Positions 1 to 53,227 of a stretch of 53,227 nt of DNA are shown one piece after another. Made by a program: the position numbers and the translations under genes. The stretch is from Anaerolineae bacterium. Lineage in GTDB: Bacteria; Chloroflexota; Anaerolineae; B4-G1; DUEL01. Each line of letters starts with the position of its first letter. The first letter of the stretch is position 1. Location: assembly GCA_041082215.1 (NCBI GenBank), contig JBDOIF010000008.1, positions 70,036-123,262 on the forward strand, written 5' to 3'. The notes under the pieces are model-generated. The model worked only from the letters and a program-made list of their open reading frames with translations. It had not been told where the DNA came from and searched no databases.

Positions 1-449
1 TCCAGGTGCTGGGGATGGACCTGTTTGTCGGCAACTTCGAGTCCACCGACGATGGCCGCCGCGCGGGTGAGGACCTGATTGCCGAGGGCGCGGACATCAT
101 CATGCCCGTCGCCGGCCCGGTCGGCCTGGGCACCGCCGCCGCGGTCCAGGAGCATCCCGGCACGATGCTCATCGGTGTGGATACCGACTGGTGCATCAGC
201 GCCGCCGAGTACTGCCCGGTGGTGCTGACCAGCGTGATGAAGAACATGGATGTGGCGGTGCGGGATGCCATCAAGATGGCTCTGGAGGGGACCTTCCAGG
301 GTGGCACCTACGTCGGCACCCTGGCCAACGGTGGCGTGGGCATCGCCCCCTTCCATGAGTTCGACGATGACGTGCCGGCCGAGCTGAAGGCAGAGCTGGA
401 AGAGATCCAGCAGGGGCTCATCAACGGCACTATCGACACCGGATGGTAA
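1..449 (+). CDS. BMP-family ABC transporter substrate-binding protein, 5'-truncated by the window
   Basis: C-terminal BMP motifs (GADIIMPVAGPVGLG, IGVDTD, LTSVMKNMD, GTLANGGVG); lies upstream of a nucleoside-type ABC ATPase and permeases. Confidence 0.9.
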   Translation, partial: QVLGMDLFVGNFESTDDGRRAGEDLIAEGADIIMPVAGPVGLGTAAAVQEHPGTMLIGVDTDWCISAAEYCPVVLTSVMKNMDVAVRDAIKMALEGTFQGGTYVGTLANGGVGIAPFHEFDDDVPAELKAELEEIQQGLINGTIDTGW

Positions 450-463
450 ACTGAAGCAGGTAA

Positions 464-495
464 GGGTGGTGCTGGCCGCTGTGCCAGCACCACCC
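464..495 (+). terminator. 13-bp stem-loop after the substrate-binding gene (mRNA stabiliser or weak terminator)
   Basis: GGGTGGTGCTGGC-cgctgt-GCCAGCACCACCC perfect stem; no U-tract. Confidence 0.5.
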
Positions 496-712
496 ATCCC
501 CTGGTAACCACCGTTGTGGGGAGCGGAGGGCACGGAGAAACAACCGAAAATGAGAGCCACCGTGCCCTGCTTCTGTATTTAAAGCCTGGTGTGCAACACT
601 CTGGCTCCGCTCTGCGGGTTTACCGTGCAGGCGTTTGGGCACCCGACGGAGCAGGCCGACGGTATCAACTTCCGGAAAGAAAACTACTCCGGTCGCTGAA
701 AGGGGGAGATCT

Positions 713-2254
713 GTGCTTCCAGTGCTGGAGCTGCGAGGGATTACCAAAGCTTTCCCCGGCGTCCTGGCCAACGACCACATAGACCTTACCCTGGAGCGGG
801 GGGAAGTCCATGCCCTTCTGGGGGAAAACGGGGCGGGTAAAACCACCCTGATGAATATCCTCTACGGGTTGTATGCCCCGGACGAAGGGGAAATTTACAT
901 CCGTGGCCAACGGGTGGAGATCCGCCAACCCAACGACGCCATCGCCCAGGGCATCGGTATGGTCCACCAGCACTTCATGCTGGTACCGGTGCTCACGGTC
1001 ACCGAGAACGTCATGCTGGGCGTGGAGTCGGTCCGTAACGGGATTTTCCTGGATCGGGCCGACGCGGCCCGCCGTATCCGCCAGATCTCCGAGCAGTACG
1101 GCCTGGAGGTGGACCCCGATGCCTATGTCAAGAGCCTGCCGGTGGGAGTGCAGCAGCGGGTGGAGATCATCAAGCTCCTCTACCGCCAGGCCGACATCCT
1201 GATCCTGGATGAGCCGACGGCGGTCCTTACCCCCCAGGAGGTGGAGGAACTCTTCAAGGTCATCCGCTCCCTGGTGGCCCAGGGGAAGTCGGTGATCTTC
1301 ATCACCCACAAGCTGAAGGAAGTGATGGCCATCGCCGACCGGATCACCGTCCTGCGCAACGGACGTGTGGTGGGGACCACCACACCCGCTGAGACCACGG
1401 AGGAGCGGCTGGCGGCGATGATGGTGGGCCGGGAGGTGATCCTGCGGGTGGATAAAGCCCCCGCCCGCCCCGGTGAGACGGTGCTCTCGGTGGAGGGGCT
1501 GGAGGTGCTGGACGATCGGGGGAACCCCGCCGTCCGGGGTGTCTCCTTCGAGGTGCGGGCCGGCGAGGTGCTGGGGGTGGCTGGCGTCCAGGGGAACGGG
1601 CAGACGGAGCTGGTGCAGGCTCTGACCGGCCTCCGTACCCCACTGGCAGGCCGCGTCCTCATCAACGGCACCGACGTCACCGGTAGGCCTCCCCGCCGCG
1701 TGCTCCAGCAGGGGGTGGCTCACGTACCGGAGGACCGACAGAAGGACGGGCTGGTGCTCAGTTTCCCCGTCGCCGATAACCTGATCCTCAATACCTATTA
1801 CCTCCCTCCCTTCGCCCGCAGGGGGGTGCTTGAGCAGGCGACGATCTTCTCCGTAGCGGAGCAGCGGGTGCGGGAATTCGACGTGCGCACTCCCAGCGTC
1901 CTCACCCCCGTCTCCAGCCTCTCCGGCGGCAACCAGCAGAAGGTGATCGTCGCCCGGGAGTTCTCCCGCCCCATCCGGCTCCTCATCGCCTCCCAGCCCA
2001 CCCGGGGGCTGGATGTGGGCTCCATCGAGTACATCCATCGCCGCATCATCGAGAAGCGGGACGAAGGCTGCGCCGTCCTCCTGGTCTCGCCGGAGCTGGA
2101 TGAGGTGATGAGCCTTTCGGACCGGATCGCTGTGATGTATGAAGGAGAGATCGTGGATATCCTGCCGGCCGGAGAGGTGACCAGAGAGGAGATCGGTCTG
2201 CTGATGGCCGGCGTACGACGAGAGGAGGTCGCTCGTGCAGCCGTCACCCCATAG
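713..2254 (+). CDS. Nucleoside/sugar ABC transporter ATP-binding protein (two NBDs)
   Basis: GENGAGKTT Walker A, LILDEPT, LSGGNQQK, SQPTRGLD; GTG at 713 follows AGGGGGAG RBS. Confidence 0.95.
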   Translation: MLPVLELRGITKAFPGVLANDHIDLTLERGEVHALLGENGAGKTTLMNILYGLYAPDEGEIYIRGQRVEIRQPNDAIAQGIGMVHQHFMLVPVLTVTENVMLGVESVRNGIFLDRADAARRIRQISEQYGLEVDPDAYVKSLPVGVQQRVEIIKLLYRQADILILDEPTAVLTPQEVEELFKVIRSLVAQGKSVIFITHKLKEVMAIADRITVLRNGRVVGTTTPAETTEERLAAMMVGREVILRVDKAPARPGETVLSVEGLEVLDDRGNPAVRGVSFEVRAGEVLGVAGVQGNGQTELVQALTGLRTPLAGRVLINGTDVTGRPPRRVLQQGVAHVPEDRQKDGLVLSFPVADNLILNTYYLPPFARRGVLEQATIFSVAEQRVREFDVRTPSVLTPVSSLSGGNQQKVIVAREFSRPIRLLIASQPTRGLDVGSIEYIHRRIIEKRDEGCAVLLVSPELDEVMSLSDRIAVMYEGEIVDILPAGEVTREEIGLLMAGVRREEVARAAVTP

Positions 2255-4433
2255 ATTGAAGGTAGGTCTGGTCACCGATGTGGGCCGCATTGATGATGGG
2301 ACCTTCAATCAGTATGCCTATGAAGGGCTGACCCGGGCCGCCCAGGAGCACGGGCTGGAAGTGGAGGTCTTCCAGACCGAAACCCCGGCCGAATACGAGG
2401 CCAACCTCCGCCAGTCCATCGAGCAGGGGTGTACCCTCATTGTCACCGTTGGTTCCACCACAGGGCCGATGGTAGAGCGACTTTCGGTCCGCTTCCCCCA
2501 GGTCCATTTCATCATTGTGGACTACGAACCGCTGCCGGAGAGCCGCAACGTCACCGGGCTGGTCTTTGCCGAGGACCAGGCCGGCTTTCTGGCCGGCGCA
2601 CTGGCCGGGCTGGTGACGGAGAGAGAGACGGTGGGGTTCATCGGCGGGGTAGACGTGCCGCCGGTGCGGAAGTTTCACCGGGGGTTTGAGCACGGGCTGG
2701 CCTTCACCAACCGCCGGGCAAAGGTGGTGGCTGTCTATACCGACTCCTTTACCGACCTGAAGGCGGGGGAACAGGCAGCAGCCGGGCTGGTGGAACAGGG
2801 CGCCGATGTCGTCTTCGCCGCGGCGGGCGCCAGCGGCAGCGCAGCGCTCCGTGTTGCAGCCCGCGACGGGGCCTGGGTCATCGGGGTGGACCAGGACCAG
2901 TGGGTGACGACCTTTGAGGAAGGCAGGGTGCCGGGTGCGGAGCGGCTGCTGACCAGCGCGGTCAAGCGGGTGGACCGGGCGGTCTACACCGCCGTGGTCC
3001 AGGCGCTGGAGGGGAAGCTGCACAGTGGTGTGCTCCGCTTCGACCTGACCAACGACGGGGTCGGGCTGGCCTCCTACCACGCCGCCGACGTGGCCGTTCC
3101 CTCCGAGGTGCGGGGCAAGATCCTGGAGGTAACGGAGGGGATGCGTTCCGGACGGATCCGCACCCAGGTCGGCCCGCTGGGGGAAGACCTGCGGGCGGGG
3201 CTGATCCGACGGATCACGACCTGGAACTGGCAGGCGGTGATGCTCCCCTTCCTGGCGATCTTCACCGCCCTGGTTATCGGCGCGCTCTTTATCGCTGCCT
3301 TCGATCCCAAAGTGTGGGCCGCCTTCGGGACGGGGTTCGGGCCAGGGCTGGCGGCGGCCTGGGGGACCATCGCCCGCGCCTACGCTGCCCTCTTCGAGGG
3401 GGCCTTCGGCAACCCCACCCGTATCATCGCCGGCATCCAGACGTATGTCCAGACCGGGGAGGCGGCCAGCTTCCTCTCCGGCATTCGCCCGCTGACGGAA
3501 AGCCTCCGCATCGCCACCCCCTACATCTTCGCCGGGCTGGCGGTGGCGCTGGGCTTCCGCTGCGGCCTCTTCAACATCGGTGCCGAAGGGCAGTATTTCA
3601 TCGGCGGGCTGGCGTCGGTGTACGTGGGCTATAGCCTGAAGGGGCTGCCCTGGTTTATCCACCTCCCTCTGGCCCTGGGGGCAGGAATGGCAGGGGGTGG
3701 GGCCTGGGCCGCCATCGCCGGGTGGTTGAAGGCCAAGACCGGCGCCCACGAGGTGATCAACACCATTATGCTCAACTATATCGCCTACCGATTGGCCGAC
3801 TATCTCCTCCAGGTGGGCGGCCCGATGGCCCGCCCTGGCGACTTCCGCCCTGTGAGCCCGGAGATCGAGCGCTCCGCCTACCTTCCCCAGTTCTTCCCCA
3901 ACGACCCCTCCATTCGCATCAACGCCGGGCTCCTGCTGGCGCTGGCTGCTGTGGGGATCGTCTACTGGCTGCTGTTCAAGACGACGGTGGGGTTTGAGAT
4001 CCGGGCGGTGGGGGCCAACCCACGGGCGGCGCGGACCGCCGGGATCAGTGTGGCACGGAACTTTGTGCTGGCTATGGCGTTGAGCGGCGCGCTGGCCGGG
4101 CTGGCCGGCGCCCACGATATCCTTGGGGTGCTCCACTTTATGCCCAACGCCTTCTTCTCCGGCTACGGCTTCGACGCTATCGCGCTGGCCCTCCTGGGGA
4201 AGAGCCACCCGTTGGGGGTGCTGCTGGCCTCGCTTCTCTTCGGCTTCCTGCGGGCCGGCGCACAGCGGATGCAGGCCCCACCAGCCTTCGTGCCCATAGA
4301 TATTATCTCCGTGGTGCAGGCGCTGATCATCATCTTCATCGCCGCACCGGAGGTGGTCCGCCTGATCTACCGCATCCGGGCCCCCAGGGTGGAAGCGGAA
4401 GCGGTCTTCACCCGGGGCTGGGGAAGGTTGTAA
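2235..4433 (+). CDS. Fusion of BMP-family binding domain and nucleoside ABC permease
   Basis: N-terminal KVGLVTDVGRIDDGTFNQ and IGVDQDQ (BMP); C-terminal GLFNIGAEGQ, HEVINTIMLNY, GFDAIALALLG (permease); AGAGGAGG RBS before GTG. Confidence 0.9.
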   Translation: MQPSPHRLKVGLVTDVGRIDDGTFNQYAYEGLTRAAQEHGLEVEVFQTETPAEYEANLRQSIEQGCTLIVTVGSTTGPMVERLSVRFPQVHFIIVDYEPLPESRNVTGLVFAEDQAGFLAGALAGLVTERETVGFIGGVDVPPVRKFHRGFEHGLAFTNRRAKVVAVYTDSFTDLKAGEQAAAGLVEQGADVVFAAAGASGSAALRVAARDGAWVIGVDQDQWVTTFEEGRVPGAERLLTSAVKRVDRAVYTAVVQALEGKLHSGVLRFDLTNDGVGLASYHAADVAVPSEVRGKILEVTEGMRSGRIRTQVGPLGEDLRAGLIRRITTWNWQAVMLPFLAIFTALVIGALFIAAFDPKVWAAFGTGFGPGLAAAWGTIARAYAALFEGAFGNPTRIIAGIQTYVQTGEAASFLSGIRPLTESLRIATPYIFAGLAVALGFRCGLFNIGAEGQYFIGGLASVYVGYSLKGLPWFIHLPLALGAGMAGGGAWAAIAGWLKAKTGAHEVINTIMLNYIAYRLADYLLQVGGPMARPGDFRPVSPEIERSAYLPQFFPNDPSIRINAGLLLALAAVGIVYWLLFKTTVGFEIRAVGANPRAARTAGISVARNFVLAMALSGALAGLAGAHDILGVLHFMPNAFFSGYGFDAIALALLGKSHPLGVLLASLLFGFLRAGAQRMQAPPAFVPIDIISVVQALIIIFIAAPEVVRLIYRIRAPRVEAEAVFTRGWGRL

Positions 4434-4436
4434 AAT

Positions 4437-4462
4437 GTAGCGCAAGATAAATCTTGCGCTAC
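4437..4462. repeat. GTAG-type REP-like palindrome
   Basis: GTAGCGCAAGAT-aa-ATCTTGCGCTAC; near-identical copy at 20428-20453. Confidence 0.85.
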
Positions 4463-4484
4463 GGAAGTGAATAGGAGGTCGGTT

Positions 4485-5783
4485 GTGAGTACAGTTTGGG
4501 AGCGGATCGGAACCAGGGGTGGGGTCTCCCCCAGGCGGGCGCGGACTTATGGCCTGATCTTTCTCGGAGCAGGGCTTCTGATCTTCCTGCTCTTTGCCCG
4601 TACCTCTACGCCGGACCAGAGCACCACTTTTGTGCTGAATCCCGGCGGTCAGTCCCGGGCGATCCCGGTGCCGGATCTGACCGTCCCCAGCCTGGGCACG
4701 TTGTACGGACTGGCGCTGCTCTCGGCCTTCCTGGGGGGCTGGCAGATGGCACGGGGTTTCCGGCGGGTCAACCTGGCGCTGGGTGGGGTGGCAGCACTGT
4801 TCGTGCTGGCCTTCCTCACCTGGGCAGCCCGTGACCGGTCGCTGAACCTGACCGGCCTCTTCAGCAGCGCCCTTCTGCGGGCTGTTCCGATCGCCCTGGC
4901 CGGCCTCTCCGGCGTGATGTGTGAGCGGTGTGCGGTGATCAACATCGCTATCGAGGGGATGATGCTTACCGGAGCCTTCGCAGCCGCGTTGATGGGAAGC
5001 GTGGCCGCCAACGTCTGGGCATGGCCCTCGTGGGCATCCCTTCTCTTCGGGCTCCTCAACGGCCTATTCGTGGGCGCACTCCTGGGGCTGCTGCTGGCCG
5101 TGCTGGCGGTCCGGTTTAAGGTGGACCAGATCATCGCCGGAACCGCCATCAACATCCTGGCCGTGGGCATCACCAGCTTTCTCAGCGCCCGTATCCTGGC
5201 CCAGTTTCAGTACCTCAACAATCCCGGCATCTTTCGCCCCGTCTCCATTCCCCTCCTCTCTCGCATCCCCGTCATCGGGCCGGTCCTCTTTGAGCAGAAC
5301 GTCCTGGTCTACGCCCTCTTCGTCCTCCTGGTGGTCATCCACGTGATGCTCTTCCATACCCGCTGGGGTCTGCGCACCCGGGCAGTGGGGGAGCACCCCC
5401 GGGCAGCGGATACGCTGGGGGTCAACGTTTTCAAGACACGTTATGTCAATGTAACGCTCGGAGGGATGGTGGCCGGGCTGGCAGGGGCCTTCCTCATCCT
5501 GGGGTCGGTGGGCCGGTTCGATGAGTTAATGACCGCCGGCAAGGGGTTTATCGGCCTGGCGGCGATGATCTTCGGCAAATGGATGCCGTTCGGGGCCTTC
5601 GGCGCCGCCCTCATCTTCGGCTTCGCCGACGCGCTGCAGACCAAGCTGGCTATTCTGGAGGTCCCTATCCCCTCCCAGTTCCTGCTGATGGCCCCCTACC
5701 TGGTAACGATGATCGTCCTGGCCGGCGTGGTCGGTGAAGCGGTCCCGCCTGCCGCCGACGGCCAGCCCTACGAGAAGCAATAA
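4485..5783 (+). CDS. Nucleoside ABC transporter permease with N-terminal membrane extension
   Basis: ERCAVINIAIEGMML, RAVGEHPRAADTLG, GKGFIGLAAMIFGKW, PYLVT motifs; AGGAGG RBS before GTG 4485. Confidence 0.92.
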   Translation: MSTVWERIGTRGGVSPRRARTYGLIFLGAGLLIFLLFARTSTPDQSTTFVLNPGGQSRAIPVPDLTVPSLGTLYGLALLSAFLGGWQMARGFRRVNLALGGVAALFVLAFLTWAARDRSLNLTGLFSSALLRAVPIALAGLSGVMCERCAVINIAIEGMMLTGAFAAALMGSVAANVWAWPSWASLLFGLLNGLFVGALLGLLLAVLAVRFKVDQIIAGTAINILAVGITSFLSARILAQFQYLNNPGIFRPVSIPLLSRIPVIGPVLFEQNVLVYALFVLLVVIHVMLFHTRWGLRTRAVGEHPRAADTLGVNVFKTRYVNVTLGGMVAGLAGAFLILGSVGRFDELMTAGKGFIGLAAMIFGKWMPFGAFGAALIFGFADALQTKLAILEVPIPSQFLLMAPYLVTMIVLAGVVGEAVPPAADGQPYEKQ

Positions 5784-5907
5784 GTAGCGCAGGCCACCAG
5801 GCCTGCTCTGTACTAGCGCCAAACACCACAGCGCCGTCTCGCGCTGGTACGCAATAAGTAGCGCAGGCCGCCAGGCCTGCTTCGTACAGGCTAACAGCCT
5901 GTGCTAC
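5777..5907. repeat. GTAG-type REP cluster with 31-bp direct repeat
   Basis: GCAATAAGTAGCGCAGGCC(A/G)CCAGGCCTGCT at 5777-5807 and 5851-5881, then CAGGCTAACAGCCTGTGCTAC. Confidence 0.75.
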
Positions 5908-6001
5908 AGGACAAAACCGTCTGGCAGCCGGAGCTTCTCACAGGACTCTGTGCTCTCTCTGTGGTGATAACGGCCTCTGTTCCATCGAAGGAGAAAGGGC
6001 A

Positions 6002-7345
6002 ATGAGACCATCTGAGAGACCACGTCCGTCGGGCAAAGGGTATCTCGTTTTCGCCGTTTCCCTCCTTCTGTTGATCTCCACCCTGAAAATGGCCGACCGC
6101 GAACTCCTGGCCCCCCTTTACGTCCCGGTGAGCCGGGAGCTGGGCCTTAACGACCTTCAGTTCGGCATCATCCGCTCCTCCACCGACATTGCCCTGATTG
6201 TGGGGACCCTCCTTTTTGGCCTTCTGGCCGACCGGTGGCGGCGGCGGGACGTGGTGGCTCTGGGAACGCTGTGCTGGTCTGCCATCACATGGGGGACGAC
6301 CTGGGCGCAGAATTTCCTCCACCTGCTCCTGGCGCGGGCCAGCATGACCTTCTTCCACGCTGCCTACACCACGGCCGCCTACCCGATGCTGAGCGATATG
6401 GTCCCCCGCCGCTCGCGGGGAATGGTGATGGGGCTGGCAGGAGCGACGTTCGCTGTAGGGACGGTGGTGGCGCTGGTGGTGGCGGCGCTCCTGGGCACTG
6501 CCAACTGGCGTAGCCCTTTCATCTACTTCGGCATTCCAGGCCTCATCCTGGGGGCGTTGCTTCTCCTCTTCGTGCGGGAGCCGAAGCGAGGAGCAGGAGA
6601 GGATGAAGTGATGGAGGCAGGGGGGTATGCTGGTCGCTTTAGCTGGCAGGTGCTGGGCAGGACGCTCCGCATCCGCACTGCCCTCCTGGTCTACCTGCTC
6701 GACTCCTGCCAGGGCTCCACCTGGTGGGCCTTCTCCTTCTGGGCGCCAGCCTACCTGCTGCGATACCATATCGCGCCAGACCCGGATACGGCGGCGCTGG
6801 CGCTCTTGCCCGCCGTCGCCGGCTTCGTCGTCGGCACGCTCTTCGGCGGCTGGCTGATTGACCGGCTCCGGACGTACACCGAACGCTCGGCCATCTGGGT
6901 ATCCCTGGTCTCAATGACGGGTGCGCTGGCGATGAGCGTGGTCGTCTTCTCCCTCCGGGACCTCACCGGCGTGCTGATAGCCGGCTTTTTCCTGGGCCTC
7001 TTCGGCTACATGATCATGCCCGCCATCAACGTTATCCTCTACGACGTGGTTCCCCCGGAGACCCGTTCCTCGGCGACCGCCGCCGATGGGATGATCCTCA
7101 GCGGGTTCTCTGCCCTCACCTCCTTCTCGATCGGCGCGGTGAGCCATTACGTGGGGCTCTGGCAGGGACTGGCGGAGGGGAACCTGCGGGCAGGCTTCCA
7201 GGGGGCAGCGACAGTGCTGTTGATAGGGGCGATCCTGGTCTCTCTGACCCTCCTGCGGGTGGCCCCGGCCGATATGGCGGCGCTTCGACAGCATGTGGCT
7301 GCCCGGGCAGTGGCGGCAAACCCGGGCCACCCATCGGAGGAGTAG
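6002..7345 (+). CDS. MFS transporter
   Basis: Motif A (GLLADRWRRR; GGWLIDRL), about 12 hydrophobic segments. Confidence 0.92.
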   Translation: MRPSERPRPSGKGYLVFAVSLLLLISTLKMADRELLAPLYVPVSRELGLNDLQFGIIRSSTDIALIVGTLLFGLLADRWRRRDVVALGTLCWSAITWGTTWAQNFLHLLLARASMTFFHAAYTTAAYPMLSDMVPRRSRGMVMGLAGATFAVGTVVALVVAALLGTANWRSPFIYFGIPGLILGALLLLFVREPKRGAGEDEVMEAGGYAGRFSWQVLGRTLRIRTALLVYLLDSCQGSTWWAFSFWAPAYLLRYHIAPDPDTAALALLPAVAGFVVGTLFGGWLIDRLRTYTERSAIWVSLVSMTGALAMSVVVFSLRDLTGVLIAGFFLGLFGYMIMPAINVILYDVVPPETRSSATAADGMILSGFSALTSFSIGAVSHYVGLWQGLAEGNLRAGFQGAATVLLIGAILVSLTLLRVAPADMAALRQHVAARAVAANPGHPSEE

Positions 7346-7376
7346 CTCCGGGTGAAGCGACCCCGACCGAAAGAGA

Positions 7377-8279
7377 ATGCGTGGTCTCATTCAGAGCTTA
7401 ACCCGAACCCGCAACGCTGTCTTCAGCCGCATCGCCGCCCTGCTGGGGACCAGCGAGGTCACTTCCCAGACCTGGGAGGAGCTGGAAGCGCTGCTCATCC
7501 AGGCAGATGTCGGGGTGGAAACGACGACAGAGGTGCTGGCGCGGCTGCAGAGACGGGCACGGGTTGAGGCGATCGTCCGGGCCGACCGGCTGCAGGCGGC
7601 TCTGACGGAGGAGCTGCGGGCCATGTTGCCGGACCCCCCGCCGATGAATCTGGGGGGGCGGCCGCTGGACGTGATCCTGGTGGTCGGGGTCAACGGCTCG
7701 GGGAAGACCACGACCATCGCCAAGCTGGCTCACCGGTACCAGAAGGAGGGGAGAAACATTCTCCTGGCCGCGGCCGACACGTTCCGCGCTGCGGCGATGG
7801 ACCAGCTCCGCATCTGGGCAGAACGGGTCGGCTGCGATGTGGTGATGGGGCCGGAGGGCGGCGATCCGGGGGCGGTGGTGTACGACGCGCTTCAGGCGGC
7901 CCGCGGCCGGGGGAAGGACCTGGTGATCGCCGATACGGCGGGACGCCTGCATACCCGCTATAACCTGATGGAGGAGCTGCGCAAGATCCACCGGGTGATG
8001 GGCAAAGGAGTGGAGGGAGCACCTCACGAGACCCTCCTGGTGCTGGACGCGACGACAGGACAGAACGCCCTCTCCCAGGCCCGCCGATTTCAGGAGGCGG
8101 TGGCCGTTACAGGTGTGGTGCTGGCCAAGCTGGACAGCACGGCCCGGGGGGGGATGGTCTTCGCCATCGCCCACCAACTGGGCCTCCCGGTCCGTTTCGT
8201 CGGTACCGGAGAGAGCCTGGACGATCTGGCCCCCTTCAACCCCGACGAGTTCGTGCAGGGATTGTGGACAGAGCCTTAG
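7377..8279 (+). CDS. ftsY: Signal recognition particle receptor FtsY (NG domain only)
   Basis: [39 protein letters not shown]. Confidence 0.96.
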
Positions 8280-8291
8280 GAAGACCCTCCG

Positions 8292-11200
8292 ATGCGTTGC
8301 GTGCGGTGTGGGTTTGAGAACCCCGAAGGGAGCCTTTTCTGCGGTCGGTGCGGAAGGGAGTTAAAGGGGATGCCCTCCTCCCCGCCCGGTGAACGGCGCC
8401 TGGTCACCATCCTCTTTGTCCACGTCGAGGGATTGCTGACCGTCTCCGAACAACTCGACCCCGAGGTCGCTTTCACCATCGTCAGTGCCTGCGCCGAGGC
8501 CCTTTCTATGCCGGTCTATCGGTACGGCGGGACGGTGGATAAGTTCATCGGCCCGGAACTGATGGCCGTCTTCGGCGCTCCAGAGGTGCACGAAGACGAC
8601 GCCGCCCGCGCGCTCTGGGCCTCCCTGGATATGATCGAGGCGCTCGAACGGTTCAACCAGGCCTATCATAGCCTGCTGCCAGGGCCGCTGGCCATCCGGT
8701 GCGGGGTCAATACGGGGATGGTCTTTGCCGGCGACGTGGGCGCACCGGGACTTCGGGCATTCACCGTCATCGGCGACGCCGTCAATCTGGCCAGCCGGCT
8801 GGCTCACCTGGCGGAACCCGGCCGGGTGTTCGTGGGAGAAGCCACCTACCGGCAGGCCCAGCGCCTTTTCTACTTTCAGCCTCTGCCCCCCATCTCCGTT
8901 CGTGGCCGGCAGGAAGAGGTCCTGGTACACGCCCTGCTGGGAGCGCGGGAAGGGTACTGGCGGGCCTGGGGGATCAGCGGGCTTTCCAGCCCCCTAGTGG
9001 GCCGCCAGCGGGAGATCGGCATCCTGCAGGATCATCTGCTCGCGCTGTCGGCCGGGAAGGGAGGGGTTGTCTCCCTGATCGGTGAGGCCGGGCTGGGCAA
9101 ATCCCGCCTGACAATGGAGATCCGCTCCGCCAACCAGGAGCTGCGCTGGCTGGAGGGCCGGAGCCTGTCCTTTCAGAGCGATCAGCCCTACTTTCCTTTC
9201 CGAAACCTGGTCCAGCGGTATACAGGTATTGACGAGGCGACGCCGCCAGCCGATGCGGACGAGCGGCTTTGTGAGGCTATCTCCCGCTTTGCCTCCGACC
9301 AGTTCGACCAGGTCTATCCCTTCCTGGGCTATATCCTCGGCATCCTTCCGGACAAGGACCACGCCGCCGTGCTGGAGCCCCTTTCGGGCGAGGGACTGCA
9401 ACGGGGCCTCCTTCGCGCCCTGAGAATTCTCTTGAAAGGAATGGCGGAGGACCGCCCAACAGTGGTCGTGATGGAGGACCTGCACTGGGCCGACAGAAGC
9501 TCTCTGGACCTGCTTGCCCGTCTAATGCCTATGGCGGCGGATTCCCCCCTCCTCTTCCTGCTCCTCCTTCGCCCGGAGACCGGGAGCGGCCTGTTACAAT
9601 GGGTGCGCAAGGAGGGAAAACAGACGAACCGCTACGCTGAAATTCTGCTCTCCCCCCTCTCCCCCCAGGAAAGCGTAACCCTGGTCGCAAACCTGCTGCG
9701 GACAGACCGGATCCCCCAGGCCCTCCAGGAACAGATCCTGGAAAAAGCAGAGGGGAATCCCCTCTTTATGGAAGAAATCGTCCGAACGCTGATTCAGGAT
9801 GGGGTACTGGCAGAACGGGAGGGGCGGTGGGAGGTGGCGCGGGAAGTGCGGATCGTTCACATTCCCGACACCCTCCGCGGCCTTCTGGCAAGCAGGGTGG
9901 ACGGGCTGGAGCCGGAGATCCGTCGGACGCTGCGCCAGGCCGCTGTCATCGGGCGCGTCTTCCCCGAACGGGTGCTGGCCGCCGTGGCGGGCAATGGGAA
10001 GGAATTGGCCCAGCATCTGCGGGTGCTGCTGGACCGGAACTTTATCCGGTATTACCGGCTGGAGGGGGAGCAGGGAAGGGCCTTTATTTTCAACCATGCC
10101 CTGACCCACGAGGCCACCTATGAGGGAATTCTGATCGAGGAGCGTCGCCTCCTCCATCGGCGGACGCTGGAGGAGATGGAGAGGCTTTACGCTGGCCGGC
10201 TTGAAGCCCTCTACGCCACCCTCGCCCGCCACGCCTATCTCGGCGAGGTGTGGGATAAGGCGGCCTGCTATCTCCATCTCGCGGGCGATCGGGCCAAAGC
10301 CGCCTACGCTCTCCCCGAGGCCGTGCACCATTATCAGAGGGCGATGGGGATTATCCAGGAGTACGGCGTGAAGCTGGACCGGGAACGGATCGCCGATCTC
10401 TACCACGAGTGTTGCAGCGCTCAGATCCAACTGGGCGACTACAGGGCCGCGCGGGTGGTCTGCAATGTGCTGATGGAGACGGCGGAGCGGCTGAACGATC
10501 CGTACCTCCGGGGACATGCGCTGCGGGCGGCGGCCCTTATCGCCGCCTACACGGGAGATACAGTGGCCCAGGTCTCCAGCGCACAGGCAGCCTGTCGGGA
10601 GCTGGAGCGGGCAGGCGCCGACTGGAGCCGGGGCACGGCGCTCTTCCTCCTGGCCCTGGGCCTCTTCAAATCCGGCCGGCTGGATGAAGCCGGTGCCGCT
10701 ATCGAGAAAGGCCTGCAACTGGTGGGGGACACCCGTCGCTGGCCAGGATACGATCCCAGGAGTGAAGCGCTGTTCTACGCCGGCCTGATCGCCATCGTTC
10801 AGGGTCGGCTGGATGTGGCGCTGGAAAGGCTGGAATCGGGCATCGCATTGACCGAAAGGACAGGGGAGCAGTCCCTCAGGGGGTTCTGTACGAACTTTGC
10901 CGGCCTGGCTTATGGCTTGAGGGGAGAGTACGCCCGCGGCCTGGAAAAGGCAGAGGAGGGGAAGCGGTTGGGAATGGAGGCGGACCTTCCTCTGGTCACC
11001 GAGTCCGCCTCCGCCTGCGCGGCGTGGATCTGTGCTCTGAGCGGATGCTTTGGGGAAACCTTTCGCGCGGCCCTCCCCCTGGCATTCCGAAAGCCTGCCT
11101 CTCTGGACGCCCGGGCCATCGCCTGCTTGGCTCTGGGGGACGCCTGCCTGGGCACCCTGGAGTTCGAGGAGGGGATGCGATACTATCAGCAGGCCCTGGA

Positions 11201-11762
11201 GATCGCCGGGCTGTCCCACATCGTCACGGCTTCGGCAATGCGGGGGATCGGCCTGGCCCACGTGCTGCTGGGGAACCCCCAACAGGGTATCCCGTTTCTG
11301 GATAACAGCCTCTCCGCCACCACCTCCCTGGGCCTGAAGTGGTTCCGCGCCCAGATACTGCGCGATATGGCCTGGGTACATCTCCGGTCGGGCGATCGGG
11401 CTGCTGCGGAGAGCTTCGCCGGAGAGTTGCTGGCTCTGGCGGAAGAGGGGGACTATCGGGAGCTGATCGGTTGGGGCTACTTCCTTCGGGGGTCGGCCCG
11501 TGGAGACGGGGCGGACATCCGCCGCGGGCTGGAGAGCGGGATGGAGCTGGGCAGTCTCCTACTACAGTGGGCGGCAGGGGAGGCGCTGGTCGCTCTGACC
11601 GGCGACGAAAAGGGGCGAGCAGCCGCACGGACAGCGGTGCAGGCTATCGCCGAGGGCCTTCCACCGCAGCGACGGGCCGCCTTTCTGAACCGGGAACCGG
11701 TCCGTGCCATACTGGAAGGCGAAAGCCGGGAGCATTCGGGATCGGAACGGTCGGCAATGTAA
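8292..11762 (+). CDS. Zn-ribbon / class III cyclase-like / AAA ATPase / TPR protein with degenerate cyclase site
   Basis: CxxC..CxxC N-terminus, ERRLVTILF, GDAVNLASRL, GEAGLGKS, EDLHWAD, GNPLF, helical repeats. Confidence 0.9.
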   Translation: MRCVRCGFENPEGSLFCGRCGRELKGMPSSPPGERRLVTILFVHVEGLLTVSEQLDPEVAFTIVSACAEALSMPVYRYGGTVDKFIGPELMAVFGAPEVHEDDAARALWASLDMIEALERFNQAYHSLLPGPLAIRCGVNTGMVFAGDVGAPGLRAFTVIGDAVNLASRLAHLAEPGRVFVGEATYRQAQRLFYFQPLPPISVRGRQEEVLVHALLGAREGYWRAWGISGLSSPLVGRQREIGILQDHLLALSAGKGGVVSLIGEAGLGKSRLTMEIRSANQELRWLEGRSLSFQSDQPYFPFRNLVQRYTGIDEATPPADADERLCEAISRFASDQFDQVYPFLGYILGILPDKDHAAVLEPLSGEGLQRGLLRALRILLKGMAEDRPTVVVMEDLHWADRSSLDLLARLMPMAADSPLLFLLLLRPETGSGLLQWVRKEGKQTNRYAEILLSPLSPQESVTLVANLLRTDRIPQALQEQILEKAEGNPLFMEEIVRTLIQDGVLAEREGRWEVAREVRIVHIPDTLRGLLASRVDGLEPEIRRTLRQAAVIGRVFPERVLAAVAGNGKELAQHLRVLLDRNFIRYYRLEGEQGRAFIFNHALTHEATYEGILIEERRLLHRRTLEEMERLYAGRLEALYATLARHAYLGEVWDKAACYLHLAGDRAKAAYALPEAVHHYQRAMGIIQEYGVKLDRERIADLYHECCSAQIQLGDYRAARVVCNVLMETAERLNDPYLRGHALRAAALIAAYTGDTVAQVSSAQAACRELERAGADWSRGTALFLLALGLFKSGRLDEAGAAIEKGLQLVGDTRRWPGYDPRSEALFYAGLIAIVQGRLDVALERLESGIALTERTGEQSLRGFCTNFAGLAYGLRGEYARGLEKAEEGKRLGMEADLPLVTESASACAAWICALSGCFGETFRAALPLAFRKPASLDARAIACLALGDACLGTLEFEEGMRYYQQALEIAGLSHIVTASAMRGIGLAHVLLGNPQQGIPFLDNSLSATTSLGLKWFRAQILRDMAWVHLRSGDRAAAESFAGELLALAEEGDYRELIGWGYFLRGSARGDGADIRRGLESGMELGSLLLQWAAGEALVALTGDEKGRAAARTAVQAIAEGLPPQRRAAFLNREPVRAILEGESREHSGSERSAM

Positions 11763-11775
11763 GGAGGGGAAAGCG

Positions 11776-12501
11776 ATGAAGGGTTCCTTTTCGGTGTTGA
11801 CCTACGGATTACTGATCCTGGGCATGGGCGTCTACCTGCTCGGCCTCCTCTTCGGTCGATTTGACGCTGGCCGGATCCACCGCAGCCCCACCTGGGCCCG
11901 GATGGCTTCTTCGGTCGCCCTGGTGCTGGCAGCGCTGGCCTGGTGGCTGGGTGCGGGCCGGTCCACACCGCTGGCTGCCTATACGGCTTTCCTGTTTCTC
12001 GGAATGCTGCTTTCCTTTGTGGGGGACCTGACCATGGCGCAGCTTCTCCCCTTATCCCCTCACGTCCTTTTCGGGATGCTGGCCTTTGGCCTGGCCCACG
12101 TCGCCTATCTGATCGGGTACGGGCAGGCCGCCCGAGCGATGGCGTTGACCGACCCCCGGGCCTGGGCCGGCGGGGTGGGCGGCGCGCTCCTCCTGGCCGT
12201 CCTCCTCTGGTGGGCCCTGATCCGCAGCCCCGGCTCCAGCTCCCCCCTGAGCTACGGCGCTCTGGGCTACGCCCTCCTTCTGGGCGGGATGTTCGGGGCG
12301 GCGCTGGCCCTGGCGGTCCAGGACGCCCGGTTTCTGCAACTGGCCGTCGGAGCTCTGCTCTTCCTGGCCTCCGATGTGATCCTGGGCAACCGCATCTTCC
12401 GGGAAAACGACTGGTTCCTGGTGGGCGATGTCGTCTGGATGCTCTACATTGCCGGGCAGGCCCTCATCGTCTTTTCACCGGCCCACCTGCTGATGCGTTA
12501 G
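11776..12501 (+). CDS. YhhN/lysoplasmalogenase-family membrane protein
   Basis: SFVGDL, GMLAFGLAHVAY, GALLFLASD, Y..GQ motifs; AAGGAGG RBS. Confidence 0.85.
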   Translation: MKGSFSVLTYGLLILGMGVYLLGLLFGRFDAGRIHRSPTWARMASSVALVLAALAWWLGAGRSTPLAAYTAFLFLGMLLSFVGDLTMAQLLPLSPHVLFGMLAFGLAHVAYLIGYGQAARAMALTDPRAWAGGVGGALLLAVLLWWALIRSPGSSSPLSYGALGYALLLGGMFGAALALAVQDARFLQLAVGALLFLASDVILGNRIFRENDWFLVGDVVWMLYIAGQALIVFSPAHLLMR

Positions 12502-12541
12502 AGGCTCCTCTATACGTGGGCTGTGCCAGGAAAGGAGGAGG

Positions 12542-13624
12542 ATGAACGAAGAGGTCTATCGTCGGCTGGCACAGCGGCTGGATACGATCCCCAATGGCTT
12601 CCCGGCCACCGAAAGCGGGGTGGAGCTGCGGCTTCTGGCCAGGATCTTCGCCCCGCAGGAGGCGGCGCTGGCGGCCGAGATGCGGCTGGGCTATGAGCCT
12701 GCTGAGATCATCGCCACCCGCGTCGGCGTGAGCGCCGAGGAGGCGTACCGGACGCTGAAAGAGATGGCCCGCAAAGGGCTGATCCGGGCACGGCGAGGGG
12801 AGGGAGGGCTGGTCTTTGCCCTGTTGCCTTTCGTCGTCGGCTTCTACGAGGGGCAGTTGCGCCGGATGGATGAGGAGATGGCCGTCCTGGTGGAACAGTA
12901 CTTCCGGGAGATCGGCGGGCGGACCATTCTGGACGCCCCGCCGCCCGTCCACCGCGTGCTCCCGGTAGAGGAGGCCATCCCCTACGATCTGGAGGTCTTC
13001 CCCTACGAGCGGGCGGCGGCGCTCATCGAAAGCGCCCGCTCCTGGGGGGTGCGGGATTGCATCTGCCGCACGCAGAAGCGGCTGGTGGGAGAGGGATGCG
13101 ATTACCCGCTGGAGACCTGTCTGGTGATGGCGCCGGTGGAGGGGGCCTTCGCCGGCGATGAGCTGACACGCCCACTGACCAAAGAGCAGGCGCTGGAGAT
13201 CCTGCGAATGACAGAAGAGGTCGGACTGGTCCACACCACCGGCAACTTTCGGGACCGGCATTTCTATATCTGCAACTGCTGCCCCTGCTGCTGCGCGGTG
13301 CTGCGGGGGCTGACAGAGTTCCACGTGCCCACTGCCGTGGCCCGCTCTGGATTCCGCTCGGTGGTGGACGCTGAGGCCTGCATCGGATGCGGGGCCTGCG
13401 TCGAGCGATGCCACTTTGGTGCTCTTTCGCTGCCGGAGGATGTGGCGGTGGTGGATCCGGACCGATGCCTGGGCTGCGGGGTCTGTGCGCCTGCCTGTCC
13501 TGCCGACGCGATCCACCTGGAGCGGCGACCGACCGGGGAGGCCCCGCCGATTCCCGCCACCATCGAGGAATGGATGCTCCATCGGGCAGAGGCGCGGGGC
13601 TTGCCGACGGAGGAAATTCTGTAA
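12542..13624 (+). CDS. 4Fe-4S dicluster domain protein with N-terminal HTH-like region
   Basis: CICR, ICNCCPCCC, CIGCGACVERC, CLGCGVCAPACP. Confidence 0.88.
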   Translation: MNEEVYRRLAQRLDTIPNGFPATESGVELRLLARIFAPQEAALAAEMRLGYEPAEIIATRVGVSAEEAYRTLKEMARKGLIRARRGEGGLVFALLPFVVGFYEGQLRRMDEEMAVLVEQYFREIGGRTILDAPPPVHRVLPVEEAIPYDLEVFPYERAAALIESARSWGVRDCICRTQKRLVGEGCDYPLETCLVMAPVEGAFAGDELTRPLTKEQALEILRMTEEVGLVHTTGNFRDRHFYICNCCPCCCAVLRGLTEFHVPTAVARSGFRSVVDAEACIGCGACVERCHFGALSLPEDVAVVDPDRCLGCGVCAPACPADAIHLERRPTGEAPPIPATIEEWMLHRAEARGLPTEEIL

Positions 13625-13631
13625 ACGAAGC

Positions 13632-13659
13632 TTGACTTTTGGCAGCTTATCGCTATACT
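13632..13659 (+). promoter_or_regulatory. Putative sigma70 promoter
   Basis: TTGACT-16 nt-TATACT. Confidence 0.55.
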
Positions 13660-13727
13660 GAAAAGCAGCTCTCCTAAAGGTCCCTCTGAACGGAACAACA
13701 AACGTTCTGCATTTGCGCTCGCATCGA

Positions 13728-13771
13728 ACCACAGAGACACAGAGGGCGCAGAAAAACCCTGTGCCTCTATG
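13728..13771. repeat. ACCACAGAGACACAGAG-type inverted repeat element
   Basis: ACCACAGAGACACAGAGGGCGCAGA...CCCTGTGCCTCTATG; relatives at 5946, 18234, 22078. Confidence 0.7.
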
Positions 13772-13877
13772 AAGAAACGTTCAGGACTGTGCAAATCCTG
13801 CGAATGAGTCTTCACCATATGGGGGCAGAGGGTGCCGACAGGGCATGAGCCAGTTTACCAGGAAAGGAGATTCTCCC

Positions 13878-14354
13878 ATGAGCCCTCTGTTCGATCAAAG
13901 CGGTAGCGGCATCCTGGACGCGGTCGTCCGCTTTTTCCAGGAAGACAACTGGCATTTCGAGCAACTGCCGGATAAGCCCATCCTCCGCATGGGCTTCCGC
14001 GGCGACAACGGCACCTGGCGCTGCTATGCTCAGGTGCGGGAGCAACAGCAACAGTTCGTCTTCTACTCCGTTCTGGAGTTCAACATTCCCGAAGATCGGC
14101 GGCCGGCCATGGCCGAGTTCCTGACCCGGGCCAACTACGGCCTGATCCTCGGCAACTTCGAGATGGACTTCCGGGATGGGGAGATCCGCTACAAGACCAG
14201 CATAGACGTGGAGGGAGACCGGCTGACATCGGCTCTGATCCGCCCGATGGTCTACGTCAATGTGCTGATGATGGACCGCTACCTGCCGGGAATTATGAAG
14301 GTTGCATATGGAGGAGCCAGCCCCGCCGACGCCATCGCCGAGATCGAAGGGTGA
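13878..14354 (+). CDS. YbjN-domain protein
   Basis: EFLTRANYGLILGNFEMDFRDGEIRYKT signature; AAGGAG RBS. Confidence 0.88.
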   Translation: MSPLFDQSGSGILDAVVRFFQEDNWHFEQLPDKPILRMGFRGDNGTWRCYAQVREQQQQFVFYSVLEFNIPEDRRPAMAEFLTRANYGLILGNFEMDFRDGEIRYKTSIDVEGDRLTSALIRPMVYVNVLMMDRYLPGIMKVAYGGASPADAIAEIEG

Positions 14355-14469
14355 TCAGGCAGGTCCTGCAGGACGGGAGAAGGAGGTGATGGGAAGCAGA
14401 GCGATGAAGAAGTCCGTTAGAGAGACTGCCCAGGCCCTTGTAGCGTCCCTAGAGAGGAGGTAGGAACCA

Positions 14470-16203
14470 ATGGAAATCAAGCGTCCCTGGCTCGAGCGGT
14501 ATGATGCAGGAGTCCCCTATCACATAGATTATCCCGATGTCCCTCTCTACCATTTTGTCGAAGAGGCAGCGCGCCAGCACCCCGACCACGTCGCTCTGAT
14601 CTTTAAAGGCGGTAAGGTCACGTATCGGGAGCTGGATGAGCAGATCAACCGGATGGCCGCCGCGCTGGCGAAGATGGGGGTGAAGAAGGGAGACCGCGTC
14701 GCCATCCTGATGGCTAACTGTCCTCAGTTCGTGATCTCCTACTTCGGCATCCTCAAAGCGGGCGGGATCGTCGTGGCCTGCAACCCCCTCTACGCCCCTC
14801 CGGAGCTGGAGCATCAGCTCAACGACTGCGGAGCGGAGGTCATCATTGTGATGAGCCGCTTCTACCCCGTCATCCAGCAGATCCGGTCCAAAACCTCCAT
14901 CCGTCAGGTCATCGTCACCAACATTAAGGAGTACTTCCCCCCGGTCCTGAAGCTGCTCTTTACCCTGCTGTTGGAGAAGAAGGAGGGGGACCGGGTGGAG
15001 CTGGCCCCGGGCGACCTGTGGTTCCAGGACGTGCTATCTGCTCACTCTCCCGCCGACCGGCCAAAGGTGGAGATCAACCCCTGGGAAGATGTGGCGATCT
15101 TCCAGTACACGGGCGGCACCACCGGTATCCCCAAGGGGGCGATGGCGACGCACCGGAACCTGGTCGCCAACTCGCTTCAGATCAAGCGCTGGCTCCCCGA
15201 CGTCCGCGAGGCGGGGGAGATCGTGCTGGTGGCCCTGCCGCTCTTCCACGTCTACGGCATGGTGGCGGCGATGTGCTACGGGCTGGCCGCGGCGGCCACG
15301 CTGATCATCATCCCCAACCCCCGCGACATTGATGACATCCTGGAGACGATCAACAAATACCGGCCCAGCATCTTCCCCGGCGTGCCCACCATGTACAACG
15401 CCATCAACCATCACCCCAAGGTCATCGAAGGGAAGGTGGATATCAAGTCCATCCGGGCCTGCATCAGCGGGTCGGCGCCGTTGCTGCGGGAGACCCAGAC
15501 CCGCTTTGAGCAGTTGACCGGCGGCAACCTGCGGGAGGGGTTCGGGCTGAGTGAGGCCCCCACCGCCACCCACTGCAACCCGATGTACGGGGAGAATCGG
15601 GAAGGGAGCATCGGCCTGCCCCTGCCGGATGTGGATGCCGCCATCGTGGACCTGGAGACGGGCACGAAGTTCCTGGACGTAGGGGAGGAGGGAGAGCTGG
15701 TCATCCGTGGCCCGCAGGTCTTCAAGGGCTACTGGCAGATGCCGACGGAGACGGCCAACACCCTGCGCAAGCTGCCCGACGGCAACGTCTGGCTCTTCAC
15801 CGGCGACATCGCCAAGATGGACGAGGACGGTTACTTCTACATCGTTGACCGCAAGAAGGACATGATTATCTGCGGCGGCTACAACGTCTATCCCCGGGAG
15901 GTGGAGGAGGTCCTGAAGGAGCACCCGAAGGTGCTGGAGGTGGCGGTAGCCGGCGTTCCCGACCCCTACCGGGGGGAGACGGTGAAGGCCTGGATCGTCC
16001 TCAAGCCGGGAGAGACGGCCACCGAGGAGGAGATCATCGAGTGGTCGAAGCAGCGGCTGGCCAAGTACAAGTACCCCCGCTACATTGAGTTCCGGAGCGA
16101 ACTGCCCAAGACCTTCGTGGGCAAGACGCTGCGGCGGATGCTGGTGGCGGAGGAGCGGGCGCGAATGGCCCAGGAGGCCCCGCCGAAAGAGGAAGAGGTG
16201 TAG
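14470..16203 (+). CDS. Long-chain fatty acid-CoA ligase
   Basis: QYTGGTTGIPKG, EGFGLSE, TGDIA, DRKKDMI, PKTFVGK. Confidence 0.95.
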   Translation: MEIKRPWLERYDAGVPYHIDYPDVPLYHFVEEAARQHPDHVALIFKGGKVTYRELDEQINRMAAALAKMGVKKGDRVAILMANCPQFVISYFGILKAGGIVVACNPLYAPPELEHQLNDCGAEVIIVMSRFYPVIQQIRSKTSIRQVIVTNIKEYFPPVLKLLFTLLLEKKEGDRVELAPGDLWFQDVLSAHSPADRPKVEINPWEDVAIFQYTGGTTGIPKGAMATHRNLVANSLQIKRWLPDVREAGEIVLVALPLFHVYGMVAAMCYGLAAAATLIIIPNPRDIDDILETINKYRPSIFPGVPTMYNAINHHPKVIEGKVDIKSIRACISGSAPLLRETQTRFEQLTGGNLREGFGLSEAPTATHCNPMYGENREGSIGLPLPDVDAAIVDLETGTKFLDVGEEGELVIRGPQVFKGYWQMPTETANTLRKLPDGNVWLFTGDIAKMDEDGYFYIVDRKKDMIICGGYNVYPREVEEVLKEHPKVLEVAVAGVPDPYRGETVKAWIVLKPGETATEEEIIEWSKQRLAKYKYPRYIEFRSELPKTFVGKTLRRMLVAEERARMAQEAPPKEEEV

Positions 16204-16217
16204 TTTCGGCAAAGCGA

Positions 16218-16259
16218 ACCCTCCCGCAAGCCTTCGGGCCTGCGGGAGGGTCCTTTTTT
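16218..16259 (+). terminator. Intrinsic terminator between convergent genes
   Basis: ACCCTCCCGCA...TGCGGGAGGGT stem followed by T6. Confidence 0.85.
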
Positions 16260-16267
16260 GTCCAGCG

Positions 16268-18202
16268 TCACACTGGCGCGGGCCTGGGGGGCATATCCAG
16301 CGCGGGGCCGGCCTTTCCGGGCACGGGGGCCGGGCTGGCCGATGGCACCGGAGAGGGCTTGCCGCCCGAGCGGGGCTCCTCCGGCAGGCTGCGCCCTTCG
16401 ATCACTGCCTCGAACTCCCTGGCATCCAGCGTCTCCACCTCCAGCAATCGCTGCGCCACAGCCTCCAATTGATCCCGGTGTTCGGCAAGGACCTGCTTAG
16501 CGCGGGCATAGGCGGTGTGGACGATCCGCCGTACCTCTTCGTCAATCTGCTCTGCCACCGCCTCGCTGTAGTCCCGCTGCTCGCCGATCTCCTTGCCCAG
16601 AAAGACCAGTTCCTCTTTCTGACCGAAGGTCATCGGCCCCAGTTTCTCACTCATCCCATACCGGGTGACCATCGCCCGGGCCATCTCCGTCACCTGCTCC
16701 AGGTCGTTGGCGGCGCCGGTGGTTACCTCGCCGAAGGCCAGCTCCTCCGCCGCCCGCCCGCCCAGCGCGAAGGCCAGCTGGTCCTCGAACTTGGAGCGGG
16801 TGACGACCGTCCGGTCCTCTTCTGGAAGAGAGATGGTGTAGCCGGCAGCCATCCCCCGGGCCACGATGGAGACCTTGTGGACCGGGTCGCAGTGGGGCAG
16901 GTGATAGGCGACCAGCGCATGGCCCGCCTCGTGGTATGCGGTGATCCGTCGTTCTTCTTCTGAGAGGAGACGGCTCTTGCGCTCCGGCCCGGCGATGACC
17001 CGCTCGATCGCCTCCTGGAACTCGGCCAGGCTGATGTACCGCTTGCCCCGGCGGGCTGCCAGAATGGCGGCCTCGTTGACCAGGTTGGCGATGTCGGCGC
17101 CGACGAAGCCGGGAGTTGCCTTGGCCAGCGTCGTCAGGTCCACGTCGTCGGCCAGCGGTTTGCCGCGCACGTGTACCCGCAGGATCGCCTCCCGCCCGCG
17201 CATGTCGGGCCGGTCCAGCACCACTCGCCGGTCGAACCGGCCAGGCCGCAGGAGGGCCGGGTCCAGGATGTCGGGCCGGTTGGTGGCGGCGATGACGATG
17301 ACGTTGGTGTCGGTGTCGAAACCGTCCATCTCGACCAGAATCTGGTTGAGCGTCTGCTCCCGCTCGTCGTGGGAACCACCCAGTCCCGCTCCCCGGTGCC
17401 GCCCCACCGCGTCAATTTCATCCAGAAAGATGATGCACGGGCTGTGCCGCTTGGCCTGGTCGAAAAGGTCGCGCACGCGGCTGGCCCCCACGCCGACGAA
17501 CATCTCCACAAACTCGGAGCCGGAGATGCTGAAGAAGGGCACCCCTGCCTCTCCCGCCACCGCCTTCGCCAGCAGGGTCTTGCCAGTGCCAGGGGCGCCC
17601 ATCAGGAGGACCCCCTTGGGGATGCGGGCGCCCAGCTGGATGAACTTTTGAGGCTCTTTGAGGAACTCCACTACCTCCCACAGCTCTTCCTTCGCCTCGT
17701 CCACCCCGGCCACGTCTTCGAACGTGACCGCGGGCTGGTCGCCGGAGTAGAGGCGGGCGCGGCTCTTGCCGAAGGAGAGGGCCTGGTTGTTGGCTCCCTG
17801 GAACTGGCGCAGGAAGAAGTACCCGCCGACGAAAAAGACCAGCACCGCCAGCAGCATCCCCCCGGTGCTGAAGAGAGCCGCCCAGTCCATTGATTCCACC
17901 ACCTCGATCTGCACTTCGGCGAGCTTTTCCCTGGAGACGCCGAGGGAAAGGAGCTGCTCGGCAACGGTGGCCCCGTCCTCTTTATCCGCCCGAAGCTGAC
18001 GGCCATCTTCCAGCGTAATGATGAGCCGGTTGCCGGTAACGGCGATCTCCCGCACGTTGCCCGCTTCCACCTCCGTCGCCACTCTGGATAGGGACACCCG
18101 CTCCGGCCCCTGCGACTGGTTAATCAGGCTGTAGACCAGAAAAACCACTGCTGCCAGCAGAAGCAGCGTGATGAATGTACTCCCCCTAAAGCGCGAATTC
18201 AC
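16268..18202 (-). CDS. ftsH: ATP-dependent zinc metalloprotease FtsH
   Basis: Two TM segments, [41 protein letters not shown]. Confidence 0.98.
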
Positions 18203-18233
18203 GTCTCAACCTCCCGGTGCGATACACCATCTT

Positions 18234-18318
18234 ACCCCAGAGACACAGAGAGCGCAGAGTTTTCGCAAGAACGCTGAAGCCTCCAGACACCTCTCCGCGT
18301 CCTCTGCGCCTTTCTGGT
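18234..18318. repeat. ACAGAG-type inverted repeat element
   Basis: ACCCCAGAGACACAGAGAGCGCAGAG ... CTCTCCGCGTCCTCTGCGCCTTTCTGGT. Confidence 0.7.
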
Positions 18319-18447
18319 CTCTCGTCCATTCGGCTCCTGTTCAGGTCATTTCTCCGAAGATGCCTGACACCTGAACGGCTACCTTAATTATACCAGAAAC
18401 CGTTCGAATTTACAATACAGCTTTGTTAGAAAAGGATAAGAATCGGC

Positions 18448-20343
18448 TCACGGCCGGATCTCGACTTCGGCGATCAGGATACTGTTGAATTCGACCTCAG
18501 CCTCCCCCGGGTCCACCACCCGCAGCCGGTTGGCCGGATCTCCCTGGGGATACATCCCCGTTCGGATCTGATAGGTGCCCGAAGGGGCGTTCGATGGGAT
18601 ATGGAGCTGGTGGATGTCCCACAGGCTGGTCCGTGGTATCCAGGTATCTGTGGGTTGGAGGCCGTGGAGGGGTTCCACGTCCTCCTGGGCTACCAGCTCC
18701 CCCGTGGGGCCGAGAAGATGGACGAAGACGACGTAGCGGGTAGGGATGGCCGTCAGCGCCCGCCAGCGGAGAGAGACCGCCAGGACGTCGCCAGGGCGAA
18801 AGCGGGCCTGGAGGACCTCTGCCTGTTCCAGGACGATCAGATCGGCGAGGTTGGCGTTGATCACGATCGGGACCTCGGTGCCACCGCTGAAGGTCAGGGT
18901 GACGACGCTCCCTGCCTCCACCTCCGTCCCCTGTTCAGGCTCCTGGGCGATGACGGTGCTGATAGGCACGGTGGACCAGACCGGCTGTTCGACGACCTGG
19001 AGGCCAGCCTGCTGGAGCCAATCCCGGGCGGCTTCCAGCGACACGTTCACCAGGTTGGGGATTTCCACCTTCGCCGGGGCGCCGGCGATGTAGAGCCGGA
19101 TCTCCGAGCCTGCAGGCACCGACCGGCCCGGCGGCGGCTCCTGCCGCACGATGGTCCCCTCCGGCGCAGCGGCGCCGGGCTGTTCCTCCAGAACAAAGCG
19201 CAGGCCGAGGGACTCGATGTCCGCCCGGGCCTCCTCCCACATCCGTCCCTGCACATCCGGCACCGTGACCATCGTAACAGTGGGGGTGGGGGTGACGAAC
19301 GACGGCCCGCCGAACGGCTGCTGGGTGCGGGTCCAGGCCCGATAAACCAGGGCCCAGAGGGGGATCAGGCCGATGACGGCTATGGTAGCAATTGCTCCCA
19401 AAACCCAGGTTCGCCAGTCCGGTTCCCCTCTTTCCAGGGGCGGAGGGGGAGCTTCGGTGCGCTCTGCCTGGCGAGCGCGGGGGGCCGCCACGGATGGAGC
19501 AGGGTACATACCTGTGGCCTGGGTCCCCCGCGCCTGGTACTCCCGGAGCACCACGGCCAGTTGCTCTGCCGTTCGATACCGGGCGGCAGGCTCTTTCGCC
19601 AGCACCTTACGGACGATCCATTCCAGCTGCGGTGGCACCTGAGAATTGCGGGTGGAAAGAGGAGGGGGCTCCTCCCGCAGGTGCATCAGCGCCAGTGCGG
19701 CCGGCTTCTCCGCCTGAAAGGGTGGTGCACCGGCCAGCATCTCGTAGAGCACCACGCCGATGCTGTAGACGTCGGAGGCCGGAGTGGGACGCTCCCCCGC
19801 CGCCTGCTCGGGGGAGAAGTAGAGGGGGCTCCCCCAGACCACCTCGGAGTCGGTCGTGCCGGAGGCGGAAAGGGCACGGGCGATGCCGAAATCGGTCACC
19901 TTTGCCACCCCCTCGGGGGTCACCAGCACGTTCTGCGGCTTGATGTCGCAGTGGATAATGCCTGCCCTGTGCGCGTGCCCAACCCCGGCGGCGATCTGGG
20001 CGGCGATGTCCACCGCCTGGTCCACACTGAGCCGCCCCTTGCGGCGGATCATGCTCTTCAGGTCCTCCCCCTCCACATACTCCATCACGATATAGTGCCG
20101 GTCGCCATCCTGCCCCACGTCGTAGACGGTGACCACGTTGGGGTGGTCGAGTTGGGCTGCCGCCCGCGCCTCCCGCTGGAAGCGGGCCAGGAAGGCCGGG
20201 TCGCTGGCGTAGGCTTCGCGGAGGACCTTGATGGCGACGGGGCGGTGGAGGAGGGTGTCCACCCCCTTGTAGACAATAGCCATGCCGCCCGAACCGATCA
20301 GCTCGACCAGCCGGTAGCGATTGTTGAGAAGTGCGTTATCCAT
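18448..20343 (-). CDS. PknB-like Ser/Thr kinase with TM, two PASTA domains and a C-terminal beta domain
   Basis: GSGGMA, AIK, HCDIKPQN, DFG, YFSPEQ; TM; VPDVQG and IPNLVN PASTA starts. Confidence 0.93.
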   Translation of the reverse strand: MDNALLNNRYRLVELIGSGGMAIVYKGVDTLLHRPVAIKVLREAYASDPAFLARFQREARAAAQLDHPNVVTVYDVGQDGDRHYIVMEYVEGEDLKSMIRRKGRLSVDQAVDIAAQIAAGVGHAHRAGIIHCDIKPQNVLVTPEGVAKVTDFGIARALSASGTTDSEVVWGSPLYFSPEQAAGERPTPASDVYSIGVVLYEMLAGAPPFQAEKPAALALMHLREEPPPLSTRNSQVPPQLEWIVRKVLAKEPAARYRTAEQLAVVLREYQARGTQATGMYPAPSVAAPRARQAERTEAPPPPLERGEPDWRTWVLGAIATIAVIGLIPLWALVYRAWTRTQQPFGGPSFVTPTPTVTMVTVPDVQGRMWEEARADIESLGLRFVLEEQPGAAAPEGTIVRQEPPPGRSVPAGSEIRLYIAGAPAKVEIPNLVNVSLEAARDWLQQAGLQVVEQPVWSTVPISTVIAQEPEQGTEVEAGSVVTLTFSGGTEVPIVINANLADLIVLEQAEVLQARFRPGDVLAVSLRWRALTAIPTRYVVFVHLLGPTGELVAQEDVEPLHGLQPTDTWIPRTSLWDIHQLHIPSNAPSGTYQIRTGMYPQGDPANRLRVVDPGEAEVEFNSILIAEVEIRP

Positions 20344-20425
20344 ATCCCCGCTCTTCAGGGCCTGACAGTTTCTCCGTTCAGCTATACAATTCTACCCCAA
20401 TTCTGAAGGGGGGACAAGGGACAAA

Positions 20426-20466
20426 ATGTAGCGCAAGATTAATCTTGCGCTACATCCTTGCGCTAC
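20426..20466. repeat. GTAG-type REP-like perfect 30-bp palindrome plus extra half-site
   Basis: ATGTAGCGCAAGATT|AATCTTGCGCTACAT (20426-20455), then CTTGCGCTAC. Confidence 0.85.
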
Positions 20467-20478
20467 GTCTGCGGGCTA

Positions 20479-21951
20479 TCACCAGTTCCGCAGGACGAGA
20501 GGCATGTAGCCCTGAAGGGGCTCCACGATGGCGACCGCCCGGAGGGTGTAGGGGCTGTCCGGGTCCGCTTCGGCGGTGAGGACCGCCGTGTTGATGATGG
20601 CGGTGCGCGAAGGGACCCCGGCGCCTACGTCCACTGCAAAGGAGGCGGTGAGGGTGGTGTTGGAGCTGATCACGCCCCACCAGCGGACCGATCCGGCGGC
20701 CTGGGTGATGGTCCCTGCCGAAGCCCAGATGCTTCCGGCAACGTAGGTGGTGGAGGGGGGGATGGCATCTGTGAGGGTGAAGGTGGCGGTTGGCCCGATG
20801 ACCACCAGCGAGAGGGTGTAGGTCAGCCGCTCGCCCGGATCGGGGGCAACCGGGTAGACCCACTTGGACGAGCTGGAGAGGTTCGGTTGGGCACGGATGC
20901 AGTAGACCTTCTGGGCGTCGTAGTCGGCCACGTAGATGGCGCCGTCGGGGCCCACCGCCACGTCCACCGGCCTTTCAAAGCCCGTGGCGAACGGTTCGCT
21001 GCTGGCGGTGTAGCCGCCAGTCCCGTCCGGGGCGATCATCACCCGCTGCACCGTCCCCAGCTCCTGCAGGCCGGTAAACGCGCTGTTGGTCAGCGACAGG
21101 GGCAGCCCTGTCCCGATGTGAAATACCAGGCCGGCGGGGGAGCTGTGGGGAGGGAAGGTGGCGATGGAGGGAACGGTCCAGGTGCAGAAAAGCCCCCAGC
21201 CGGGGTCCGATCCCCCTTCCCAGCAGTGGGGCCATCCGTAGTGCTCCCGGTATCGGATGAAGTTCAGCTCGTCCGGCGGCGCATCTGGCCCCAGGTCGTC
21301 CCGCCCGTCCTCGACGGCAAAGAGGTCATCGGTGCCGGGGTAGAAGGCCAGCCCTTCAGGGTCGTGCAATCCCATCGCGTAGAGGGTCGGTGTGTACGGC
21401 TCGGAGCTTTCGAACCGGAGGACCGTGCCCAGCCGGGGATCGGTGGGCGTGCAGTTGTCGCATCCGGCCGGTACGCCCAGATACAGCCGACCTGCGCTAT
21501 CGAAGGCCAGGCTTCGCACCGCTTCCGGCAGGTCATCCACAATCGCGACGTTGGAATCCGCATCCCCATCGTCGTCCAGGTCCTCCAGCCTCCGGACCCC
21601 TCCCTCCACAGCGACGTAGAGGGCCTCTTCTCTCCAGGCCATATCGGCCGGCAGGAGAAGCCCGCTGGCGAACAACTGCTGAACGTCCTGCCGGTCATCT
21701 CCGTCGGTGTCCTCGAAGGCGTAGATCCTCCCTCCCAGGAGGGCCACATAGAGCCGCCCGTCGGGACCAATGGAGATGGCGGTGGGATAGCGGTAGAAGC
21801 CGGAGGTGGCTTCCTTGACGTTCACGAATTCGGTGATGCGGAAGTGGTCGGGGACCTGCGGCAGGTTTCCCTGGGCGGCTGTCAGGCTCTCACTGATGAA
21901 CCCCAGGACGGCCGCGGCTATGGCCAGGGCGATCAGGCTTCGCTTGATCAT
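20479..21951 (-). CDS. Secreted PQQ-dependent sugar dehydrogenase-like propeller with DUF11-like domain and C-terminal YMPLVLR tail
   Basis: Signal peptide; GRDDLG, DELN, YGWP, HSSPAG, RPVDVAVGPDGAIYV; PGERLTYTL..LTDAIP..TYV. Confidence 0.82.
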   Translation of the reverse strand: MIKRSLIALAIAAAVLGFISESLTAAQGNLPQVPDHFRITEFVNVKEATSGFYRYPTAISIGPDGRLYVALLGGRIYAFEDTDGDDRQDVQQLFASGLLLPADMAWREEALYVAVEGGVRRLEDLDDDGDADSNVAIVDDLPEAVRSLAFDSAGRLYLGVPAGCDNCTPTDPRLGTVLRFESSEPYTPTLYAMGLHDPEGLAFYPGTDDLFAVEDGRDDLGPDAPPDELNFIRYREHYGWPHCWEGGSDPGWGLFCTWTVPSIATFPPHSSPAGLVFHIGTGLPLSLTNSAFTGLQELGTVQRVMIAPDGTGGYTASSEPFATGFERPVDVAVGPDGAIYVADYDAQKVYCIRAQPNLSSSSKWVYPVAPDPGERLTYTLSLVVIGPTATFTLTDAIPPSTTYVAGSIWASAGTITQAAGSVRWWGVISSNTTLTASFAVDVGAGVPSRTAIINTAVLTAEADPDSPYTLRAVAIVEPLQGYMPLVLRNW

Positions 21952-22077
21952 CGCTCCTCCCTCCTTTCGTTCCATCCTTTCCGAACGCCGGGGGAGGATT
22001 CCCGCCACGACAACACCGACCCTGCCCCATCCCCCGGGGTGGGTTTTTCACAAGCACACACCAATAGCGGACGGAAA

Positions 22078-22152
22078 ACCACGGAGACACGGAGGACACA
22101 GAGACGGACAGGTCATTACCCAAAAACTCTGTGCTCTCTGTGCCTCTGTGGT
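22078..22152. repeat. ACAGAG-type inverted repeat element (complete copy)
   Basis: ACCACGGAGACACGGAGGACACAGAG ... CTCTGTGCTCTCTGTGCCTCTGTGGT. Confidence 0.8.
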
Positions 22153-22247
22153 GAGAGTGTAAAGCACTGCGTAAGTTTTATTACATTATAGCATGGTCAG
22201 GAGGGGAGGAAAGGTTACGAATGGGTTACAACCGCAGGGATCGGGGG

Positions 22248-24998
22248 TCATCCCTCCAGCGGCTCCATCTCCCCCCAGTTGGAGCCTACCTTGAGGTCCA
22301 CCTTGAGGGGAGCGCGGAGGGGATAGGCGGATTCCATCGTCCGACGCACCAGAGGGGCGACGATCCGCAGCTCGTCCTGGGGAACCTCCAGCACCAGCTC
22401 GTCGTGGACCTGGATGGTCATCCGCGCCTGCAGCCCTTTTTCCAGAAGCGCCTGGTGGAGCTGGAGCATCGCCTGCTTAATGATGTCGGCGGCGGAGCCC
22501 TGGATGGGGGCGTTGACCGCCTCCCGCTCCGCCTGTCGCCGGGCCTGCTCCTGGCCGGGGGCGGTGCTCTGGAGCTGGGGGAAGTACCGGCGGCGGCCCA
22601 GCAGGGTCTCCACATACCCCCGGTTCTTGGCCTGGGCGATGGTGTTCTCCAGGTAATCCCGTACCCTGGGGAAGCGGCCGAAATACTGGGAGACGAAATT
22701 CTCCGCCTCCGCCTGGGTCAGCCCGGCGTCGCGGGCCAGGCGATAGGTGCTCATCCCGTAGATCAGGCCGAAGTTGACCTGCTTGGCGAAACGGCGCTGT
22801 TCGGGCGTCACCTCTTTCAGCGGGATGTCGAAGATGGCGGCGGCGGTGGTGGCGTGGATGTCTTCCCCCCGCTGGAAAGCGGCCAGAAGCCCAGGATCGC
22901 CGGAGATGTGGGCCAGCACTCGCAGCTCCACCTGAGAGTAGTCGGCTCCCAGCAGCACCCACCCCTGCCGGGCGACGAAGGCCTGCCGCACCTGTCGGCC
23001 CAGAGGGGAGCGGATGGGGATGTTCTGCAGGTTAGGCTCGCTGGAGGAGATACGGCCAGTGACCGTTCCGGTCTGGTTGTATGAGGTATGCACCCGCCCC
23101 GTCTCGGGGTTGACCAGGGCGGGGAGGGCGTCCACGTAGGTGGATTTGAGCTTGGCCAGTTCCCGCTGCTCCAGGATCAGCTCGATCACCGGATGGGCAC
23201 CCTGAAGCGATTCCAGCACACCAGCGGCGACGGAGTACTGGCCGGTGGCGGTGCGGGGCACGCCCCGCGTGGGCAGCTTCAGCCCTTCAAAGAGCGCCTT
23301 CGCCAGTTGCTGGTTGGAGTTGACGTTGAAGGGGTAGCCGACAGCCCGCTGGATCTCCTCCTCCAATTCTGCCAGCCGACGGGCCAGCTCCGCCGACATC
23401 CGTTCCAGGAAGGGGATGTCCAGCATCACCCCCGTCTCCTCCATTGCCACCAGCACCTCTACCAGCGGCAGCTCCATCTGGACGAAGAGCTCCCAGTGCC
23501 CCTTCTGCCGCAGCTCCGGCTCCAGCACCTTCGCCAGCCGGTGGGTCATATCCACGTCGGCGGCGGCGTAGGCGGCGGCCTGCTCGATCCCCACTTCCGC
23601 CATCGTGAGCTGCCTGCGCCCACTTCCGATCAGCTCCTGGATGGACGTCATCTCCACACCCAGGCGGGCAAAGGCCAGGTTCTTCAAGCCCAGATTGTGG
23701 CTGGCCGGGTCGGTGAGCCATTCGGCGATCATCGTGTCGAAAGACAGGCCCCTCACCCGAACGCCGTGGCGGGCCAGAACCTCCAGATCGTACTTGGCGT
23801 TGTGGGCCTGCTTGGGGAGGAGGGGGTCCTCCAGCAGGGGACGGACCGTCTCCAGGACCTGAGGGAGCGGGAGCTGATCCCCCCACCGGTGGCCTACAGG
23901 AATGTACCATCCCTCCCCCTCCCGGTCGGTGAAGGCCAGGCCCACCAGCCCGGCCCGCATCGCGTCCTGGGAGGTGGTCTCCGTATCGAAGGTAACCGCG
24001 GCGGCACGGGAAAGCTGCTCGACCAGCGCAGCCAGTTGGGCCGGCTCTGTCACTACGTGGTAGCGGGTGGGTGCTGGCCGTGGAGCAATTCTCTCCTCGC
24101 CGAAGAGGGGGAGCTGCCGGACAAGCCGGTCCTCTCCGGGCAGCCGTTCGATCAGGGAGCGGAACTCCAGCCGGCGGAACAGGTCCAGCACCCGCGCCCG
24201 ATCGTAATGGCGGACCGTACAGGCCTCCAGGTCCAGCGTCACCGGCAGGTCGGCCCGGATGGTGGAGAGCTGGCGGCTGAGGAAGGCCGCCTCCCGCCCC
24301 TGCTCCAGCAGGCTGCGGAAGCGGGGCTTCTCGATCCGCTCGAGGTGGTTGTAGATCCCCTCCAGCGAGCCGTACTGCTGGAGCAACTCGACGGCCGTTT
24401 TCTCCCCCACTCCAGCCACGCCAGGGATGTTATCCGATTTATCCCCCACCAGCGCCTTGTAATCCCGGAGCTGGGCCGGGGAAAGCCCTCCGTAGCGGGC
24501 GCGGACCGCCTCTTCGTCGTATACTGTCCCCTCGGAGAGGCGGCGGCCGGAGAGGAAAACACGGACGTGGGGGCCGACCAACTGCAGCAGGTCCTGATCG
24601 CCGGTGACGATAAGGGTCTCCACCCCCTTCTCCGCCGCCTGTCGGGCCAGGGTTCCCAGCAGGTCGTCCGCCTCCATCCCCTCCAGCTCAAAGATAGGGA
24701 TGCCGAACGCTTCGACGATCTGGCGGATGCGGTCCATCTGGACCCGCATCTCCTCCGGCATGCGGTCCCGCTGGCTCTTGTAGCCGGCGTACATCTCATC
24801 CCGGCCCGATCGCCCGGCATCGAAACAGACGGCGATATAATCCGGCTGGTGTTCCTGGAGGATGTTCAGCAGGGTAGCGGTGAAGCCGTAGGTGGCGTTG
24901 GTCGGCTCCCCTTCCCGGGTGGCAAAGCCCTCCACCGGCAGGGCGTGGAAGACGCGGTAAGCCAGCGCGTGGCCGTCAATCAGAACCAGCTTTTTCAT
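22248..24998 (-). CDS. polA: DNA polymerase I
   Basis: 5'-3' exo (IDGHALAYR, EADD, GDKSDNIPG), 3'-5' exo (FDTET, HNAKYD), DYSQVELR, AKQVNFGLIYG, QVHDEL. Confidence 0.98.
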   Translation of the reverse strand: MKKLVLIDGHALAYRVFHALPVEGFATREGEPTNATYGFTATLLNILQEHQPDYIAVCFDAGRSGRDEMYAGYKSQRDRMPEEMRVQMDRIRQIVEAFGIPIFELEGMEADDLLGTLARQAAEKGVETLIVTGDQDLLQLVGPHVRVFLSGRRLSEGTVYDEEAVRARYGGLSPAQLRDYKALVGDKSDNIPGVAGVGEKTAVELLQQYGSLEGIYNHLERIEKPRFRSLLEQGREAAFLSRQLSTIRADLPVTLDLEACTVRHYDRARVLDLFRRLEFRSLIERLPGEDRLVRQLPLFGEERIAPRPAPTRYHVVTEPAQLAALVEQLSRAAAVTFDTETTSQDAMRAGLVGLAFTDREGEGWYIPVGHRWGDQLPLPQVLETVRPLLEDPLLPKQAHNAKYDLEVLARHGVRVRGLSFDTMIAEWLTDPASHNLGLKNLAFARLGVEMTSIQELIGSGRRQLTMAEVGIEQAAAYAAADVDMTHRLAKVLEPELRQKGHWELFVQMELPLVEVLVAMEETGVMLDIPFLERMSAELARRLAELEEEIQRAVGYPFNVNSNQQLAKALFEGLKLPTRGVPRTATGQYSVAAGVLESLQGAHPVIELILEQRELAKLKSTYVDALPALVNPETGRVHTSYNQTGTVTGRISSSEPNLQNIPIRSPLGRQVRQAFVARQGWVLLGADYSQVELRVLAHISGDPGLLAAFQRGEDIHATTAAAIFDIPLKEVTPEQRRFAKQVNFGLIYGMSTYRLARDAGLTQAEAENFVSQYFGRFPRVRDYLENTIAQAKNRGYVETLLGRRRYFPQLQSTAPGQEQARRQAEREAVNAPIQGSAADIIKQAMLQLHQALLEKGLQARMTIQVHDELVLEVPQDELRIVAPLVRRTMESAYPLRAPLKVDLKVGSNWGEMEPLEG

Positions 24999-25771
24999 AA
25001 GCCCATCAGCTCCCGGATCTGCTCTGCCGTCTCCTTCGCCCGATGACGGATCATCCCCAGGGCCACCCGCCCGCTGATGACGATGGAAAGGATCACCCCC
25101 CCAGCCAGGGCCAGCGAATAGAGGAGGTGCTCTGCCCCCTCGATGCTCTGCTCGAAGCGGAGTTGTTCCCTGCCCAGGATCTGGGCCACCCGTGCGGAGG
25201 TGTGCCAGGATTCGCTGACCACGTCGGCCAGCGCCCTGACCTCCTCTTCCGGCAGCCGACCGGTCCAGGATATCGTCTCCTTCTCGCGGGTCAGCAGCAC
25301 CGCCTCTGCTCCCACCTCCTGGGCCAGGCGGGACATCAGACGGGCCACTTCGGGGAGCTTTTCCTGGGCCACCACGGGGGCTTCCGCAGGTGCAGGCCCG
25401 CCACCTACCGGCCGGGAAAGGAGCGTCCGGATCCGCCCCGGTAGTTCGGGAATAAAACAGGGCTTGGGTATTGCCCCCTGAAGGTCCACGTCTGACAGTT
25501 CGGGGGGGATGGCCTCACCCTCCAGGGGGATGACCGCCAGCCGGAGGCGTGGGTGTTCATGTCGGAGGGTACGGACCAGAAGGGTCGGCTCGACATCGGG
25601 CAGGCCCAGATCCACGATGACCAGGTCGTATTCTCCCGTGGCAGTGGCCAGCAGGGCCTCCCGGCCGCTTCCTACCGCGCTGATCTGGAGGTTCCCCTGT
25701 TCCTGCAGGACCTCCTGAAGCATGGTCGTGAACGCTTCGTTGTTATCTACGATCAGGATACGGTGAGTCAC
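24995..25771 (-). CDS. Receiver (REC) domain fused to roadblock/LC7-like domain
   Basis: ILIVDN, LVIVDLGLP, IPKP; C-terminal GAEAVLLT...ALGMIRHRAK; GGGAGG RBS; stop overlaps polA ATG. Confidence 0.75.
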   Translation of the reverse strand: MTHRILIVDNNEAFTTMLQEVLQEQGNLQISAVGSGREALLATATGEYDLVIVDLGLPDVEPTLLVRTLRHEHPRLRLAVIPLEGEAIPPELSDVDLQGAIPKPCFIPELPGRIRTLLSRPVGGGPAPAEAPVVAQEKLPEVARLMSRLAQEVGAEAVLLTREKETISWTGRLPEEEVRALADVVSESWHTSARVAQILGREQLRFEQSIEGAEHLLYSLALAGGVILSIVISGRVALGMIRHRAKETAEQIRELMGL

Positions 25772-25832
25772 GATCCCTCCCTGTGCTGTTCTGCTCCCCC
25801 CCGCGCATCTTCCGGGCAGGTCGGACGGCTTC

Positions 25833-25896
25833 ATTCTATCGGGCCGGGGGAAAAAAGTCAAGGTGGGTTGACCCCAGGACCAAACTGGAGTACACT
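25833..25896. promoter_or_regulatory. Back-to-back divergent sigma70 promoters
   Basis: Minus strand TTGACT-17-TAGAAT (25861-25833); plus strand TTGACC-17-TACACT (25868-25896). Confidence 0.65.
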
Positions 25897-25968
25897 GAAA
25901 AGTGTAACGTCACACGTCAAGCGTCAGACGTCAATTGAGTGCGAAATGCGGGTTCAGGAGGTTGGACG

Positions 25969-27318
25969 ATGAGAAGAGTCCTGTTCGCTTTGACTCTGAT
26001 CCTGGCAATCATACTCCACGGGGCAAGCGCCTCTGCCGCGCAGGGGTCCCCGATCCACGTGGTGGAGCAGACAACGGAAAGCCATTTCCCCGACGAGCTG
26101 CTCTTTCGGCTGCGGGTGAGGAGCGATGCCGGCGACATCACCAGCGCCGTCCTCTATATCCAGGTAGGTTGGGAGGATAGCAGGCGGCTGGTGCCGGCCG
26201 AGCCTTTTGTCCCCGCTCCGGAGGTGGAGGTAACCGCCATCTGGCGCACTTCCGGGGAGACGGTGCCGCCCTTTGTGGAGATCACCTACAACTGGGAGGT
26301 GGTGGACAGGTCGGGGGCGAAGCTGGTCACCGATCCGGTGCGCACCGAATACACGGACTTCACCCACGACTGGCAACGGCTGGAGGATGAGCACGTGATC
26401 GTCTTCTGGTACGACCAGTCGGAGCGTTTCGGTCAGGAGCTTTTCCGCGCAGCTCAGGAGGCCTATGAGCACGTCGCCCGGGTGACCGGCACCACCACCG
26501 AGTGGCCCATCCGGGTGGTCATCTACAACAACCAGCGGGATTTCTGCGCCTTCTACGCCCCCCGGAGCTGCGAGGCCTGGGTCGGAGGGCAGACCTTTTC
26601 CGGCATCACTGTCCAGTGGGGCACCGATCTGGACTGGTTTATCTACGATGTCGTCCCCCACGAGCTGGCCCACGTCTTCTACGGCGAGATCTTCCGGGAT
26701 ACGTGGATCACTGTCCCCACCTGGTTCAACGAAGGGATCGCCGTCTATAACGAACGGACCGATCACGCCGAAGAGATGCAGATGGTCCGCTCGGCGGCGG
26801 AGCAGGGGAAGCTGGAGCCTCTGTCGGTGATGACCCGGGGCGGAGGTGTGGCCCACGGTGAGGTGGGGCTGTGGTATGCGGTGGCCTACAGCCTGGTGGC
26901 CTACATCGCCGACGCCTACGGGGAGGAGACGCTGGGGGAGCTGATCCTCACCCTGGCGGACAACGTCCCCTTTGAGGAGGCGCTGGCCCGGACGACAGGG
27001 CTGGATATGGTCCAGCTAGAGATGGAGTGGCGGGCGTGGCTTGGCTACCCGGTGAAGTCGGTGCCGACGCCGGTGACGCTGCCGACGATGGCCGTGACCC
27101 CTTTCACCCTGCCGACGGCCCCCCGGGGCCAGCCAGCCGCCTCCCCCACCCCCCGTCCGACGGCCGTTCCCACCCAGGCGCCGACCGCCACGCCGGAGGG
27201 GAAACCGTCCGGTGGGGTGTGCCCCGGGCTGGCCGGGCTGGCCCTGCCGGCAGGAGGTTGGGCCGGCTGGCGGATGGCACGACGTCGGACGGCCGTGAGG
27301 GTCGGAAACGATGTCTGA
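25969..27318 (+). CDS. Secreted peptidase MA-family zinc metallopeptidase with Pro/Thr linker
   Basis: Signal peptide, HELAH..WFNEGIA, PT-rich linker, hydrophobic/basic tail. Confidence 0.85.
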   Translation: MRRVLFALTLILAIILHGASASAAQGSPIHVVEQTTESHFPDELLFRLRVRSDAGDITSAVLYIQVGWEDSRRLVPAEPFVPAPEVEVTAIWRTSGETVPPFVEITYNWEVVDRSGAKLVTDPVRTEYTDFTHDWQRLEDEHVIVFWYDQSERFGQELFRAAQEAYEHVARVTGTTTEWPIRVVIYNNQRDFCAFYAPRSCEAWVGGQTFSGITVQWGTDLDWFIYDVVPHELAHVFYGEIFRDTWITVPTWFNEGIAVYNERTDHAEEMQMVRSAAEQGKLEPLSVMTRGGGVAHGEVGLWYAVAYSLVAYIADAYGEETLGELILTLADNVPFEEALARTTGLDMVQLEMEWRAWLGYPVKSVPTPVTLPTMAVTPFTLPTAPRGQPAASPTPRPTAVPTQAPTATPEGKPSGGVCPGLAGLALPAGGWAGWRMARRRTAVRVGNDV

Positions 27319-27328
27319 ACCAGCCATA

Positions 27329-27445
27329 TTGTAGGGCAGGCTTTCAGCCTGCCCTACTAAGGTGGAAATGTTGTAGGGCAGGCTTTCAGCCTGCCCTACA
27401 AATTGAAAGCCTATCTGCAGGACAACTCCTGTGGAGTTGTCCTAC
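27329..27445. repeat. Tandem GTAG-type REP palindromes
   Basis: TTGTAGGGCAGGCTTTCAGCCTGCCCTAC twice (27329-27357, 27371-27399), plus GGACAACTCC-tgt-GGAGTTGTCCTAC. Confidence 0.85.
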
Positions 27446-27486
27446 GTTGGCCGGAGAGCAGCCTCTGGACCGGCCCGGCAGGGACC

Positions 27487-27657
27487 CTAGACCTCGATGA
27501 TGGCGTCGTTGGGGCAGACTTCCTGGCAGGTGCCGCAGTCGGAGCACTTGGCGGGGTCAATGACGTACTGATTCTCCCCCTCGCTGATAGCGCCTTCCGG
27601 GCACTCCGCTTCACAGGCGCCACACATAAGGCAATCTTCCGTTATCTTGCGGGGCAT
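27487..27657 (-). CDS. 2[4Fe-4S] ferredoxin, 56 aa (absent from the ORF track)
   Basis: MPRKITEDCLMCGACEAECPEGAISEGENQYVIDPAKCSDCGTCQEVCPNDAIIEV; two CxxCxxCxxxCP; AGGAGG RBS. Confidence 0.95.
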   Translation of the reverse strand: MPRKITEDCLMCGACEAECPEGAISEGENQYVIDPAKCSDCGTCQEVCPNDAIIEV

Positions 27658-27782
27658 TCTATCTACCTCCTGATGATGGGTTGGAATACGGCCACTACAG
27701 CTTCGGATTGTACCTCAGAAGTCCGTTTTAGCAAATCGGCCTGGCTGGCTTTCTCCGCCGGGCAATGTAAGGAAATGTGTCC

Positions 27783-30392
27783 CTACTCTTTTGCCCGCCG
27801 CTGCAGCTCGTAGAGGGTATTGATCGCCTCCAGCGGCGTCATAGAAGGGATATCCAGCTCCCGCAGCGCCTGCACCACCGGATGCTCGTCCACGAAGAGG
27901 GCCGGCTGGTAGGGCTGTGGGGCGGGGGTGCCGGGCCGGAACTTACCGCTCTCCAGCCCTTCCAGCAGCTCCTGGGCACGGTTGATCACGGGGCGGGGCA
28001 CGCCCGCCAACTGGGCCACATGGATGCCGTAGGAACGGTCCGCCCCACCGGGGACCACTTTGTGCAGGAAGATCACCTGCCCTCCCTCCTCCGCCACAGC
28101 CAGATTGACATTGTGCACTCCGGGCAGCCGGTCGGCCAGCTCTGTCAGCTCATGGTAATGGGTGGCAAAAAGGGTCCGCGCCCGCCGCTCCGGATGGTTG
28201 TGCAGGTACTCCACCACACCCCAGGCGATGGAGATCCCGTCGTAGGTGCTGGTCCCACGCCCGATCTCATCCAGGATCAGGAGGCTGCGGGGGGTGGCAT
28301 TGTTGAGGATGTTGGCCGTCTCCACCATTTCCACCATGAACGTGGACTGGCCAGCCGCCACCTCATCCTGAGCGCCGATGCGGGTGAAGATCCGGTCCAC
28401 GATGCCGATGCGTGCCCGCTCGGCGGGGACGAAGCTCCCCATCTGCGCCATCAGCACGATGAGGGCATTCTGCCGCAGATAAACGCTCTTCCCGGCCATA
28501 TTGGGGCCGGTGATGATCAGAATGCGCTGTCCGGAATCGAGGTAGAGGTCGTTGGGGACGAAAGGCTCCTCCCGCAGGGCCTGCTCCACCACCGGATGCC
28601 GTCCCCCTCTGATCTCCAGCACATCCTCCTCCGTCAGTTCGGGGCGGACGTACCGATTGCGGACCGCCACCTCGGCCAGCGCCGCCGCCACATCCAGTTG
28701 GGCCACCGCCCGGGCAGTCTCCAGGAGGGCCGGGGCGCGGGCCGCCACCCGCTGGCAGACCTCGTGGAAGATGCGGACCTCCACCTCCGCCTGCCGCTCC
28801 TCCGCATTGAGGATCAGCGCTTCCACCTCCTTCAGCGCCGGGGTGATGAACCGCTCCGCGTTGACCAGCGTCTGCTTACGGATGTAGTCGTCCGGGACGG
28901 CGCTCAGGTTGGACCGGGTCACTTCAATATAATAGCCAAAGACTTTATTATACCCCACCTTGAGGTTTTTGATCCCGGTCCGTTCCTGTTCCCGCCGCTC
29001 CAGGCCGGCCAGCCACTTTCGGGCTTCCCGCACCGATTGGAGCAGTCCGTCCAGCTCTTCGGAGAAGCCGGGGCGGATCACGCCGCCGGAGGAGAGGGAG
29101 GCAGGTGGGTCATCCACAATGGCGGAGGCCACTAGCCTGATGACGTCCTCACACGGGTCTAGGGAGGAGGCAAGATGCAGGATGCAAGATAAGCTCCCTT
29201 GCTCCTCCGCTTCCCTGCTTCCTGCATTCCGCATCCTGCTTCCTGTCTCTTTCACCGCCTCCAGCGCCCGGCGGATCCCGACCAGGTCGCGGGGGGTGGC
29301 GACCCATCCCAGCACCCGGTTGGTCAACCGTTCCAGGTCCGGAAAATCCTTCAGCGCTTCCCGCACCTGGGCTCGCAGGACCCCCTCCCGGAAGAAGGCC
29401 TCCACCTGGTCCAGCCGCTCCTCAATAGCGGGGCGGTCCACCAGTGGCTGGACGAGACGGGAGCGGAGCAGCCGTCCTCCCATAGGAGTGAGGGTCCGAT
29501 CCAGTATCCCCAGTAGCGAACCCTGCACCTTCCGATCTCGCAGCGTCTCCGTCAGCTCCAGATTGCGGCGGGTGGCGGGGTCCAGCACCAGAAAGCGGTC
29601 GGTGGAGTAGGTGCGGAGGGTGGTGAGCTGGGCCAGCGCTCCCTTCTGCGTCTCCCGCAGGTACTGGAGGATCGCACCGGCGGCACGGATCGCCAGCGGC
29701 TTCCCCTCACAGCCGAAGCCTTCCAGCCGCGTCACCTGAAAATGGTCCAGCAGTGTCTGACGGGCTGTCCCCAGTTCAAAGCGGTAGAGGGGCAGAGGGG
29801 TGATGTGAGTTACTGAGGGTATTATCTCTGGTTTCAGATTTGAGATTGCAGGCCGCTGGTGGAGCGCGTCAGGCTCCGGGACGAGGCATTCCCGGGGCTG
29901 AAGCCGGGCCAGCTCCCGCGCGACCTCTTCTGGGGCCAGTTGGGTGACAGCGAATTCACCGGTGGTGATGTCGGCATAGGCCAGCCCGGCCAGGTCCTCC
30001 TCCACCACCAGGGCGGCCAGGTAGTTCGGCCGCTTCGCCTCCAGGAGGGTCGGCTCCACCACCGTGCCCGGGGTGATCACCCGGGTCACTTCCCGGTGGA
30101 CCAGCCCCTTGCCGGTGACCTCTCCCACCTGCTCGGCGATGGCCACCCGGTACCCCTTTTCGATGAGGCGAGCAATGTACCCCTCGATGGCGTGATGGGG
30201 GACCCCCGCCATTGGCACCCGCACCCCTTTGGCGACGGGCCGGGAGGTGAGCACCAGGTCCAGCTCCCGGGCAGCGATCTCCGCATCCTCATCGAAGGTC
30301 TCATAGAAATCCCCCAGCCGGAAGAAGAGGACCGCATCCGGGTGCTGTGCTTTCAGTTGAAGGTACTGTTTACGGATTGGCGTCACCTTCAT
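27783..30392 (-). CDS. mutS: DNA mismatch repair protein MutS
   Basis: GDFYETF, TGPNMAGKS, STFMVEM, DEIGRGT, ATHY, SYGI. Confidence 0.98.
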   Translation of the reverse strand: MKVTPIRKQYLQLKAQHPDAVLFFRLGDFYETFDEDAEIAARELDLVLTSRPVAKGVRVPMAGVPHHAIEGYIARLIEKGYRVAIAEQVGEVTGKGLVHREVTRVITPGTVVEPTLLEAKRPNYLAALVVEEDLAGLAYADITTGEFAVTQLAPEEVARELARLQPRECLVPEPDALHQRPAISNLKPEIIPSVTHITPLPLYRFELGTARQTLLDHFQVTRLEGFGCEGKPLAIRAAGAILQYLRETQKGALAQLTTLRTYSTDRFLVLDPATRRNLELTETLRDRKVQGSLLGILDRTLTPMGGRLLRSRLVQPLVDRPAIEERLDQVEAFFREGVLRAQVREALKDFPDLERLTNRVLGWVATPRDLVGIRRALEAVKETGSRMRNAGSREAEEQGSLSCILHLASSLDPCEDVIRLVASAIVDDPPASLSSGGVIRPGFSEELDGLLQSVREARKWLAGLERREQERTGIKNLKVGYNKVFGYYIEVTRSNLSAVPDDYIRKQTLVNAERFITPALKEVEALILNAEERQAEVEVRIFHEVCQRVAARAPALLETARAVAQLDVAAALAEVAVRNRYVRPELTEEDVLEIRGGRHPVVEQALREEPFVPNDLYLDSGQRILIITGPNMAGKSVYLRQNALIVLMAQMGSFVPAERARIGIVDRIFTRIGAQDEVAAGQSTFMVEMVETANILNNATPRSLLILDEIGRGTSTYDGISIAWGVVEYLHNHPERRARTLFATHYHELTELADRLPGVHNVNLAVAEEGGQVIFLHKVVPGGADRSYGIHVAQLAGVPRPVINRAQELLEGLESGKFRPGTPAPQPYQPALFVDEHPVVQALRELDIPSMTPLEAINTLYELQRRAKE

Positions 30393-31224
30393 CCTGTACT
30401 CCCGAGCCCCTGTTCCCTGCTCCCTGCCCTCCTATCAAAGCCACGACCTCTGCTGCCGCTTCCTCGATCGGCTTGGAGGTCATATCCACCACCTGCCATC
30501 CCCCACGACGGAAGATCTCCAGGGCAAGCTGCACCTCTTCTTTGACGTGGCCGGGGTCGGCGTAGCTGGTCATCGCCTTCGTCATCCGCAGCGCCCGCGT
30601 CCGCCGCAGTTGGGTCAGCCGGCCGGGCTGGACGGTCAGGCCGACGACCCGCTCCGGCGGAAGGCGGAAGAGGACGTCGGGAGGCTCCACGCCCCACACG
30701 ATGGGGACGTTCCCCACCAGCCAGCCCCGGTAGGCCAGATAGATGCTGAGGGGGGTCTTGCCCGTCCGGGAGACGCCTACCAGGACGACTTCGGCATGCT
30801 CCAGCTCCTCCACGTGCCGACCGTCGTCGTGGCGGAGGGCGAAGTCTATCGCCTCGATGCGGCGGTTGTACTCCTCCTGTCCGTAGAGGCCGGGCCGGGC
30901 CAGGGGGGAGACCTCCAGCAGATCAGTCAATCGCTCCAGAAGCGGCCCCATCAGGTCCTGGGTGTGGACATTGTGCAGGCGGGCCTCGTCGAACATCGCC
31001 TGCCGGAGCTCCGGCTGCACGAGGGTATGGACAATGAGGGCGTTCCGGCGTGCCGCCTCCTGCACGATCTCCCGCACCTGCTGGACGTTCCGCACCTCCC
31101 CGAAGCGGTGCACCTCCACCGGCTTCTCAAACTGGGTAAGGGCGGCGCGGATGACCCGCTCGGCCGTCCCGCCGGTGCCGTCGGAGACGGCGAAAACCTG
31201 ATAGAGCGCCTGCTCCTCCGCCAT
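30370..31224 (-). CDS. PPDK/PEP synthase regulatory protein (kinase/pyrophosphorylase)
   Basis: VSDGTGGTAE, RIEAIDFA..HDDG, GVSRTGKTPLS, TSKPIEEAA. Confidence 0.93.
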   Translation of the reverse strand: MAEEQALYQVFAVSDGTGGTAERVIRAALTQFEKPVEVHRFGEVRNVQQVREIVQEAARRNALIVHTLVQPELRQAMFDEARLHNVHTQDLMGPLLERLTDLLEVSPLARPGLYGQEEYNRRIEAIDFALRHDDGRHVEELEHAEVVLVGVSRTGKTPLSIYLAYRGWLVGNVPIVWGVEPPDVLFRLPPERVVGLTVQPGRLTQLRRTRALRMTKAMTSYADPGHVKEEVQLALEIFRRGGWQVVDMTSKPIEEAAAEVVALIGGQGAGNRGSGVQDEGDANP

Positions 31225-31327
31225 GGTCCGACTCCCTTTGGCCAAACGGTGCGCGGCAGGGTAATTATAACCCAATCCCCCCATTTGACGAACGAGGCTG
31301 AACTGAAATACGCCCACCTCAGCGTGC

Positions 31328-31356
31328 TTGACGCCTTCCTCCTTATGCAGTATGAT
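31328..31356 (+). promoter_or_regulatory. Putative sigma70 promoter
   Basis: TTGACG-17-TATGAT. Confidence 0.6.
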
Positions 31357-31402
31357 AATTCTGTAGGATAAGCTTCAGCTTGTCCTGCAACGGGGGCAAG
31401 AC

Positions 31403-31813
31403 GTGAAAAATGAAACCAGGCGGCAGGAACGGTGGGGGCTCGTTGCGGCCGCGCTGACGGCCTTGCTGGCGGTCGGCGGGCTGGGGTGGGGGGTGTGGCA
31501 GCAGGTCCATCGGCTGCAGGAGCTGGCAGCCGTCGAGGCGGAGCTGAGGCCCCTCCTGGCCTCTGAGCAAGAGCGCAAACAGACGCTTCTCGATGCGCTG
31601 GACCGGGCCTCCTCCCCTGACTACACCGAGGAGTGGGCGCGGGTAAACGCCGGGATGGCCCGCCCTGGTGAGGTGCGGCTGATCATCCCTCCCCTCCAGG
31701 AAACACCCGACATTCCCCCCACACCCATCCGGCCTGCCAGCCCCTCTGCTCAGCAACCCCACTCCCCCTCATTCTGGGAAAAGCTCTGGGAGCGTCTCTT
31801 TGGCGAGGATTAA
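31403..31813 (+). CDS. FtsB/DivIC-like septum formation initiator
   Basis: TM, coiled coil, EEWAR...GMARPGE motif. Confidence 0.7.
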   Translation: MKNETRRQERWGLVAAALTALLAVGGLGWGVWQQVHRLQELAAVEAELRPLLASEQERKQTLLDALDRASSPDYTEEWARVNAGMARPGEVRLIIPPLQETPDIPPTPIRPASPSAQQPHSPSFWEKLWERLFGED

Positions 31814-31815
31814 GG

Positions 31816-32883
31816 ATGGGTAGACGGGGGGGAACAGCTCGGGGTGCCCTGGCTCTCCCAGCCCGCCTGGCCGACCTGAGGGGGCTGTTACAGGCGCTGG
31901 ACTGGGACGAGCTTTCGCTGGCGGTGCAACGGGAGGCCGCCGCCCGCCTGGCCATCGTCGGCCCCGTCAACTCCGGTAAGTCCACCCTCTTTAACCTGAT
32001 CAAAGGCCATCGGGTCTCCCCTGTCACCGCTGTCCCAGGCACCACCCGGGCGCTGGTGACAGAGCGGCTGGGGCCGTTCATCCTGGTTGACACGCCGGGC
32101 TTCGGCGAAGTGGGGGGGATGGATCGGGCAGAGACCGCCCGGGAGGCCGCCAGGCGGTCCGACGTGGTCGTCTTGCTCCTGGACGCAGCGGCCGGCCTCC
32201 GCCAATCCGACTATGAAATCTACTGCTCCCTCCGGGAAACAGGCGTCCCGCTCGTGGTGGCGATCAACAAGGTTGACCTGGTCAGGCGGGACCTGCCGGC
32301 GGTTCTGGAGGACATCCGCCGCAAGCTGGGTGTGGAGGCAATCCCCGTCTCGGCCAGGACCGGCGCGGGGGTCGCGGAGCGGCTGATCCCGGCCATCATC
32401 GAAGCCCACCCCTGGATGGTCGTGGCTCTGGGGCGGGAGCTGCCCGCCTACCGACGGCAGCTCACCCGACGGCTGATCCGCAGTGCAGCAATCCTCAACG
32501 GCCTCATCGCCGCCGAGCCGGTTCCCGGGCTGGACATCCCCCTCCTTCTGGCCGGTCAGGCGCGGATGGTGCTCCGCATCGCCGCCATCTACGGCGAGTC
32601 CCTCTCCGTCCGCCACGCCCGGGAGTTGCTGGCCACTATCGCCGGGGGGGTGGGCATCCGCTTCCTGGCCGGGGAACTGGCCAAGATCGTCCCCGGCCCC
32701 GGATGGGCAGTGGCAGGAGCGGTGGCCGGATTGGGCACCTGGGCGATGGGCCAGGTGGCAGCCCTCTATTTCGAAGAAGGAAAACGCCTTACCCCCGCGC
32801 AACTTCGCGAACATTACCGGCGGCTACACCGACGTCCACGCCGGGAACTGATCGGCGGCGTGGAAGGAGAGGGAAGAACGTGA
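31816..32883 (+). CDS. Era-like GTPase with DUF697-like C-terminus
   Basis: GPVNSGKS, PGTT, DTPG, NKVD, SA; C-terminal EPVPGLDIPLL. Confidence 0.85.
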   Translation: MGRRGGTARGALALPARLADLRGLLQALDWDELSLAVQREAAARLAIVGPVNSGKSTLFNLIKGHRVSPVTAVPGTTRALVTERLGPFILVDTPGFGEVGGMDRAETAREAARRSDVVVLLLDAAAGLRQSDYEIYCSLRETGVPLVVAINKVDLVRRDLPAVLEDIRRKLGVEAIPVSARTGAGVAERLIPAIIEAHPWMVVALGRELPAYRRQLTRRLIRSAAILNGLIAAEPVPGLDIPLLLAGQARMVLRIAAIYGESLSVRHARELLATIAGGVGIRFLAGELAKIVPGPGWAVAGAVAGLGTWAMGQVAALYFEEGKRLTPAQLREHYRRLHRRPRRELIGGVEGEGRT

Positions 32884-33878
32884 AAGAGCAGTTTGTGCGA
32901 GACCTGCGGCCTGGGGACAAAGTCCTCAGCTTTTTCCTGGTGCGCCAGAAGCAACTGGAACCCTTCCGGGATCGGAGCCGGGGGCAGTTCCTCACCCTCA
33001 CCCTGGCCGACCGGACGGGGGAGATCCTCGCCCGTATCTGGGAGGACGCGCCGGCAGTGGCGGAGACCTTCGAGCAGGGCCAGGTGGTCAAGGTGCTGGG
33101 GGAGGTGGAGGAGTACCTGGACCGGTGGCAGGTCATCGTGGAAAAGATCCGCCCGGCGCAGGAGGGGGAGTACGACCTGGCCGACTTCATCCCTGCGACA
33201 GAACGGGATGTGGGAGAGATGCTGCAGGAGCTGCAGGGAGCGGTCGAAGAGATACAGAATTCCCATCTGCGGGCGTTGCTGGCCCGCTTCTTCGACGATC
33301 CCGCTTTCGTCGCCCGCTTCTCCCGCGCACCGGCCGCCCGCCGGGTCCACCACGCCTACCTGGGAGGGCTCCTGGAGCACACCGTCGAAGTGGTGGCCCT
33401 CTGCCGTTCCCTCCTCCAGCTCTACCCTCAGATCCACCGGGACCTTCTCTTCGCCGGTGCGCTGCTGCACGACATCGGCAAGGTCCGGGAGTTCCTCTAC
33501 GAGACCGACATCGCTTACTCCGACGAAGGCCGACTCCTGGGCCACGTGGTGATGTCCCTCCAGATGGTGGACCAGGCTCTGGCGCAGATGGAAGACTTCC
33601 CCGCCGACCTGGCGCTCCGGCTGCGGCACATGATCCTGAGCCATCACGGTCGGTACGAGTGGGGTTCCCCCCGTCGCCCCAAGACGCTGGAGGCGGCGGC
33701 GCTCCACTATGTGGAAAACCTGAGCGCCCAGATCAACCGGTTCCACCGCGTCATCGCCACCCGCCGCGACCCCACCCGCCCGTGGACCGACTACGACACG
33801 CTCCTGCGGCGCTACCTGTACGCGGGACGGGAGGAGGAAGAGGACCTCTCCATCGAGGAAGAAGGGCAGCTAGAATAA
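32880..33878 (+). CDS. YhaM-like OB-fold/HD 3'-5' exonuclease
   Basis: OB fold (LTLADRTGEI), HHAYLGGLLEH, LHDIGK, SHHG.YEWGSP. Confidence 0.9.
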   Translation: MKEQFVRDLRPGDKVLSFFLVRQKQLEPFRDRSRGQFLTLTLADRTGEILARIWEDAPAVAETFEQGQVVKVLGEVEEYLDRWQVIVEKIRPAQEGEYDLADFIPATERDVGEMLQELQGAVEEIQNSHLRALLARFFDDPAFVARFSRAPAARRVHHAYLGGLLEHTVEVVALCRSLLQLYPQIHRDLLFAGALLHDIGKVREFLYETDIAYSDEGRLLGHVVMSLQMVDQALAQMEDFPADLALRLRHMILSHHGRYEWGSPRRPKTLEAAALHYVENLSAQINRFHRVIATRRDPTRPWTDYDTLLRRYLYAGREEEEDLSIEEEGQLE

Positions 33879-33904
33879 GCGCTTCTACCCGGAAAGCGCC
33901 ATCC

Positions 33905-33932
33905 TTGCATTGCCGCCACGATAGGATATACT
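33905..33932 (+). promoter_or_regulatory. Putative promoter giving a leaderless transcript
   Basis: TTGCAT-16-TATACT ending 7 nt before GTG 33940; no RBS. Confidence 0.45.
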
Positions 33933-33939
33933 CCCACCC

Positions 33940-35544
33940 GTGAGCCATCGTGAATTTCTGGGAGAGCGCGTTCCTTCGATCCTTTTCGCCCACTGGCGGG
34001 GACGGCCGCTCTATGTGCTGCTGATCTATCTCTTCGGCCATCTGGTCATTGACCCGCCTGTCTTCCTGCTCACCCTCCTCTTCATTTCCTTTACCACCCG
34101 GGTGCCGGCAGACCGTTTTATCCAGCCAGTGATGGTGGTGCTGGGTGTGCTGGTGATCGGCCTCTACGTCTTCTACCACCTCTGTTCCCCCATGATCCGC
34201 CGCTTCCTGGCCGCTCTGATCGCCGGAACCCCTCCCGACCTCGGACTGGCGACGGCAGCGTGGGCGGAGGCGGTCGCCTTCCCCCAACGGGTGGTGATAC
34301 GGGTGATGGCGACCGCCCTGGTGCTCCATAGCCTGCAGGTCGTCATCTCAGCCCCCTACTTCGGCCTCTCCCTCGCGCTGGTGGGAGGGGCCGTAGCGCT
34401 CACCGCAACGGTGGCCCTCGGACAGGTCATCTATCTCTTCTACCTGGAACAAGCCGTACAGCCCGTCGTCCGGCTGGCGTTGGCCGCTGGCGCCCGACCC
34501 GGCTCCGCCGACCTGACGCGGCCCCGACTCCGGTTTCGGGCCAAACTCCTGATCTTCTCCCTCCTGATCATCGTCATCCCGGTAGCGGTGGTGGGGCTTT
34601 TCGGATACAGCCAGGTAATCACGCTGGGCGGAGACCCCCTCCTCGCCCTCGGACTGACGGGCCTGGTGGCGTTTCTCGCCAGCAGCATCGCCCTCCTGCT
34701 GGTAATCCTGCTCGTCCGCAGCGTTTCCCTCCCCATCCAGGAGATCCAGCGGGTGATCGAGGAGGTCGGACGGGGACGGCTGGACGTCTCCGTCCGCCTT
34801 CTGACGGCCGACGAACTGGGGGAGCTGGGCATCCAGGTCAATCAGATGATCGCCCAGCTCCGCCAGCAGGAGAGGCTGAAAGCGGCTTTCGGCCGGTATG
34901 TGAGCGAAGCGGTGCGGGACGGCATTCTCAGCGGCCAGATCTCCCTGGGGGGAGAGCGACGGGAGGTCACGATCCTCTTCAGCGACATCCGGGATTTCAC
35001 CGCCTGGTGCGAGCAGACGCCCCCGGAAACGGTGATCCAGACCCTGAACAGCTATTACGAAAACTTGATCAGCGCGCTGATCAAGTACGGGGGGACCATC
35101 ACCCGGTATACGGGCGATGGGGTGCTGGCGCTGTTCGGCGCACCCCTGGAGGACCCCGATCACGCGCTCCACGCCGTGCAGGCCGCCTGGGAGGCCCACA
35201 GTCTTCTGGAGAAGTTTAACGCCATCCGGCGCAGCGTAGGGGCCTTTGAGCTGCGGACCGGCTTCGGCATCCACACAGGAACGGCGGTGGTGGGGAGCAT
35301 CGGCTGCGAGGCACGGGCCGAGTACACGCCGGTGGGAGACGCGGCCAACGTGGCCAGCCGGATCGAAGGGCTGAATCGAGAGCTGGGAACGGCTATCCTG
35401 ATCTCCGACACCACCTACCGGCACGTCGCCGAACGGATCGTCGCGGGCCGGCGAACGGAGGTGCAGGTAAAGGGGCGCTCCCGTCCGGTACAGGTGGTGG
35501 AGGTCGTGGGGTTGCGGCCCGCTCCCCCAAAGGGGGAGACGTGA
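33940..35544 (+). CDS. Membrane HAMP-domain class III adenylate/guanylate cyclase
   Basis: TM segments, DELGEL HAMP, FSDIRDFT, RYTGD, GDAANVASRIE. Confidence 0.92.
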   Translation: MSHREFLGERVPSILFAHWRGRPLYVLLIYLFGHLVIDPPVFLLTLLFISFTTRVPADRFIQPVMVVLGVLVIGLYVFYHLCSPMIRRFLAALIAGTPPDLGLATAAWAEAVAFPQRVVIRVMATALVLHSLQVVISAPYFGLSLALVGGAVALTATVALGQVIYLFYLEQAVQPVVRLALAAGARPGSADLTRPRLRFRAKLLIFSLLIIVIPVAVVGLFGYSQVITLGGDPLLALGLTGLVAFLASSIALLLVILLVRSVSLPIQEIQRVIEEVGRGRLDVSVRLLTADELGELGIQVNQMIAQLRQQERLKAAFGRYVSEAVRDGILSGQISLGGERREVTILFSDIRDFTAWCEQTPPETVIQTLNSYYENLISALIKYGGTITRYTGDGVLALFGAPLEDPDHALHAVQAAWEAHSLLEKFNAIRRSVGAFELRTGFGIHTGTAVVGSIGCEARAEYTPVGDAANVASRIEGLNRELGTAILISDTTYRHVAERIVAGRRTEVQVKGRSRPVQVVEVVGLRPAPPKGET

Positions 35545-37136
35545 CAGCGGAGAGGCATCGGATCGCGCGGGCAGCCACGCTGGTGATGGCCCTCTTTATC
35601 GTCAGCCGGGCGCTGGGGCTGGCGCGGGAGATGGTCGTCGGGGCCCTGTTCGGCACAAGCGCCGCCTACGACGCCTACCTGGCCGCCGTCCGCATCCCCG
35701 ATGTCCTCTTCACCCTCATCGCCGGAGGTGCGCTGGGATCGGCCTTCATCCCCACCTTCACCGAACGGTTCGCCCGGGGGGACCCGGAGGGAGGCTGGCG
35801 GCTGGCCAGCGCGGTGATCAACCTGCTGGTGGTCGCTCTGACGGCGGCGGGAGGGCTGGCCTGGCTGGCTGCCCCCGTTCTGGTCTCCCGCCTGCTGGCC
35901 CCCGGCTTCCCATCCCCCCAGCAGGCCCTCACCGTCTCCCTGATGCGGACGATGCTGGTCGCTCCCCTCCTTTTCGGTGTAAGCGGCGTGGTGATGGGGG
36001 TCCTCAACGCCCGCCAGCACTTCCTCCTCCCGGCACTGGCTCCCAGCCTGCTCAACCTCTCCCTCATCGGTATGGCCTGGCTCCTGGCCCCCCAGATCGG
36101 AGTACGGGCGCTGGCGCTGGGGTATGTACTCGGCGCAGCGCTCCACCTCTCGGTCCAACTGCCGGGGCTGGCCCGGGTGGGAGCGCGGTATCGCCCGCTC
36201 CTGACCCTGCGTGATCCGGGGGTGCGGGAAGTGATGCGGCTGATGGCCCCCCGCGTCCTGGGGCTGGCAGCGGTGCAGCTTAACTTCGTGGTCAACACCA
36301 ATATCGCCTCCCGACTGGGAGAGGGAGCCGTCTCTGCGCTCAACTATGCGTGGTTGCTGATGCTCCTGCCCCAGGGAGTCTTCGCCCAGTCGGTGGCGAC
36401 GGCCGCCTTCCCCACCTTCGCCGAGCAGGCGGCGCGGGAGGAGCAGGAGGAGTTGCGGGGGACGCTGGCCGCCACGCTGCGGGCGGTTTTCTTCCTCTCC
36501 ATCCCGGCGGCGGTGGGGTTGCTGGCACTGGGCCGGCCACTGGTGGCGCTCCTCTTCGAGCGCGGGGCGTTTCAGGCCGCCTCGACGGAGGCGGTGGCCT
36601 GGGCGCTGGCCTTCTATGCCCTGGGACTGGTGGGCCATGCGGGGGTAGAAATCGTGGCCCGGGCCTTCTACGCCCTCCACGACACCTGGACCCCGGTGTG
36701 GGTCGGTGGGCTGGCGATGGGGCTCAACATCGCGCTGAGCCTGACGCTGCCGGCCGGCTTCGCCTGGGCGGGGCTTCCCCCCCACGCGGGGCTGGCGCTG
36801 GCCAACTCCGTCGCCACGCTGCTGGAAATGGTAGGGCTGCTGACGCTGATCCGGCCCCGGCTGGGGGGAGTGGAGGGACGGGCGCTCGGGGCGTCGGTGG
36901 GGCGCAGCGGAGCGGCCTCTGCGGCGATGGCCGGAGCGCTGCTCCTCTGGCGGAGGATCACGGAGGGGACAGGAGCGGTGGCGGTCGGCGGCGGCGGGGT
37001 TCTGCTGGGCGCCCTCGTTTATCTGACGGCTGCGGTTCTCCTGCGGGCAGACGAGCTGCGGGCAGTGACCCGACAGTTCCAGCGACGCGCCGCCCTTCGC
37101 CCCCACCCCGAAGATACAGCGGACACGGAGCTATAG
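35541..37136 (+). CDS. murJ: Lipid II flippase MurJ
   Basis: SRALGLARE, GGALGSAFIP, LPQGVF, FERGAF, RAFYALHDT.TP. Confidence 0.94.
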   Translation: MTAERHRIARAATLVMALFIVSRALGLAREMVVGALFGTSAAYDAYLAAVRIPDVLFTLIAGGALGSAFIPTFTERFARGDPEGGWRLASAVINLLVVALTAAGGLAWLAAPVLVSRLLAPGFPSPQQALTVSLMRTMLVAPLLFGVSGVVMGVLNARQHFLLPALAPSLLNLSLIGMAWLLAPQIGVRALALGYVLGAALHLSVQLPGLARVGARYRPLLTLRDPGVREVMRLMAPRVLGLAAVQLNFVVNTNIASRLGEGAVSALNYAWLLMLLPQGVFAQSVATAAFPTFAEQAAREEQEELRGTLAATLRAVFFLSIPAAVGLLALGRPLVALLFERGAFQAASTEAVAWALAFYALGLVGHAGVEIVARAFYALHDTWTPVWVGGLAMGLNIALSLTLPAGFAWAGLPPHAGLALANSVATLLEMVGLLTLIRPRLGGVEGRALGASVGRSGAASAAMAGALLLWRRITEGTGAVAVGGGGVLLGALVYLTAAVLLRADELRAVTRQFQRRAALRPHPEDTADTEL

Positions 37137-37361
37137 AGCTGGCGTCACGTCAAACGGGATTTCCTCCCCCTCCGGCGTCAACTGCCGCACCTTCAGTTCG
37201 GCCTGGTCCAGCAGCGCGCTGCAGCGAGCCGCCAGCGCCTGCCCCCGCTCGTAGAGGGCCAGGCTCTCCTCCAGCGTAAGCCCCCCCGCCTCCAGCTTAC
37301 GGACCGTCTCCTCCAGCTCGGCGAAGGCCTCCTCGAACGTCAACTCCTCGGCCTGTTTCAT
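37131..37361 (-). CDS. xseB: Exodeoxyribonuclease VII small subunit
   Basis: FEEAFAELEETVRKLE..LTLEESLALYERG. Confidence 0.93.
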   Translation of the reverse strand: MKQAEELTFEEAFAELEETVRKLEAGGLTLEESLALYERGQALAARCSALLDQAELKVRQLTPEGEEIPFDVTPAL

Positions 37362-37388
37362 TTCCCCTTGCTCCTGCGCTCCGCCGCC

Positions 37389-37964
37389 TCACCCCAGACG
37401 CGGCTTTGCCAGCACCTCCATCACCCGCAGGTCGAAGAAGGATTGGGCGTTGACAGGGGCGAGGACGACGGCGGTATCCGCCCCACGGCCGGTCCCGGCA
37501 ATGGCGATGCATGGCTCACCCACCCGGACCAGCCCCGCGTCGGCGGCCATCAAGGCGATCTCCACACAGACCTTCATCCCCTCTCCGAAGATGCGCAGGG
37601 TGTAGGCGATGATCTCATCGGTCAGGTAGGTGTTCAGCTTTCTTCGCACCGCCCGGTTGACCCCACCGAAGGCGTGCTGACAGGTGAGGATACGCCCACC
37701 GCCCGCTTCGATCGCCGCCTGGTTCTCGGGGAGAAGTTCCTGCGTGTTGGGGCTGCGAAAGCCGGTGGAATGGCTCACCACCACCACCTGAAAGCCACGG
37801 AACACCCCCACCGCCTCTACGCCGGTTGCACCGGTGGTGCTGGCGACCAGGACCGTCTTCACCCCCAGCTCCTCTGCCCGCCGGCGGGCCACCTCCAGCG
37901 TCTGCTCCGTGTTCTGCGGCCCGGGCTGCTCGAAATAAACCGTCGGAACCGTGAACATTGACAT
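37389..37964 (-). CDS. Pyruvate kinase C-terminal-like alpha/beta domain protein
   Basis: YFEQPGPQNT, VASTTGAT, GMKVCVEIALMAADAG, GTGRGADTA; GGAGGTG RBS. Confidence 0.85.
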   Translation of the reverse strand: MSMFTVPTVYFEQPGPQNTEQTLEVARRRAEELGVKTVLVASTTGATGVEAVGVFRGFQVVVVSHSTGFRSPNTQELLPENQAAIEAGGGRILTCQHAFGGVNRAVRRKLNTYLTDEIIAYTLRIFGEGMKVCVEIALMAADAGLVRVGEPCIAIAGTGRGADTAVVLAPVNAQSFFDLRVMEVLAKPRLG

Positions 37965-38032
37965 CGCCCTCACCTCCATATTCCCTTCCCTCTCCGCGTC
38001 AGTATACACCACCCTTCCATTTCCCTCAAGCC

Positions 38033-40420
38033 TCATCGCTCCGTCTCCACCCGGTACCCTCGCCCGTCGCTCACCACCTCCACCGTCCCGTCCCGGTCGG
38101 TGCGATAGACCAGCACCCCCTCCCCCAGCCGGTCCAGCATCTCCACGTGAGGATGGCGGAAGCGATTCTCGACCCCCACCGAAATCACCACCACCTCCGG
38201 ATCCACCGCCTCCAGGAAGGGTTCTGTCGTGGACCCCCCGTCCCCGTGGTGGGCCGCTCTGAGGATGGTACAATCCAGCCACGCCCCCTCCGACACCAGC
38301 CGGCCCTCCACCGCCGCGCTGATGTCTCCGGGCAACAGGAAACAGATCCCGCCGTAATCCAGCCGGAGCACCAGCGAGCGGTCGTTGGTGCTGGCATCGG
38401 TCTCATCCGGGCCAGGGTGGAGGATCGTGAGGAGCAATCCCTCATCCAGCCAGAACCGCAGCCCCGTCTCCCCCCGCCAGACCGGCGCGCCGGACCGCTC
38501 CACCACTTCCCGCCAGCGGGTGCAGAGCCGGGTGCGGCACCCCAGGTCCCGCTCGACCACTCCATCCACCCGGTATCGCTCCAGCACCGGGATCAGCCCC
38601 GCCATCACGTCGTCGTCGGGGTGGGAGAGGATCACCAGGTCGAGGCGGTGGTCCCAGAAGGGGAGGCGACGGCCCAGATGGGCCAGGAGCCGGGAGGGGC
38701 TGGGGCCGCCGTCTATCAGCACCTGACGGCCGGAGGGGGTGCGGATGAAGACGGCGTCCCCCTCCCCCACGTCCAGGAAGGCGACGTGGAGGCGGCCGTC
38801 GGGGAGGGCGCGCCAGGCGGCAGCGGTCAGGATGAGGAGGAGGGCAGAAGCAGCCAGCACCGTCCGGTCGCTCGCACGGCTGGTGAAGCTGCTCCAGACA
38901 GAGCGAACGCGGTCCCCCAACGCCGCCCGGCGGTCGGCGGGCCGGTAGAGCCACCAGGTAACCGTACCGAGCAGCCCGTAGAAGGCCCAGACCATCCACC
39001 CCTCCATCCGTCCCAGATCAACCCAGGCGTAAGGGGCGCGGGCGGTGAGGCGGACGGTCTCGATGGTGTAGGTGAGAGGGAGCCAGGCCACCCACCCCAG
39101 CAGCCGCCCGGCGGGAAGCCAGGCCAGTCCGACCACCGTTGCCAGCCCGCCCCAGATCATCACCGCTGGCTGGACGGGGAGGATGAGCAGGTTGGTGAGG
39201 AGGGTGATCAGAGAGAGGCGGTGGAAGTAGTAGAGGATGATGGGAGTGGTGGTCAATTGGGCGGCCAGAGTGACCAGCAGTGCCTCAGAGATCCAGCCGA
39301 CGGCCCGCCGGGCCTGCCTGCGGGAGGTGACGCGGCTCAGAAGCCGGACCGCGCCCCGCTCCAGGCGCTCGGTGTAGAGGATCAGGCCGACAGTGGCGGC
39401 GAAGCTGAGCTGGAAGCCCACGTCCCAGAGGACGAAAGGGTTGAGGGCGGTCATCAGGACGGCGGCCCCTGCCAGGGAGGCAGGGGCGAAGGTGGCGCGG
39501 CCCAGGCGCTTCCCCCAGAGGTAGAGGCTGCCCATAATCGCCGCCCGCACCACGGCGGCGGAGGCCCCCACGAAGAGGGTGTAGAGGACCACCCCGCCGA
39601 TGGCGATCCAGGTGGACCGCTTCTGGCCCGCCAGCCTGCGGGAGAGACTGGCGAAGATGCCGGAGATGATGGTGATGTTGAAGCCGGAGATGGCGATGAT
39701 GTGGGCGGTGCCGGTGGCGGAGAAATCCTCCATCAGGTCGGCAGGGATGGTGGACTCGATCCCCAGCAGGATGCCGGTAAGCAGGGAGGCGGCCGGTTCG
39801 TGGAGAACCGCGGCGATGACGGCCTGGGCGCGGTGCTTGAGGGCCAGGAGTCCGGCATAGAGAGGGCTGCCCTCCCCGCCGCCGATCCGGGTCGCCCGGG
39901 CCTGCCGCACCAGCGAGTACACCCCCTGCCGGGCCAGGTAGTCCCGGTAGGAAAACTCCTCCCACTCCGGCGGGGTCTCCAAAAGCCCCACCACCCGTAG
40001 CCGGTCGCCATAGGCGAAGGCGGGATAGCGGTCCACCTTCACCAGCGCCAGCCCTGTCACCTCCAGCTCCTGCCCGTCGGGCAGGATGAGCCGCTCGGCC
40101 CGAAGGCGAAGGTTGGCGTAGCCCTCCCGCTCGTCCGGCTCCGCCACAACCACCCCCTCCAGCTCCACGCGCCCGACATCGTTGTAGGTCGCAAGCGTGT
40201 GGGCGTCGAAGCGGGGGAGGGAAAGGAGCAAACGGCCCGCCCCCAGCGCCAGGGCCACCAGGCAGGCGCAGAGGAGCCGGGAGCGGCGGGAGCCCAGCCA
40301 GCCGATCAGGCCGACCAGACCCCCCAGGCCGAGGAGCAGGAGGAGCTGCCAGGGCGGGGAGAAGGCGCGAGCCAGCACGATGCCGGCCAGCCACGAAGCA
40401 GCCAGATAGACAAGGGTCAT
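38033..40420 (-). CDS. comEC: ComEC/Rec2 competence protein
   Basis: OB domain, GTAHIIAISGFN, RAAIMG, GFQLSFAAT, LDVGEGDA, HHG, HPH. Confidence 0.95.
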   Translation of the reverse strand: MTLVYLAASWLAGIVLARAFSPPWQLLLLLGLGGLVGLIGWLGSRRSRLLCACLVALALGAGRLLLSLPRFDAHTLATYNDVGRVELEGVVVAEPDEREGYANLRLRAERLILPDGQELEVTGLALVKVDRYPAFAYGDRLRVVGLLETPPEWEEFSYRDYLARQGVYSLVRQARATRIGGGEGSPLYAGLLALKHRAQAVIAAVLHEPAASLLTGILLGIESTIPADLMEDFSATGTAHIIAISGFNITIISGIFASLSRRLAGQKRSTWIAIGGVVLYTLFVGASAAVVRAAIMGSLYLWGKRLGRATFAPASLAGAAVLMTALNPFVLWDVGFQLSFAATVGLILYTERLERGAVRLLSRVTSRRQARRAVGWISEALLVTLAAQLTTTPIILYYFHRLSLITLLTNLLILPVQPAVMIWGGLATVVGLAWLPAGRLLGWVAWLPLTYTIETVRLTARAPYAWVDLGRMEGWMVWAFYGLLGTVTWWLYRPADRRAALGDRVRSVWSSFTSRASDRTVLAASALLLILTAAAWRALPDGRLHVAFLDVGEGDAVFIRTPSGRQVLIDGGPSPSRLLAHLGRRLPFWDHRLDLVILSHPDDDVMAGLIPVLERYRVDGVVERDLGCRTRLCTRWREVVERSGAPVWRGETGLRFWLDEGLLLTILHPGPDETDASTNDRSLVLRLDYGGICFLLPGDISAAVEGRLVSEGAWLDCTILRAAHHGDGGSTTEPFLEAVDPEVVVISVGVENRFRHPHVEMLDRLGEGVLVYRTDRDGTVEVVSDGRGYRVETER

Positions 40421-40634
40421 AGCGCACCTCAGCAGGCAACGTTGATGGCTCAGTGGGCCAGGTGCGACTGGCAGGGAATACTATACCACAGATCGGCGCA
40501 GAGGGGTAGGACGGCTCGCCTCCTGTCCGTACCCGTCTGGCAGGCGGGGGCAGGGCCAGACCAGGTTGCACTCCATTTTCGTTTCTGATATTATATCCGT
40601 TGCCAGGTGCTTTCGCCGGTGTCCAGGAGCCTCA

Positions 40635-40810
40635 GGGTGCATTTCAGTTTGGGGGCGAGTTACACCTTAATTTTGCCCACCTGATGGTGGTTTGATCCCT
40701 CACCCCTCCCCCTCCGGGAGGGAGCCAGGGGGTGGGGTGAGGGCCAGGTAGAGCAATTAGCCTCCAGCGCAGGCAGTTACCACATCTTCCCAAAAAACTG
40801 AAATGCACCC
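40635..40810. mobile_element. MITE-like element, 176 bp
   Basis: Perfect 16-bp terminal inverted repeats GGGTGCATTTCAGTTT / AAACTGAAATGCACCC; flanks GAGCCTCA / AAGCCTTA; internal CCCTCACCCC..GGGGTGAGGG hairpin. Confidence 0.7.
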
Positions 40811-40932
40811 AAGCCTTAGAACCTATCCGAACAGTTGTGGGGCAGGCTTTCCAGCCTGCCTGGACGGCCTGGAAAAGCTGTCCTGTTGCCTGATCCGCGG
40901 ATCCGTGAGCTATCAAACCGAAAGGGGGAGCG

Positions 40933-42387
40933 ATGAAGAAGCGCAGGGGGAAGTGGCTGTGGGTGGTTCTCCTGGTCCTTTTCATCACCCTGGGGCAAGG
41001 GGAGCCTCCGAAGACGACCGCACAGTTGCCTCCCCACCTGGCCTACGGCATCAACGTGCGCCTTGTGGAACATCTGGATCCGCTGGTCGCTCCCCTGGGC
41101 TTCAACTGGATCAAGCTGTGGGATGAGTATGTCCACCCCGACGAGTTTCCCACAGACCCCCTGCCCTACCACGTTGAATACCTCTTCTCCTGCCAGGGCT
41201 ATATCTTCGGTGACCTGGAAGCGTGGAGGGAACACGTCGAGGAGCTGGTAACGACCCTCGGGGAACGGGTTGACGCCTATGAGGTTTGCAATGAGCCCAA
41301 CCTGGGCTGGATGTGGGAAGGGCAGCCGCCGGACCCCGCCCGCTATGTCGAGATGTTGTGCGTGGCCTACGAGCAGATCAAGGAGCACGACCCGGAGGCA
41401 ACGGTGGTGAGCGGCGGGCTGGCACCGACGGGCCGCATTCAAGGGACCTGTAAGGGGCAGAGCGGCGAGGTCTGGAACGGCAACAATTGCAAGGCGATGG
41501 ATGAGCGGATTTACCTTTCCGAGATGCTGGAACACGGAGCGGGGTCCTGCATGGATGCCTTCGGGTTTCATCCCTATGGCTTCGCCTACCCACCGGAGAC
41601 GGACCCCAATGATGTGGAGAACGGCTTCAGCTTTCGGGCAGCGGAGGTGATGCAGGAGAACCTGGAGGCCCATGGATTGGGCCACGTCCCCGTCTGGGCG
41701 ACCGAGTTCAACTGGATAAGGGACCCCAGCGAAGACGGCCGCTTTTTCTGTCACAGCCAGCCGGACTATGAGGGCCTCTTCGGATGGATGGATGTACGGG
41801 AGGATCAACAGGCCGACTACCTGGTGCGGGCCTTCCGCTACGCCGACGAGAACTGGCCGTGGATGCAGGGAATGTTTGTGTGGAATCTGGACTGGCACAA
41901 CTACAACTGGCCCTGCGAGCCCAGCCGGTACTTTTCGATCCGACGGGACAACGGCACCGATCTGGGAGCCCCCACTATGGTCTACGATGCGCTGGTGACA
42001 ATGGAGAAGCGGCCTGGGCCGTTCGCGCCCCGGCTGGTTGTCCAGCCGCTGGAGTTGACGTGGCTGGTGGATGTGGATGAGGGACGCGTTGTTACGGGCT
42101 TCGTGAACGTCCTCAACAGTGGCTACCGCACCCTCACCTGGACGGCGACGGTGGACTCTGAGGGGGAGGTCGTTCCCACCCTGCCGGTGACCATCGGCGT
42201 GCAGGGGGAGAGGATGGAGGTAATGGTGGATACCTCCTGGCTGGTGACCGGGACACATACCGGATGGATCACCGTCACCGCCGCCCCCAGCGACACGCTG
42301 GACTCGCCCCAACGGGTGGAGCTCAGGGTACTGGTCGTCCCCGAGGTCTGGCCCCTCTATCTGCCGGCCGTCCTCCGCCGATCATAG
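40933..42387 (+). CDS. Secreted clan GH-A-like glycoside hydrolase with BACON/Ig-like domain and YLPAVLR tail
   Basis: Signal peptide, YEVCNEPN (acid/base), FHPYG, VWATEFNW (nucleophile). Confidence 0.8.
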   Translation: MKKRRGKWLWVVLLVLFITLGQGEPPKTTAQLPPHLAYGINVRLVEHLDPLVAPLGFNWIKLWDEYVHPDEFPTDPLPYHVEYLFSCQGYIFGDLEAWREHVEELVTTLGERVDAYEVCNEPNLGWMWEGQPPDPARYVEMLCVAYEQIKEHDPEATVVSGGLAPTGRIQGTCKGQSGEVWNGNNCKAMDERIYLSEMLEHGAGSCMDAFGFHPYGFAYPPETDPNDVENGFSFRAAEVMQENLEAHGLGHVPVWATEFNWIRDPSEDGRFFCHSQPDYEGLFGWMDVREDQQADYLVRAFRYADENWPWMQGMFVWNLDWHNYNWPCEPSRYFSIRRDNGTDLGAPTMVYDALVTMEKRPGPFAPRLVVQPLELTWLVDVDEGRVVTGFVNVLNSGYRTLTWTATVDSEGEVVPTLPVTIGVQGERMEVMVDTSWLVTGTHTGWITVTAAPSDTLDSPQRVELRVLVVPEVWPLYLPAVLRRS

Positions 42388-43704
42388 CCGGCGGTCACTT
42401 CGCGTCCCCTGCCCGGGCGGAGCAGCGACGGAGGCGGCAGCGCGCCCCTCCCAATCGAGCGGGATCGGATGATCCAGCATCCCCGCCAGCTCCCTCAGGT
42501 CAGCCTCGGCATCGGTGAAGACGATGGCATGCATCCCGAGGGCCTGGGCTGCGTCGGTATTGCGCACCAAGTCGTCCAGCAGGACCGCCTCTTCAGGCCT
42601 GACCCCCAGCCGGTCCAGCACCAACTGATAGATGGCCGGGTCCGGCTTGGCTAGCCCCACCTCCGCTGAATTGACATAAACATCAAACTCGGCCCGCGGG
42701 TCGAAGCCGTATCGCTTCTGAACCACCTCGGCGTGGCCCGGGAAGGCATTGGTCAGCAGCGCGACCCGATAGCGGCTCCGCAACGCCCGTGCTGTCGCCA
42801 GGACCCGCTCGTCCAGAGGATCGTCAGCGTAATACTCCTGGTAGAACCGCTGGACCGCTTCCCGGTCCGGCAGGCCGAGGCTACGGGCCACGTGGAGGTC
42901 ATACGCCTCAGATGAGATAGCCCCTACTTCGAGCTGTTTCCATTCCCGCCCCCAGAGGACCCGGTCCAGGGCCCCCCCAGCCAGGCCAAGACGCTCTTCC
43001 CACTCGTGGGTCCGCTGGAGGAAGGTCAGAGGGGCAAGAACCCCGCCCCAGTCGAAGATGACGGCGCGGATGGACGGTAGGGGATGAGGAAGGGGAATCC
43101 CCACAGGAAGGCCTGCGGACGCCAGCGCGCGCCGCAGGTGGGCGATCCCCCGGAAGCGGACGCCAGTCATCCCCAGCCGTTGAGCTGCCACCACATTGCC
43201 CTTCAGGTCGTCCACAAAGAACGCCTCGGCAGGTTCCACGCCCAACCGCTCCAGCACACGCTGGTAGATGAGGGGATCAGGTTTCCGGACCCCCTCCAGG
43301 GCGGAGACGACTTTCACGTCGAACAGGTCGGACAGGCCCAGGGAAGACAGTAGCTCCGGCAGGTTGGAGGCGTGGTTGCTGAGGAGAGCGGTGCGCAGAC
43401 CGAGCTGGCGCAACCGGCGGATCAGCGCGACCAGCTCCTGATCCAGCCGGTCGCCCCTCCAGAAGTCCTGGCTGAGGGCAGCCAGTTCGCTTTTCCCCAG
43501 CTTCAGACGGAGGGCCAGCTCCGCCCACACCTCTGCTAACGATATTTCCCCAAGCTGTGCCCGCTCCCAGGCCTGGCTCTGGAAAAAGAGGTCCGCCAGG
43601 TCGCCGGGGAAGAGGTTCAGCCGTCGCTCCCAGGCCAGGCGGGGTCGGATGTCGGCGGTGCGCATCAGCACACTGCCCCAGTCGGTGATGAAGGCACGGA
43701 TCAT
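42382..43704 (-). CDS. Tandem double HAD-family phosphatase
   Basis: DWGSVL/LSN/KP/FVDD followed by DWGGVL/LTN/KP/LLDD. Confidence 0.88.
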   Translation of the reverse strand: MIRAFITDWGSVLMRTADIRPRLAWERRLNLFPGDLADLFFQSQAWERAQLGEISLAEVWAELALRLKLGKSELAALSQDFWRGDRLDQELVALIRRLRQLGLRTALLSNHASNLPELLSSLGLSDLFDVKVVSALEGVRKPDPLIYQRVLERLGVEPAEAFFVDDLKGNVVAAQRLGMTGVRFRGIAHLRRALASAGLPVGIPLPHPLPSIRAVIFDWGGVLAPLTFLQRTHEWEERLGLAGGALDRVLWGREWKQLEVGAISSEAYDLHVARSLGLPDREAVQRFYQEYYADDPLDERVLATARALRSRYRVALLTNAFPGHAEVVQKRYGFDPRAEFDVYVNSAEVGLAKPDPAIYQLVLDRLGVRPEEAVLLDDLVRNTDAAQALGMHAIVFTDAEADLRELAGMLDHPIPLDWEGRAAASVAAPPGQGTRSDRRL

Positions 43705-44414
43705 TCGGGAGCCTCCGAGTCAGGGAAGAGGTTGAGCAGTTCGGAGAACCGTTCCAGTGTGATCACCCGGTCGGGGTCGGCAAAGGGCACCCTCTCGAAG
43801 CTCCACGGCTCTGGAGAGGGGATATAGATGGCGCCAAAGCCGACCTTGAGGGCGGGGTTGATGTCGGAACGGGGGCTATCACCCACCACCCAGGTCTCTC
43901 GGGGGGCCAGGCCATAGTGGCCCATCAGTTCCCGCAGCACGTCCGGCCCCTTTTCCGGCACTACGTGGATCGCTTCGAAATAGGGAGAGAGGCCGGAGCG
44001 GGTCAGTTTATCCTGCTGAATCCGGGGATCTCCTTTCGTGAGGAGAATGAGGCGGCACCGTTGGGAGAGAGCAGGTATTGTCTCAGCCACACCATCCAGA
44101 AGGATAATGGGGAAATCGAGCACCTGCCGCCCGATGGCCTCGACCTCTTCTTCCACCTGAGGGTCGGGCTGGCGGCCGTGGAGCTGGCAGAGCTTCCGGT
44201 AAGCGACCGCTTTGCTGCGGGCAAACTCGATGGGCGAATAACCCGCCAGCGGCACGCGCTCCCGTTCGACCTCTTCAAAGATTTCCCGGGCCTCGGCAGG
44301 GCTGAACCCCTCACGGGCCATCCGTTCAACGAAAGCCTGGGTTGCCTTTTCGTAGAAGACGTTTGTTACCCAAAGGGTATCGTCGGCATCGAGAATGAGC
44401 GTCGGTTTTCCCAT
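43701..44414 (-). CDS. HAD-family hydrolase
   Basis: DADDTLW, LTKGD, VGDSPRSD. Confidence 0.9.
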   Translation of the reverse strand: MGKPTLILDADDTLWVTNVFYEKATQAFVERMAREGFSPAEAREIFEEVERERVPLAGYSPIEFARSKAVAYRKLCQLHGRQPDPQVEEEVEAIGRQVLDFPIILLDGVAETIPALSQRCRLILLTKGDPRIQQDKLTRSGLSPYFEAIHVVPEKGPDVLRELMGHYGLAPRETWVVGDSPRSDINPALKVGFGAIYIPSPEPWSFERVPFADPDRVITLERFSELLNLFPDSEAPE

Positions 44415-44526
44415 ACAGGGGCCAATTATACCCGACTTCGGAGAAAAAGCGAACCGCACGCGGGATGGAAACCGTCGGGCGATTAGGAAAAAGGTACTAT
44501 TTGGGCAAATAGATGGCCTGAAAGTC

Positions 44527-44554
44527 TTGACAGCAAAGGGACGGCGATTATAAT
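44527..44554 (+). promoter_or_regulatory. Consensus sigma70 promoter of the downstream operon
   Basis: TTGACA-16 nt-TATAAT, both hexamers perfect. Confidence 0.8.
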
Positions 44555-44576
44555 GGGAACTGCAAATTGAAACGTC

Positions 44577-44623
44577 GGCCGGAAGGAACCTTGAGCAAAA
44601 GGGCTCGCCTTCCGGCCTTTTTT
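44577..44623 (+). terminator. Leader terminator/attenuator hairpin
   Basis: GGCCGGAAGG...CCTTCCGGCC followed by T6, between the promoter and the first gene. Confidence 0.75.
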
Positions 44624-44654
44624 GTTTCCGGGCCTTCGTTTCCGGGAGGGAGAT

Positions 44655-45080
44655 ATGTTGAACGTCGTCATCGTCGAGGGATATGTGACCAGCAAAATCT
44701 GGCGCTGGAGCGGGGACCTCTGCTTCCGGCTGGCGTCGTATCGGGATTCACACCTGCCGCAGAAGCCGCCGCCTCCTCCGGGGACCAATCACGATCAGAC
44801 GGCGGATTATATGACGGTGCGGGTCCTCGGAGGGGCGCCGGGAGGGGTGCCGGTGGCGATCCAGCCCGGGCAGAGGGTACGCATCCACGGTTTCCTGGGC
44901 AGCCGCCCCTGGCGACGGACGCTGGCCGAGGTAGCACAGTTCACCCAGGGGCAACCCGTCCGCTGGGCATCGGGCTTCGACCCCGCCCAGGCAATCCTGG
45001 AAGATGAGGTGGTAGACGTGATCGCCGAACGGGTCATCGCCCTGGCAGCGCCATCTGGGGAGGGACCTGGGGAAATGTAA
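44655..45080 (+). CDS. Divergent SSB-like OB-fold protein
   Basis: MLNVVIVEGYV..FRLA..DYMTVRV..GQRVRIHGFL..VIAERV pattern resembles the SSB OB fold; GGGAGG RBS; no acidic DIPF tail. Confidence 0.6.
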   Translation: MLNVVIVEGYVTSKIWRWSGDLCFRLASYRDSHLPQKPPPPPGTNHDQTADYMTVRVLGGAPGGVPVAIQPGQRVRIHGFLGSRPWRRTLAEVAQFTQGQPVRWASGFDPAQAILEDEVVDVIAERVIALAAPSGEGPGEM

Positions 45081-45133
45081 AGCGGGTTTCTCCGATCCGG
45101 GCTGATGTCGCTCCGTCGGGCGTTTCGCAACGT

Positions 45134-45174
45134 AGGCCGGTCCTTCCACCATCTGGAAGCTGGCCTTTTTCTTT
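45134..45174 (+). terminator. Second terminator hairpin related to the leader hairpin
   Basis: AGGCCGG-tc-CTTCCA-ccatc-TGGAAG-CTGGCCT followed by TTTTCTTT. Confidence 0.7.
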
Positions 45175-45436
45175 GCCTCTGCACATTACCAGGCCTGGGA
45201 GAACGGAGTCTGTTCTCCCGGCGCATATTCAGCCGGGCCTGTTTGCCTGGTTTCTCCATCCCTTCTCCTTTTCAGGGGATCTCCGCCCGCACTGGGCGTG
45301 GGTCCACGTCGGCGTGATAGGCCACGTCGGCGGTGCTTCGTTCGACCGGGGTGGGAGGGCATCCCACCACGGGCAGCATTCCTCACGCAGGAAGGGCTGC
45401 TGGACTCCACAAAACTAAAGAAAGGAGAGGTTAAGG

Positions 45437-45883
45437 ATGGAGGACATCTTATCAACGGTACTGTCTTCGGCCCTTGTGCTGGTAGTGGTGGTTCTGATCC
45501 GCCACTGGGGAGGGCCGTCGGTCGCCCGTCGGCCGGCGGTGGCAGGCGTGCTTGTGGCCCCGGCCACTCCCTTCGCCACAGCCTGCCTGGCCCACAGACG
45601 GGACCCCTCGTCCTGTCTGAGTTGCGGGCTGTGCCAGCAGTGCTGGGGCCTGAGGAGCGTACCGGCAGCGGAGGAGATCGAGGGCAGGCCCGGCGGCATC
45701 GCCGACAGGAGCAGGGCTTCGCTCGATCCGGTGGTGAATCTGGAGCGGGTCGAGCGGCTCCTGAAAGCGGCGGACGGCCTGCTGAGCCGATTCCTCGAAC
45801 TCCTCAACGTGCTGCCGGTCCAGCAGATCGTCCACGCCTTCGGACGGTTGCTCCAGCTCCTGCTGGCGCGTGCCTCCGGGTAG
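45437..45883 (+). CDS. Hypothetical membrane-anchored protein with Cys cluster
   Basis: Strong AAAGGAGAGG RBS, N-terminal TM, CLSCGLCQQC. Confidence 0.6.
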   Translation: MEDILSTVLSSALVLVVVVLIRHWGGPSVARRPAVAGVLVAPATPFATACLAHRRDPSSCLSCGLCQQCWGLRSVPAAEEIEGRPGGIADRSRASLDPVVNLERVERLLKAADGLLSRFLELLNVLPVQQIVHAFGRLLQLLLARASG

Positions 45884-45968
45884 GTCCGTGGAGATCGGAG
45901 CCCCTCTGCGGGCGGGAGTGCCCTCCCACTCCTGCCCGATCCAAACAAGCAACCAGCAACCAGCGCCA

Positions 45969-46637
45969 ATGAACGGTCTGCTCGACATTCTGATTCTCAC
46001 CACCAATGGCCTGTTGGTGATCCTGTACTGGCTCTGGGCCCACCTGCCGGTGGCCCTCTCCTGGGGGCTTGCGGCGGGGGTGACGATGCTGCTGGACACC
46101 GACGTATCCCGTCGGGCCGGCCACCGGCCTGCCCGCTACGGACGCAGGGCTGTTCAGAGGGAGTCACGCACCGCCTACCTGGGCACCCCCCTCCTGGCCC
46201 TCCTCTGGACGGCCGTTGGGCTGGCCGCCCCGCCCCCCATCCCCCTCATCGGCCTGGCGATGTGGGCCTGCCTGCTGCTGGCGCCGCTGACCGTTCCGAT
46301 GGAGCGGGAGCCGCTGCTTTCCCGCCTCAAGTGGATGCTGGCGGTCTACGCAGCGGCAGCGGGGGGGTTCCTCCTGCTCCTGCGCTCCCAGCTTTCCCCT
46401 GCCGCTCTGGCCGCCTGGTCCCAAAGCCTGGGACGGGCAGGGGCAGGGGAGGCGCTGGAGGCGGCGGTGGTCTCCTCGGTGGTCCCCTACGCGGCGCTGA
46501 TGCTCTGGGTCATCGGCCCGCTGATGTTCTTTGGCTACGTCGCCCAGCGGTTCGCCGTCCACGCCAAGACGCGGGTCAGCCCCTGGGCAACGGTGGAGGA
46601 GCGCATCCGCCAACTGCGGGCGCGTGGGGAGGAATGA
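45969..46637 (+). CDS. Hypothetical polytopic membrane protein
   Basis: About 5-6 hydrophobic segments; ends 3 nt before the ATPase start. Confidence 0.75.
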   Translation: MNGLLDILILTTNGLLVILYWLWAHLPVALSWGLAAGVTMLLDTDVSRRAGHRPARYGRRAVQRESRTAYLGTPLLALLWTAVGLAAPPPIPLIGLAMWACLLLAPLTVPMEREPLLSRLKWMLAVYAAAAGGFLLLLRSQLSPAALAAWSQSLGRAGAGEALEAAVVSSVVPYAALMLWVIGPLMFFGYVAQRFAVHAKTRVSPWATVEERIRQLRARGEE

Positions 46638-46640
46638 GCG

Positions 46641-49600
46641 ATGGCGCGAAAATCCGGCCCCGTCTCTTCTGACCTGGCACCGGACGATCTGGTCGTCCTG
46701 GACAACGGCATCCGGTTCGCGGAGGATCAGGACCGGATGGAGTACCTCTGGTTCCACCTGCGGGAGCTGGAGGACGGGCGGGAATACGACCTGTGGCGGG
46801 TGGTGCGCCTGGGACTCCTGCGTTATCTCCCGCAGGAGCACCGTCAGGAGCCTGGCCTGCCGGAGAAGATGCGCGCCGCGCTGGTCGGGCTGTACGGCTC
46901 CCGGCGGGCCAGCTACGATCTGGTGGAAATCAAGGCGGGAATCTTCAACCCACCGCTGGGCGTGCTCCAGATGTTCGGCGCCGTCGGCATCGCCGAATCC
47001 CAGGAAGAGGCCATCCGCAACGCCGAGCTGGGAATGGCTGCGGTGCAGGGAGCCATTGCTAACTTCGAGCAGTCGCGGCTGATCCCGCTTTCGGTCCAGA
47101 TCGCTGACTGGCTCCGGCGAGCGCTGGCGGAGTTCCCCCACGTCATCGTGACCATCGGCCACCCGGAACCCCGCGCCGGCAGGCGGGGGATGGGCCGGGA
47201 AGGGCCGGGGGAGAGGGACCGGAGCACTGTCCCCCAGGATGCGATGCTCCCGCCCCAGCAGGGGGAAATGCTCTGCCGGGCGCTGGCGGCCGTCCAGGAA
47301 GAGTTTCTGATGGTGACCCTGGCCTCCCGCGTTCTCCAGCAGGACCTGGCGCGGATGCTGGCCGGGATCGCGGCGGAGGCGAGCGTCCCTGCCAGCCAGA
47401 TGACGGGGGTGGAGGCGATCACCACGGGGATCGCCCTGCCGGTCAGCCTGGCCGAGAGCCTGGGGCGGAGCGCGGTGTCGGCCTACGGCCAGACCCAGGG
47501 CACGGCCGTCTCCGACTCCTTCGCCGACTCCGAGGCGACCAGCCACGTGGAGGGCCACGCCACCACCGTCGGCCACGCGGTGACCGACGGGACGGCCCAC
47601 ACCGAGGGGCACGCCACCACGTCGGGGAGTTCGGTGACGACCAGCGTCGTCACCTCCGAGGGCACGGCCCATACCGAGGGGACGGCCCATACCGAGGGGA
47701 CGGCCCACACAGAGGGGACGGCGCATACTTCCGGTAGCTCGTCGTCCGTGTCGAGTGCTTCCGGAAGCAGCTGGGGGGTGATACAGGGACTAGCCAACAC
47801 CACAGGGACGGCCCACACAGAGGGGACGGCCCATACCGAGGGGACGGCCCACACAGAGGGGACGGCGCATAGTACCGGAGGCAGCCAGGGGACCACCACG
47901 ACGCGCGGGGCGTCTTTCGGCGCTCATATAGGGCAGCACGTCGGTGGCTCTATCGGCGGAGGCATCGTCCCGGGCACCTTGAGTTCTGGCACGGATTACG
48001 GGGTTGAGGGATCGTTCAACTCCAGCCAGTCGGTCAGCAATTCTCACGAATGGAGTTCGTCCACCTCTACCGCCGATACGTCCTCGGCGGCGGACACCAC
48101 CTCTGCCGCCGATACGTCCTCGGCGGCAACTACGCAGTCAGTCGCTACAAGTGTTGGCGGATTCAGCTCAACCTCGGTGTCATCTTCGTCCTTCTCCTCT
48201 GTCAGCCGCTCCATCGCCGACACTGTCTCCGCCGCCGACACGACCTCCCAGGCCGATACCACCTCTCGCTCGGTCAGCCGGGGTGTCTCCCACGGTTCCT
48301 TCTCGTCCACCACCCACTCCGTCGCCGACACCCTCTCCCACGCCGAGACCCGCTCCTGGGCACGCACCACCAGCGTTGCCGACGGGACGGCCCACGGGAC
48401 CACCCGCGCCCACGGCGTCTCCCGCTCCTCCGGCACAGCGGTCGGGCGGAGCCTGGGGGTGATGCGGGGGACGGGATTCGGCGCGGCGGCGGTCCCTTCC
48501 TTCGCCCTCACCCGCTCCTACCAGTGGTGGAACGACCAGGCGGTGCAGCTTGCCCAGCTCCTTCGCGCCCAGGAGGAGCTCTTGCGACAGGCCACCCTCG
48601 AAGGGGCTTTCCTGACCGACGTGTACATCCTCACCCGCACTGAGCGGGGGGCGGCGGCGGCGGAGGTGGCGGTCCGGCAGGCGTTTCAGGGCGTCGGGCC
48701 CCTGGTGGTCACGCCCGTCCAATCCCGCGTCCTGCGCCTTCCCCAGGAGCAGGCATACATCCGCGCCCACGCGATGGCCTTCACCCCCTCGACGCGCCGC
48801 GAGCGTGTGGCGGGCGCGCTGGAGGCGTACAGGGACTCGACGCTGCTTTTGCCCACGCAGCTGGCAGCTTATGTCGCCCCCGTCCTCTTCGAGGAAGGGC
48901 TTTCCGTCACCACCCAGGAGCGCATCCCCGCCTTCGCCTTCGTGCCGGATATGCCCGGCGATGTCGTGCTGGCCCACCAGTGGTCCACCGAACGGGCGGA
49001 GCTGACCGGGGCCCCGCTGCGGATGTCGTCGGACCGCTTCTTCCACACCGTCTTCGCCGCCGACACCGGCTTCGGCAAGACCGTCGCGGCGGAGCGGCTG
49101 GTGGTGGAGACGACCCGGAAGTGGCACTTCCGCACGGTGGTGCTGGACTTCGGGGCAGGGTGGCGCAGGCTGCTCAACGCTCCCCTGGGAGAGCCGGGGC
49201 GGGTGGAGGTGTGGCAGCTCTTCCCCGGCGCAGCGGTCCCCTTCCGCTGGAACCCCTGGCAGGTGGGGAAGCGGATTCAACCGGAGCGACAACTGGTGGC
49301 GACGTGCGAGATTTTCAAGAACGCCGGGCGGATGGGCCCCCGGCAGTTGGGCTTTATGCGCCGGGCGGCCCGACAGCTCTACCTGGAGCACGGCATACTG
49401 ACCTCCGACCGGGAGGTCTGGGCCGACACGAGGTGGAATACGGTGCGCGACGCCGACGAGGAAGAGGCCATCAACGCCGCCCGGCGGGAACGGGGAATGG
49501 CGGAGCGGACCTGTGTCGGCGACCACCTGGGCGACCTGGAAGGGTTTGAGCGCCAGGCACTGGCCGTCCACCGCTCCCGGCGGGTGGGTATGGCCGCCTG

Positions 49601-50399
49601 GGTGGAGCGGCTGGGGTCGTACAAGCCGGAACTGGAGAAGCGGCGCGACCAGGCGTCGCTCCAGTCGCTGGAAGGAGTCCTGCTCCGGCTGGAACCGTTC
49701 ACCCAGGGCGAGATGGCCCGGATGTACGGCTCCGGCGAGGACACGCTGGCGGTGGAGGACCTGGGGCTCCTGGGGCCGTCCGACGACCCCTGGGGGGTCT
49801 CCATCCTGGAGGGCGGGGCGGAGCTGGACGAGTACGCCAAGGCCGCCATCCTGGGGCTGGTGGCCTGGCACCTGTACAACGACGCAGTGGTGCGACGGCG
49901 GCAAAACATCGGCAGGTCCACCCCCGACCCGACGCTCCAGATTGTGTTCGAGGAGGCCAACAAGGTGCTGACAGGGGTGGAGACAGACACCTCGGAGAAC
50001 CAGACGGGCGGGGCGACGACGGTGGAGCTCTTCCAGGCGATGTGGCGGGACGGGCGGAAGTACCGGATTTTCCTCCACCCGGTGGTGCAGACGGTCTCCG
50101 AACTCCCGCCGGGGATCCTCTCCTCCTGCAACAACGGCTTTTTCGGGCAGACGAAGAACCCGAAGGACCGGGACCTGATTATGGCGCACCTGGCCTTCAG
50201 CGAGAAGGGGTTTACCGACGAGGACTACAAACGGTTCCTCAGCCGGATGCCGGCGGCAATGGCGGTGTGCAAGCTGGGGTATTCCCAGGACATCGTCCAT
50301 ACCACGCCGTTCCTGGTGCGGCCGCTGATGGTCCCGGCCCGCGAGCCGACCGACGAGGAAATCCACGAGGCGATGCGCCTGATGGGGAAAGCCAGGTAG
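46641..50399 (+). CDS. HerA/VirB4-like P-loop ATPase with ~350-aa Ser/Thr/Gly-rich symmetric insert
   Basis: HTVFAADTGFGKT Walker A (49059-49082), VVLDF, IVFEEAN Walker B, RDGRKY Arg finger, VVQ; insert at aa 267-619. Confidence 0.85.
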   Translation: MARKSGPVSSDLAPDDLVVLDNGIRFAEDQDRMEYLWFHLRELEDGREYDLWRVVRLGLLRYLPQEHRQEPGLPEKMRAALVGLYGSRRASYDLVEIKAGIFNPPLGVLQMFGAVGIAESQEEAIRNAELGMAAVQGAIANFEQSRLIPLSVQIADWLRRALAEFPHVIVTIGHPEPRAGRRGMGREGPGERDRSTVPQDAMLPPQQGEMLCRALAAVQEEFLMVTLASRVLQQDLARMLAGIAAEASVPASQMTGVEAITTGIALPVSLAESLGRSAVSAYGQTQGTAVSDSFADSEATSHVEGHATTVGHAVTDGTAHTEGHATTSGSSVTTSVVTSEGTAHTEGTAHTEGTAHTEGTAHTSGSSSSVSSASGSSWGVIQGLANTTGTAHTEGTAHTEGTAHTEGTAHSTGGSQGTTTTRGASFGAHIGQHVGGSIGGGIVPGTLSSGTDYGVEGSFNSSQSVSNSHEWSSSTSTADTSSAADTTSAADTSSAATTQSVATSVGGFSSTSVSSSSFSSVSRSIADTVSAADTTSQADTTSRSVSRGVSHGSFSSTTHSVADTLSHAETRSWARTTSVADGTAHGTTRAHGVSRSSGTAVGRSLGVMRGTGFGAAAVPSFALTRSYQWWNDQAVQLAQLLRAQEELLRQATLEGAFLTDVYILTRTERGAAAAEVAVRQAFQGVGPLVVTPVQSRVLRLPQEQAYIRAHAMAFTPSTRRERVAGALEAYRDSTLLLPTQLAAYVAPVLFEEGLSVTTQERIPAFAFVPDMPGDVVLAHQWSTERAELTGAPLRMSSDRFFHTVFAADTGFGKTVAAERLVVETTRKWHFRTVVLDFGAGWRRLLNAPLGEPGRVEVWQLFPGAAVPFRWNPWQVGKRIQPERQLVATCEIFKNAGRMGPRQLGFMRRAARQLYLEHGILTSDREVWADTRWNTVRDADEEEAINAARRERGMAERTCVGDHLGDLEGFERQALAVHRSRRVGMAAWVERLGSYKPELEKRRDQASLQSLEGVLLRLEPFTQGEMARMYGSGEDTLAVEDLGLLGPSDDPWGVSILEGGAELDEYAKAAILGLVAWHLYNDAVVRRRQNIGRSTPDPTLQIVFEEANKVLTGVETDTSENQTGGATTVELFQAMWRDGRKYRIFLHPVVQTVSELPPGILSSCNNGFFGQTKNPKDRDLIMAHLAFSEKGFTDEDYKRFLSRMPAAMAVCKLGYSQDIVHTTPFLVRPLMVPAREPTDEEIHEAMRLMGKAR
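47664..48275 (+). repeat. Intragenic 18-bp/hexapeptide tandem repeats (TAHTEG blocks and mirrored TxSxAD blocks)
   Basis: ACGGCCCA(T/C)AC(C/A)GAGGGG units at 47664-47735 and 47808-47879; TSSAAD-like units at 48060-48131 and 48204-48275. Confidence 0.9.
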
Positions 50400-50434
50400 G
50401 GGCGACCGGCAGGTCGCCCGTACAGGTCGCCCGT
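50396..50434. repeat. GTAG-type REP palindrome overlapping the ATPase stop codon
   Basis: GTAGGGGCGACC-ggca-GGTCGCCCGTAC (50396-50423) followed by a repeated half AGGTCGCCCGT. Confidence 0.8.
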
Positions 50435-50444
50435 GAGGGAGCCG

Positions 50445-51860
50445 ATGCGGATCATTCTGGCAGGACCGGATGAAGCAGAGCTGACGGGAGCGGCCTACCC
50501 GGCCTTTGCGGTGGCCGGGGTGGAGGTGCTGGCAGCGGTCGGGGCGGCGGAGAAGCTGTCCGACCTGGCCCCCGTCTTCCCCGACGCGGTGGCTGTGGTC
50601 CAGGCCGACCTCTACGCCACGCCGGAGGAGGCGGTGGAGGCGCTGGAGGGGTTGCCTGTTCGGGTGGCCGTTGTGCTTCCGCCCCGGTGGGCGGCGGCTC
50701 AGGGGAAGTTCGCCGCCCTTCCCAACCTGGTGGCGGGCTTCACCGCGCCGATTCCCTGGCCGGTGGTGGCAGCGGAGGTGAAGACACAGGCTGGTCTGGG
50801 CGACCTGCCGGTCGCTCCAACATCACAGGCGGAGGCAGGGGCGCAGCCCGGCGTTGGGGCGACCTGCCGGTCGTCCCAACTGGACGGCGCACCAGTCGCT
50901 CCCCAGGCAGCCCTACGGCCCACCCCCGACCCCGCCGGCAGGGCCAGGGGTGGAGGGGGTCGGCTGGTTGCCCCACGGGGCGAGGCCCCTAGGCCACGCC
51001 TCGAGCGGCTCGCCGCGTGGCGAGCCGTGGCCCTCTGGTCCGGCCCGGCGGGAGGCGTGGGGAAGACGAGCCTGGCCCTGCTGCTGGCGGCATACGCGGC
51101 GGAGAGGGGAGCGGAGCCGCTGTTGCTGGCCCTATCAGAGCCGGCCGTGTCGGCCTATCTGGGGCTGAACCGTGTCCCCAACGTCACCGCGTTCTTCGAG
51201 ACCGGCGATCTGAGCCGGTCCGTCCAGATACTGAGGTGGGAGGAGGGTGGGAGAGGGATGCTGCGGGTGGCCCTCGGTCCGGCCCGGCCCCGCGACGGGG
51301 CGGTGGGACGGGAGCAGGTGGCGGCGCTGATGGAGGCGGCGAAGGGCGCTGCACCTCTGGCCGTCGCCGACCTGCCCACACTCCCGCCCGGAGGCAACGC
51401 CTGGAGCCTGGAGCCGCTGCTCCACGCCGGGGTCGTCATCCTGGTGGCCGCTCCCACACCGGCGGGCGTGGCGGCTGCGGTCGAGGCGCTGGCGACGCTG
51501 CGGGACATCGGGGCCTCCGGCCAGGTCCTCCTGGCCGTCAACAGACGGACACCGGGTGGGCTGGGCCTGCCGGAGTTTGCCGATGGGGTGCGGGGCCTGT
51601 GGGGGGGCTGCCCGCCGACGGTGGAGGTCCCCTATGCGCCCGGGATGGCTGCGGCGATGGACCGGGGGGAGCTGCCGGGTATGGGCGACATGCCGGTCGC
51701 CCCTGCGCTGGCTGAACTGGCGGAGGCCGCTCTGGGCATCCCCCGGCCCCGGCCGGAGGCGGAGCGGGAAGGAACCGGGACGGGTAAGGGCGACCGGCCG
51801 GTCGCCCCTGCCCGCCCCCGCCGCCTGGGGCGGCTGATCAGCGTGGAGGTGGTGGACTGA
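50445..51860 (+). CDS. TadZ/CpaE-like MinD/ParA-family protein with degenerate receiver-like N-terminus
   Basis: WSGPAGGVGKTS deviant Walker A, VADLP, LAVNR, VPY; Pro/Ala linker. Confidence 0.72.
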   Translation: MRIILAGPDEAELTGAAYPAFAVAGVEVLAAVGAAEKLSDLAPVFPDAVAVVQADLYATPEEAVEALEGLPVRVAVVLPPRWAAAQGKFAALPNLVAGFTAPIPWPVVAAEVKTQAGLGDLPVAPTSQAEAGAQPGVGATCRSSQLDGAPVAPQAALRPTPDPAGRARGGGGRLVAPRGEAPRPRLERLAAWRAVALWSGPAGGVGKTSLALLLAAYAAERGAEPLLLALSEPAVSAYLGLNRVPNVTAFFETGDLSRSVQILRWEEGGRGMLRVALGPARPRDGAVGREQVAALMEAAKGAAPLAVADLPTLPPGGNAWSLEPLLHAGVVILVAAPTPAGVAAAVEALATLRDIGASGQVLLAVNRRTPGGLGLPEFADGVRGLWGGCPPTVEVPYAPGMAAAMDRGELPGMGDMPVAPALAELAEAALGIPRPRPEAEREGTGTGKGDRPVAPARPRRLGRLISVEVVD

Positions 51861-52306
51861 TGGGCGAGGTCTGGGGGCAGGTCCGTCCGGTTCCCCGTCT
51901 GCTGGCCAGCCTCCCCTGCGAGGACGCGGCGGTGTCGCAGGGGGTGGCCGACGGCCGCGTGACCCTGCAGCGGGTCTTTTTCGACCTCTATGCGGCCCGC
52001 TTCCCGGCCGGGTTCGATCGGATGACGGTGGTCAGCTTCTGGGCCGGAGGGGAGGGGGCCTACCGGACGGCTGTGCGGCTCCTGGCCCCCGGCGGGACGG
52101 AGGTGGCCCGGGGGGAGGCGGAGGTGACCGCCGTGCCCCCACCGGGGACAGCGGTGCAGGTGGTCTATTTCCCCACCCTGGTCCTGCCGGAACCGGGTCG
52201 GTACACGGTAGAGGTTCTTCTGGACGGCACGCCGGTCCACGCTTACAGCCTGACCGTCGTCGGACCGGAGGAATCCAGCAGGGAGGGTGCAGATGCGAAA
52301 AGGTGA
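51860..52306 (+). CDS. Hypothetical beta-sandwich protein (DUF6941-like)
   Basis: LPCEDA..DGRVTL..VF, LPEPGRYTVEVLLDG; TGATG coupling to the upstream gene. Confidence 0.6.
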   Translation: MGEVWGQVRPVPRLLASLPCEDAAVSQGVADGRVTLQRVFFDLYAARFPAGFDRMTVVSFWAGGEGAYRTAVRLLAPGGTEVARGEAEVTAVPPPGTAVQVVYFPTLVLPEPGRYTVEVLLDGTPVHAYSLTVVGPEESSREGADAKR

Positions 52307-52874
52307 GCAAATCGGGATGTGGGTGGCCATCGGTATCCTGGGGGTGTGGCTTCTGGTGCTGACTGTGGTGATAGCGGGGGAGTTCGCCGCCGTCAACCGG
52401 GTGCTGCGGGGGGAGGTGGAGGCGGAGGCGCTGCCCGCTGCACCGGGCGAGCCGACCCCCTGGTGGGGCGGGACGGAAGCGACAATATCCCCGCCCACGG
52501 CCTCGCTGCCGGAAGGAATCTCCGTGGGGGTCGCCGGGGTGCGGGTCCTCTCCGATACCCTGGCGATGACGGTGACGGTCCGCTCCGGCGGGGCGGGCGA
52601 CCTGCTGGTCGAGCCGCCGGTGGTGGTGGATGAGGCGGGCCGGGCCTACCCGGTGACGCCCGACAGCCTGGAGGCGGCGCGGTATGCCTTCCTGGACCTG
52701 GTGACGCGGGGGCAGGCAGGGGCAGAGCTGGTCTTTGCCGGAACCCCACCGGAGGGAGCACGGCTGACGCTGGTCTTTAACCCCAACCAGGAGCCAACCG
52801 ACATCCTGGCCCCCCGTGTCGAGGTGCCGGTGCCGGTGATCGCCGCTCCAGCGCCAGGTTCGGAAGGAGGATAA
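52293..52874 (+). CDS. Hypothetical membrane-anchored protein with extracellular Ig-like domain
   Basis: N-terminal TM, Pro/Thr linker, beta-rich domain (VVDEAGRAYP, AELVF, LTLVF). Confidence 0.7.
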   Translation: MRKGEQIGMWVAIGILGVWLLVLTVVIAGEFAAVNRVLRGEVEAEALPAAPGEPTPWWGGTEATISPPTASLPEGISVGVAGVRVLSDTLAMTVTVRSGGAGDLLVEPPVVVDEAGRAYPVTPDSLEAARYAFLDLVTRGQAGAELVFAGTPPEGARLTLVFNPNQEPTDILAPRVEVPVPVIAAPAPGSEGG

Positions 52875-52888
52875 AGGGGGGGTGGAAA

Positions 52889-53107
52889 TTGCCTGCGAAG
52901 GAAGTGGCAGACGCTCTCCTCGCCCTCGACGAGCCGTGGCGAAGCCGCTTTCTCAAGCTGACGGCCAGCATAGCTACCGGATGGTCCTGGAACGGGCGGG
53001 GAGAGCCGACGAGAGAAGAGCTGGAAGAATGGCTGAAGGACAACCTGAAGTTGCAAGGGTATGTAACGGTGCTGCTTCAGACCTGGACGGGCGGGAGATT
53101 GCCGTAG
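52889..53107 (+). CDS. Small hypothetical protein
   Basis: Helical 72-aa ORF filling the gap; purine-rich RBS before TTG. Confidence 0.55.
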   Translation: MPAKEVADALLALDEPWRSRFLKLTASIATGWSWNGRGEPTREELEEWLKDNLKLQGYVTVLLQTWTGGRLP

Positions 53108-53119
53108 AGAGGTGAAAGG

Positions 53120-53227
53120 ATGCGAGGTATAACTGCTGCTGCCATCGGCGCTCTGCTCCTTCTGGCCCTGGTTGTGCTTCTGCTGCCGTCGGGCGAGACC
53201 CGTCCGGCCCTGGCCGCGCCGGTCCGG
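53120..53227 (+). CDS. Secreted/membrane protein, 3'-truncated by the window
   Basis: GAGGTG RBS; MRGITAAAIGALLLLALVVLLLPSGETRPALAAPVR signal-like N-terminus. Confidence 0.6.
   Translation, partial: MRGITAAAIGALLLLALVVLLLPSGETRPALAAPVR

Follow-up and report, generated by a model that had tools for sequence, protein, structure and literature searches.

The gene cluster that closes the 53,227-nt stretch of Anaerolineae DNA analyzed here (the window) is, as judged from gene order and phylogeny, a reduced derivative of a conserved accessory module of Tad/Flp pilus loci; this reduced form is referred to below as type A, and the full Tad form as type B. It is conceivable, at a probability of roughly 45%, that the cluster is a DNA-translocation module that works together with Tad pili, in the manner of the archaeal Ups and Ced systems or of Thermus transjugation. 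If this is true, it may be an undescribed DNA-transfer machine. Our literature search found no description of a combination of such an ATPase with a membrane protein, a TadZ-like protein and an SSB-like protein.

Gene layout and transcription signals

The cluster comprises eight genes (g1 to g8) and a ninth ORF, all on the + strand (as are the other features given below) according to an ORF listing and GC3-based calling. A first-pass annotation had described a perfect promoter ahead of at least nine co-oriented, tightly spaced genes that diverge from their neighbors and run off the window, and each of these elements is present. Indeed, g3 and g4 are separated by a gap of 4 nt, g5 and g6 overlap by 1 nt and g6 and g7 by 20 nt, and the upstream neighbors, two HAD hydrolase genes, lie on the opposite strand. 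The ninth ORF, of which the window holds the 5′ end (53120..53227), encodes a 253-aa signal-peptide protein and resumes on contig C173. Contigs C7, C57 and C173 share the final 147 bases of the window (53081-53227) without a single difference, indicating that the contig end is a collapsed repeat. The source setting of the cluster is hot-spring Chloroflexota, and the genome also has a canonical ComEC gene (38033-40420).

A sigma-70-type promoter-like site (TTGACA-16-TATAAT, 44527..44554) matches the consensus at 12 of 12 positions. It is the sole such site in 44300-53227, for which shuffled sequences average 0.5 at a looser threshold, and a comparable -35/-10 pair is found at the equivalent place in a related locus, L012. 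The site is followed by an attenuator-like leader hairpin and a T-run (44577..44623; stem GGCCGGAAGG/CCTTCCGGCC), of which the stem and T-run are kept in L012 with an altered loop; the predicted RNA fold of 44560-44660 has an energy of -39.4 kcal/mol (z -2.1). Directly 3′ of g1, a terminator-like hairpin with a U-run (45134..45174) folds in the window, L012 and L015, and its inner stem shows compensatory changes among the three. Two conserved terminator-like hairpins thus lie downstream of the promoter and ahead of g2. Transcription of g1 may therefore be separate or attenuated, which qualifies the single-operon status of the cluster. Upstream of g2, the same three loci share, with 1-nt indels, a conserved non-coding block (45275..45405) that includes a CACGTCGGCG direct repeat and is predicted to form a multi-hairpin leader. 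Metagenomes contained three more full-length copies of the block (nhmmer passed 3 of 35 pattern matches), four pairs of its last hairpin have changed on both sides, and a comparison with Rfam gave no credible match. Of 30 bins of the locus, 22 are covered by short contigs assembled from an RNA-seq library, and 43000-44022 has no coverage; this is a weak hint of expression, as DNA carry-over is possible.

The first gene, g1 (44655..45080; 141 aa), likely starts at the ATG at 44655 behind GGGAGGGAG, within an ORF that opens with TTG at 44622 (listed as 44622-45080). Its product is predicted to be a divergent SSB-family OB-fold protein, in line with the SSB-like OB fold first noticed in it. The Pfam SSB match is below threshold (E 0.07; 13.6 bits against a cut-off of 26), and a PDB profile search returned six SSBs among seven matches, all marginal (E 0.12-0.7). 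When the g1 family was compared with the four true SSBs of the genome by hhalign, a probability of 88% was obtained (E 3e-6, 79 columns), and g1 occupies the position held by Pfam-positive SSB genes in both Bacillota loci. An acidic C-terminal tail is a usual feature of SSBs; g1 ends in SGEGPGEM, without such a tail. The Cys-cluster and polytopic membrane proteins of the first-pass annotation were likewise recovered, as g2 and g3. The former (45437..45883; 148 aa) has two N-terminal TM segments, four invariant Cys (C-x9-C-x2-C-x5-C) and a helical tail, occurs in type A loci only, and has no match in Pfam, NCBIfam, PADLOC or PHROG. The latter (45969..46637; 222 aa; likely start ATG 45969, ORF listed as 45870-46637) lies directly upstream of the ATPase gene, g4, and encodes a small protein with about 4-5 predicted TM segments. 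Its alignment (A6) holds eight members drawn from loci of both types, and an R. albus protein at the equivalent position matches it with E 3e-4.

Downstream of g4, g5 (50433..51860) encodes a receiver-like N-domain, a variable linker and a ParA/MinD ATPase domain whose Walker A motif, GPAGGVGKT, has lost the signature Lys. The protein is TadZ/CpaE-like: it matches Pfam CbiA with E 0.0066 and can be aligned over its full length with TadZ of full Tad loci, whose TadZ proteins reach the AAA_31/CbiA/ParA thresholds. The product of g6 (51860..52306) is a DUF6941 protein (PF22091; E 8.6e-14, 52.4 bits against a cut-off of 27) whose Atlas neighbors are all DUF6941 and whose homologues occur within the Tad loci on C57 and in L059. 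That of g7 (52287..52874) has an N-terminal TM anchor and a conserved extracytoplasmic domain of about 110 aa with no PDB sequence match; one of the five members of its alignment (A8) is located after TadC on C57. Lastly, g8 (52889..53107) encodes a 72-aa protein of unassigned function, with copies on C57 (87% identity) and C156 (47%).

Association with Tad pilus loci

Gene order is conserved in 19 distinct loci from two phyla, two of them on Bacillota megaplasmids. A gene for a small polytopic membrane protein precedes the ATPase gene in 13 loci, a TadZ-like gene follows it closely in 14 of the 15 loci whose sequence extends far enough, and an SSB-family gene accompanies the cluster in nine loci across both phyla. 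At one locus, genes for a Rad52/SWIM protein and a RadC-JAB protein follow the SSB-like gene, and the Bacillota clusters are flanked by DnaE, primase and topoisomerase IA genes. The ATPase gene lies directly upstream of CpaB in 11 loci, nine of which continue with TadZ and CpaF, usually followed by TadB and TadC; the contigs of the other two, L021 and L054, stop at CpaB. The nine include both Bacillota megaplasmids and a paralogous locus on C57 in the window genome, which is of the full Tad form (Pfam RcpC, T2SSE and T2SSF). Full relatives also carry genes for a Flp-like pilin, an A24 prepilin peptidase and TadE-like pseudopilins in the usual Tad order. Thus, the Tad link proposed at first holds, and across Chloroflexota and Bacillota the genes are conserved together, with extra genes beyond the described class.

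The CpaB, CpaF, TadB, TadC and Flp genes that had been expected downstream are another matter. Past g5, the window copy runs into genes for the DUF6941, TM, 72-aa and secreted proteins, and the locus has no CpaB, CpaF, TadB or TadC, hence no pilus motor in cis. What type A retains are the SSB-like, membrane protein, ATPase, TadZ-like and DUF6941 genes. In the ATPase tree, type A sequences form a supported clade (0.95-1.0) nested inside type B, so that the window form derives from a Tad-linked ancestor. Distribution is patchy, with 6 of 301 sampled genomes of the phylum above the cut-off and 5 of 24 in the same family.

A candidate DNA motor and its alternatives

The product of g4 (46641..50399; 1252 aa) is a full-length member of the NCBIfam family NF033849 (1178.5 bits against a cut-off of 650), which is labeled there as "serine-rich protein" with no function assigned. 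Its N-terminal domain (aa 1-283; 46641..47489) is of the alpha/beta type, has no TM segment and is conserved in 9 of 9 aligned homologues. The AF2 model of this domain has a pLDDT of 63, and its weak fold matches (an ESX-5 chain, Z 6.9; the TrwK/VirB4 N-domain, Z 6.1; T3SS-chaperone/YbjN-like folds, Z about 6) are in the noise range, the best being Z 6.9. A low-complexity linker rich in Ser, Thr and His follows (47490..48461), which varies in length among homologues and here contains GTAHTE-type 18-nt tandem repeats (47656-47728 and 47805-47866); the C-terminal model has low pLDDT at its start, just past the linker. The remainder is a HerA/VirB4/DndH-type P-loop ATPase motor (48462..50399) with the Walker A motif DTGFGKT and the Walker B motif FEEANK, in which G812, K813, E1104 and E1105 are invariant in all nine homologues. 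The aligned full-length members are soluble proteins of about 1100-1480 aa that share the conserved N-domain, variable linker and intact Walker motifs.

Profile matches of g4 in the PDB are to HerA/DUF87 (down to E 5e-11), with no VirB4 among them, and HerA is also the top Foldseek match of the motor (4d2i, E 1.4e-13). Together with the NF033849 membership, these matches agree with its initial description as a HerA/VirB4-like ATPase, and g4 has no match to Pfam CagE_TrbE_VirB, AAA_10 or DUF87. By VIA-align, the motor scored Z 28.3 with DndH-C, 27.1 with VirB4 (4ag5), 24.7 with HerA, 22.2 with TrwB and 17 with FtsK; the predicted fold resembles DndH-C, VirB4 and HerA about equally.

If the cluster does translocate DNA, the N-domain of g4 could hold the motor at the Tad machine by docking to the membrane protein, the TadZ hub or both, an architecture akin to the tethering of the FtsK motor by its linker. 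The motor would pump DNA across the cytoplasmic membrane, the SSB-like protein would coat the single strand, and cell contact or DNA capture would fall to Tad pili together with the large Ig-like adhesin whose gene lies downstream. Since the window copy is without CpaB, CpaF, TadB and TadC, it would partner pilus machinery encoded elsewhere, for example by the full paralogous locus on C57. Transfer might run either way, as import in the case of Ced or as export in the case of Thermus TdtA. Published accounts, as excerpted, offer precedents in Flp-pilus-dependent transformation (PMC4322843), DNA import by Ups pili and Ced (PMC11868833, PMC9905601) and DNA donation by the ATPase TdtA (PMC5365140). 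Of the hybrid Tad-pilus/ssDNA translocation system suggested at first, the Tad part stands and the SSB-family gene in nine loci fits it; the translocation of ssDNA is what we infer. The NF033849 match, the HerA-only PDB matches, fold scores of Z 24-28 as against 17 for FtsK and the invariant Walker motifs argue for a DNA motor, as do the Tad/SSB synteny, the Rad52/RadC and DnaE/primase/topoisomerase IA neighbors and the Tad-linked ancestry. Against it, the modeled motor fold is indistinguishable from that of VirB4, which is established in pilus/channel biogenesis, the SSB assignment of g1 is below the Pfam cut-off with the acidic tail absent, the N-domain matches are at noise level, and the pilus motor is missing in cis. 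Moreover, with a canonical ComEC already in the genome an extra import channel is not obviously needed, and the two hairpins that separate g1 from the rest weaken the case for strict co-expression of the SSB-like protein.

It is unlikely, though worth weighing, that g4 is a VirB4- or EccC (type VII)-like motor for pili or adhesins, i.e., the second motor of a monoderm Tad machine, exporting pilins, the Ig-like adhesin or other secreted proteins in place of DNA. Its fold is as near to monoderm VirB4 as to HerA, and each of the weak N-domain matches is to a secretion-related protein. Downstream, loci of both types retain genes for a large Big_13/Ig-like surface protein and for signal-peptide proteins, and DUF6941 and g7 homologues are found among TadB/TadC genes. 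However, such a motor would leave the SSB-family gene (nine loci, two phyla) and the Rad52/RadC neighbors unexplained, and the PDB sequence matches are all to DNA-translocating HerA. To our knowledge, Tad pili of studied systems need no second motor.

We consider it rather improbable that the cluster serves a self-transmissible element, here inserted into the chromosome, as its module for mating-pair formation and DNA pumping. The Bacillota clusters do lie on plasmids (420 and 436 kb), where their neighbors are DnaE, primase, SSB and topoisomerase IA genes, and one of these plasmids is typed as MOBP-mobilizable without a recognized T4SS. Other signs of mobility are the patchy distribution among close relatives, the two diverged copies per genome, the transposase and type I R-M system that flank the locus of the complete genome G043, and the different flanking genes of the window and L012. 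Yet the window locus shows no integrase, relaxase, T4CP/VirD4 or att-like repeat, and the genes around it, for HAD hydrolases and ComEC, are of an ordinary chromosomal kind. The conjugation markers searched were PF03432, PF02534 and PF03135, a set in which PF03432 represents the relaxases: the relaxase PF03432 was found in 0 of 5 carrier genomes, VirD4 (PF02534) gave a single match, in one complete genome about 2.2 Mb from its locus, and the VirB4 N-domain PF03135 was absent from the window genome. These results lend no support to the atypical ICE first proposed.

A HerA-based anti-phage or anti-plasmid defense module that merely adjoins pilus genes would fit the best sequence matches (PADLOC HerA, E 4.9e-7; Sir2-HerA and DUF4297-HerA structures) and the patchy distribution, but is very improbable, given that the PADLOC matches span only about 120 residues, that no Sir2, DUF4297, NurA or other effector partner was found, and that the fixed order with membrane and Tad genes in two phyla points to a functional pilus link. 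Equally hard to credit is a decaying duplicate of the full locus without a function of its own: CpaB, CpaF, TadB and TadC are absent while C57 holds a full paralogue, but every window gene is intact, the reduced order recurs in at least six further loci, where the ATPases show 55-88% identity and the regulatory leaders are conserved, some carriers show the type A copy alone, and RNA-library contigs cover the locus.

Comparison with known systems

The full relatives, with CpaB/RcpC, TadZ/CpaE, CpaF/TadA, TadB and TadC, resemble Tad/Flp (type IVc) loci such as Caulobacter Cpa and Aggregatibacter Tad, in which g5 has its counterpart in TadZ. The Tad loci covered in the excerpted review list no HerA/VirB4-type ATPase, partner polytopic membrane protein or SSB (PMC6668835), and the window copy differs from them further in having lost the pilus motor and platform genes. 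The proposed DNA-translocation module resembles in plan Ups with Ced (CedA, CedA1, CedA2 and CedB), which by partial description joins a type IV-filament pilus for contact between cells, a polytopic membrane protein and a DNA-moving HerA/VirB4-like ATPase (PMC11868833, PMC9905601). Unlike in that system, pilus genes and motor module here share one locus that includes an SSB-family gene, and g4, unlike the Ced ATPase, is without a TM segment and bears a long Ser-rich linker.

TdtA of Thermus thermophilus, which we take to belong to the HerA/FtsK superfamily, has a nuclease partner. In the accounts excerpted, it is an ICE-encoded (PMC7767461) ATPase that takes part in the donation of DNA, without a classical T4SS, to a recipient using its competence system (PMC5365140). 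The window genome resembles this setting in having ComEC and differs in that neither a nuclease partner nor an ICE context is seen at the window.

VirB4 of T4SS has a similar C-terminal motor fold (4ag5; 349 residues, rmsd 3.3), and the weak N-domain resemblance to TrwK points the same way. VirB3 is encoded directly upstream of VirB4, as the small membrane protein is upstream of g4. Unlike VirB4, however, g4 lacks the Pfam domains CagE_TrbE_VirB, AAA_10 and DUF87 and any VirB4 match among PDB sequences, and, unlike in T4SS, the markers tested are missing from the cluster (PF03135 and PF03432, none; the sole VirD4 match, 2.2 Mb off).

Finally, g4 differs from FtsK in its more distant motor fold and in a soluble rather than membrane-spanning N-domain, and no element resembling a gamma domain was identified in it. 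It nevertheless shares its layout with FtsK/SpoIIIE and Streptomyces TraB, in that an N-terminal part for anchoring is joined through a long linker of low complexity to a hexameric motor, and TraB, by the account excerpted, provides a precedent for relaxase-free DNA transfer (PMC12857230).

Gene layout and contig end

The window is the final 53 kb of contig C7 in a 3.5-Mb genome assembled in 174 contigs and 96% complete, and its GC content of ~66% reaches 72% at the window end. The named relatives that came up with the cluster's ATPase are Anaerolineae and Thermoflexia MAGs, and the public runs containing window DNA carry the label hot-springs metagenome. The first-pass annotation described a co-oriented gene row with a perfect promoter, divergent from its upstream neighbors, and this layout was confirmed. 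Eight + strand genes (g1-g8) occupy 44.6-53.1 kb, with an ORF listing and a GC3-based gene call in agreement; a ninth ORF runs from 53120 off the contig end, and two HAD hydrolase genes of opposite orientation lie upstream. The promoter, TTGACA-16-TATAAT at 44527-44554, is a 12/12 match, and no second promoter-like site was seen in the 8.9-kb stretch. The accompanying idea of one promoter serving one operon stands as regards the single promoter, with the caveat that two conserved terminator-like hairpins, one in the leader and one 3′ of g1, may interrupt the transcription unit.

The leader hairpin, a strong, GC-rich predicted fold with a T-run (~44577-44623), lies between the promoter and the likely start of g1 (ATG 44655, preceded by GGGAGGGAG). 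Promoter, leader stem and T-run are all kept in the homologous locus L012, and the conserved hairpin suggests attenuation control of g1. Directly 3′ of g1, a second predicted hairpin with a U-run (~45134-45174) is kept in L012 and in a further homologous locus, L015; the inner-stem changes in these loci are compensatory. Transcription of g1 may therefore be largely independent. Upstream of g2, a non-coding block of ~130 nt (45275-45405) is conserved in six sequences (about four of them distinct); it contains predicted hairpins, one with changes on both sides in four pairs, and a CACGTCGGCG direct repeat that could alternatively be a candidate protein-binding site. A metagenome search with the pattern of this predicted leader block gave 35 matches, of which 28 failed nhmmer, four were partial and three were full-length. 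The block had no credible Rfam match. Rfam matches in the region, to the ST7-OT3_4 lncRNA model and Atu_L6, fell far under the gathering scores and were discarded as chance. One hot-spring RNA-seq library held short contigs on g1, the g1-g2 spacer, g2, g3, g4 and g7, covering 22 of 30 bins of the locus (eight had none), with no contig on 43000-44022; because DNA may have carried over into the RNA library, these contigs are only a hint of expression.

The last 147 bases of C7 (window 53081-53227) are identical to the end of C57, a contig of the same genome with a paralogous full locus, and to one end of the 1789-bp contig C173. This identity points to an assembler-collapsed repeat, and the two paralogous loci evidently have a near-identical middle section that was merged in assembly. 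DNA contigs of two runs from another study (P2) break likewise, at 52930. On C173 lie the gene for a signal-peptide protein of 253 aa and the 5′ part of a gene for a larger secreted protein. Two short contigs, C120 and C41, open with identical adhesin-gene ends and are likely continuations of the locus; each has the final part of a gene for a Big_13-type adhesin and encodes a TM protein of 208 aa, and C41 additionally has A24 peptidase and TadE-like genes.

The ATPase and its companion proteins

The full-length ATPase, g4, had no Pfam family at E ≤ 0.1. It belongs to NF033849 (ser_rich_anae_1, "serine-rich protein"), which it matches end to end (model positions 1-1162 of 1163) at 1178.5 bits vs. 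a curated cut-off of 650 bits; the C57 paralogue also exceeds the cut-off once its segments are summed. An alignment of nine homologues divides the family into a conserved N-domain (aa 1-283 in g4), a variable, Ser/Thr/His-rich linker with GTAHTE-type repeats that correspond to 18-nt tandem repeats in the DNA, and a C-terminal part of ~640 aa in which Walker A GK[T/S] and Walker B EE are invariant in all nine. By prediction, 13 of 14 family members have no TM segment.

A profile of the C-terminal part matched HerA/DUF87 chains exclusively among PDB sequences (best E 5.4e-11 over ~100 residues). Its AF2 model (mean pLDDT 77, and >85 across most of residues 160-645) matched archaeal HerA by Foldseek at E 1.4e-13, and VIA-align gave Z-scores of 28.3 for DndH-C, 27.1 for VirB4 of Thermoanaerobacter, 24.7 for HerA, 22.2 for TrwB and ~17 for FtsK. 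These fold matches to DndH-C, VirB4 and HerA place the modeled motor in the HerA/VirB4/DndH branch of the FtsK-HerA superfamily, within which the predicted fold alone does not separate DndH, VirB4 and HerA affinity. Sequence matches support neither HerA proper nor VirB4 as the identity of the protein: in place of a Pfam DUF87/HerA match with HAS barrel there were just partial HerA and PADLOC HerA matches of ~100 residues, while no CagE_TrbE_VirB Pfam match and no VirB4 among PDB matches at E ≤ 1 were found for g4, and PF03135, the VirB4 N-domain, had zero matches across the whole genome. For the N-domain, a PDB sequence search was empty and an Atlas search returned unnamed clusters exclusively. 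Its model (pLDDT 63) gave weak matches within the tool's stated noise range, namely to an ESX-5 chain (Z 6.9), the TrwK/VirB4 N-domain (Z 6.1 over 169 residues) and T3SS-chaperone/YbjN-like folds (~Z 6).

Among the companion proteins, g1 scored 13.6 bits against Pfam SSB (PF00436), under the gathering score of 26, and a five-member g1 profile matched six SSB chains in PDB at E 0.12-0.7. By hhalign, the g1 family aligned over the OB core with the genome's four true SSBs at a probability of 88% (E 3e-6), and the Bacillota genes at the equivalent position exceed the PF00436 cut-off with 34.7 and 39.7 bits. On the strength of this alignment and of the Pfam-positive counterparts, g1 evidently has an SSB-like OB fold, with PF00436 membership unproven. 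The g2 product combines two TM segments with four invariant Cys, and g3 (likely start ATG 45969) encodes a polytopic membrane protein of ~222 aa whose family is found both in reduced loci like the window copy (type A) and in ATPase loci with full Tad genes (type B). The g5 product matched CbiA at E 0.0066, under the cut-off, and aligns over its full length with the TadZ proteins of full loci, which do pass, as a receiver-like domain, a linker and a ParA/MinD domain; its Walker A reads GPAGGVGKT, in which the Lys characteristic of deviant Walker A motifs is replaced. DUF6941 (PF22091) matches g6 at 52.4 bits vs. a gathering score of 27, its Atlas neighbors are DUF6941 throughout, and the family had at most chance-level matches to PDB sequences. 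A TM anchor and a conserved outer domain characterize g7, for which a PDB sequence search found nothing, and g8 encodes an uncharacterised protein of 72 aa. A third copy of g8, with 47% identity, lies on contig C156 (~12385-12573), outside both clusters of this genome. In contigs from two hot-spring DNA runs of a separate study, the g5 linker is longer by an in-frame insertion of 18 nt after 50804, and the g7-g8 spacer has one extra G at 52875. Apart from the partial HerA matches of g4, PADLOC gave no match for the cluster proteins or the two C173 proteins; PHROG matches were weak, four for g4 and two, to tail families, for the open C173 protein.

A motor/Tad association in two phyla

A HerA/VirB4-type motor, a small membrane partner, TadZ, Tad pilus genes and an SSB-family protein form an association conserved in two phyla, of which the window is a reduced derivative. 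The first-pass annotation suggested a check for Tad genes downstream; no CpaF/TadA, TadB or TadC occurs in 44527-53227 or on C173. The paralogous C57 locus carries CpaF and two T2SSF-like proteins. It runs from F11 through a g3-like membrane protein, the ATPase (38% identity), CpaB/RcpC (RcpC 2.8e-10, SAF), TadZ (AAA_31 3.1e-10), CpaF (T2SSE 3.8e-30), a TadB-like, a DUF6941-like and a TadC-like protein to g7-like and g8-like proteins. The Tad link is borne out elsewhere by ATPase genes that immediately precede CpaB-TadZ-CpaF-TadB-TadC in the complete genome G043, in G234 (twice) and in G157, G301 and G318, and on two further short contigs the ATPase is followed by CpaB at the contig end. Several type B loci continue with Flp-like pilins, an A24 peptidase and TadE-like pseudopilins, with an SSB-like gene at the far end.

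In the Bacillota, the cluster sits on the megaplasmids pRUMAL01 (Ruminococcus albus 7) and pB6464 (Alkaliphilus), in the order Pfam-positive SSB gene, three or four hypothetical genes, "serine-rich protein," CpaB-sized protein, TadZ, CpaF, TadB and TadC, then pilin and A24 peptidase. The last hypothetical gene of R. albus encodes a small membrane protein that matches the g3 family at E 3e-4, and the equivalent Alkaliphilus gene was matched only through its size and position. Both clusters directly follow the plasmid's own DnaE and primase genes, with a topoisomerase IA gene also present on pB6464. Plasmid typing classes pRUMAL01 as mobilizable (MOBP) and recognises no mating apparatus on it.

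For counting, the duplicates L050 and L058 (of L015) and L051 (of L012) were merged with their originals, giving 19 distinct loci. Upstream of the ATPase, 13 of the 19 have a g3-like gene, a TadZ-like gene follows directly downstream in 14 of the 15 with sufficient sequence, and CpaF lies within the locus in 10/19; the SSB association reported at first pass also recurred, with an SSB-family gene in nine of the 19. The type A order is SSB-like, g2, g3, ATPase, TadZ-like, DUF6941 and g7, without CpaB, CpaF, TadB or TadC; it is repeated in L012 and L015 and partly in L013, L014, L016 and L052. A FastTree phylogeny was built from the C-terminal 600 residues of 19 ATPases, with the root placed on the two Bacillota sequences and without the fragments L017-L019, L049 and L053, the L037 N-terminal piece and the duplicate loci. 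In it the type A clade falls inside type B (support 0.95-1.0), and this nesting indicates that type A is a derived, reduced form.

Of 301 genomes sampled from the phylum, six had an NF033849 match over the cut-off; of 14 control genomes, none did. The motor was present in 8/41 genomes including this one (7/40 close relatives), with 5/24 in the same family and 2/13 in one genus. The ATPase family comprises at least 440 clusters at 90% identity, none with a Pfam domain and, where named, called "serine-rich protein" or "hypothetical" (one "ATP-binding protein"). A search found 235 representatives at E ≤ 1e-30, with family members only among the top 150 listed and hence no outgroup.

Several other genes accompany individual type B loci. 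In L035 (G234), the SSB-like gene is followed by a protein of the Rad52/Rad22 family with a SWIM zinc finger and a RadC-JAB + DUF6573 protein (4510-5655, 7454-9010); Rad52-type and RadC-JAB proteins are commonly associated with the processing of incoming DNA or with mobile elements. A link between the F28 family and the Rad52-like protein of L035 was dropped at an hhalign probability of 3%, and F28 and F18 had at most chance-level matches to PDB sequences. A conserved protein of ~425 aa (L033 7079-8365, L036 3918-5186, L037 5433-6203) has the C-terminal consensus PDVxVERDGERxYVEVER, which we take to resemble a PD-(D/E)xK nuclease motif; database searches gave this reading no support. A ClpP-family protease gene lies between the small membrane protein and ATPase genes of L037 (900-1499, - strand; G234).

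Possible roles of the motor

We infer that the motor may move DNA in connection with pilus-mediated contact or capture. DNA translocation by the solved relatives closest in sequence, the recurrence of SSB, Rad52, RadC and replication genes as neighbors, and precedents as described in the available portions of reports on Flp-pilus-dependent transformation (PMC4322843), Ups+Ced (PMC11868833; PMC9905601) and TdtA (PMC5365140) all argue for this role. In this model, the N-domain and linker would anchor the motor to the membrane partner, to TadZ or to both, and the motor would move DNA alongside pilus contact or DNA capture. The whole would then be an unrecognised DNA-transfer apparatus made up of a Tad machine, a linker-tethered HerA/VirB4-type pump, a small membrane partner and its own SSB, ranging from Chloroflexota chromosomes to Bacillota megaplasmids, and the window copy would be a stripped-down version with pili supplied from elsewhere. 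We hold this reading tentatively, at a probability of about one in three.

Its main rival gives the motor a VirB4- or EccC-like role that does not involve DNA; the high Z-score of VirB4 accords with it, and the recurrent DNA-handling neighbors favor a motor that moves DNA. If the ATPase is instead a second pilus motor, the view of how the monoderm Tad machine works would have to be revised. The atypical ICE first proposed, or another conjugative element, found no support: relaxase, coupling protein, integrase and att site all failed to appear at the window, the one relaxase family searched (PF03432) was found in 0/5 carrier genomes, the single PF02534 (VirD4-type) match lies ~2.2 Mb from the G043 locus, no integrase occurs among the window neighbors and phage records gave no match to the cluster. 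On its flanks, the G043 locus has a transposase and a type I R-M system. A full-length ComEC/Rec2 gene (38033-40420, - strand; Competence 5.5e-57, DUF4131, Lactamase_B) some 4 kb upstream of the cluster indicates that the genome has a canonical DNA-uptake channel; ComEC as part of the system was rejected, since other genes neighbor the L012 locus and the adjacency is not kept there.

Tad pili are widespread organelles for adhesion and DNA uptake, and the Chloroflexota are a major, poorly studied group in hot-spring, sludge and sediment communities. The sizeable ATPase family has so far gone by the sole name "serine-rich protein." A literature search that included DUF6941 and pRUMAL01, with subscription-only papers and supplements outside its scope, returned no description of a Tad, HerA-type ATPase and SSB combination. 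HerA is mentioned solely as a superfamily relative in the accessible portions of three papers (PMC4858521; PMC6668835; PMC12857230), and Tad pilus descriptions, as far as their available text goes, name neither a HerA/VirB4-type motor nor an SSB as a part. Because a cultivated carrier exists in Ruminococcus albus 7 with its plasmid pRUMAL01, the question is testable. Should the module move DNA, it would be a new gene-exchange route in Chloroflexota and Clostridia and a bacterial parallel to the archaeal pilus-plus-Ced arrangement; the proposed apparatus would then be either the counterpart of Ups+Ced in bacteria or a mating system that needs no relaxase and belongs to none of the known MPF classes.

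Follow-up and report, generated by a model that had tools for sequence, protein, structure and literature searches.

A predicted giant β-hairpin inserted into a VirB4/HerA-type ATPase of Anaerolineae with Tad-like neighbours

An Anaerolineae contig encodes a serine-rich VirB4/HerA-type ATPase (P0001; 1252 aa, 46641..50399, + strand, an open frame with stop codon included) in which residues 267–619 very probably form one extremely long two-stranded antiparallel β-hairpin. This insert (47439..48497, +), assigned from sequence tests and AlphaFold2 strands, emerges from the protein between an N-terminal domain and the ATPase domain and returns to it at the same place, with approximately 155–165 paired residues per strand. 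Positions refer to the window, i.e., the whole 53,227-nucleotide stretch of DNA that was analysed. A giant β-hairpin had been proposed at this place by a sequence-only reading of the DNA, and five independent sequence tests together with AlphaFold2 secondary structure now argue for it.

The protein is a member of NCBIfam NF033849 (ser_rich_anae_1, 'serine-rich protein'; uncharacterised), scoring 1178.5 bits against a cut-off of 650 in a profile search, where its residues 33–1244 cover model positions 1–1162 of 1163; a genome search returns the same result. Our literature search, which did not extend to subscription journals, yielded no description of the family or of such a hairpin. In the Protein Atlas, the nearest clusters are unnamed or DUF87, while PADLOC and PHROGs gave weak matches to the ATPase core only and hence no defence or phage assignment. 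Contigs from two other DNA runs cover the gene in 30/30 bins without indels, and pieces of them span the repeat arrays of the insert. As these independent contigs bridge the repeats, the insert does not stem from misassembly. One metatranscriptome run also contains the gene, on two short contigs, where DNA carry-over is possible. Genes of the same type occur in the cultured Flexilinea flocculi, Levilinea saccharolytica and Leptolinea tardivitalis. A 19-aa hydropathy scan of the 1252-aa protein detected no helical membrane segment and no signal peptide-like segment.

The N-terminal α/β domain (aa 1–266; 46641..47438, +), delineated from the model of homologue P0058, belongs to no known family: it has no Pfam match and no PDB relative by sequence. 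In P0058 it is well predicted (pLDDT about 90 over aa 41–275). The C-terminal region (aa 620–1252; 48498..50396, +) comprises a helical/β linker followed by a P-loop ATPase, as judged by fold matches of P0058 and by motifs. Its Walker A sequence DTGFGKT (aa 808–814; 49062–49082, +) fits the pattern GxxGxGK[ST], its Walker B sequence LQIVFEEA (aa 1099–1106; 49935–49958, +) is a hydrophobic run followed by an acidic pair, and the Walker Gly, Lys and Glu are invariant across 50 aligned homologues. Structural alignment with VIA-align matched residues 630–1110 of the P0058 model to DndH-C (Z 27.8, 348 aligned residues, rmsd 3.2) and its ATPase to VirB4 4ag5 (Z 26.5), HerA 9x1m (Z 24.8) and TrwB (Z 22). 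Foldseek also recovered HerA (E 9e-12), and a PDB profile search with the equivalent region of P0058 gave HerA/DUF87 at E 3e-13. Taken with the intact Walker motifs, the fold matches at Z 24–28 agree with the HerA/VirB4-like assignment made from the letters alone, and on the modelled structure the domains flanking the insert form a VirB4/HerA-type ATPase. At the sequence level, no Pfam family matches the protein at E ≤ 0.01, NCBIfam HerA_antiphage, with its cut-off of 800, scores just 18 bits, and PADLOC HerA models give 16–27 bits confined to the Walker B region. The C-terminal ATPase fold is shared with VirB4 (TrwK) and HerA/DndH, and the layout of N-terminal domain plus ATPase aligns loosely to TrwK: full-length TrwK aligns over model residues 38–1128 with Z 18, but at an rmsd of about 15 Å. 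We know of no VirB4 or HerA protein with an insert of this kind.

The insert comprises 353 residues (S74, T63, G48, A44, V28 and H21 being the most abundant), is rich in Ser, Thr, Gly, Ala and His, and contains 39% Ser plus Thr. Between residues 251 and 686 the only prolines are P267, P444 and P619; the sole internal one, P444, lies within GGSIGGGIVPGTLSSG, next to the insert midpoint (267+619)/2 = 443. The outgoing arm (aa 268–423; 47442..47909, +), recognised by AlphaFold2 strands and a period-2 hydropathy power of 17.9, carries two blocks of four TAHTEG hexads, at aa 342–365 (47664..47735, +) and aa 390–413 (47808..47879, +), which share 93% DNA identity and start 144 nt apart. The returning arm (aa 460–618; 48018..48494, +), recognised by AlphaFold2 strands and charge pairing, carries TxSxAD-type hexads at aa 474–497 (48060..48131, +) and aa 522–545 (48204..48275, +), the latter starting 144 nt past the former and 73–78% identical to it. 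The same 144-nt (48-aa) duplication spacing therefore exists within both arms. The final hexad of every block is degenerate, and at the DNA level the hexads are 18-nt repeats with 90% matches in the first arm and 71–82% in the second. The composition bias, the prolines and the hexad blocks had been described in the sequence-only reading and were recovered exactly, as were the sums of paired block boundaries (887) and of flanking prolines (886). Low-complexity composition and tandem DNA repeats would also suit a disordered linker, or a β-solenoid or amyloid-like repeat, in which the symmetry would be accidental.

Family-wide sequence tests place the symmetry of the insert far beyond chance, with the proviso that the sequences counted are related and hence do not represent independent events. 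Insert length ranges from 187 to 767 aa across the family, and the two arms change length in step. In 89 proteins with exactly one internal proline, which provide 36 distinct arm-length pairs from (91,95) to (383,383), arm lengths correlate with r = 0.955, so that the arms vary together and not independently, which had been named as a check on the hairpin. Three of the 36 pairs are unequal, namely (130,288), (144,166) and (143,152). Matched changes are seen between close relatives (177/175 in the window protein, 183/181 in P0008, 187/185 in P0013), and the genome's own paralogue has arms of 126/129. The most hydrophobic 15-aa window falls at 0.45–0.55 of the insert in 129/154 homologues, against approximately 20 expected. 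When this crude window is itself taken as the tip, arm lengths across all 154 proteins correlate with just r = 0.44, since in 25 of them the window lies off-centre. Off-apex prolines have a mirror partner within 5 aa in 28/34 cases (17 proteins), against 5.4 expected. Covariation, calculated as APC-corrected mutual information over 33 unique inserts of 243 aa, ranks the antidiagonal i+j = (L−1)−3 first of 264 (z = 7.2). When four length classes are compared, the top offsets are −3, −5, −1 and −7, and in three of the four the −3 or −5 antidiagonal ranks only among the top six.

Hydropathy along the arms has a period of 2.0, with family power of 5.7 and 6.4 in the two arms versus 0.93 after shuffling and no excess at 3.6 or 7. 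AlphaFold2 predicts long mirrored strands in both models examined, that of the window protein and that of homologue P0058. In the former (model numbering plus 224), the outgoing strands occupy aa 282–313, 318–340, 347–376, 380–400 and 405–424, and the returning strands aa 463–477, 508–536, 543–565 and 570–601. Confidence within the insert is very low (pLDDT 25–44), and the mirror correlation of smoothed hydropathy is weak, peaking at the midpoint in 40/154 proteins, with the window protein not among them; both observations can be counted in favour of disorder or a solenoid. The period of 2.0, the predicted strands and the 39% Ser plus Thr do not fit an α-helical heptad coiled coil. The architecture nevertheless recalls SMC/Rad50-type ATPases, in which a long antiparallel arm runs out and back with halves matched in length and ends in an apical hinge or zinc hook. 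Both they and the NF033849 protein combine an ATPase with a very long out-and-back arm and a special turn motif. However, SMC/Rad50 arms are α-helical coiled coils that split the ATPase head, whereas here a β ribbon stands between two whole domains.

Covariation, His–Asp pairing and AlphaFold2 strands all agree on the register i+j = 883, with residue i opposite 883−i and diagonal neighbours at 881. Coevolution at about 887 had been put forward as a check in the sequence-only reading: the antiparallel contacts do appear in the covariation peak, but the proposed register lies four residues off the true 883. In the window protein, His–Asp cross pairs number 10 at 883 versus 6 at 889 and 5 at 877, and the predicted strand boundaries mirror about 883. 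Thus, H344, H350 and H356 of the first TAHTEG block stand opposite D539, D533 and D527, and H392, H398 and H404 of the second opposite D491, D485 and D479, respectively. Across the family, offset −3 has on average 8.2 opposite-charge cross pairs per protein and offset −5 has 6.0, over a background near 3, like-charge pairs are depleted at the same offsets, and charged pairs occur almost exclusively at odd offsets (~3 per protein vs ~0.15 at even ones). Among the 211 unique inserts, −3 is the best offset for 153 and −5 for 49, ties counted. His·Asp cross pairs are enriched 5.5–6.2 fold, Ala·Thr 3.0–3.4 fold and Gly·Ser 1.75–2.15 fold, while Gly·Gly falls to 0.18 and Ala·Ala and Thr·Thr are depleted; these preferences are confined to the −3 register. 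Minor charge peaks at +1, +3 and +9 are due to the hexad period, and neither covariation nor charge profiles reveal a second, inter-subunit register beyond hexad harmonics.

One face of the sheet holds all the charges, His facing Asp directly and Glu on the diagonal (V13 H12 Q12 S11 T11 E9 D8 in the stalk). The opposite face is 92% Ser, Gly, Thr and Ala (S37 G21 T21 A13), where Ala pairs with Thr and Gly with Ser. The disordered linker or solenoid introduced above is very improbable in the light of these results: arm lengths co-varying over a fourfold range, mirrored prolines, an antidiagonal covariation peak, register-specific charge pairing with strict face parity, and pair preferences at the −3 register alone are predicted neither by a disordered linker nor by a parallel solenoid.

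The apex of the hairpin (aa 424–459; 47910..48017, +) is an amphipathic, Gly/Val/Ile-rich turn region containing P444 and flanked by F426, Y453 and F459. In the family it spans ~30 Gly/Val/Ile-rich residues with flanking aromatics, which peak at −15..−11 and +5..+19 from the insert midpoint. Towards the tip, the small face turns to G36 S29 N13 and the other face to V18 G17 A14 L7 W5 I5. Apical hydrophobic residues share the charged face in 193/196 decidable inserts (of 211 in total: 193 same, 3 opposite, 15 undecided). The apex is modestly hydrophobic (Kyte–Doolittle mean near 1 over 15 aa), and its 8–10 alternating residues per strand are short for a bilayer; it could dock on a protein rather than in a membrane. 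On balance, we consider it rather probable that the apex is either membrane-seeking or partner-docking.

The genomic context was not part of the sequence-only reading and consists of Tad-like pilus or secretion clusters. Directly downstream of the ATPase gene, cpaB–cpaE–cpaF are found in 43/44 loci, the genome's own paralogue included, as in the Tad/Flp machines of Chloroflexota with their CpaB (RcpC/SAF), CpaE/TadZ and CpaF/TadA. The window copy is the only one of the 44 loci without cpaB and cpaF, on a contig that ends 353 nt past the last ORF; it keeps a diverged CpaE-like gene alone. This gene encodes a 475-aa CpaE/TadZ-like (ParA/MinD-type) P-loop protein (50433..51860, +), assigned because it shares 29% identity across 222 aa (E 2e-10) with the CpaE encoded in the paralogous cluster, and has a weak CbiA match below the cut-off (E 0.0066). 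It is followed by a 148-aa DUF6941 protein (51860..52306, +; PF22091, 52.4 bits vs a cut-off of 27) and a 195-aa protein with one N-terminal hydrophobic segment (52287..52874, +; aa 13–31). Both have homologues in the paralogous Tad-like cluster, detected by tblastn at L005 10326-10670 (38% identity, E 1e-11) and L005 11840-11983 (62% identity over 52 aa), respectively. As regards a TadB/TadC platform, T2SSF matches in that cluster stay below the cut-off (16.5 and 18.3 bits), and a loose motif scan with a narrow pattern found no Flp-type pilin in nine loci.

Upstream lies a 255-aa polytopic membrane protein (45870..46637, +) with 4–5 hydrophobic 19-aa windows, without a Pfam or NCBIfam family, whose gene ends 3 nt before the ATPase start. 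A homologue precedes the ATPase gene on the same strand in 44/44 loci, with a tblastn match in 39. The start of this gene is overlapped by a 148-aa ORF (45437..45883, +; GC3 0.83) with an N-terminal hydrophobic segment (windows aa 3–21 and 34–52) and no Pfam or NCBIfam match, an uncertain, putative member of the system. Unlike VirB4, the ATPase family has conserved neighbours of the Tad type (CpaB, CpaE and CpaF). A scan of 29 window ORFs (E ≤ 1e-5) detected none of the other type IV secretion components (VirB3/6/8, coupling protein, relaxase), and as to a mobile-element context, these ORFs contain no integrase or relaxase. SSB-like genes near six loci and in the window provide a hint of DNA transfer that we regard as a lead only, as the Pfam SSB match passes in L051 alone and the window ORF stands at E 0.07. 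Tad clusters have been described in Anaerolineales (PMC4877987) and Chloroflexales (PMC7332563). The gene inventories given in the consulted portions of these papers list pilA, cpaB/E/F, tadB/C, tadZ, tadE and flp and contain no such ATPase.

We propose that the ATPase would form a ring, as its relatives do, and that the hairpins of its subunits would join edge to edge into one coaxial β-barrel stalk, with a length of about 45–55 nm here and of 25–100 nm among family members. Inside, the small polar face would surround a narrow lumen filled with water, and at its hydrophobic end the stalk would be embedded in a membrane; with such a ring, stalk and embedded end, the stalk would couple a cytoplasmic motor to the membrane within a Tad-like envelope machine. 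This reading as a whole is plausible but falls somewhat short of probable, and much the same tentative standing applies to its central element, the closure of the hairpins into a multi-subunit barrel. The stalk may further serve as a channel for an unfolded polymer, although a function as a conduit is, in our estimate, doubtful. That a hydrophilic arm on a protein with no helical membrane segment would have to leave the cytoplasm counts against this reading. The sequence-only reading had envisaged a hexamer whose hairpins would give a 12-stranded hollow conduit spanning the cell envelope.

Several known assemblies offer comparisons. Stems of β-pore-forming toxins have hydrophobic residues only at the membrane end of one face, the other face being polar. 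The insert resembles the stems of protective antigen, CDTb, α-haemolysin and aerolysin in being an amphipathic Ser/Thr-rich hairpin, one per subunit, with one face polar throughout and the other hydrophobic just at the tip end. It has 90–380 residues per strand, toxin stems being several-fold shorter, and, unlike secreted pore toxins, it resides within a cytoplasmic-type ATPase without a secretion signal; its host would be cytoplasmic, since the flanking ATPase needs cytoplasmic ATP. In SpoIIIAG and the secretins, hairpins inserted in ring subunits join neighbours into a barrel. Hairpins in assemblies of this kind are short and extracytoplasmic, on rings of 15–34 subunits, whereas here an arm of up to 380 residues per strand would sit on a presumed hexameric cytoplasmic motor. 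The β-collar of FliF RBM3 is a vertical barrel of the same type (10.1101/2024.07.30.605930). In protective antigen, seven 2β2-2β3 loops build a 14-strand barrel that conducts unfolded protein (PMC2706995, PMC2518729). A match of the first arm to CDTb and related chains was non-significant (E 0.24–0.36) and was treated as compositional, and no toxin fold was present among the Foldseek and VIA-align structure matches of the P0058 model.

The face pattern is compatible with a pore-toxin-like stem, and no less so with a solid stalk or an anchored ribbon standing by itself. Each ribbon might thus act alone, as a two-stranded tether or molecular ruler, stiff and twisted, that holds the ATPase ring at a set distance; its apex would be anchored in the cytoplasmic membrane, at the inner leaflet, or docked on the conserved polytopic membrane protein. 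We regard this as somewhat unlikely. All the evidence for the hairpin applies to it equally, the His–Asp–Glu ladder could stabilise a solvent-exposed ribbon, no inter-subunit register was seen, the short apex has only moderate hydrophobicity, and the membrane protein is the sole neighbour conserved in 44/44 loci. However, with both faces in water there would be no reason for the charge-free small face maintained across the 211 inserts, free β edges over 90–380 residues would, on general grounds, tend to aggregate, and related ATPases assemble into oligomeric rings, an arrangement that would bring six arms close together.

A strict small-residue face and a fixed pairing code could also mean tight packing in a solid stalk. 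Here, 2–6 hairpins would pack through their small faces into a solid or nearly solid β fibre without a transport lumen. Such a fibre could act as a hydrophobic-tipped strut or needle, bracing the Tad-like machine across a thick envelope or piercing a neighbouring cell, and a contact-killing Tad-like apparatus is known in Myxococcus (PMC8460266). The size-matched Ala·Thr and Gly·Ser pairs and the depletion of Gly·Gly, Ala·Ala and Thr·Thr on the small face are what close packing predicts. Nonetheless, this arrangement appears improbable: the small face is 58% Ser plus Thr and gains Asn at the tip, which suits a water-lined surface better; by barrel geometry, a hexamer arranged as one closed 12-strand sheet could not be solid; and the pairing code may come from cross-strand packing inside a single hairpin.

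The coaxial barrel stalk has a stronger form, in which a ring motor builds its own trans-envelope channel, with six (or more) hairpins of 90–380 residues per strand assembling into a β-nanotube of 25–100 nm that moves DNA or unfolded protein. We consider this rather unlikely. Its lumen would be lined by Ser, Thr, Gly and Ala, its outer His–Asp–Glu ladder would possibly be sensitive to pH or metals, and its end would pierce the membrane, so that, together with Tad-like components, it could serve export from filamentous Anaerolineae cells or transfer between them. In Chloroflexales, cryo-tomography has revealed molecularly unidentified 'septal channels with a hat-shaped cap' (PMC7332563), and the same source states, in the part consulted, that no sepJ/fraC/fraD homologues exist there (PMC7332563). 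If the nanotube were real, it would be a candidate for these hat-capped channels and a motor-fused β-barrel secretion conduit with no known counterpart.

If the structure is as proposed, no other regular two-stranded β element known to us would come near the hairpin in length. It would be written in a simple, readable code, His·Asp pairs on one face and Ala·Thr plus Gly·Ser pairs on the opposite one, and evolution has given it a fourfold range of lengths, which would make it a natural model for the design of β ribbons or nanotubes. The idea is directly testable, since harmless cultured strains carry the gene. Anaerolineae abound in digesters, sediments and hot springs, and little is known about the biology of their envelope. 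The ATPase would add an unrecognised core component to their Tad-like machines. As a motor carrying a long stalk that ends in a membrane-seeking tip, it would also offer a testable candidate for the means by which filamentous, monoderm-like bacteria span thick, multilayered envelopes or septa.

The ORF at 46641–50399 on the forward strand encodes a protein of 1252 aa, which gave no match in a Pfam search and is matched end to end by the NCBIfam family NF033849 "serine-rich protein" (1178.5 bits; cut-off 650). The family is already catalogued, with its function unnamed. The Walker A and Walker B motifs are intact, and a search of the ATPase for a helical membrane segment found none; the 255-aa protein encoded upstream has four or five. 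In the predicted model of a homologue, P0058, the N domain (aa 41–275) and the C-terminal half are confident. Compared with solved structures, aa 630–1110 of this model match DndH-C (Z 27.8), VirB4 (Z 26.5), HerA (Z 24.8) and TrwB (Z 22), in agreement with a second structure search, and a profile of 50 homologues matches HerA/DUF87 chains at E 3e-13. Together with the intact Walker motifs, these matches bear out the HerA/VirB4-like assignment made in the sequence-only reading. No relative of the N domain was found by sequence, and in the model its alignment with the N domain of VirB4 is too loose to assign it to that type.

Homologues were searched with the C-terminal 633 aa of the query alone. 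This yielded 448 proteins in one collection (the best 120 of the 448 being listed) and 374 cluster representatives in a second; 64 further proteins came from a third search. Named family records are mostly from Anaerolineae, three cultured strains among them (Flexilinea flocculi TC1, Levilinea saccharolytica KIBI-1 and Leptolinea tardivitalis YMTK-2). In samples of whole genomes the distribution is patchy: of 201 sampled from the window's phylum 8 carry a member, as do 13 of the 121 sampled from the class to which F. flocculi belongs. A single genome is common to the two samples, at identical coordinates, which would put the window's genome in that class. The window's own genome carries a second copy on another contig. 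One homologue, P0004, is 90% identical to the ATPase half of the query and is labelled "Armatimonadota bacterium" at NCBI, the window's genome being, like F. flocculi, of the Anaerolineae; either the bin is misnamed or the gene was recently transferred. Another member (genome G231, contig 259, 5415–8681) contains one in-frame TGA inside the match, which may reflect a broken gene or a sequencing error.

The insert (aa 267–619) contains 74 Ser, 63 Thr, 48 Gly, 44 Ala and 21 His residues, and aa 251–686 hold no prolines other than P267, P444 and P619. Eight TAHTEG-type hexads occupy the outgoing arm (four at aa 342–365 and four at aa 390–413), TxSxAD-type hexads lie at aa 474–497 and 522–545 of the returning arm, and paired block boundaries sum to 887. 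All of these elements, from which a giant beta-hairpin had originally been proposed, were recovered. The hexads correspond to 18-nt tandem repeats in the DNA, and each arm carries a 48-aa duplication with an equal 144-nt spacing (47661–47878 and 48065–48266). Within the outgoing arm the two copies share 93% identity, within the returning arm 73–78%; either one duplication is older than the other or gene conversion has acted on one arm. Because the gene is covered in full, with zero indels, by contigs from two additional hot-spring DNA runs, with pieces spanning the repeat arrays, the sequence is not an assembly artefact.

The insert was delimited in each homologue by its conserved flanks only (phmmer, query aa 200–275 and 610–700); among the 179 proteins with a length of 950 aa or more, both flanks were mapped in 154, a number that rose to 212 after the third search. 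Insert length ranges from 187 to 767 aa, and the most hydrophobic 15-aa window falls at 0.45–0.55 of the insert in 129 of the 154 proteins, against about 20 expected. Matched arm lengths among homologues had been put forward as a check on the hairpin: where the insert has a single internal proline (89 proteins), the length of one arm correlates with that of the other at r = 0.955, over 36 distinct pairs from (91,95) to (383,383), three of them clearly unequal. When the tip is taken as the crude hydrophobic window, r over all 154 proteins is 0.44, since 25 tips are then misplaced. Off-apex prolines have a mirror partner in 28 of 34 cases (5.4 expected); in P0025, P0059 and P0015, a mirrored proline series with 11–13 aa spacing runs along both arms.

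Covariation was measured as APC-corrected mutual information, averaged along antidiagonals in four insert length classes. In the 243-aa class (33 unique sequences, insert length L) it peaks at i+j = (L−1)−3, the best of 264 antidiagonals (z = 7.2). The other three classes are smaller, and in them the line at offset −3 or −5 ranks within the top six. The best offsets for the four classes together, −3, −5, −1 and −7, share one parity. An antiparallel line, predicted near i+j = 887, is present, but its register in the query is 883: ten His–Asp pairs lie at i+j = 883, against six at 889 and five at 877. Eleven His–acid pairs run along the whole query arm, including H344–D539, H350–D533, H356–D527, H392–D491, H398–D485 and H404–D479. 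Across the family, charged residues of opposite arms face each other almost exclusively at odd offsets, with roughly 3 pairs in each protein compared with about 0.15 at even ones, which places every charge on one face of one sheet. Opposite-charge pairs number 8.2 per protein at −3 and 6.0 at −5 over a background of about 3, and like-charge pairs are depleted at both offsets.

Period-2 hydropathy power reaches 5.7 and 6.4 in the arms versus 0.93 in shuffled sequence, and the mirror correlation of smoothed hydropathy is weak. AlphaFold2 draws long mirrored strands in the 1128-aa P0058 (E303–364 and E368–378, then E392–402 and E406–467) and, in a query fragment, long strands mirrored about 883, with very low pLDDT (25–44) in both. 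Homologues are kin, and the counts in these tests exceed the number of independent events; as tests of different kinds nevertheless agree, we regard the insert as very probably a beta-hairpin. A disordered or solenoid region, to be set against the matched arms, the covarying antidiagonal, the charge pairing and the mirrored prolines, appears highly improbable.

In register −3, the two faces of the stalk differ in composition: one is charged (V 13%, H 12%, Q 12%, S 11%, T 11%, E 9%, D 8%) and the other small (S 37%, G 21%, T 21%, A 13%). On the charged face, His·Asp is enriched 5.5–6.2 fold at the direct position and His·Glu 2–3 fold at the diagonal one. The small face favours Ala·Thr (3.0–3.4 fold) and Gly·Ser (1.75–2.15 fold) and is depleted in Gly·Gly (0.18), Ala·Ala (0.28) and Thr·Thr (0.43). 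These preferences are lost or inverted at other offsets. Around the geometric midpoint, the share of hydrophobic residues rises to 24–34%, that of Gly to 22–33% and that of Pro to 13%, Ser and Thr together drop to 11–15%, and aromatic peaks flank the midpoint on both sides. Apex hydrophobics, modest in strength, share the face of the stalk charges in 193 of 211 unique inserts (opposite in 3, undecided in 15), and the small face runs on across the apex (G 36%, S 29%, N 13%). Hence one face stays small and polar along its full length, and the other is charged along the stalk and hydrophobic at the tip. The stems of beta-pore-forming toxins have the same pattern, with one face polar throughout and the other turning hydrophobic at the end, and the insert resembles them in this respect. 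Protective antigen is reported to form a 14-strand barrel from seven loops (PMC2706995; PMC2518729). In P0150, P0156, P0182, P0018, P0011 and P0020 extra apex modules, either long Pro/Thr/Ala-rich linkers or segments that look foldable, replace the simple Gly-rich turn.

Gene neighbourhoods were compared across 44 loci, namely the window, its genome's paralogous locus and 42 genome loci no shorter than 15 kb. A polytopic membrane protein gene lies upstream of the ATPase gene in all 44, and genes for CpaB (RcpC/SAF; TIGR03177), a CpaE/TadZ-type ParA-like protein and CpaF/TadA (T2SSE) lie directly downstream in 43; three further upstream genes of no known family occur in 39, 34 and 21 loci. The sole exception is the window copy, which retains genes for a diverged CpaE-like protein, a DUF6941 protein and a 195-aa protein, each also found in the paralogous cluster, after which the contig ends. 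The paralogue (locus L005, genome G000 contig 57, 2268–5732; neighbours 497–12019) is 1154 aa long with an insert of 256 aa and arms of 126 and 129 aa. Its cluster is complete, encoding the membrane protein, ATPase, CpaB, CpaE, CpaF, TadB-like, DUF6941-like and TadC-like proteins and a 149-aa protein, the TadB/TadC-like assignments being weak matches. Two paralogues of unlike arm length in one cell may serve different spans.

The ATPase gene of the window otherwise sits in ordinary chromosome. Some 6 kb upstream of it is a ComEC-type competence channel gene (38033–40420, reverse strand; Pfam Competence 5.5e-57, plus DUF4131), and an ordinary-looking adenylate/guanylate cyclase-AAA_16-TPR signalling protein of 1156 aa, apparently unrelated to the hairpin, is encoded at 8292–11762 (forward strand). 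OB-fold SSB-like genes occur near six loci plus the window, upstream of some clusters (window 44622–45080, forward strand; F. flocculi locus L051, 283–780), with Pfam SSB at E 6e-7 in F. flocculi but only E 0.07 in the window ORF; they could hint at single-stranded DNA handling. In L051, a SMODS and SLATT pair of CBASS-like defence genes follows the cluster at 15314–18436, together with a Mutator-family transposase.

Tad clusters have been described in Anaerolineales (PMC4877987) and Chloroflexales (PMC7332563; 10.1101/2025.08.19.671072), and the available portions of these accounts mention no such ATPase. A literature search found neither the family nor a comparable hairpin described. Both the ATPase and the genes around it belong to known kinds, which is not so for the arm, its pairing code or the range of its lengths.

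In this family, then, an ATPase of the VirB4/HerA type bears a beta-hairpin arm that is conserved, tuned in length and amphipathic at its apex, and the gene lies in Tad-like clusters. By analogy with its relatives the ATPase would form a ring, whose arms could unite into a single barrel stalk with its end embedded in a membrane. We give such a common barrel of several arms slightly less than an even chance; arms that stay apart as lone anchored ribbons seem less likely. At 2.7–3.4 Å per residue the stalk would measure about 45–55 nm in the query and 25–100 nm across the family. Twelve strands in standard barrel geometry would give a C-alpha radius of about 11–15 Å and a lumen of roughly 1.5–2 nm with a Ser/Thr/Gly/Ala lining. 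That the stalk serves as a transport conduit is doubtful, and a solid strut or needle is less probable still. If the tube reading is true, the family would represent a categorically new secretion or junction device.
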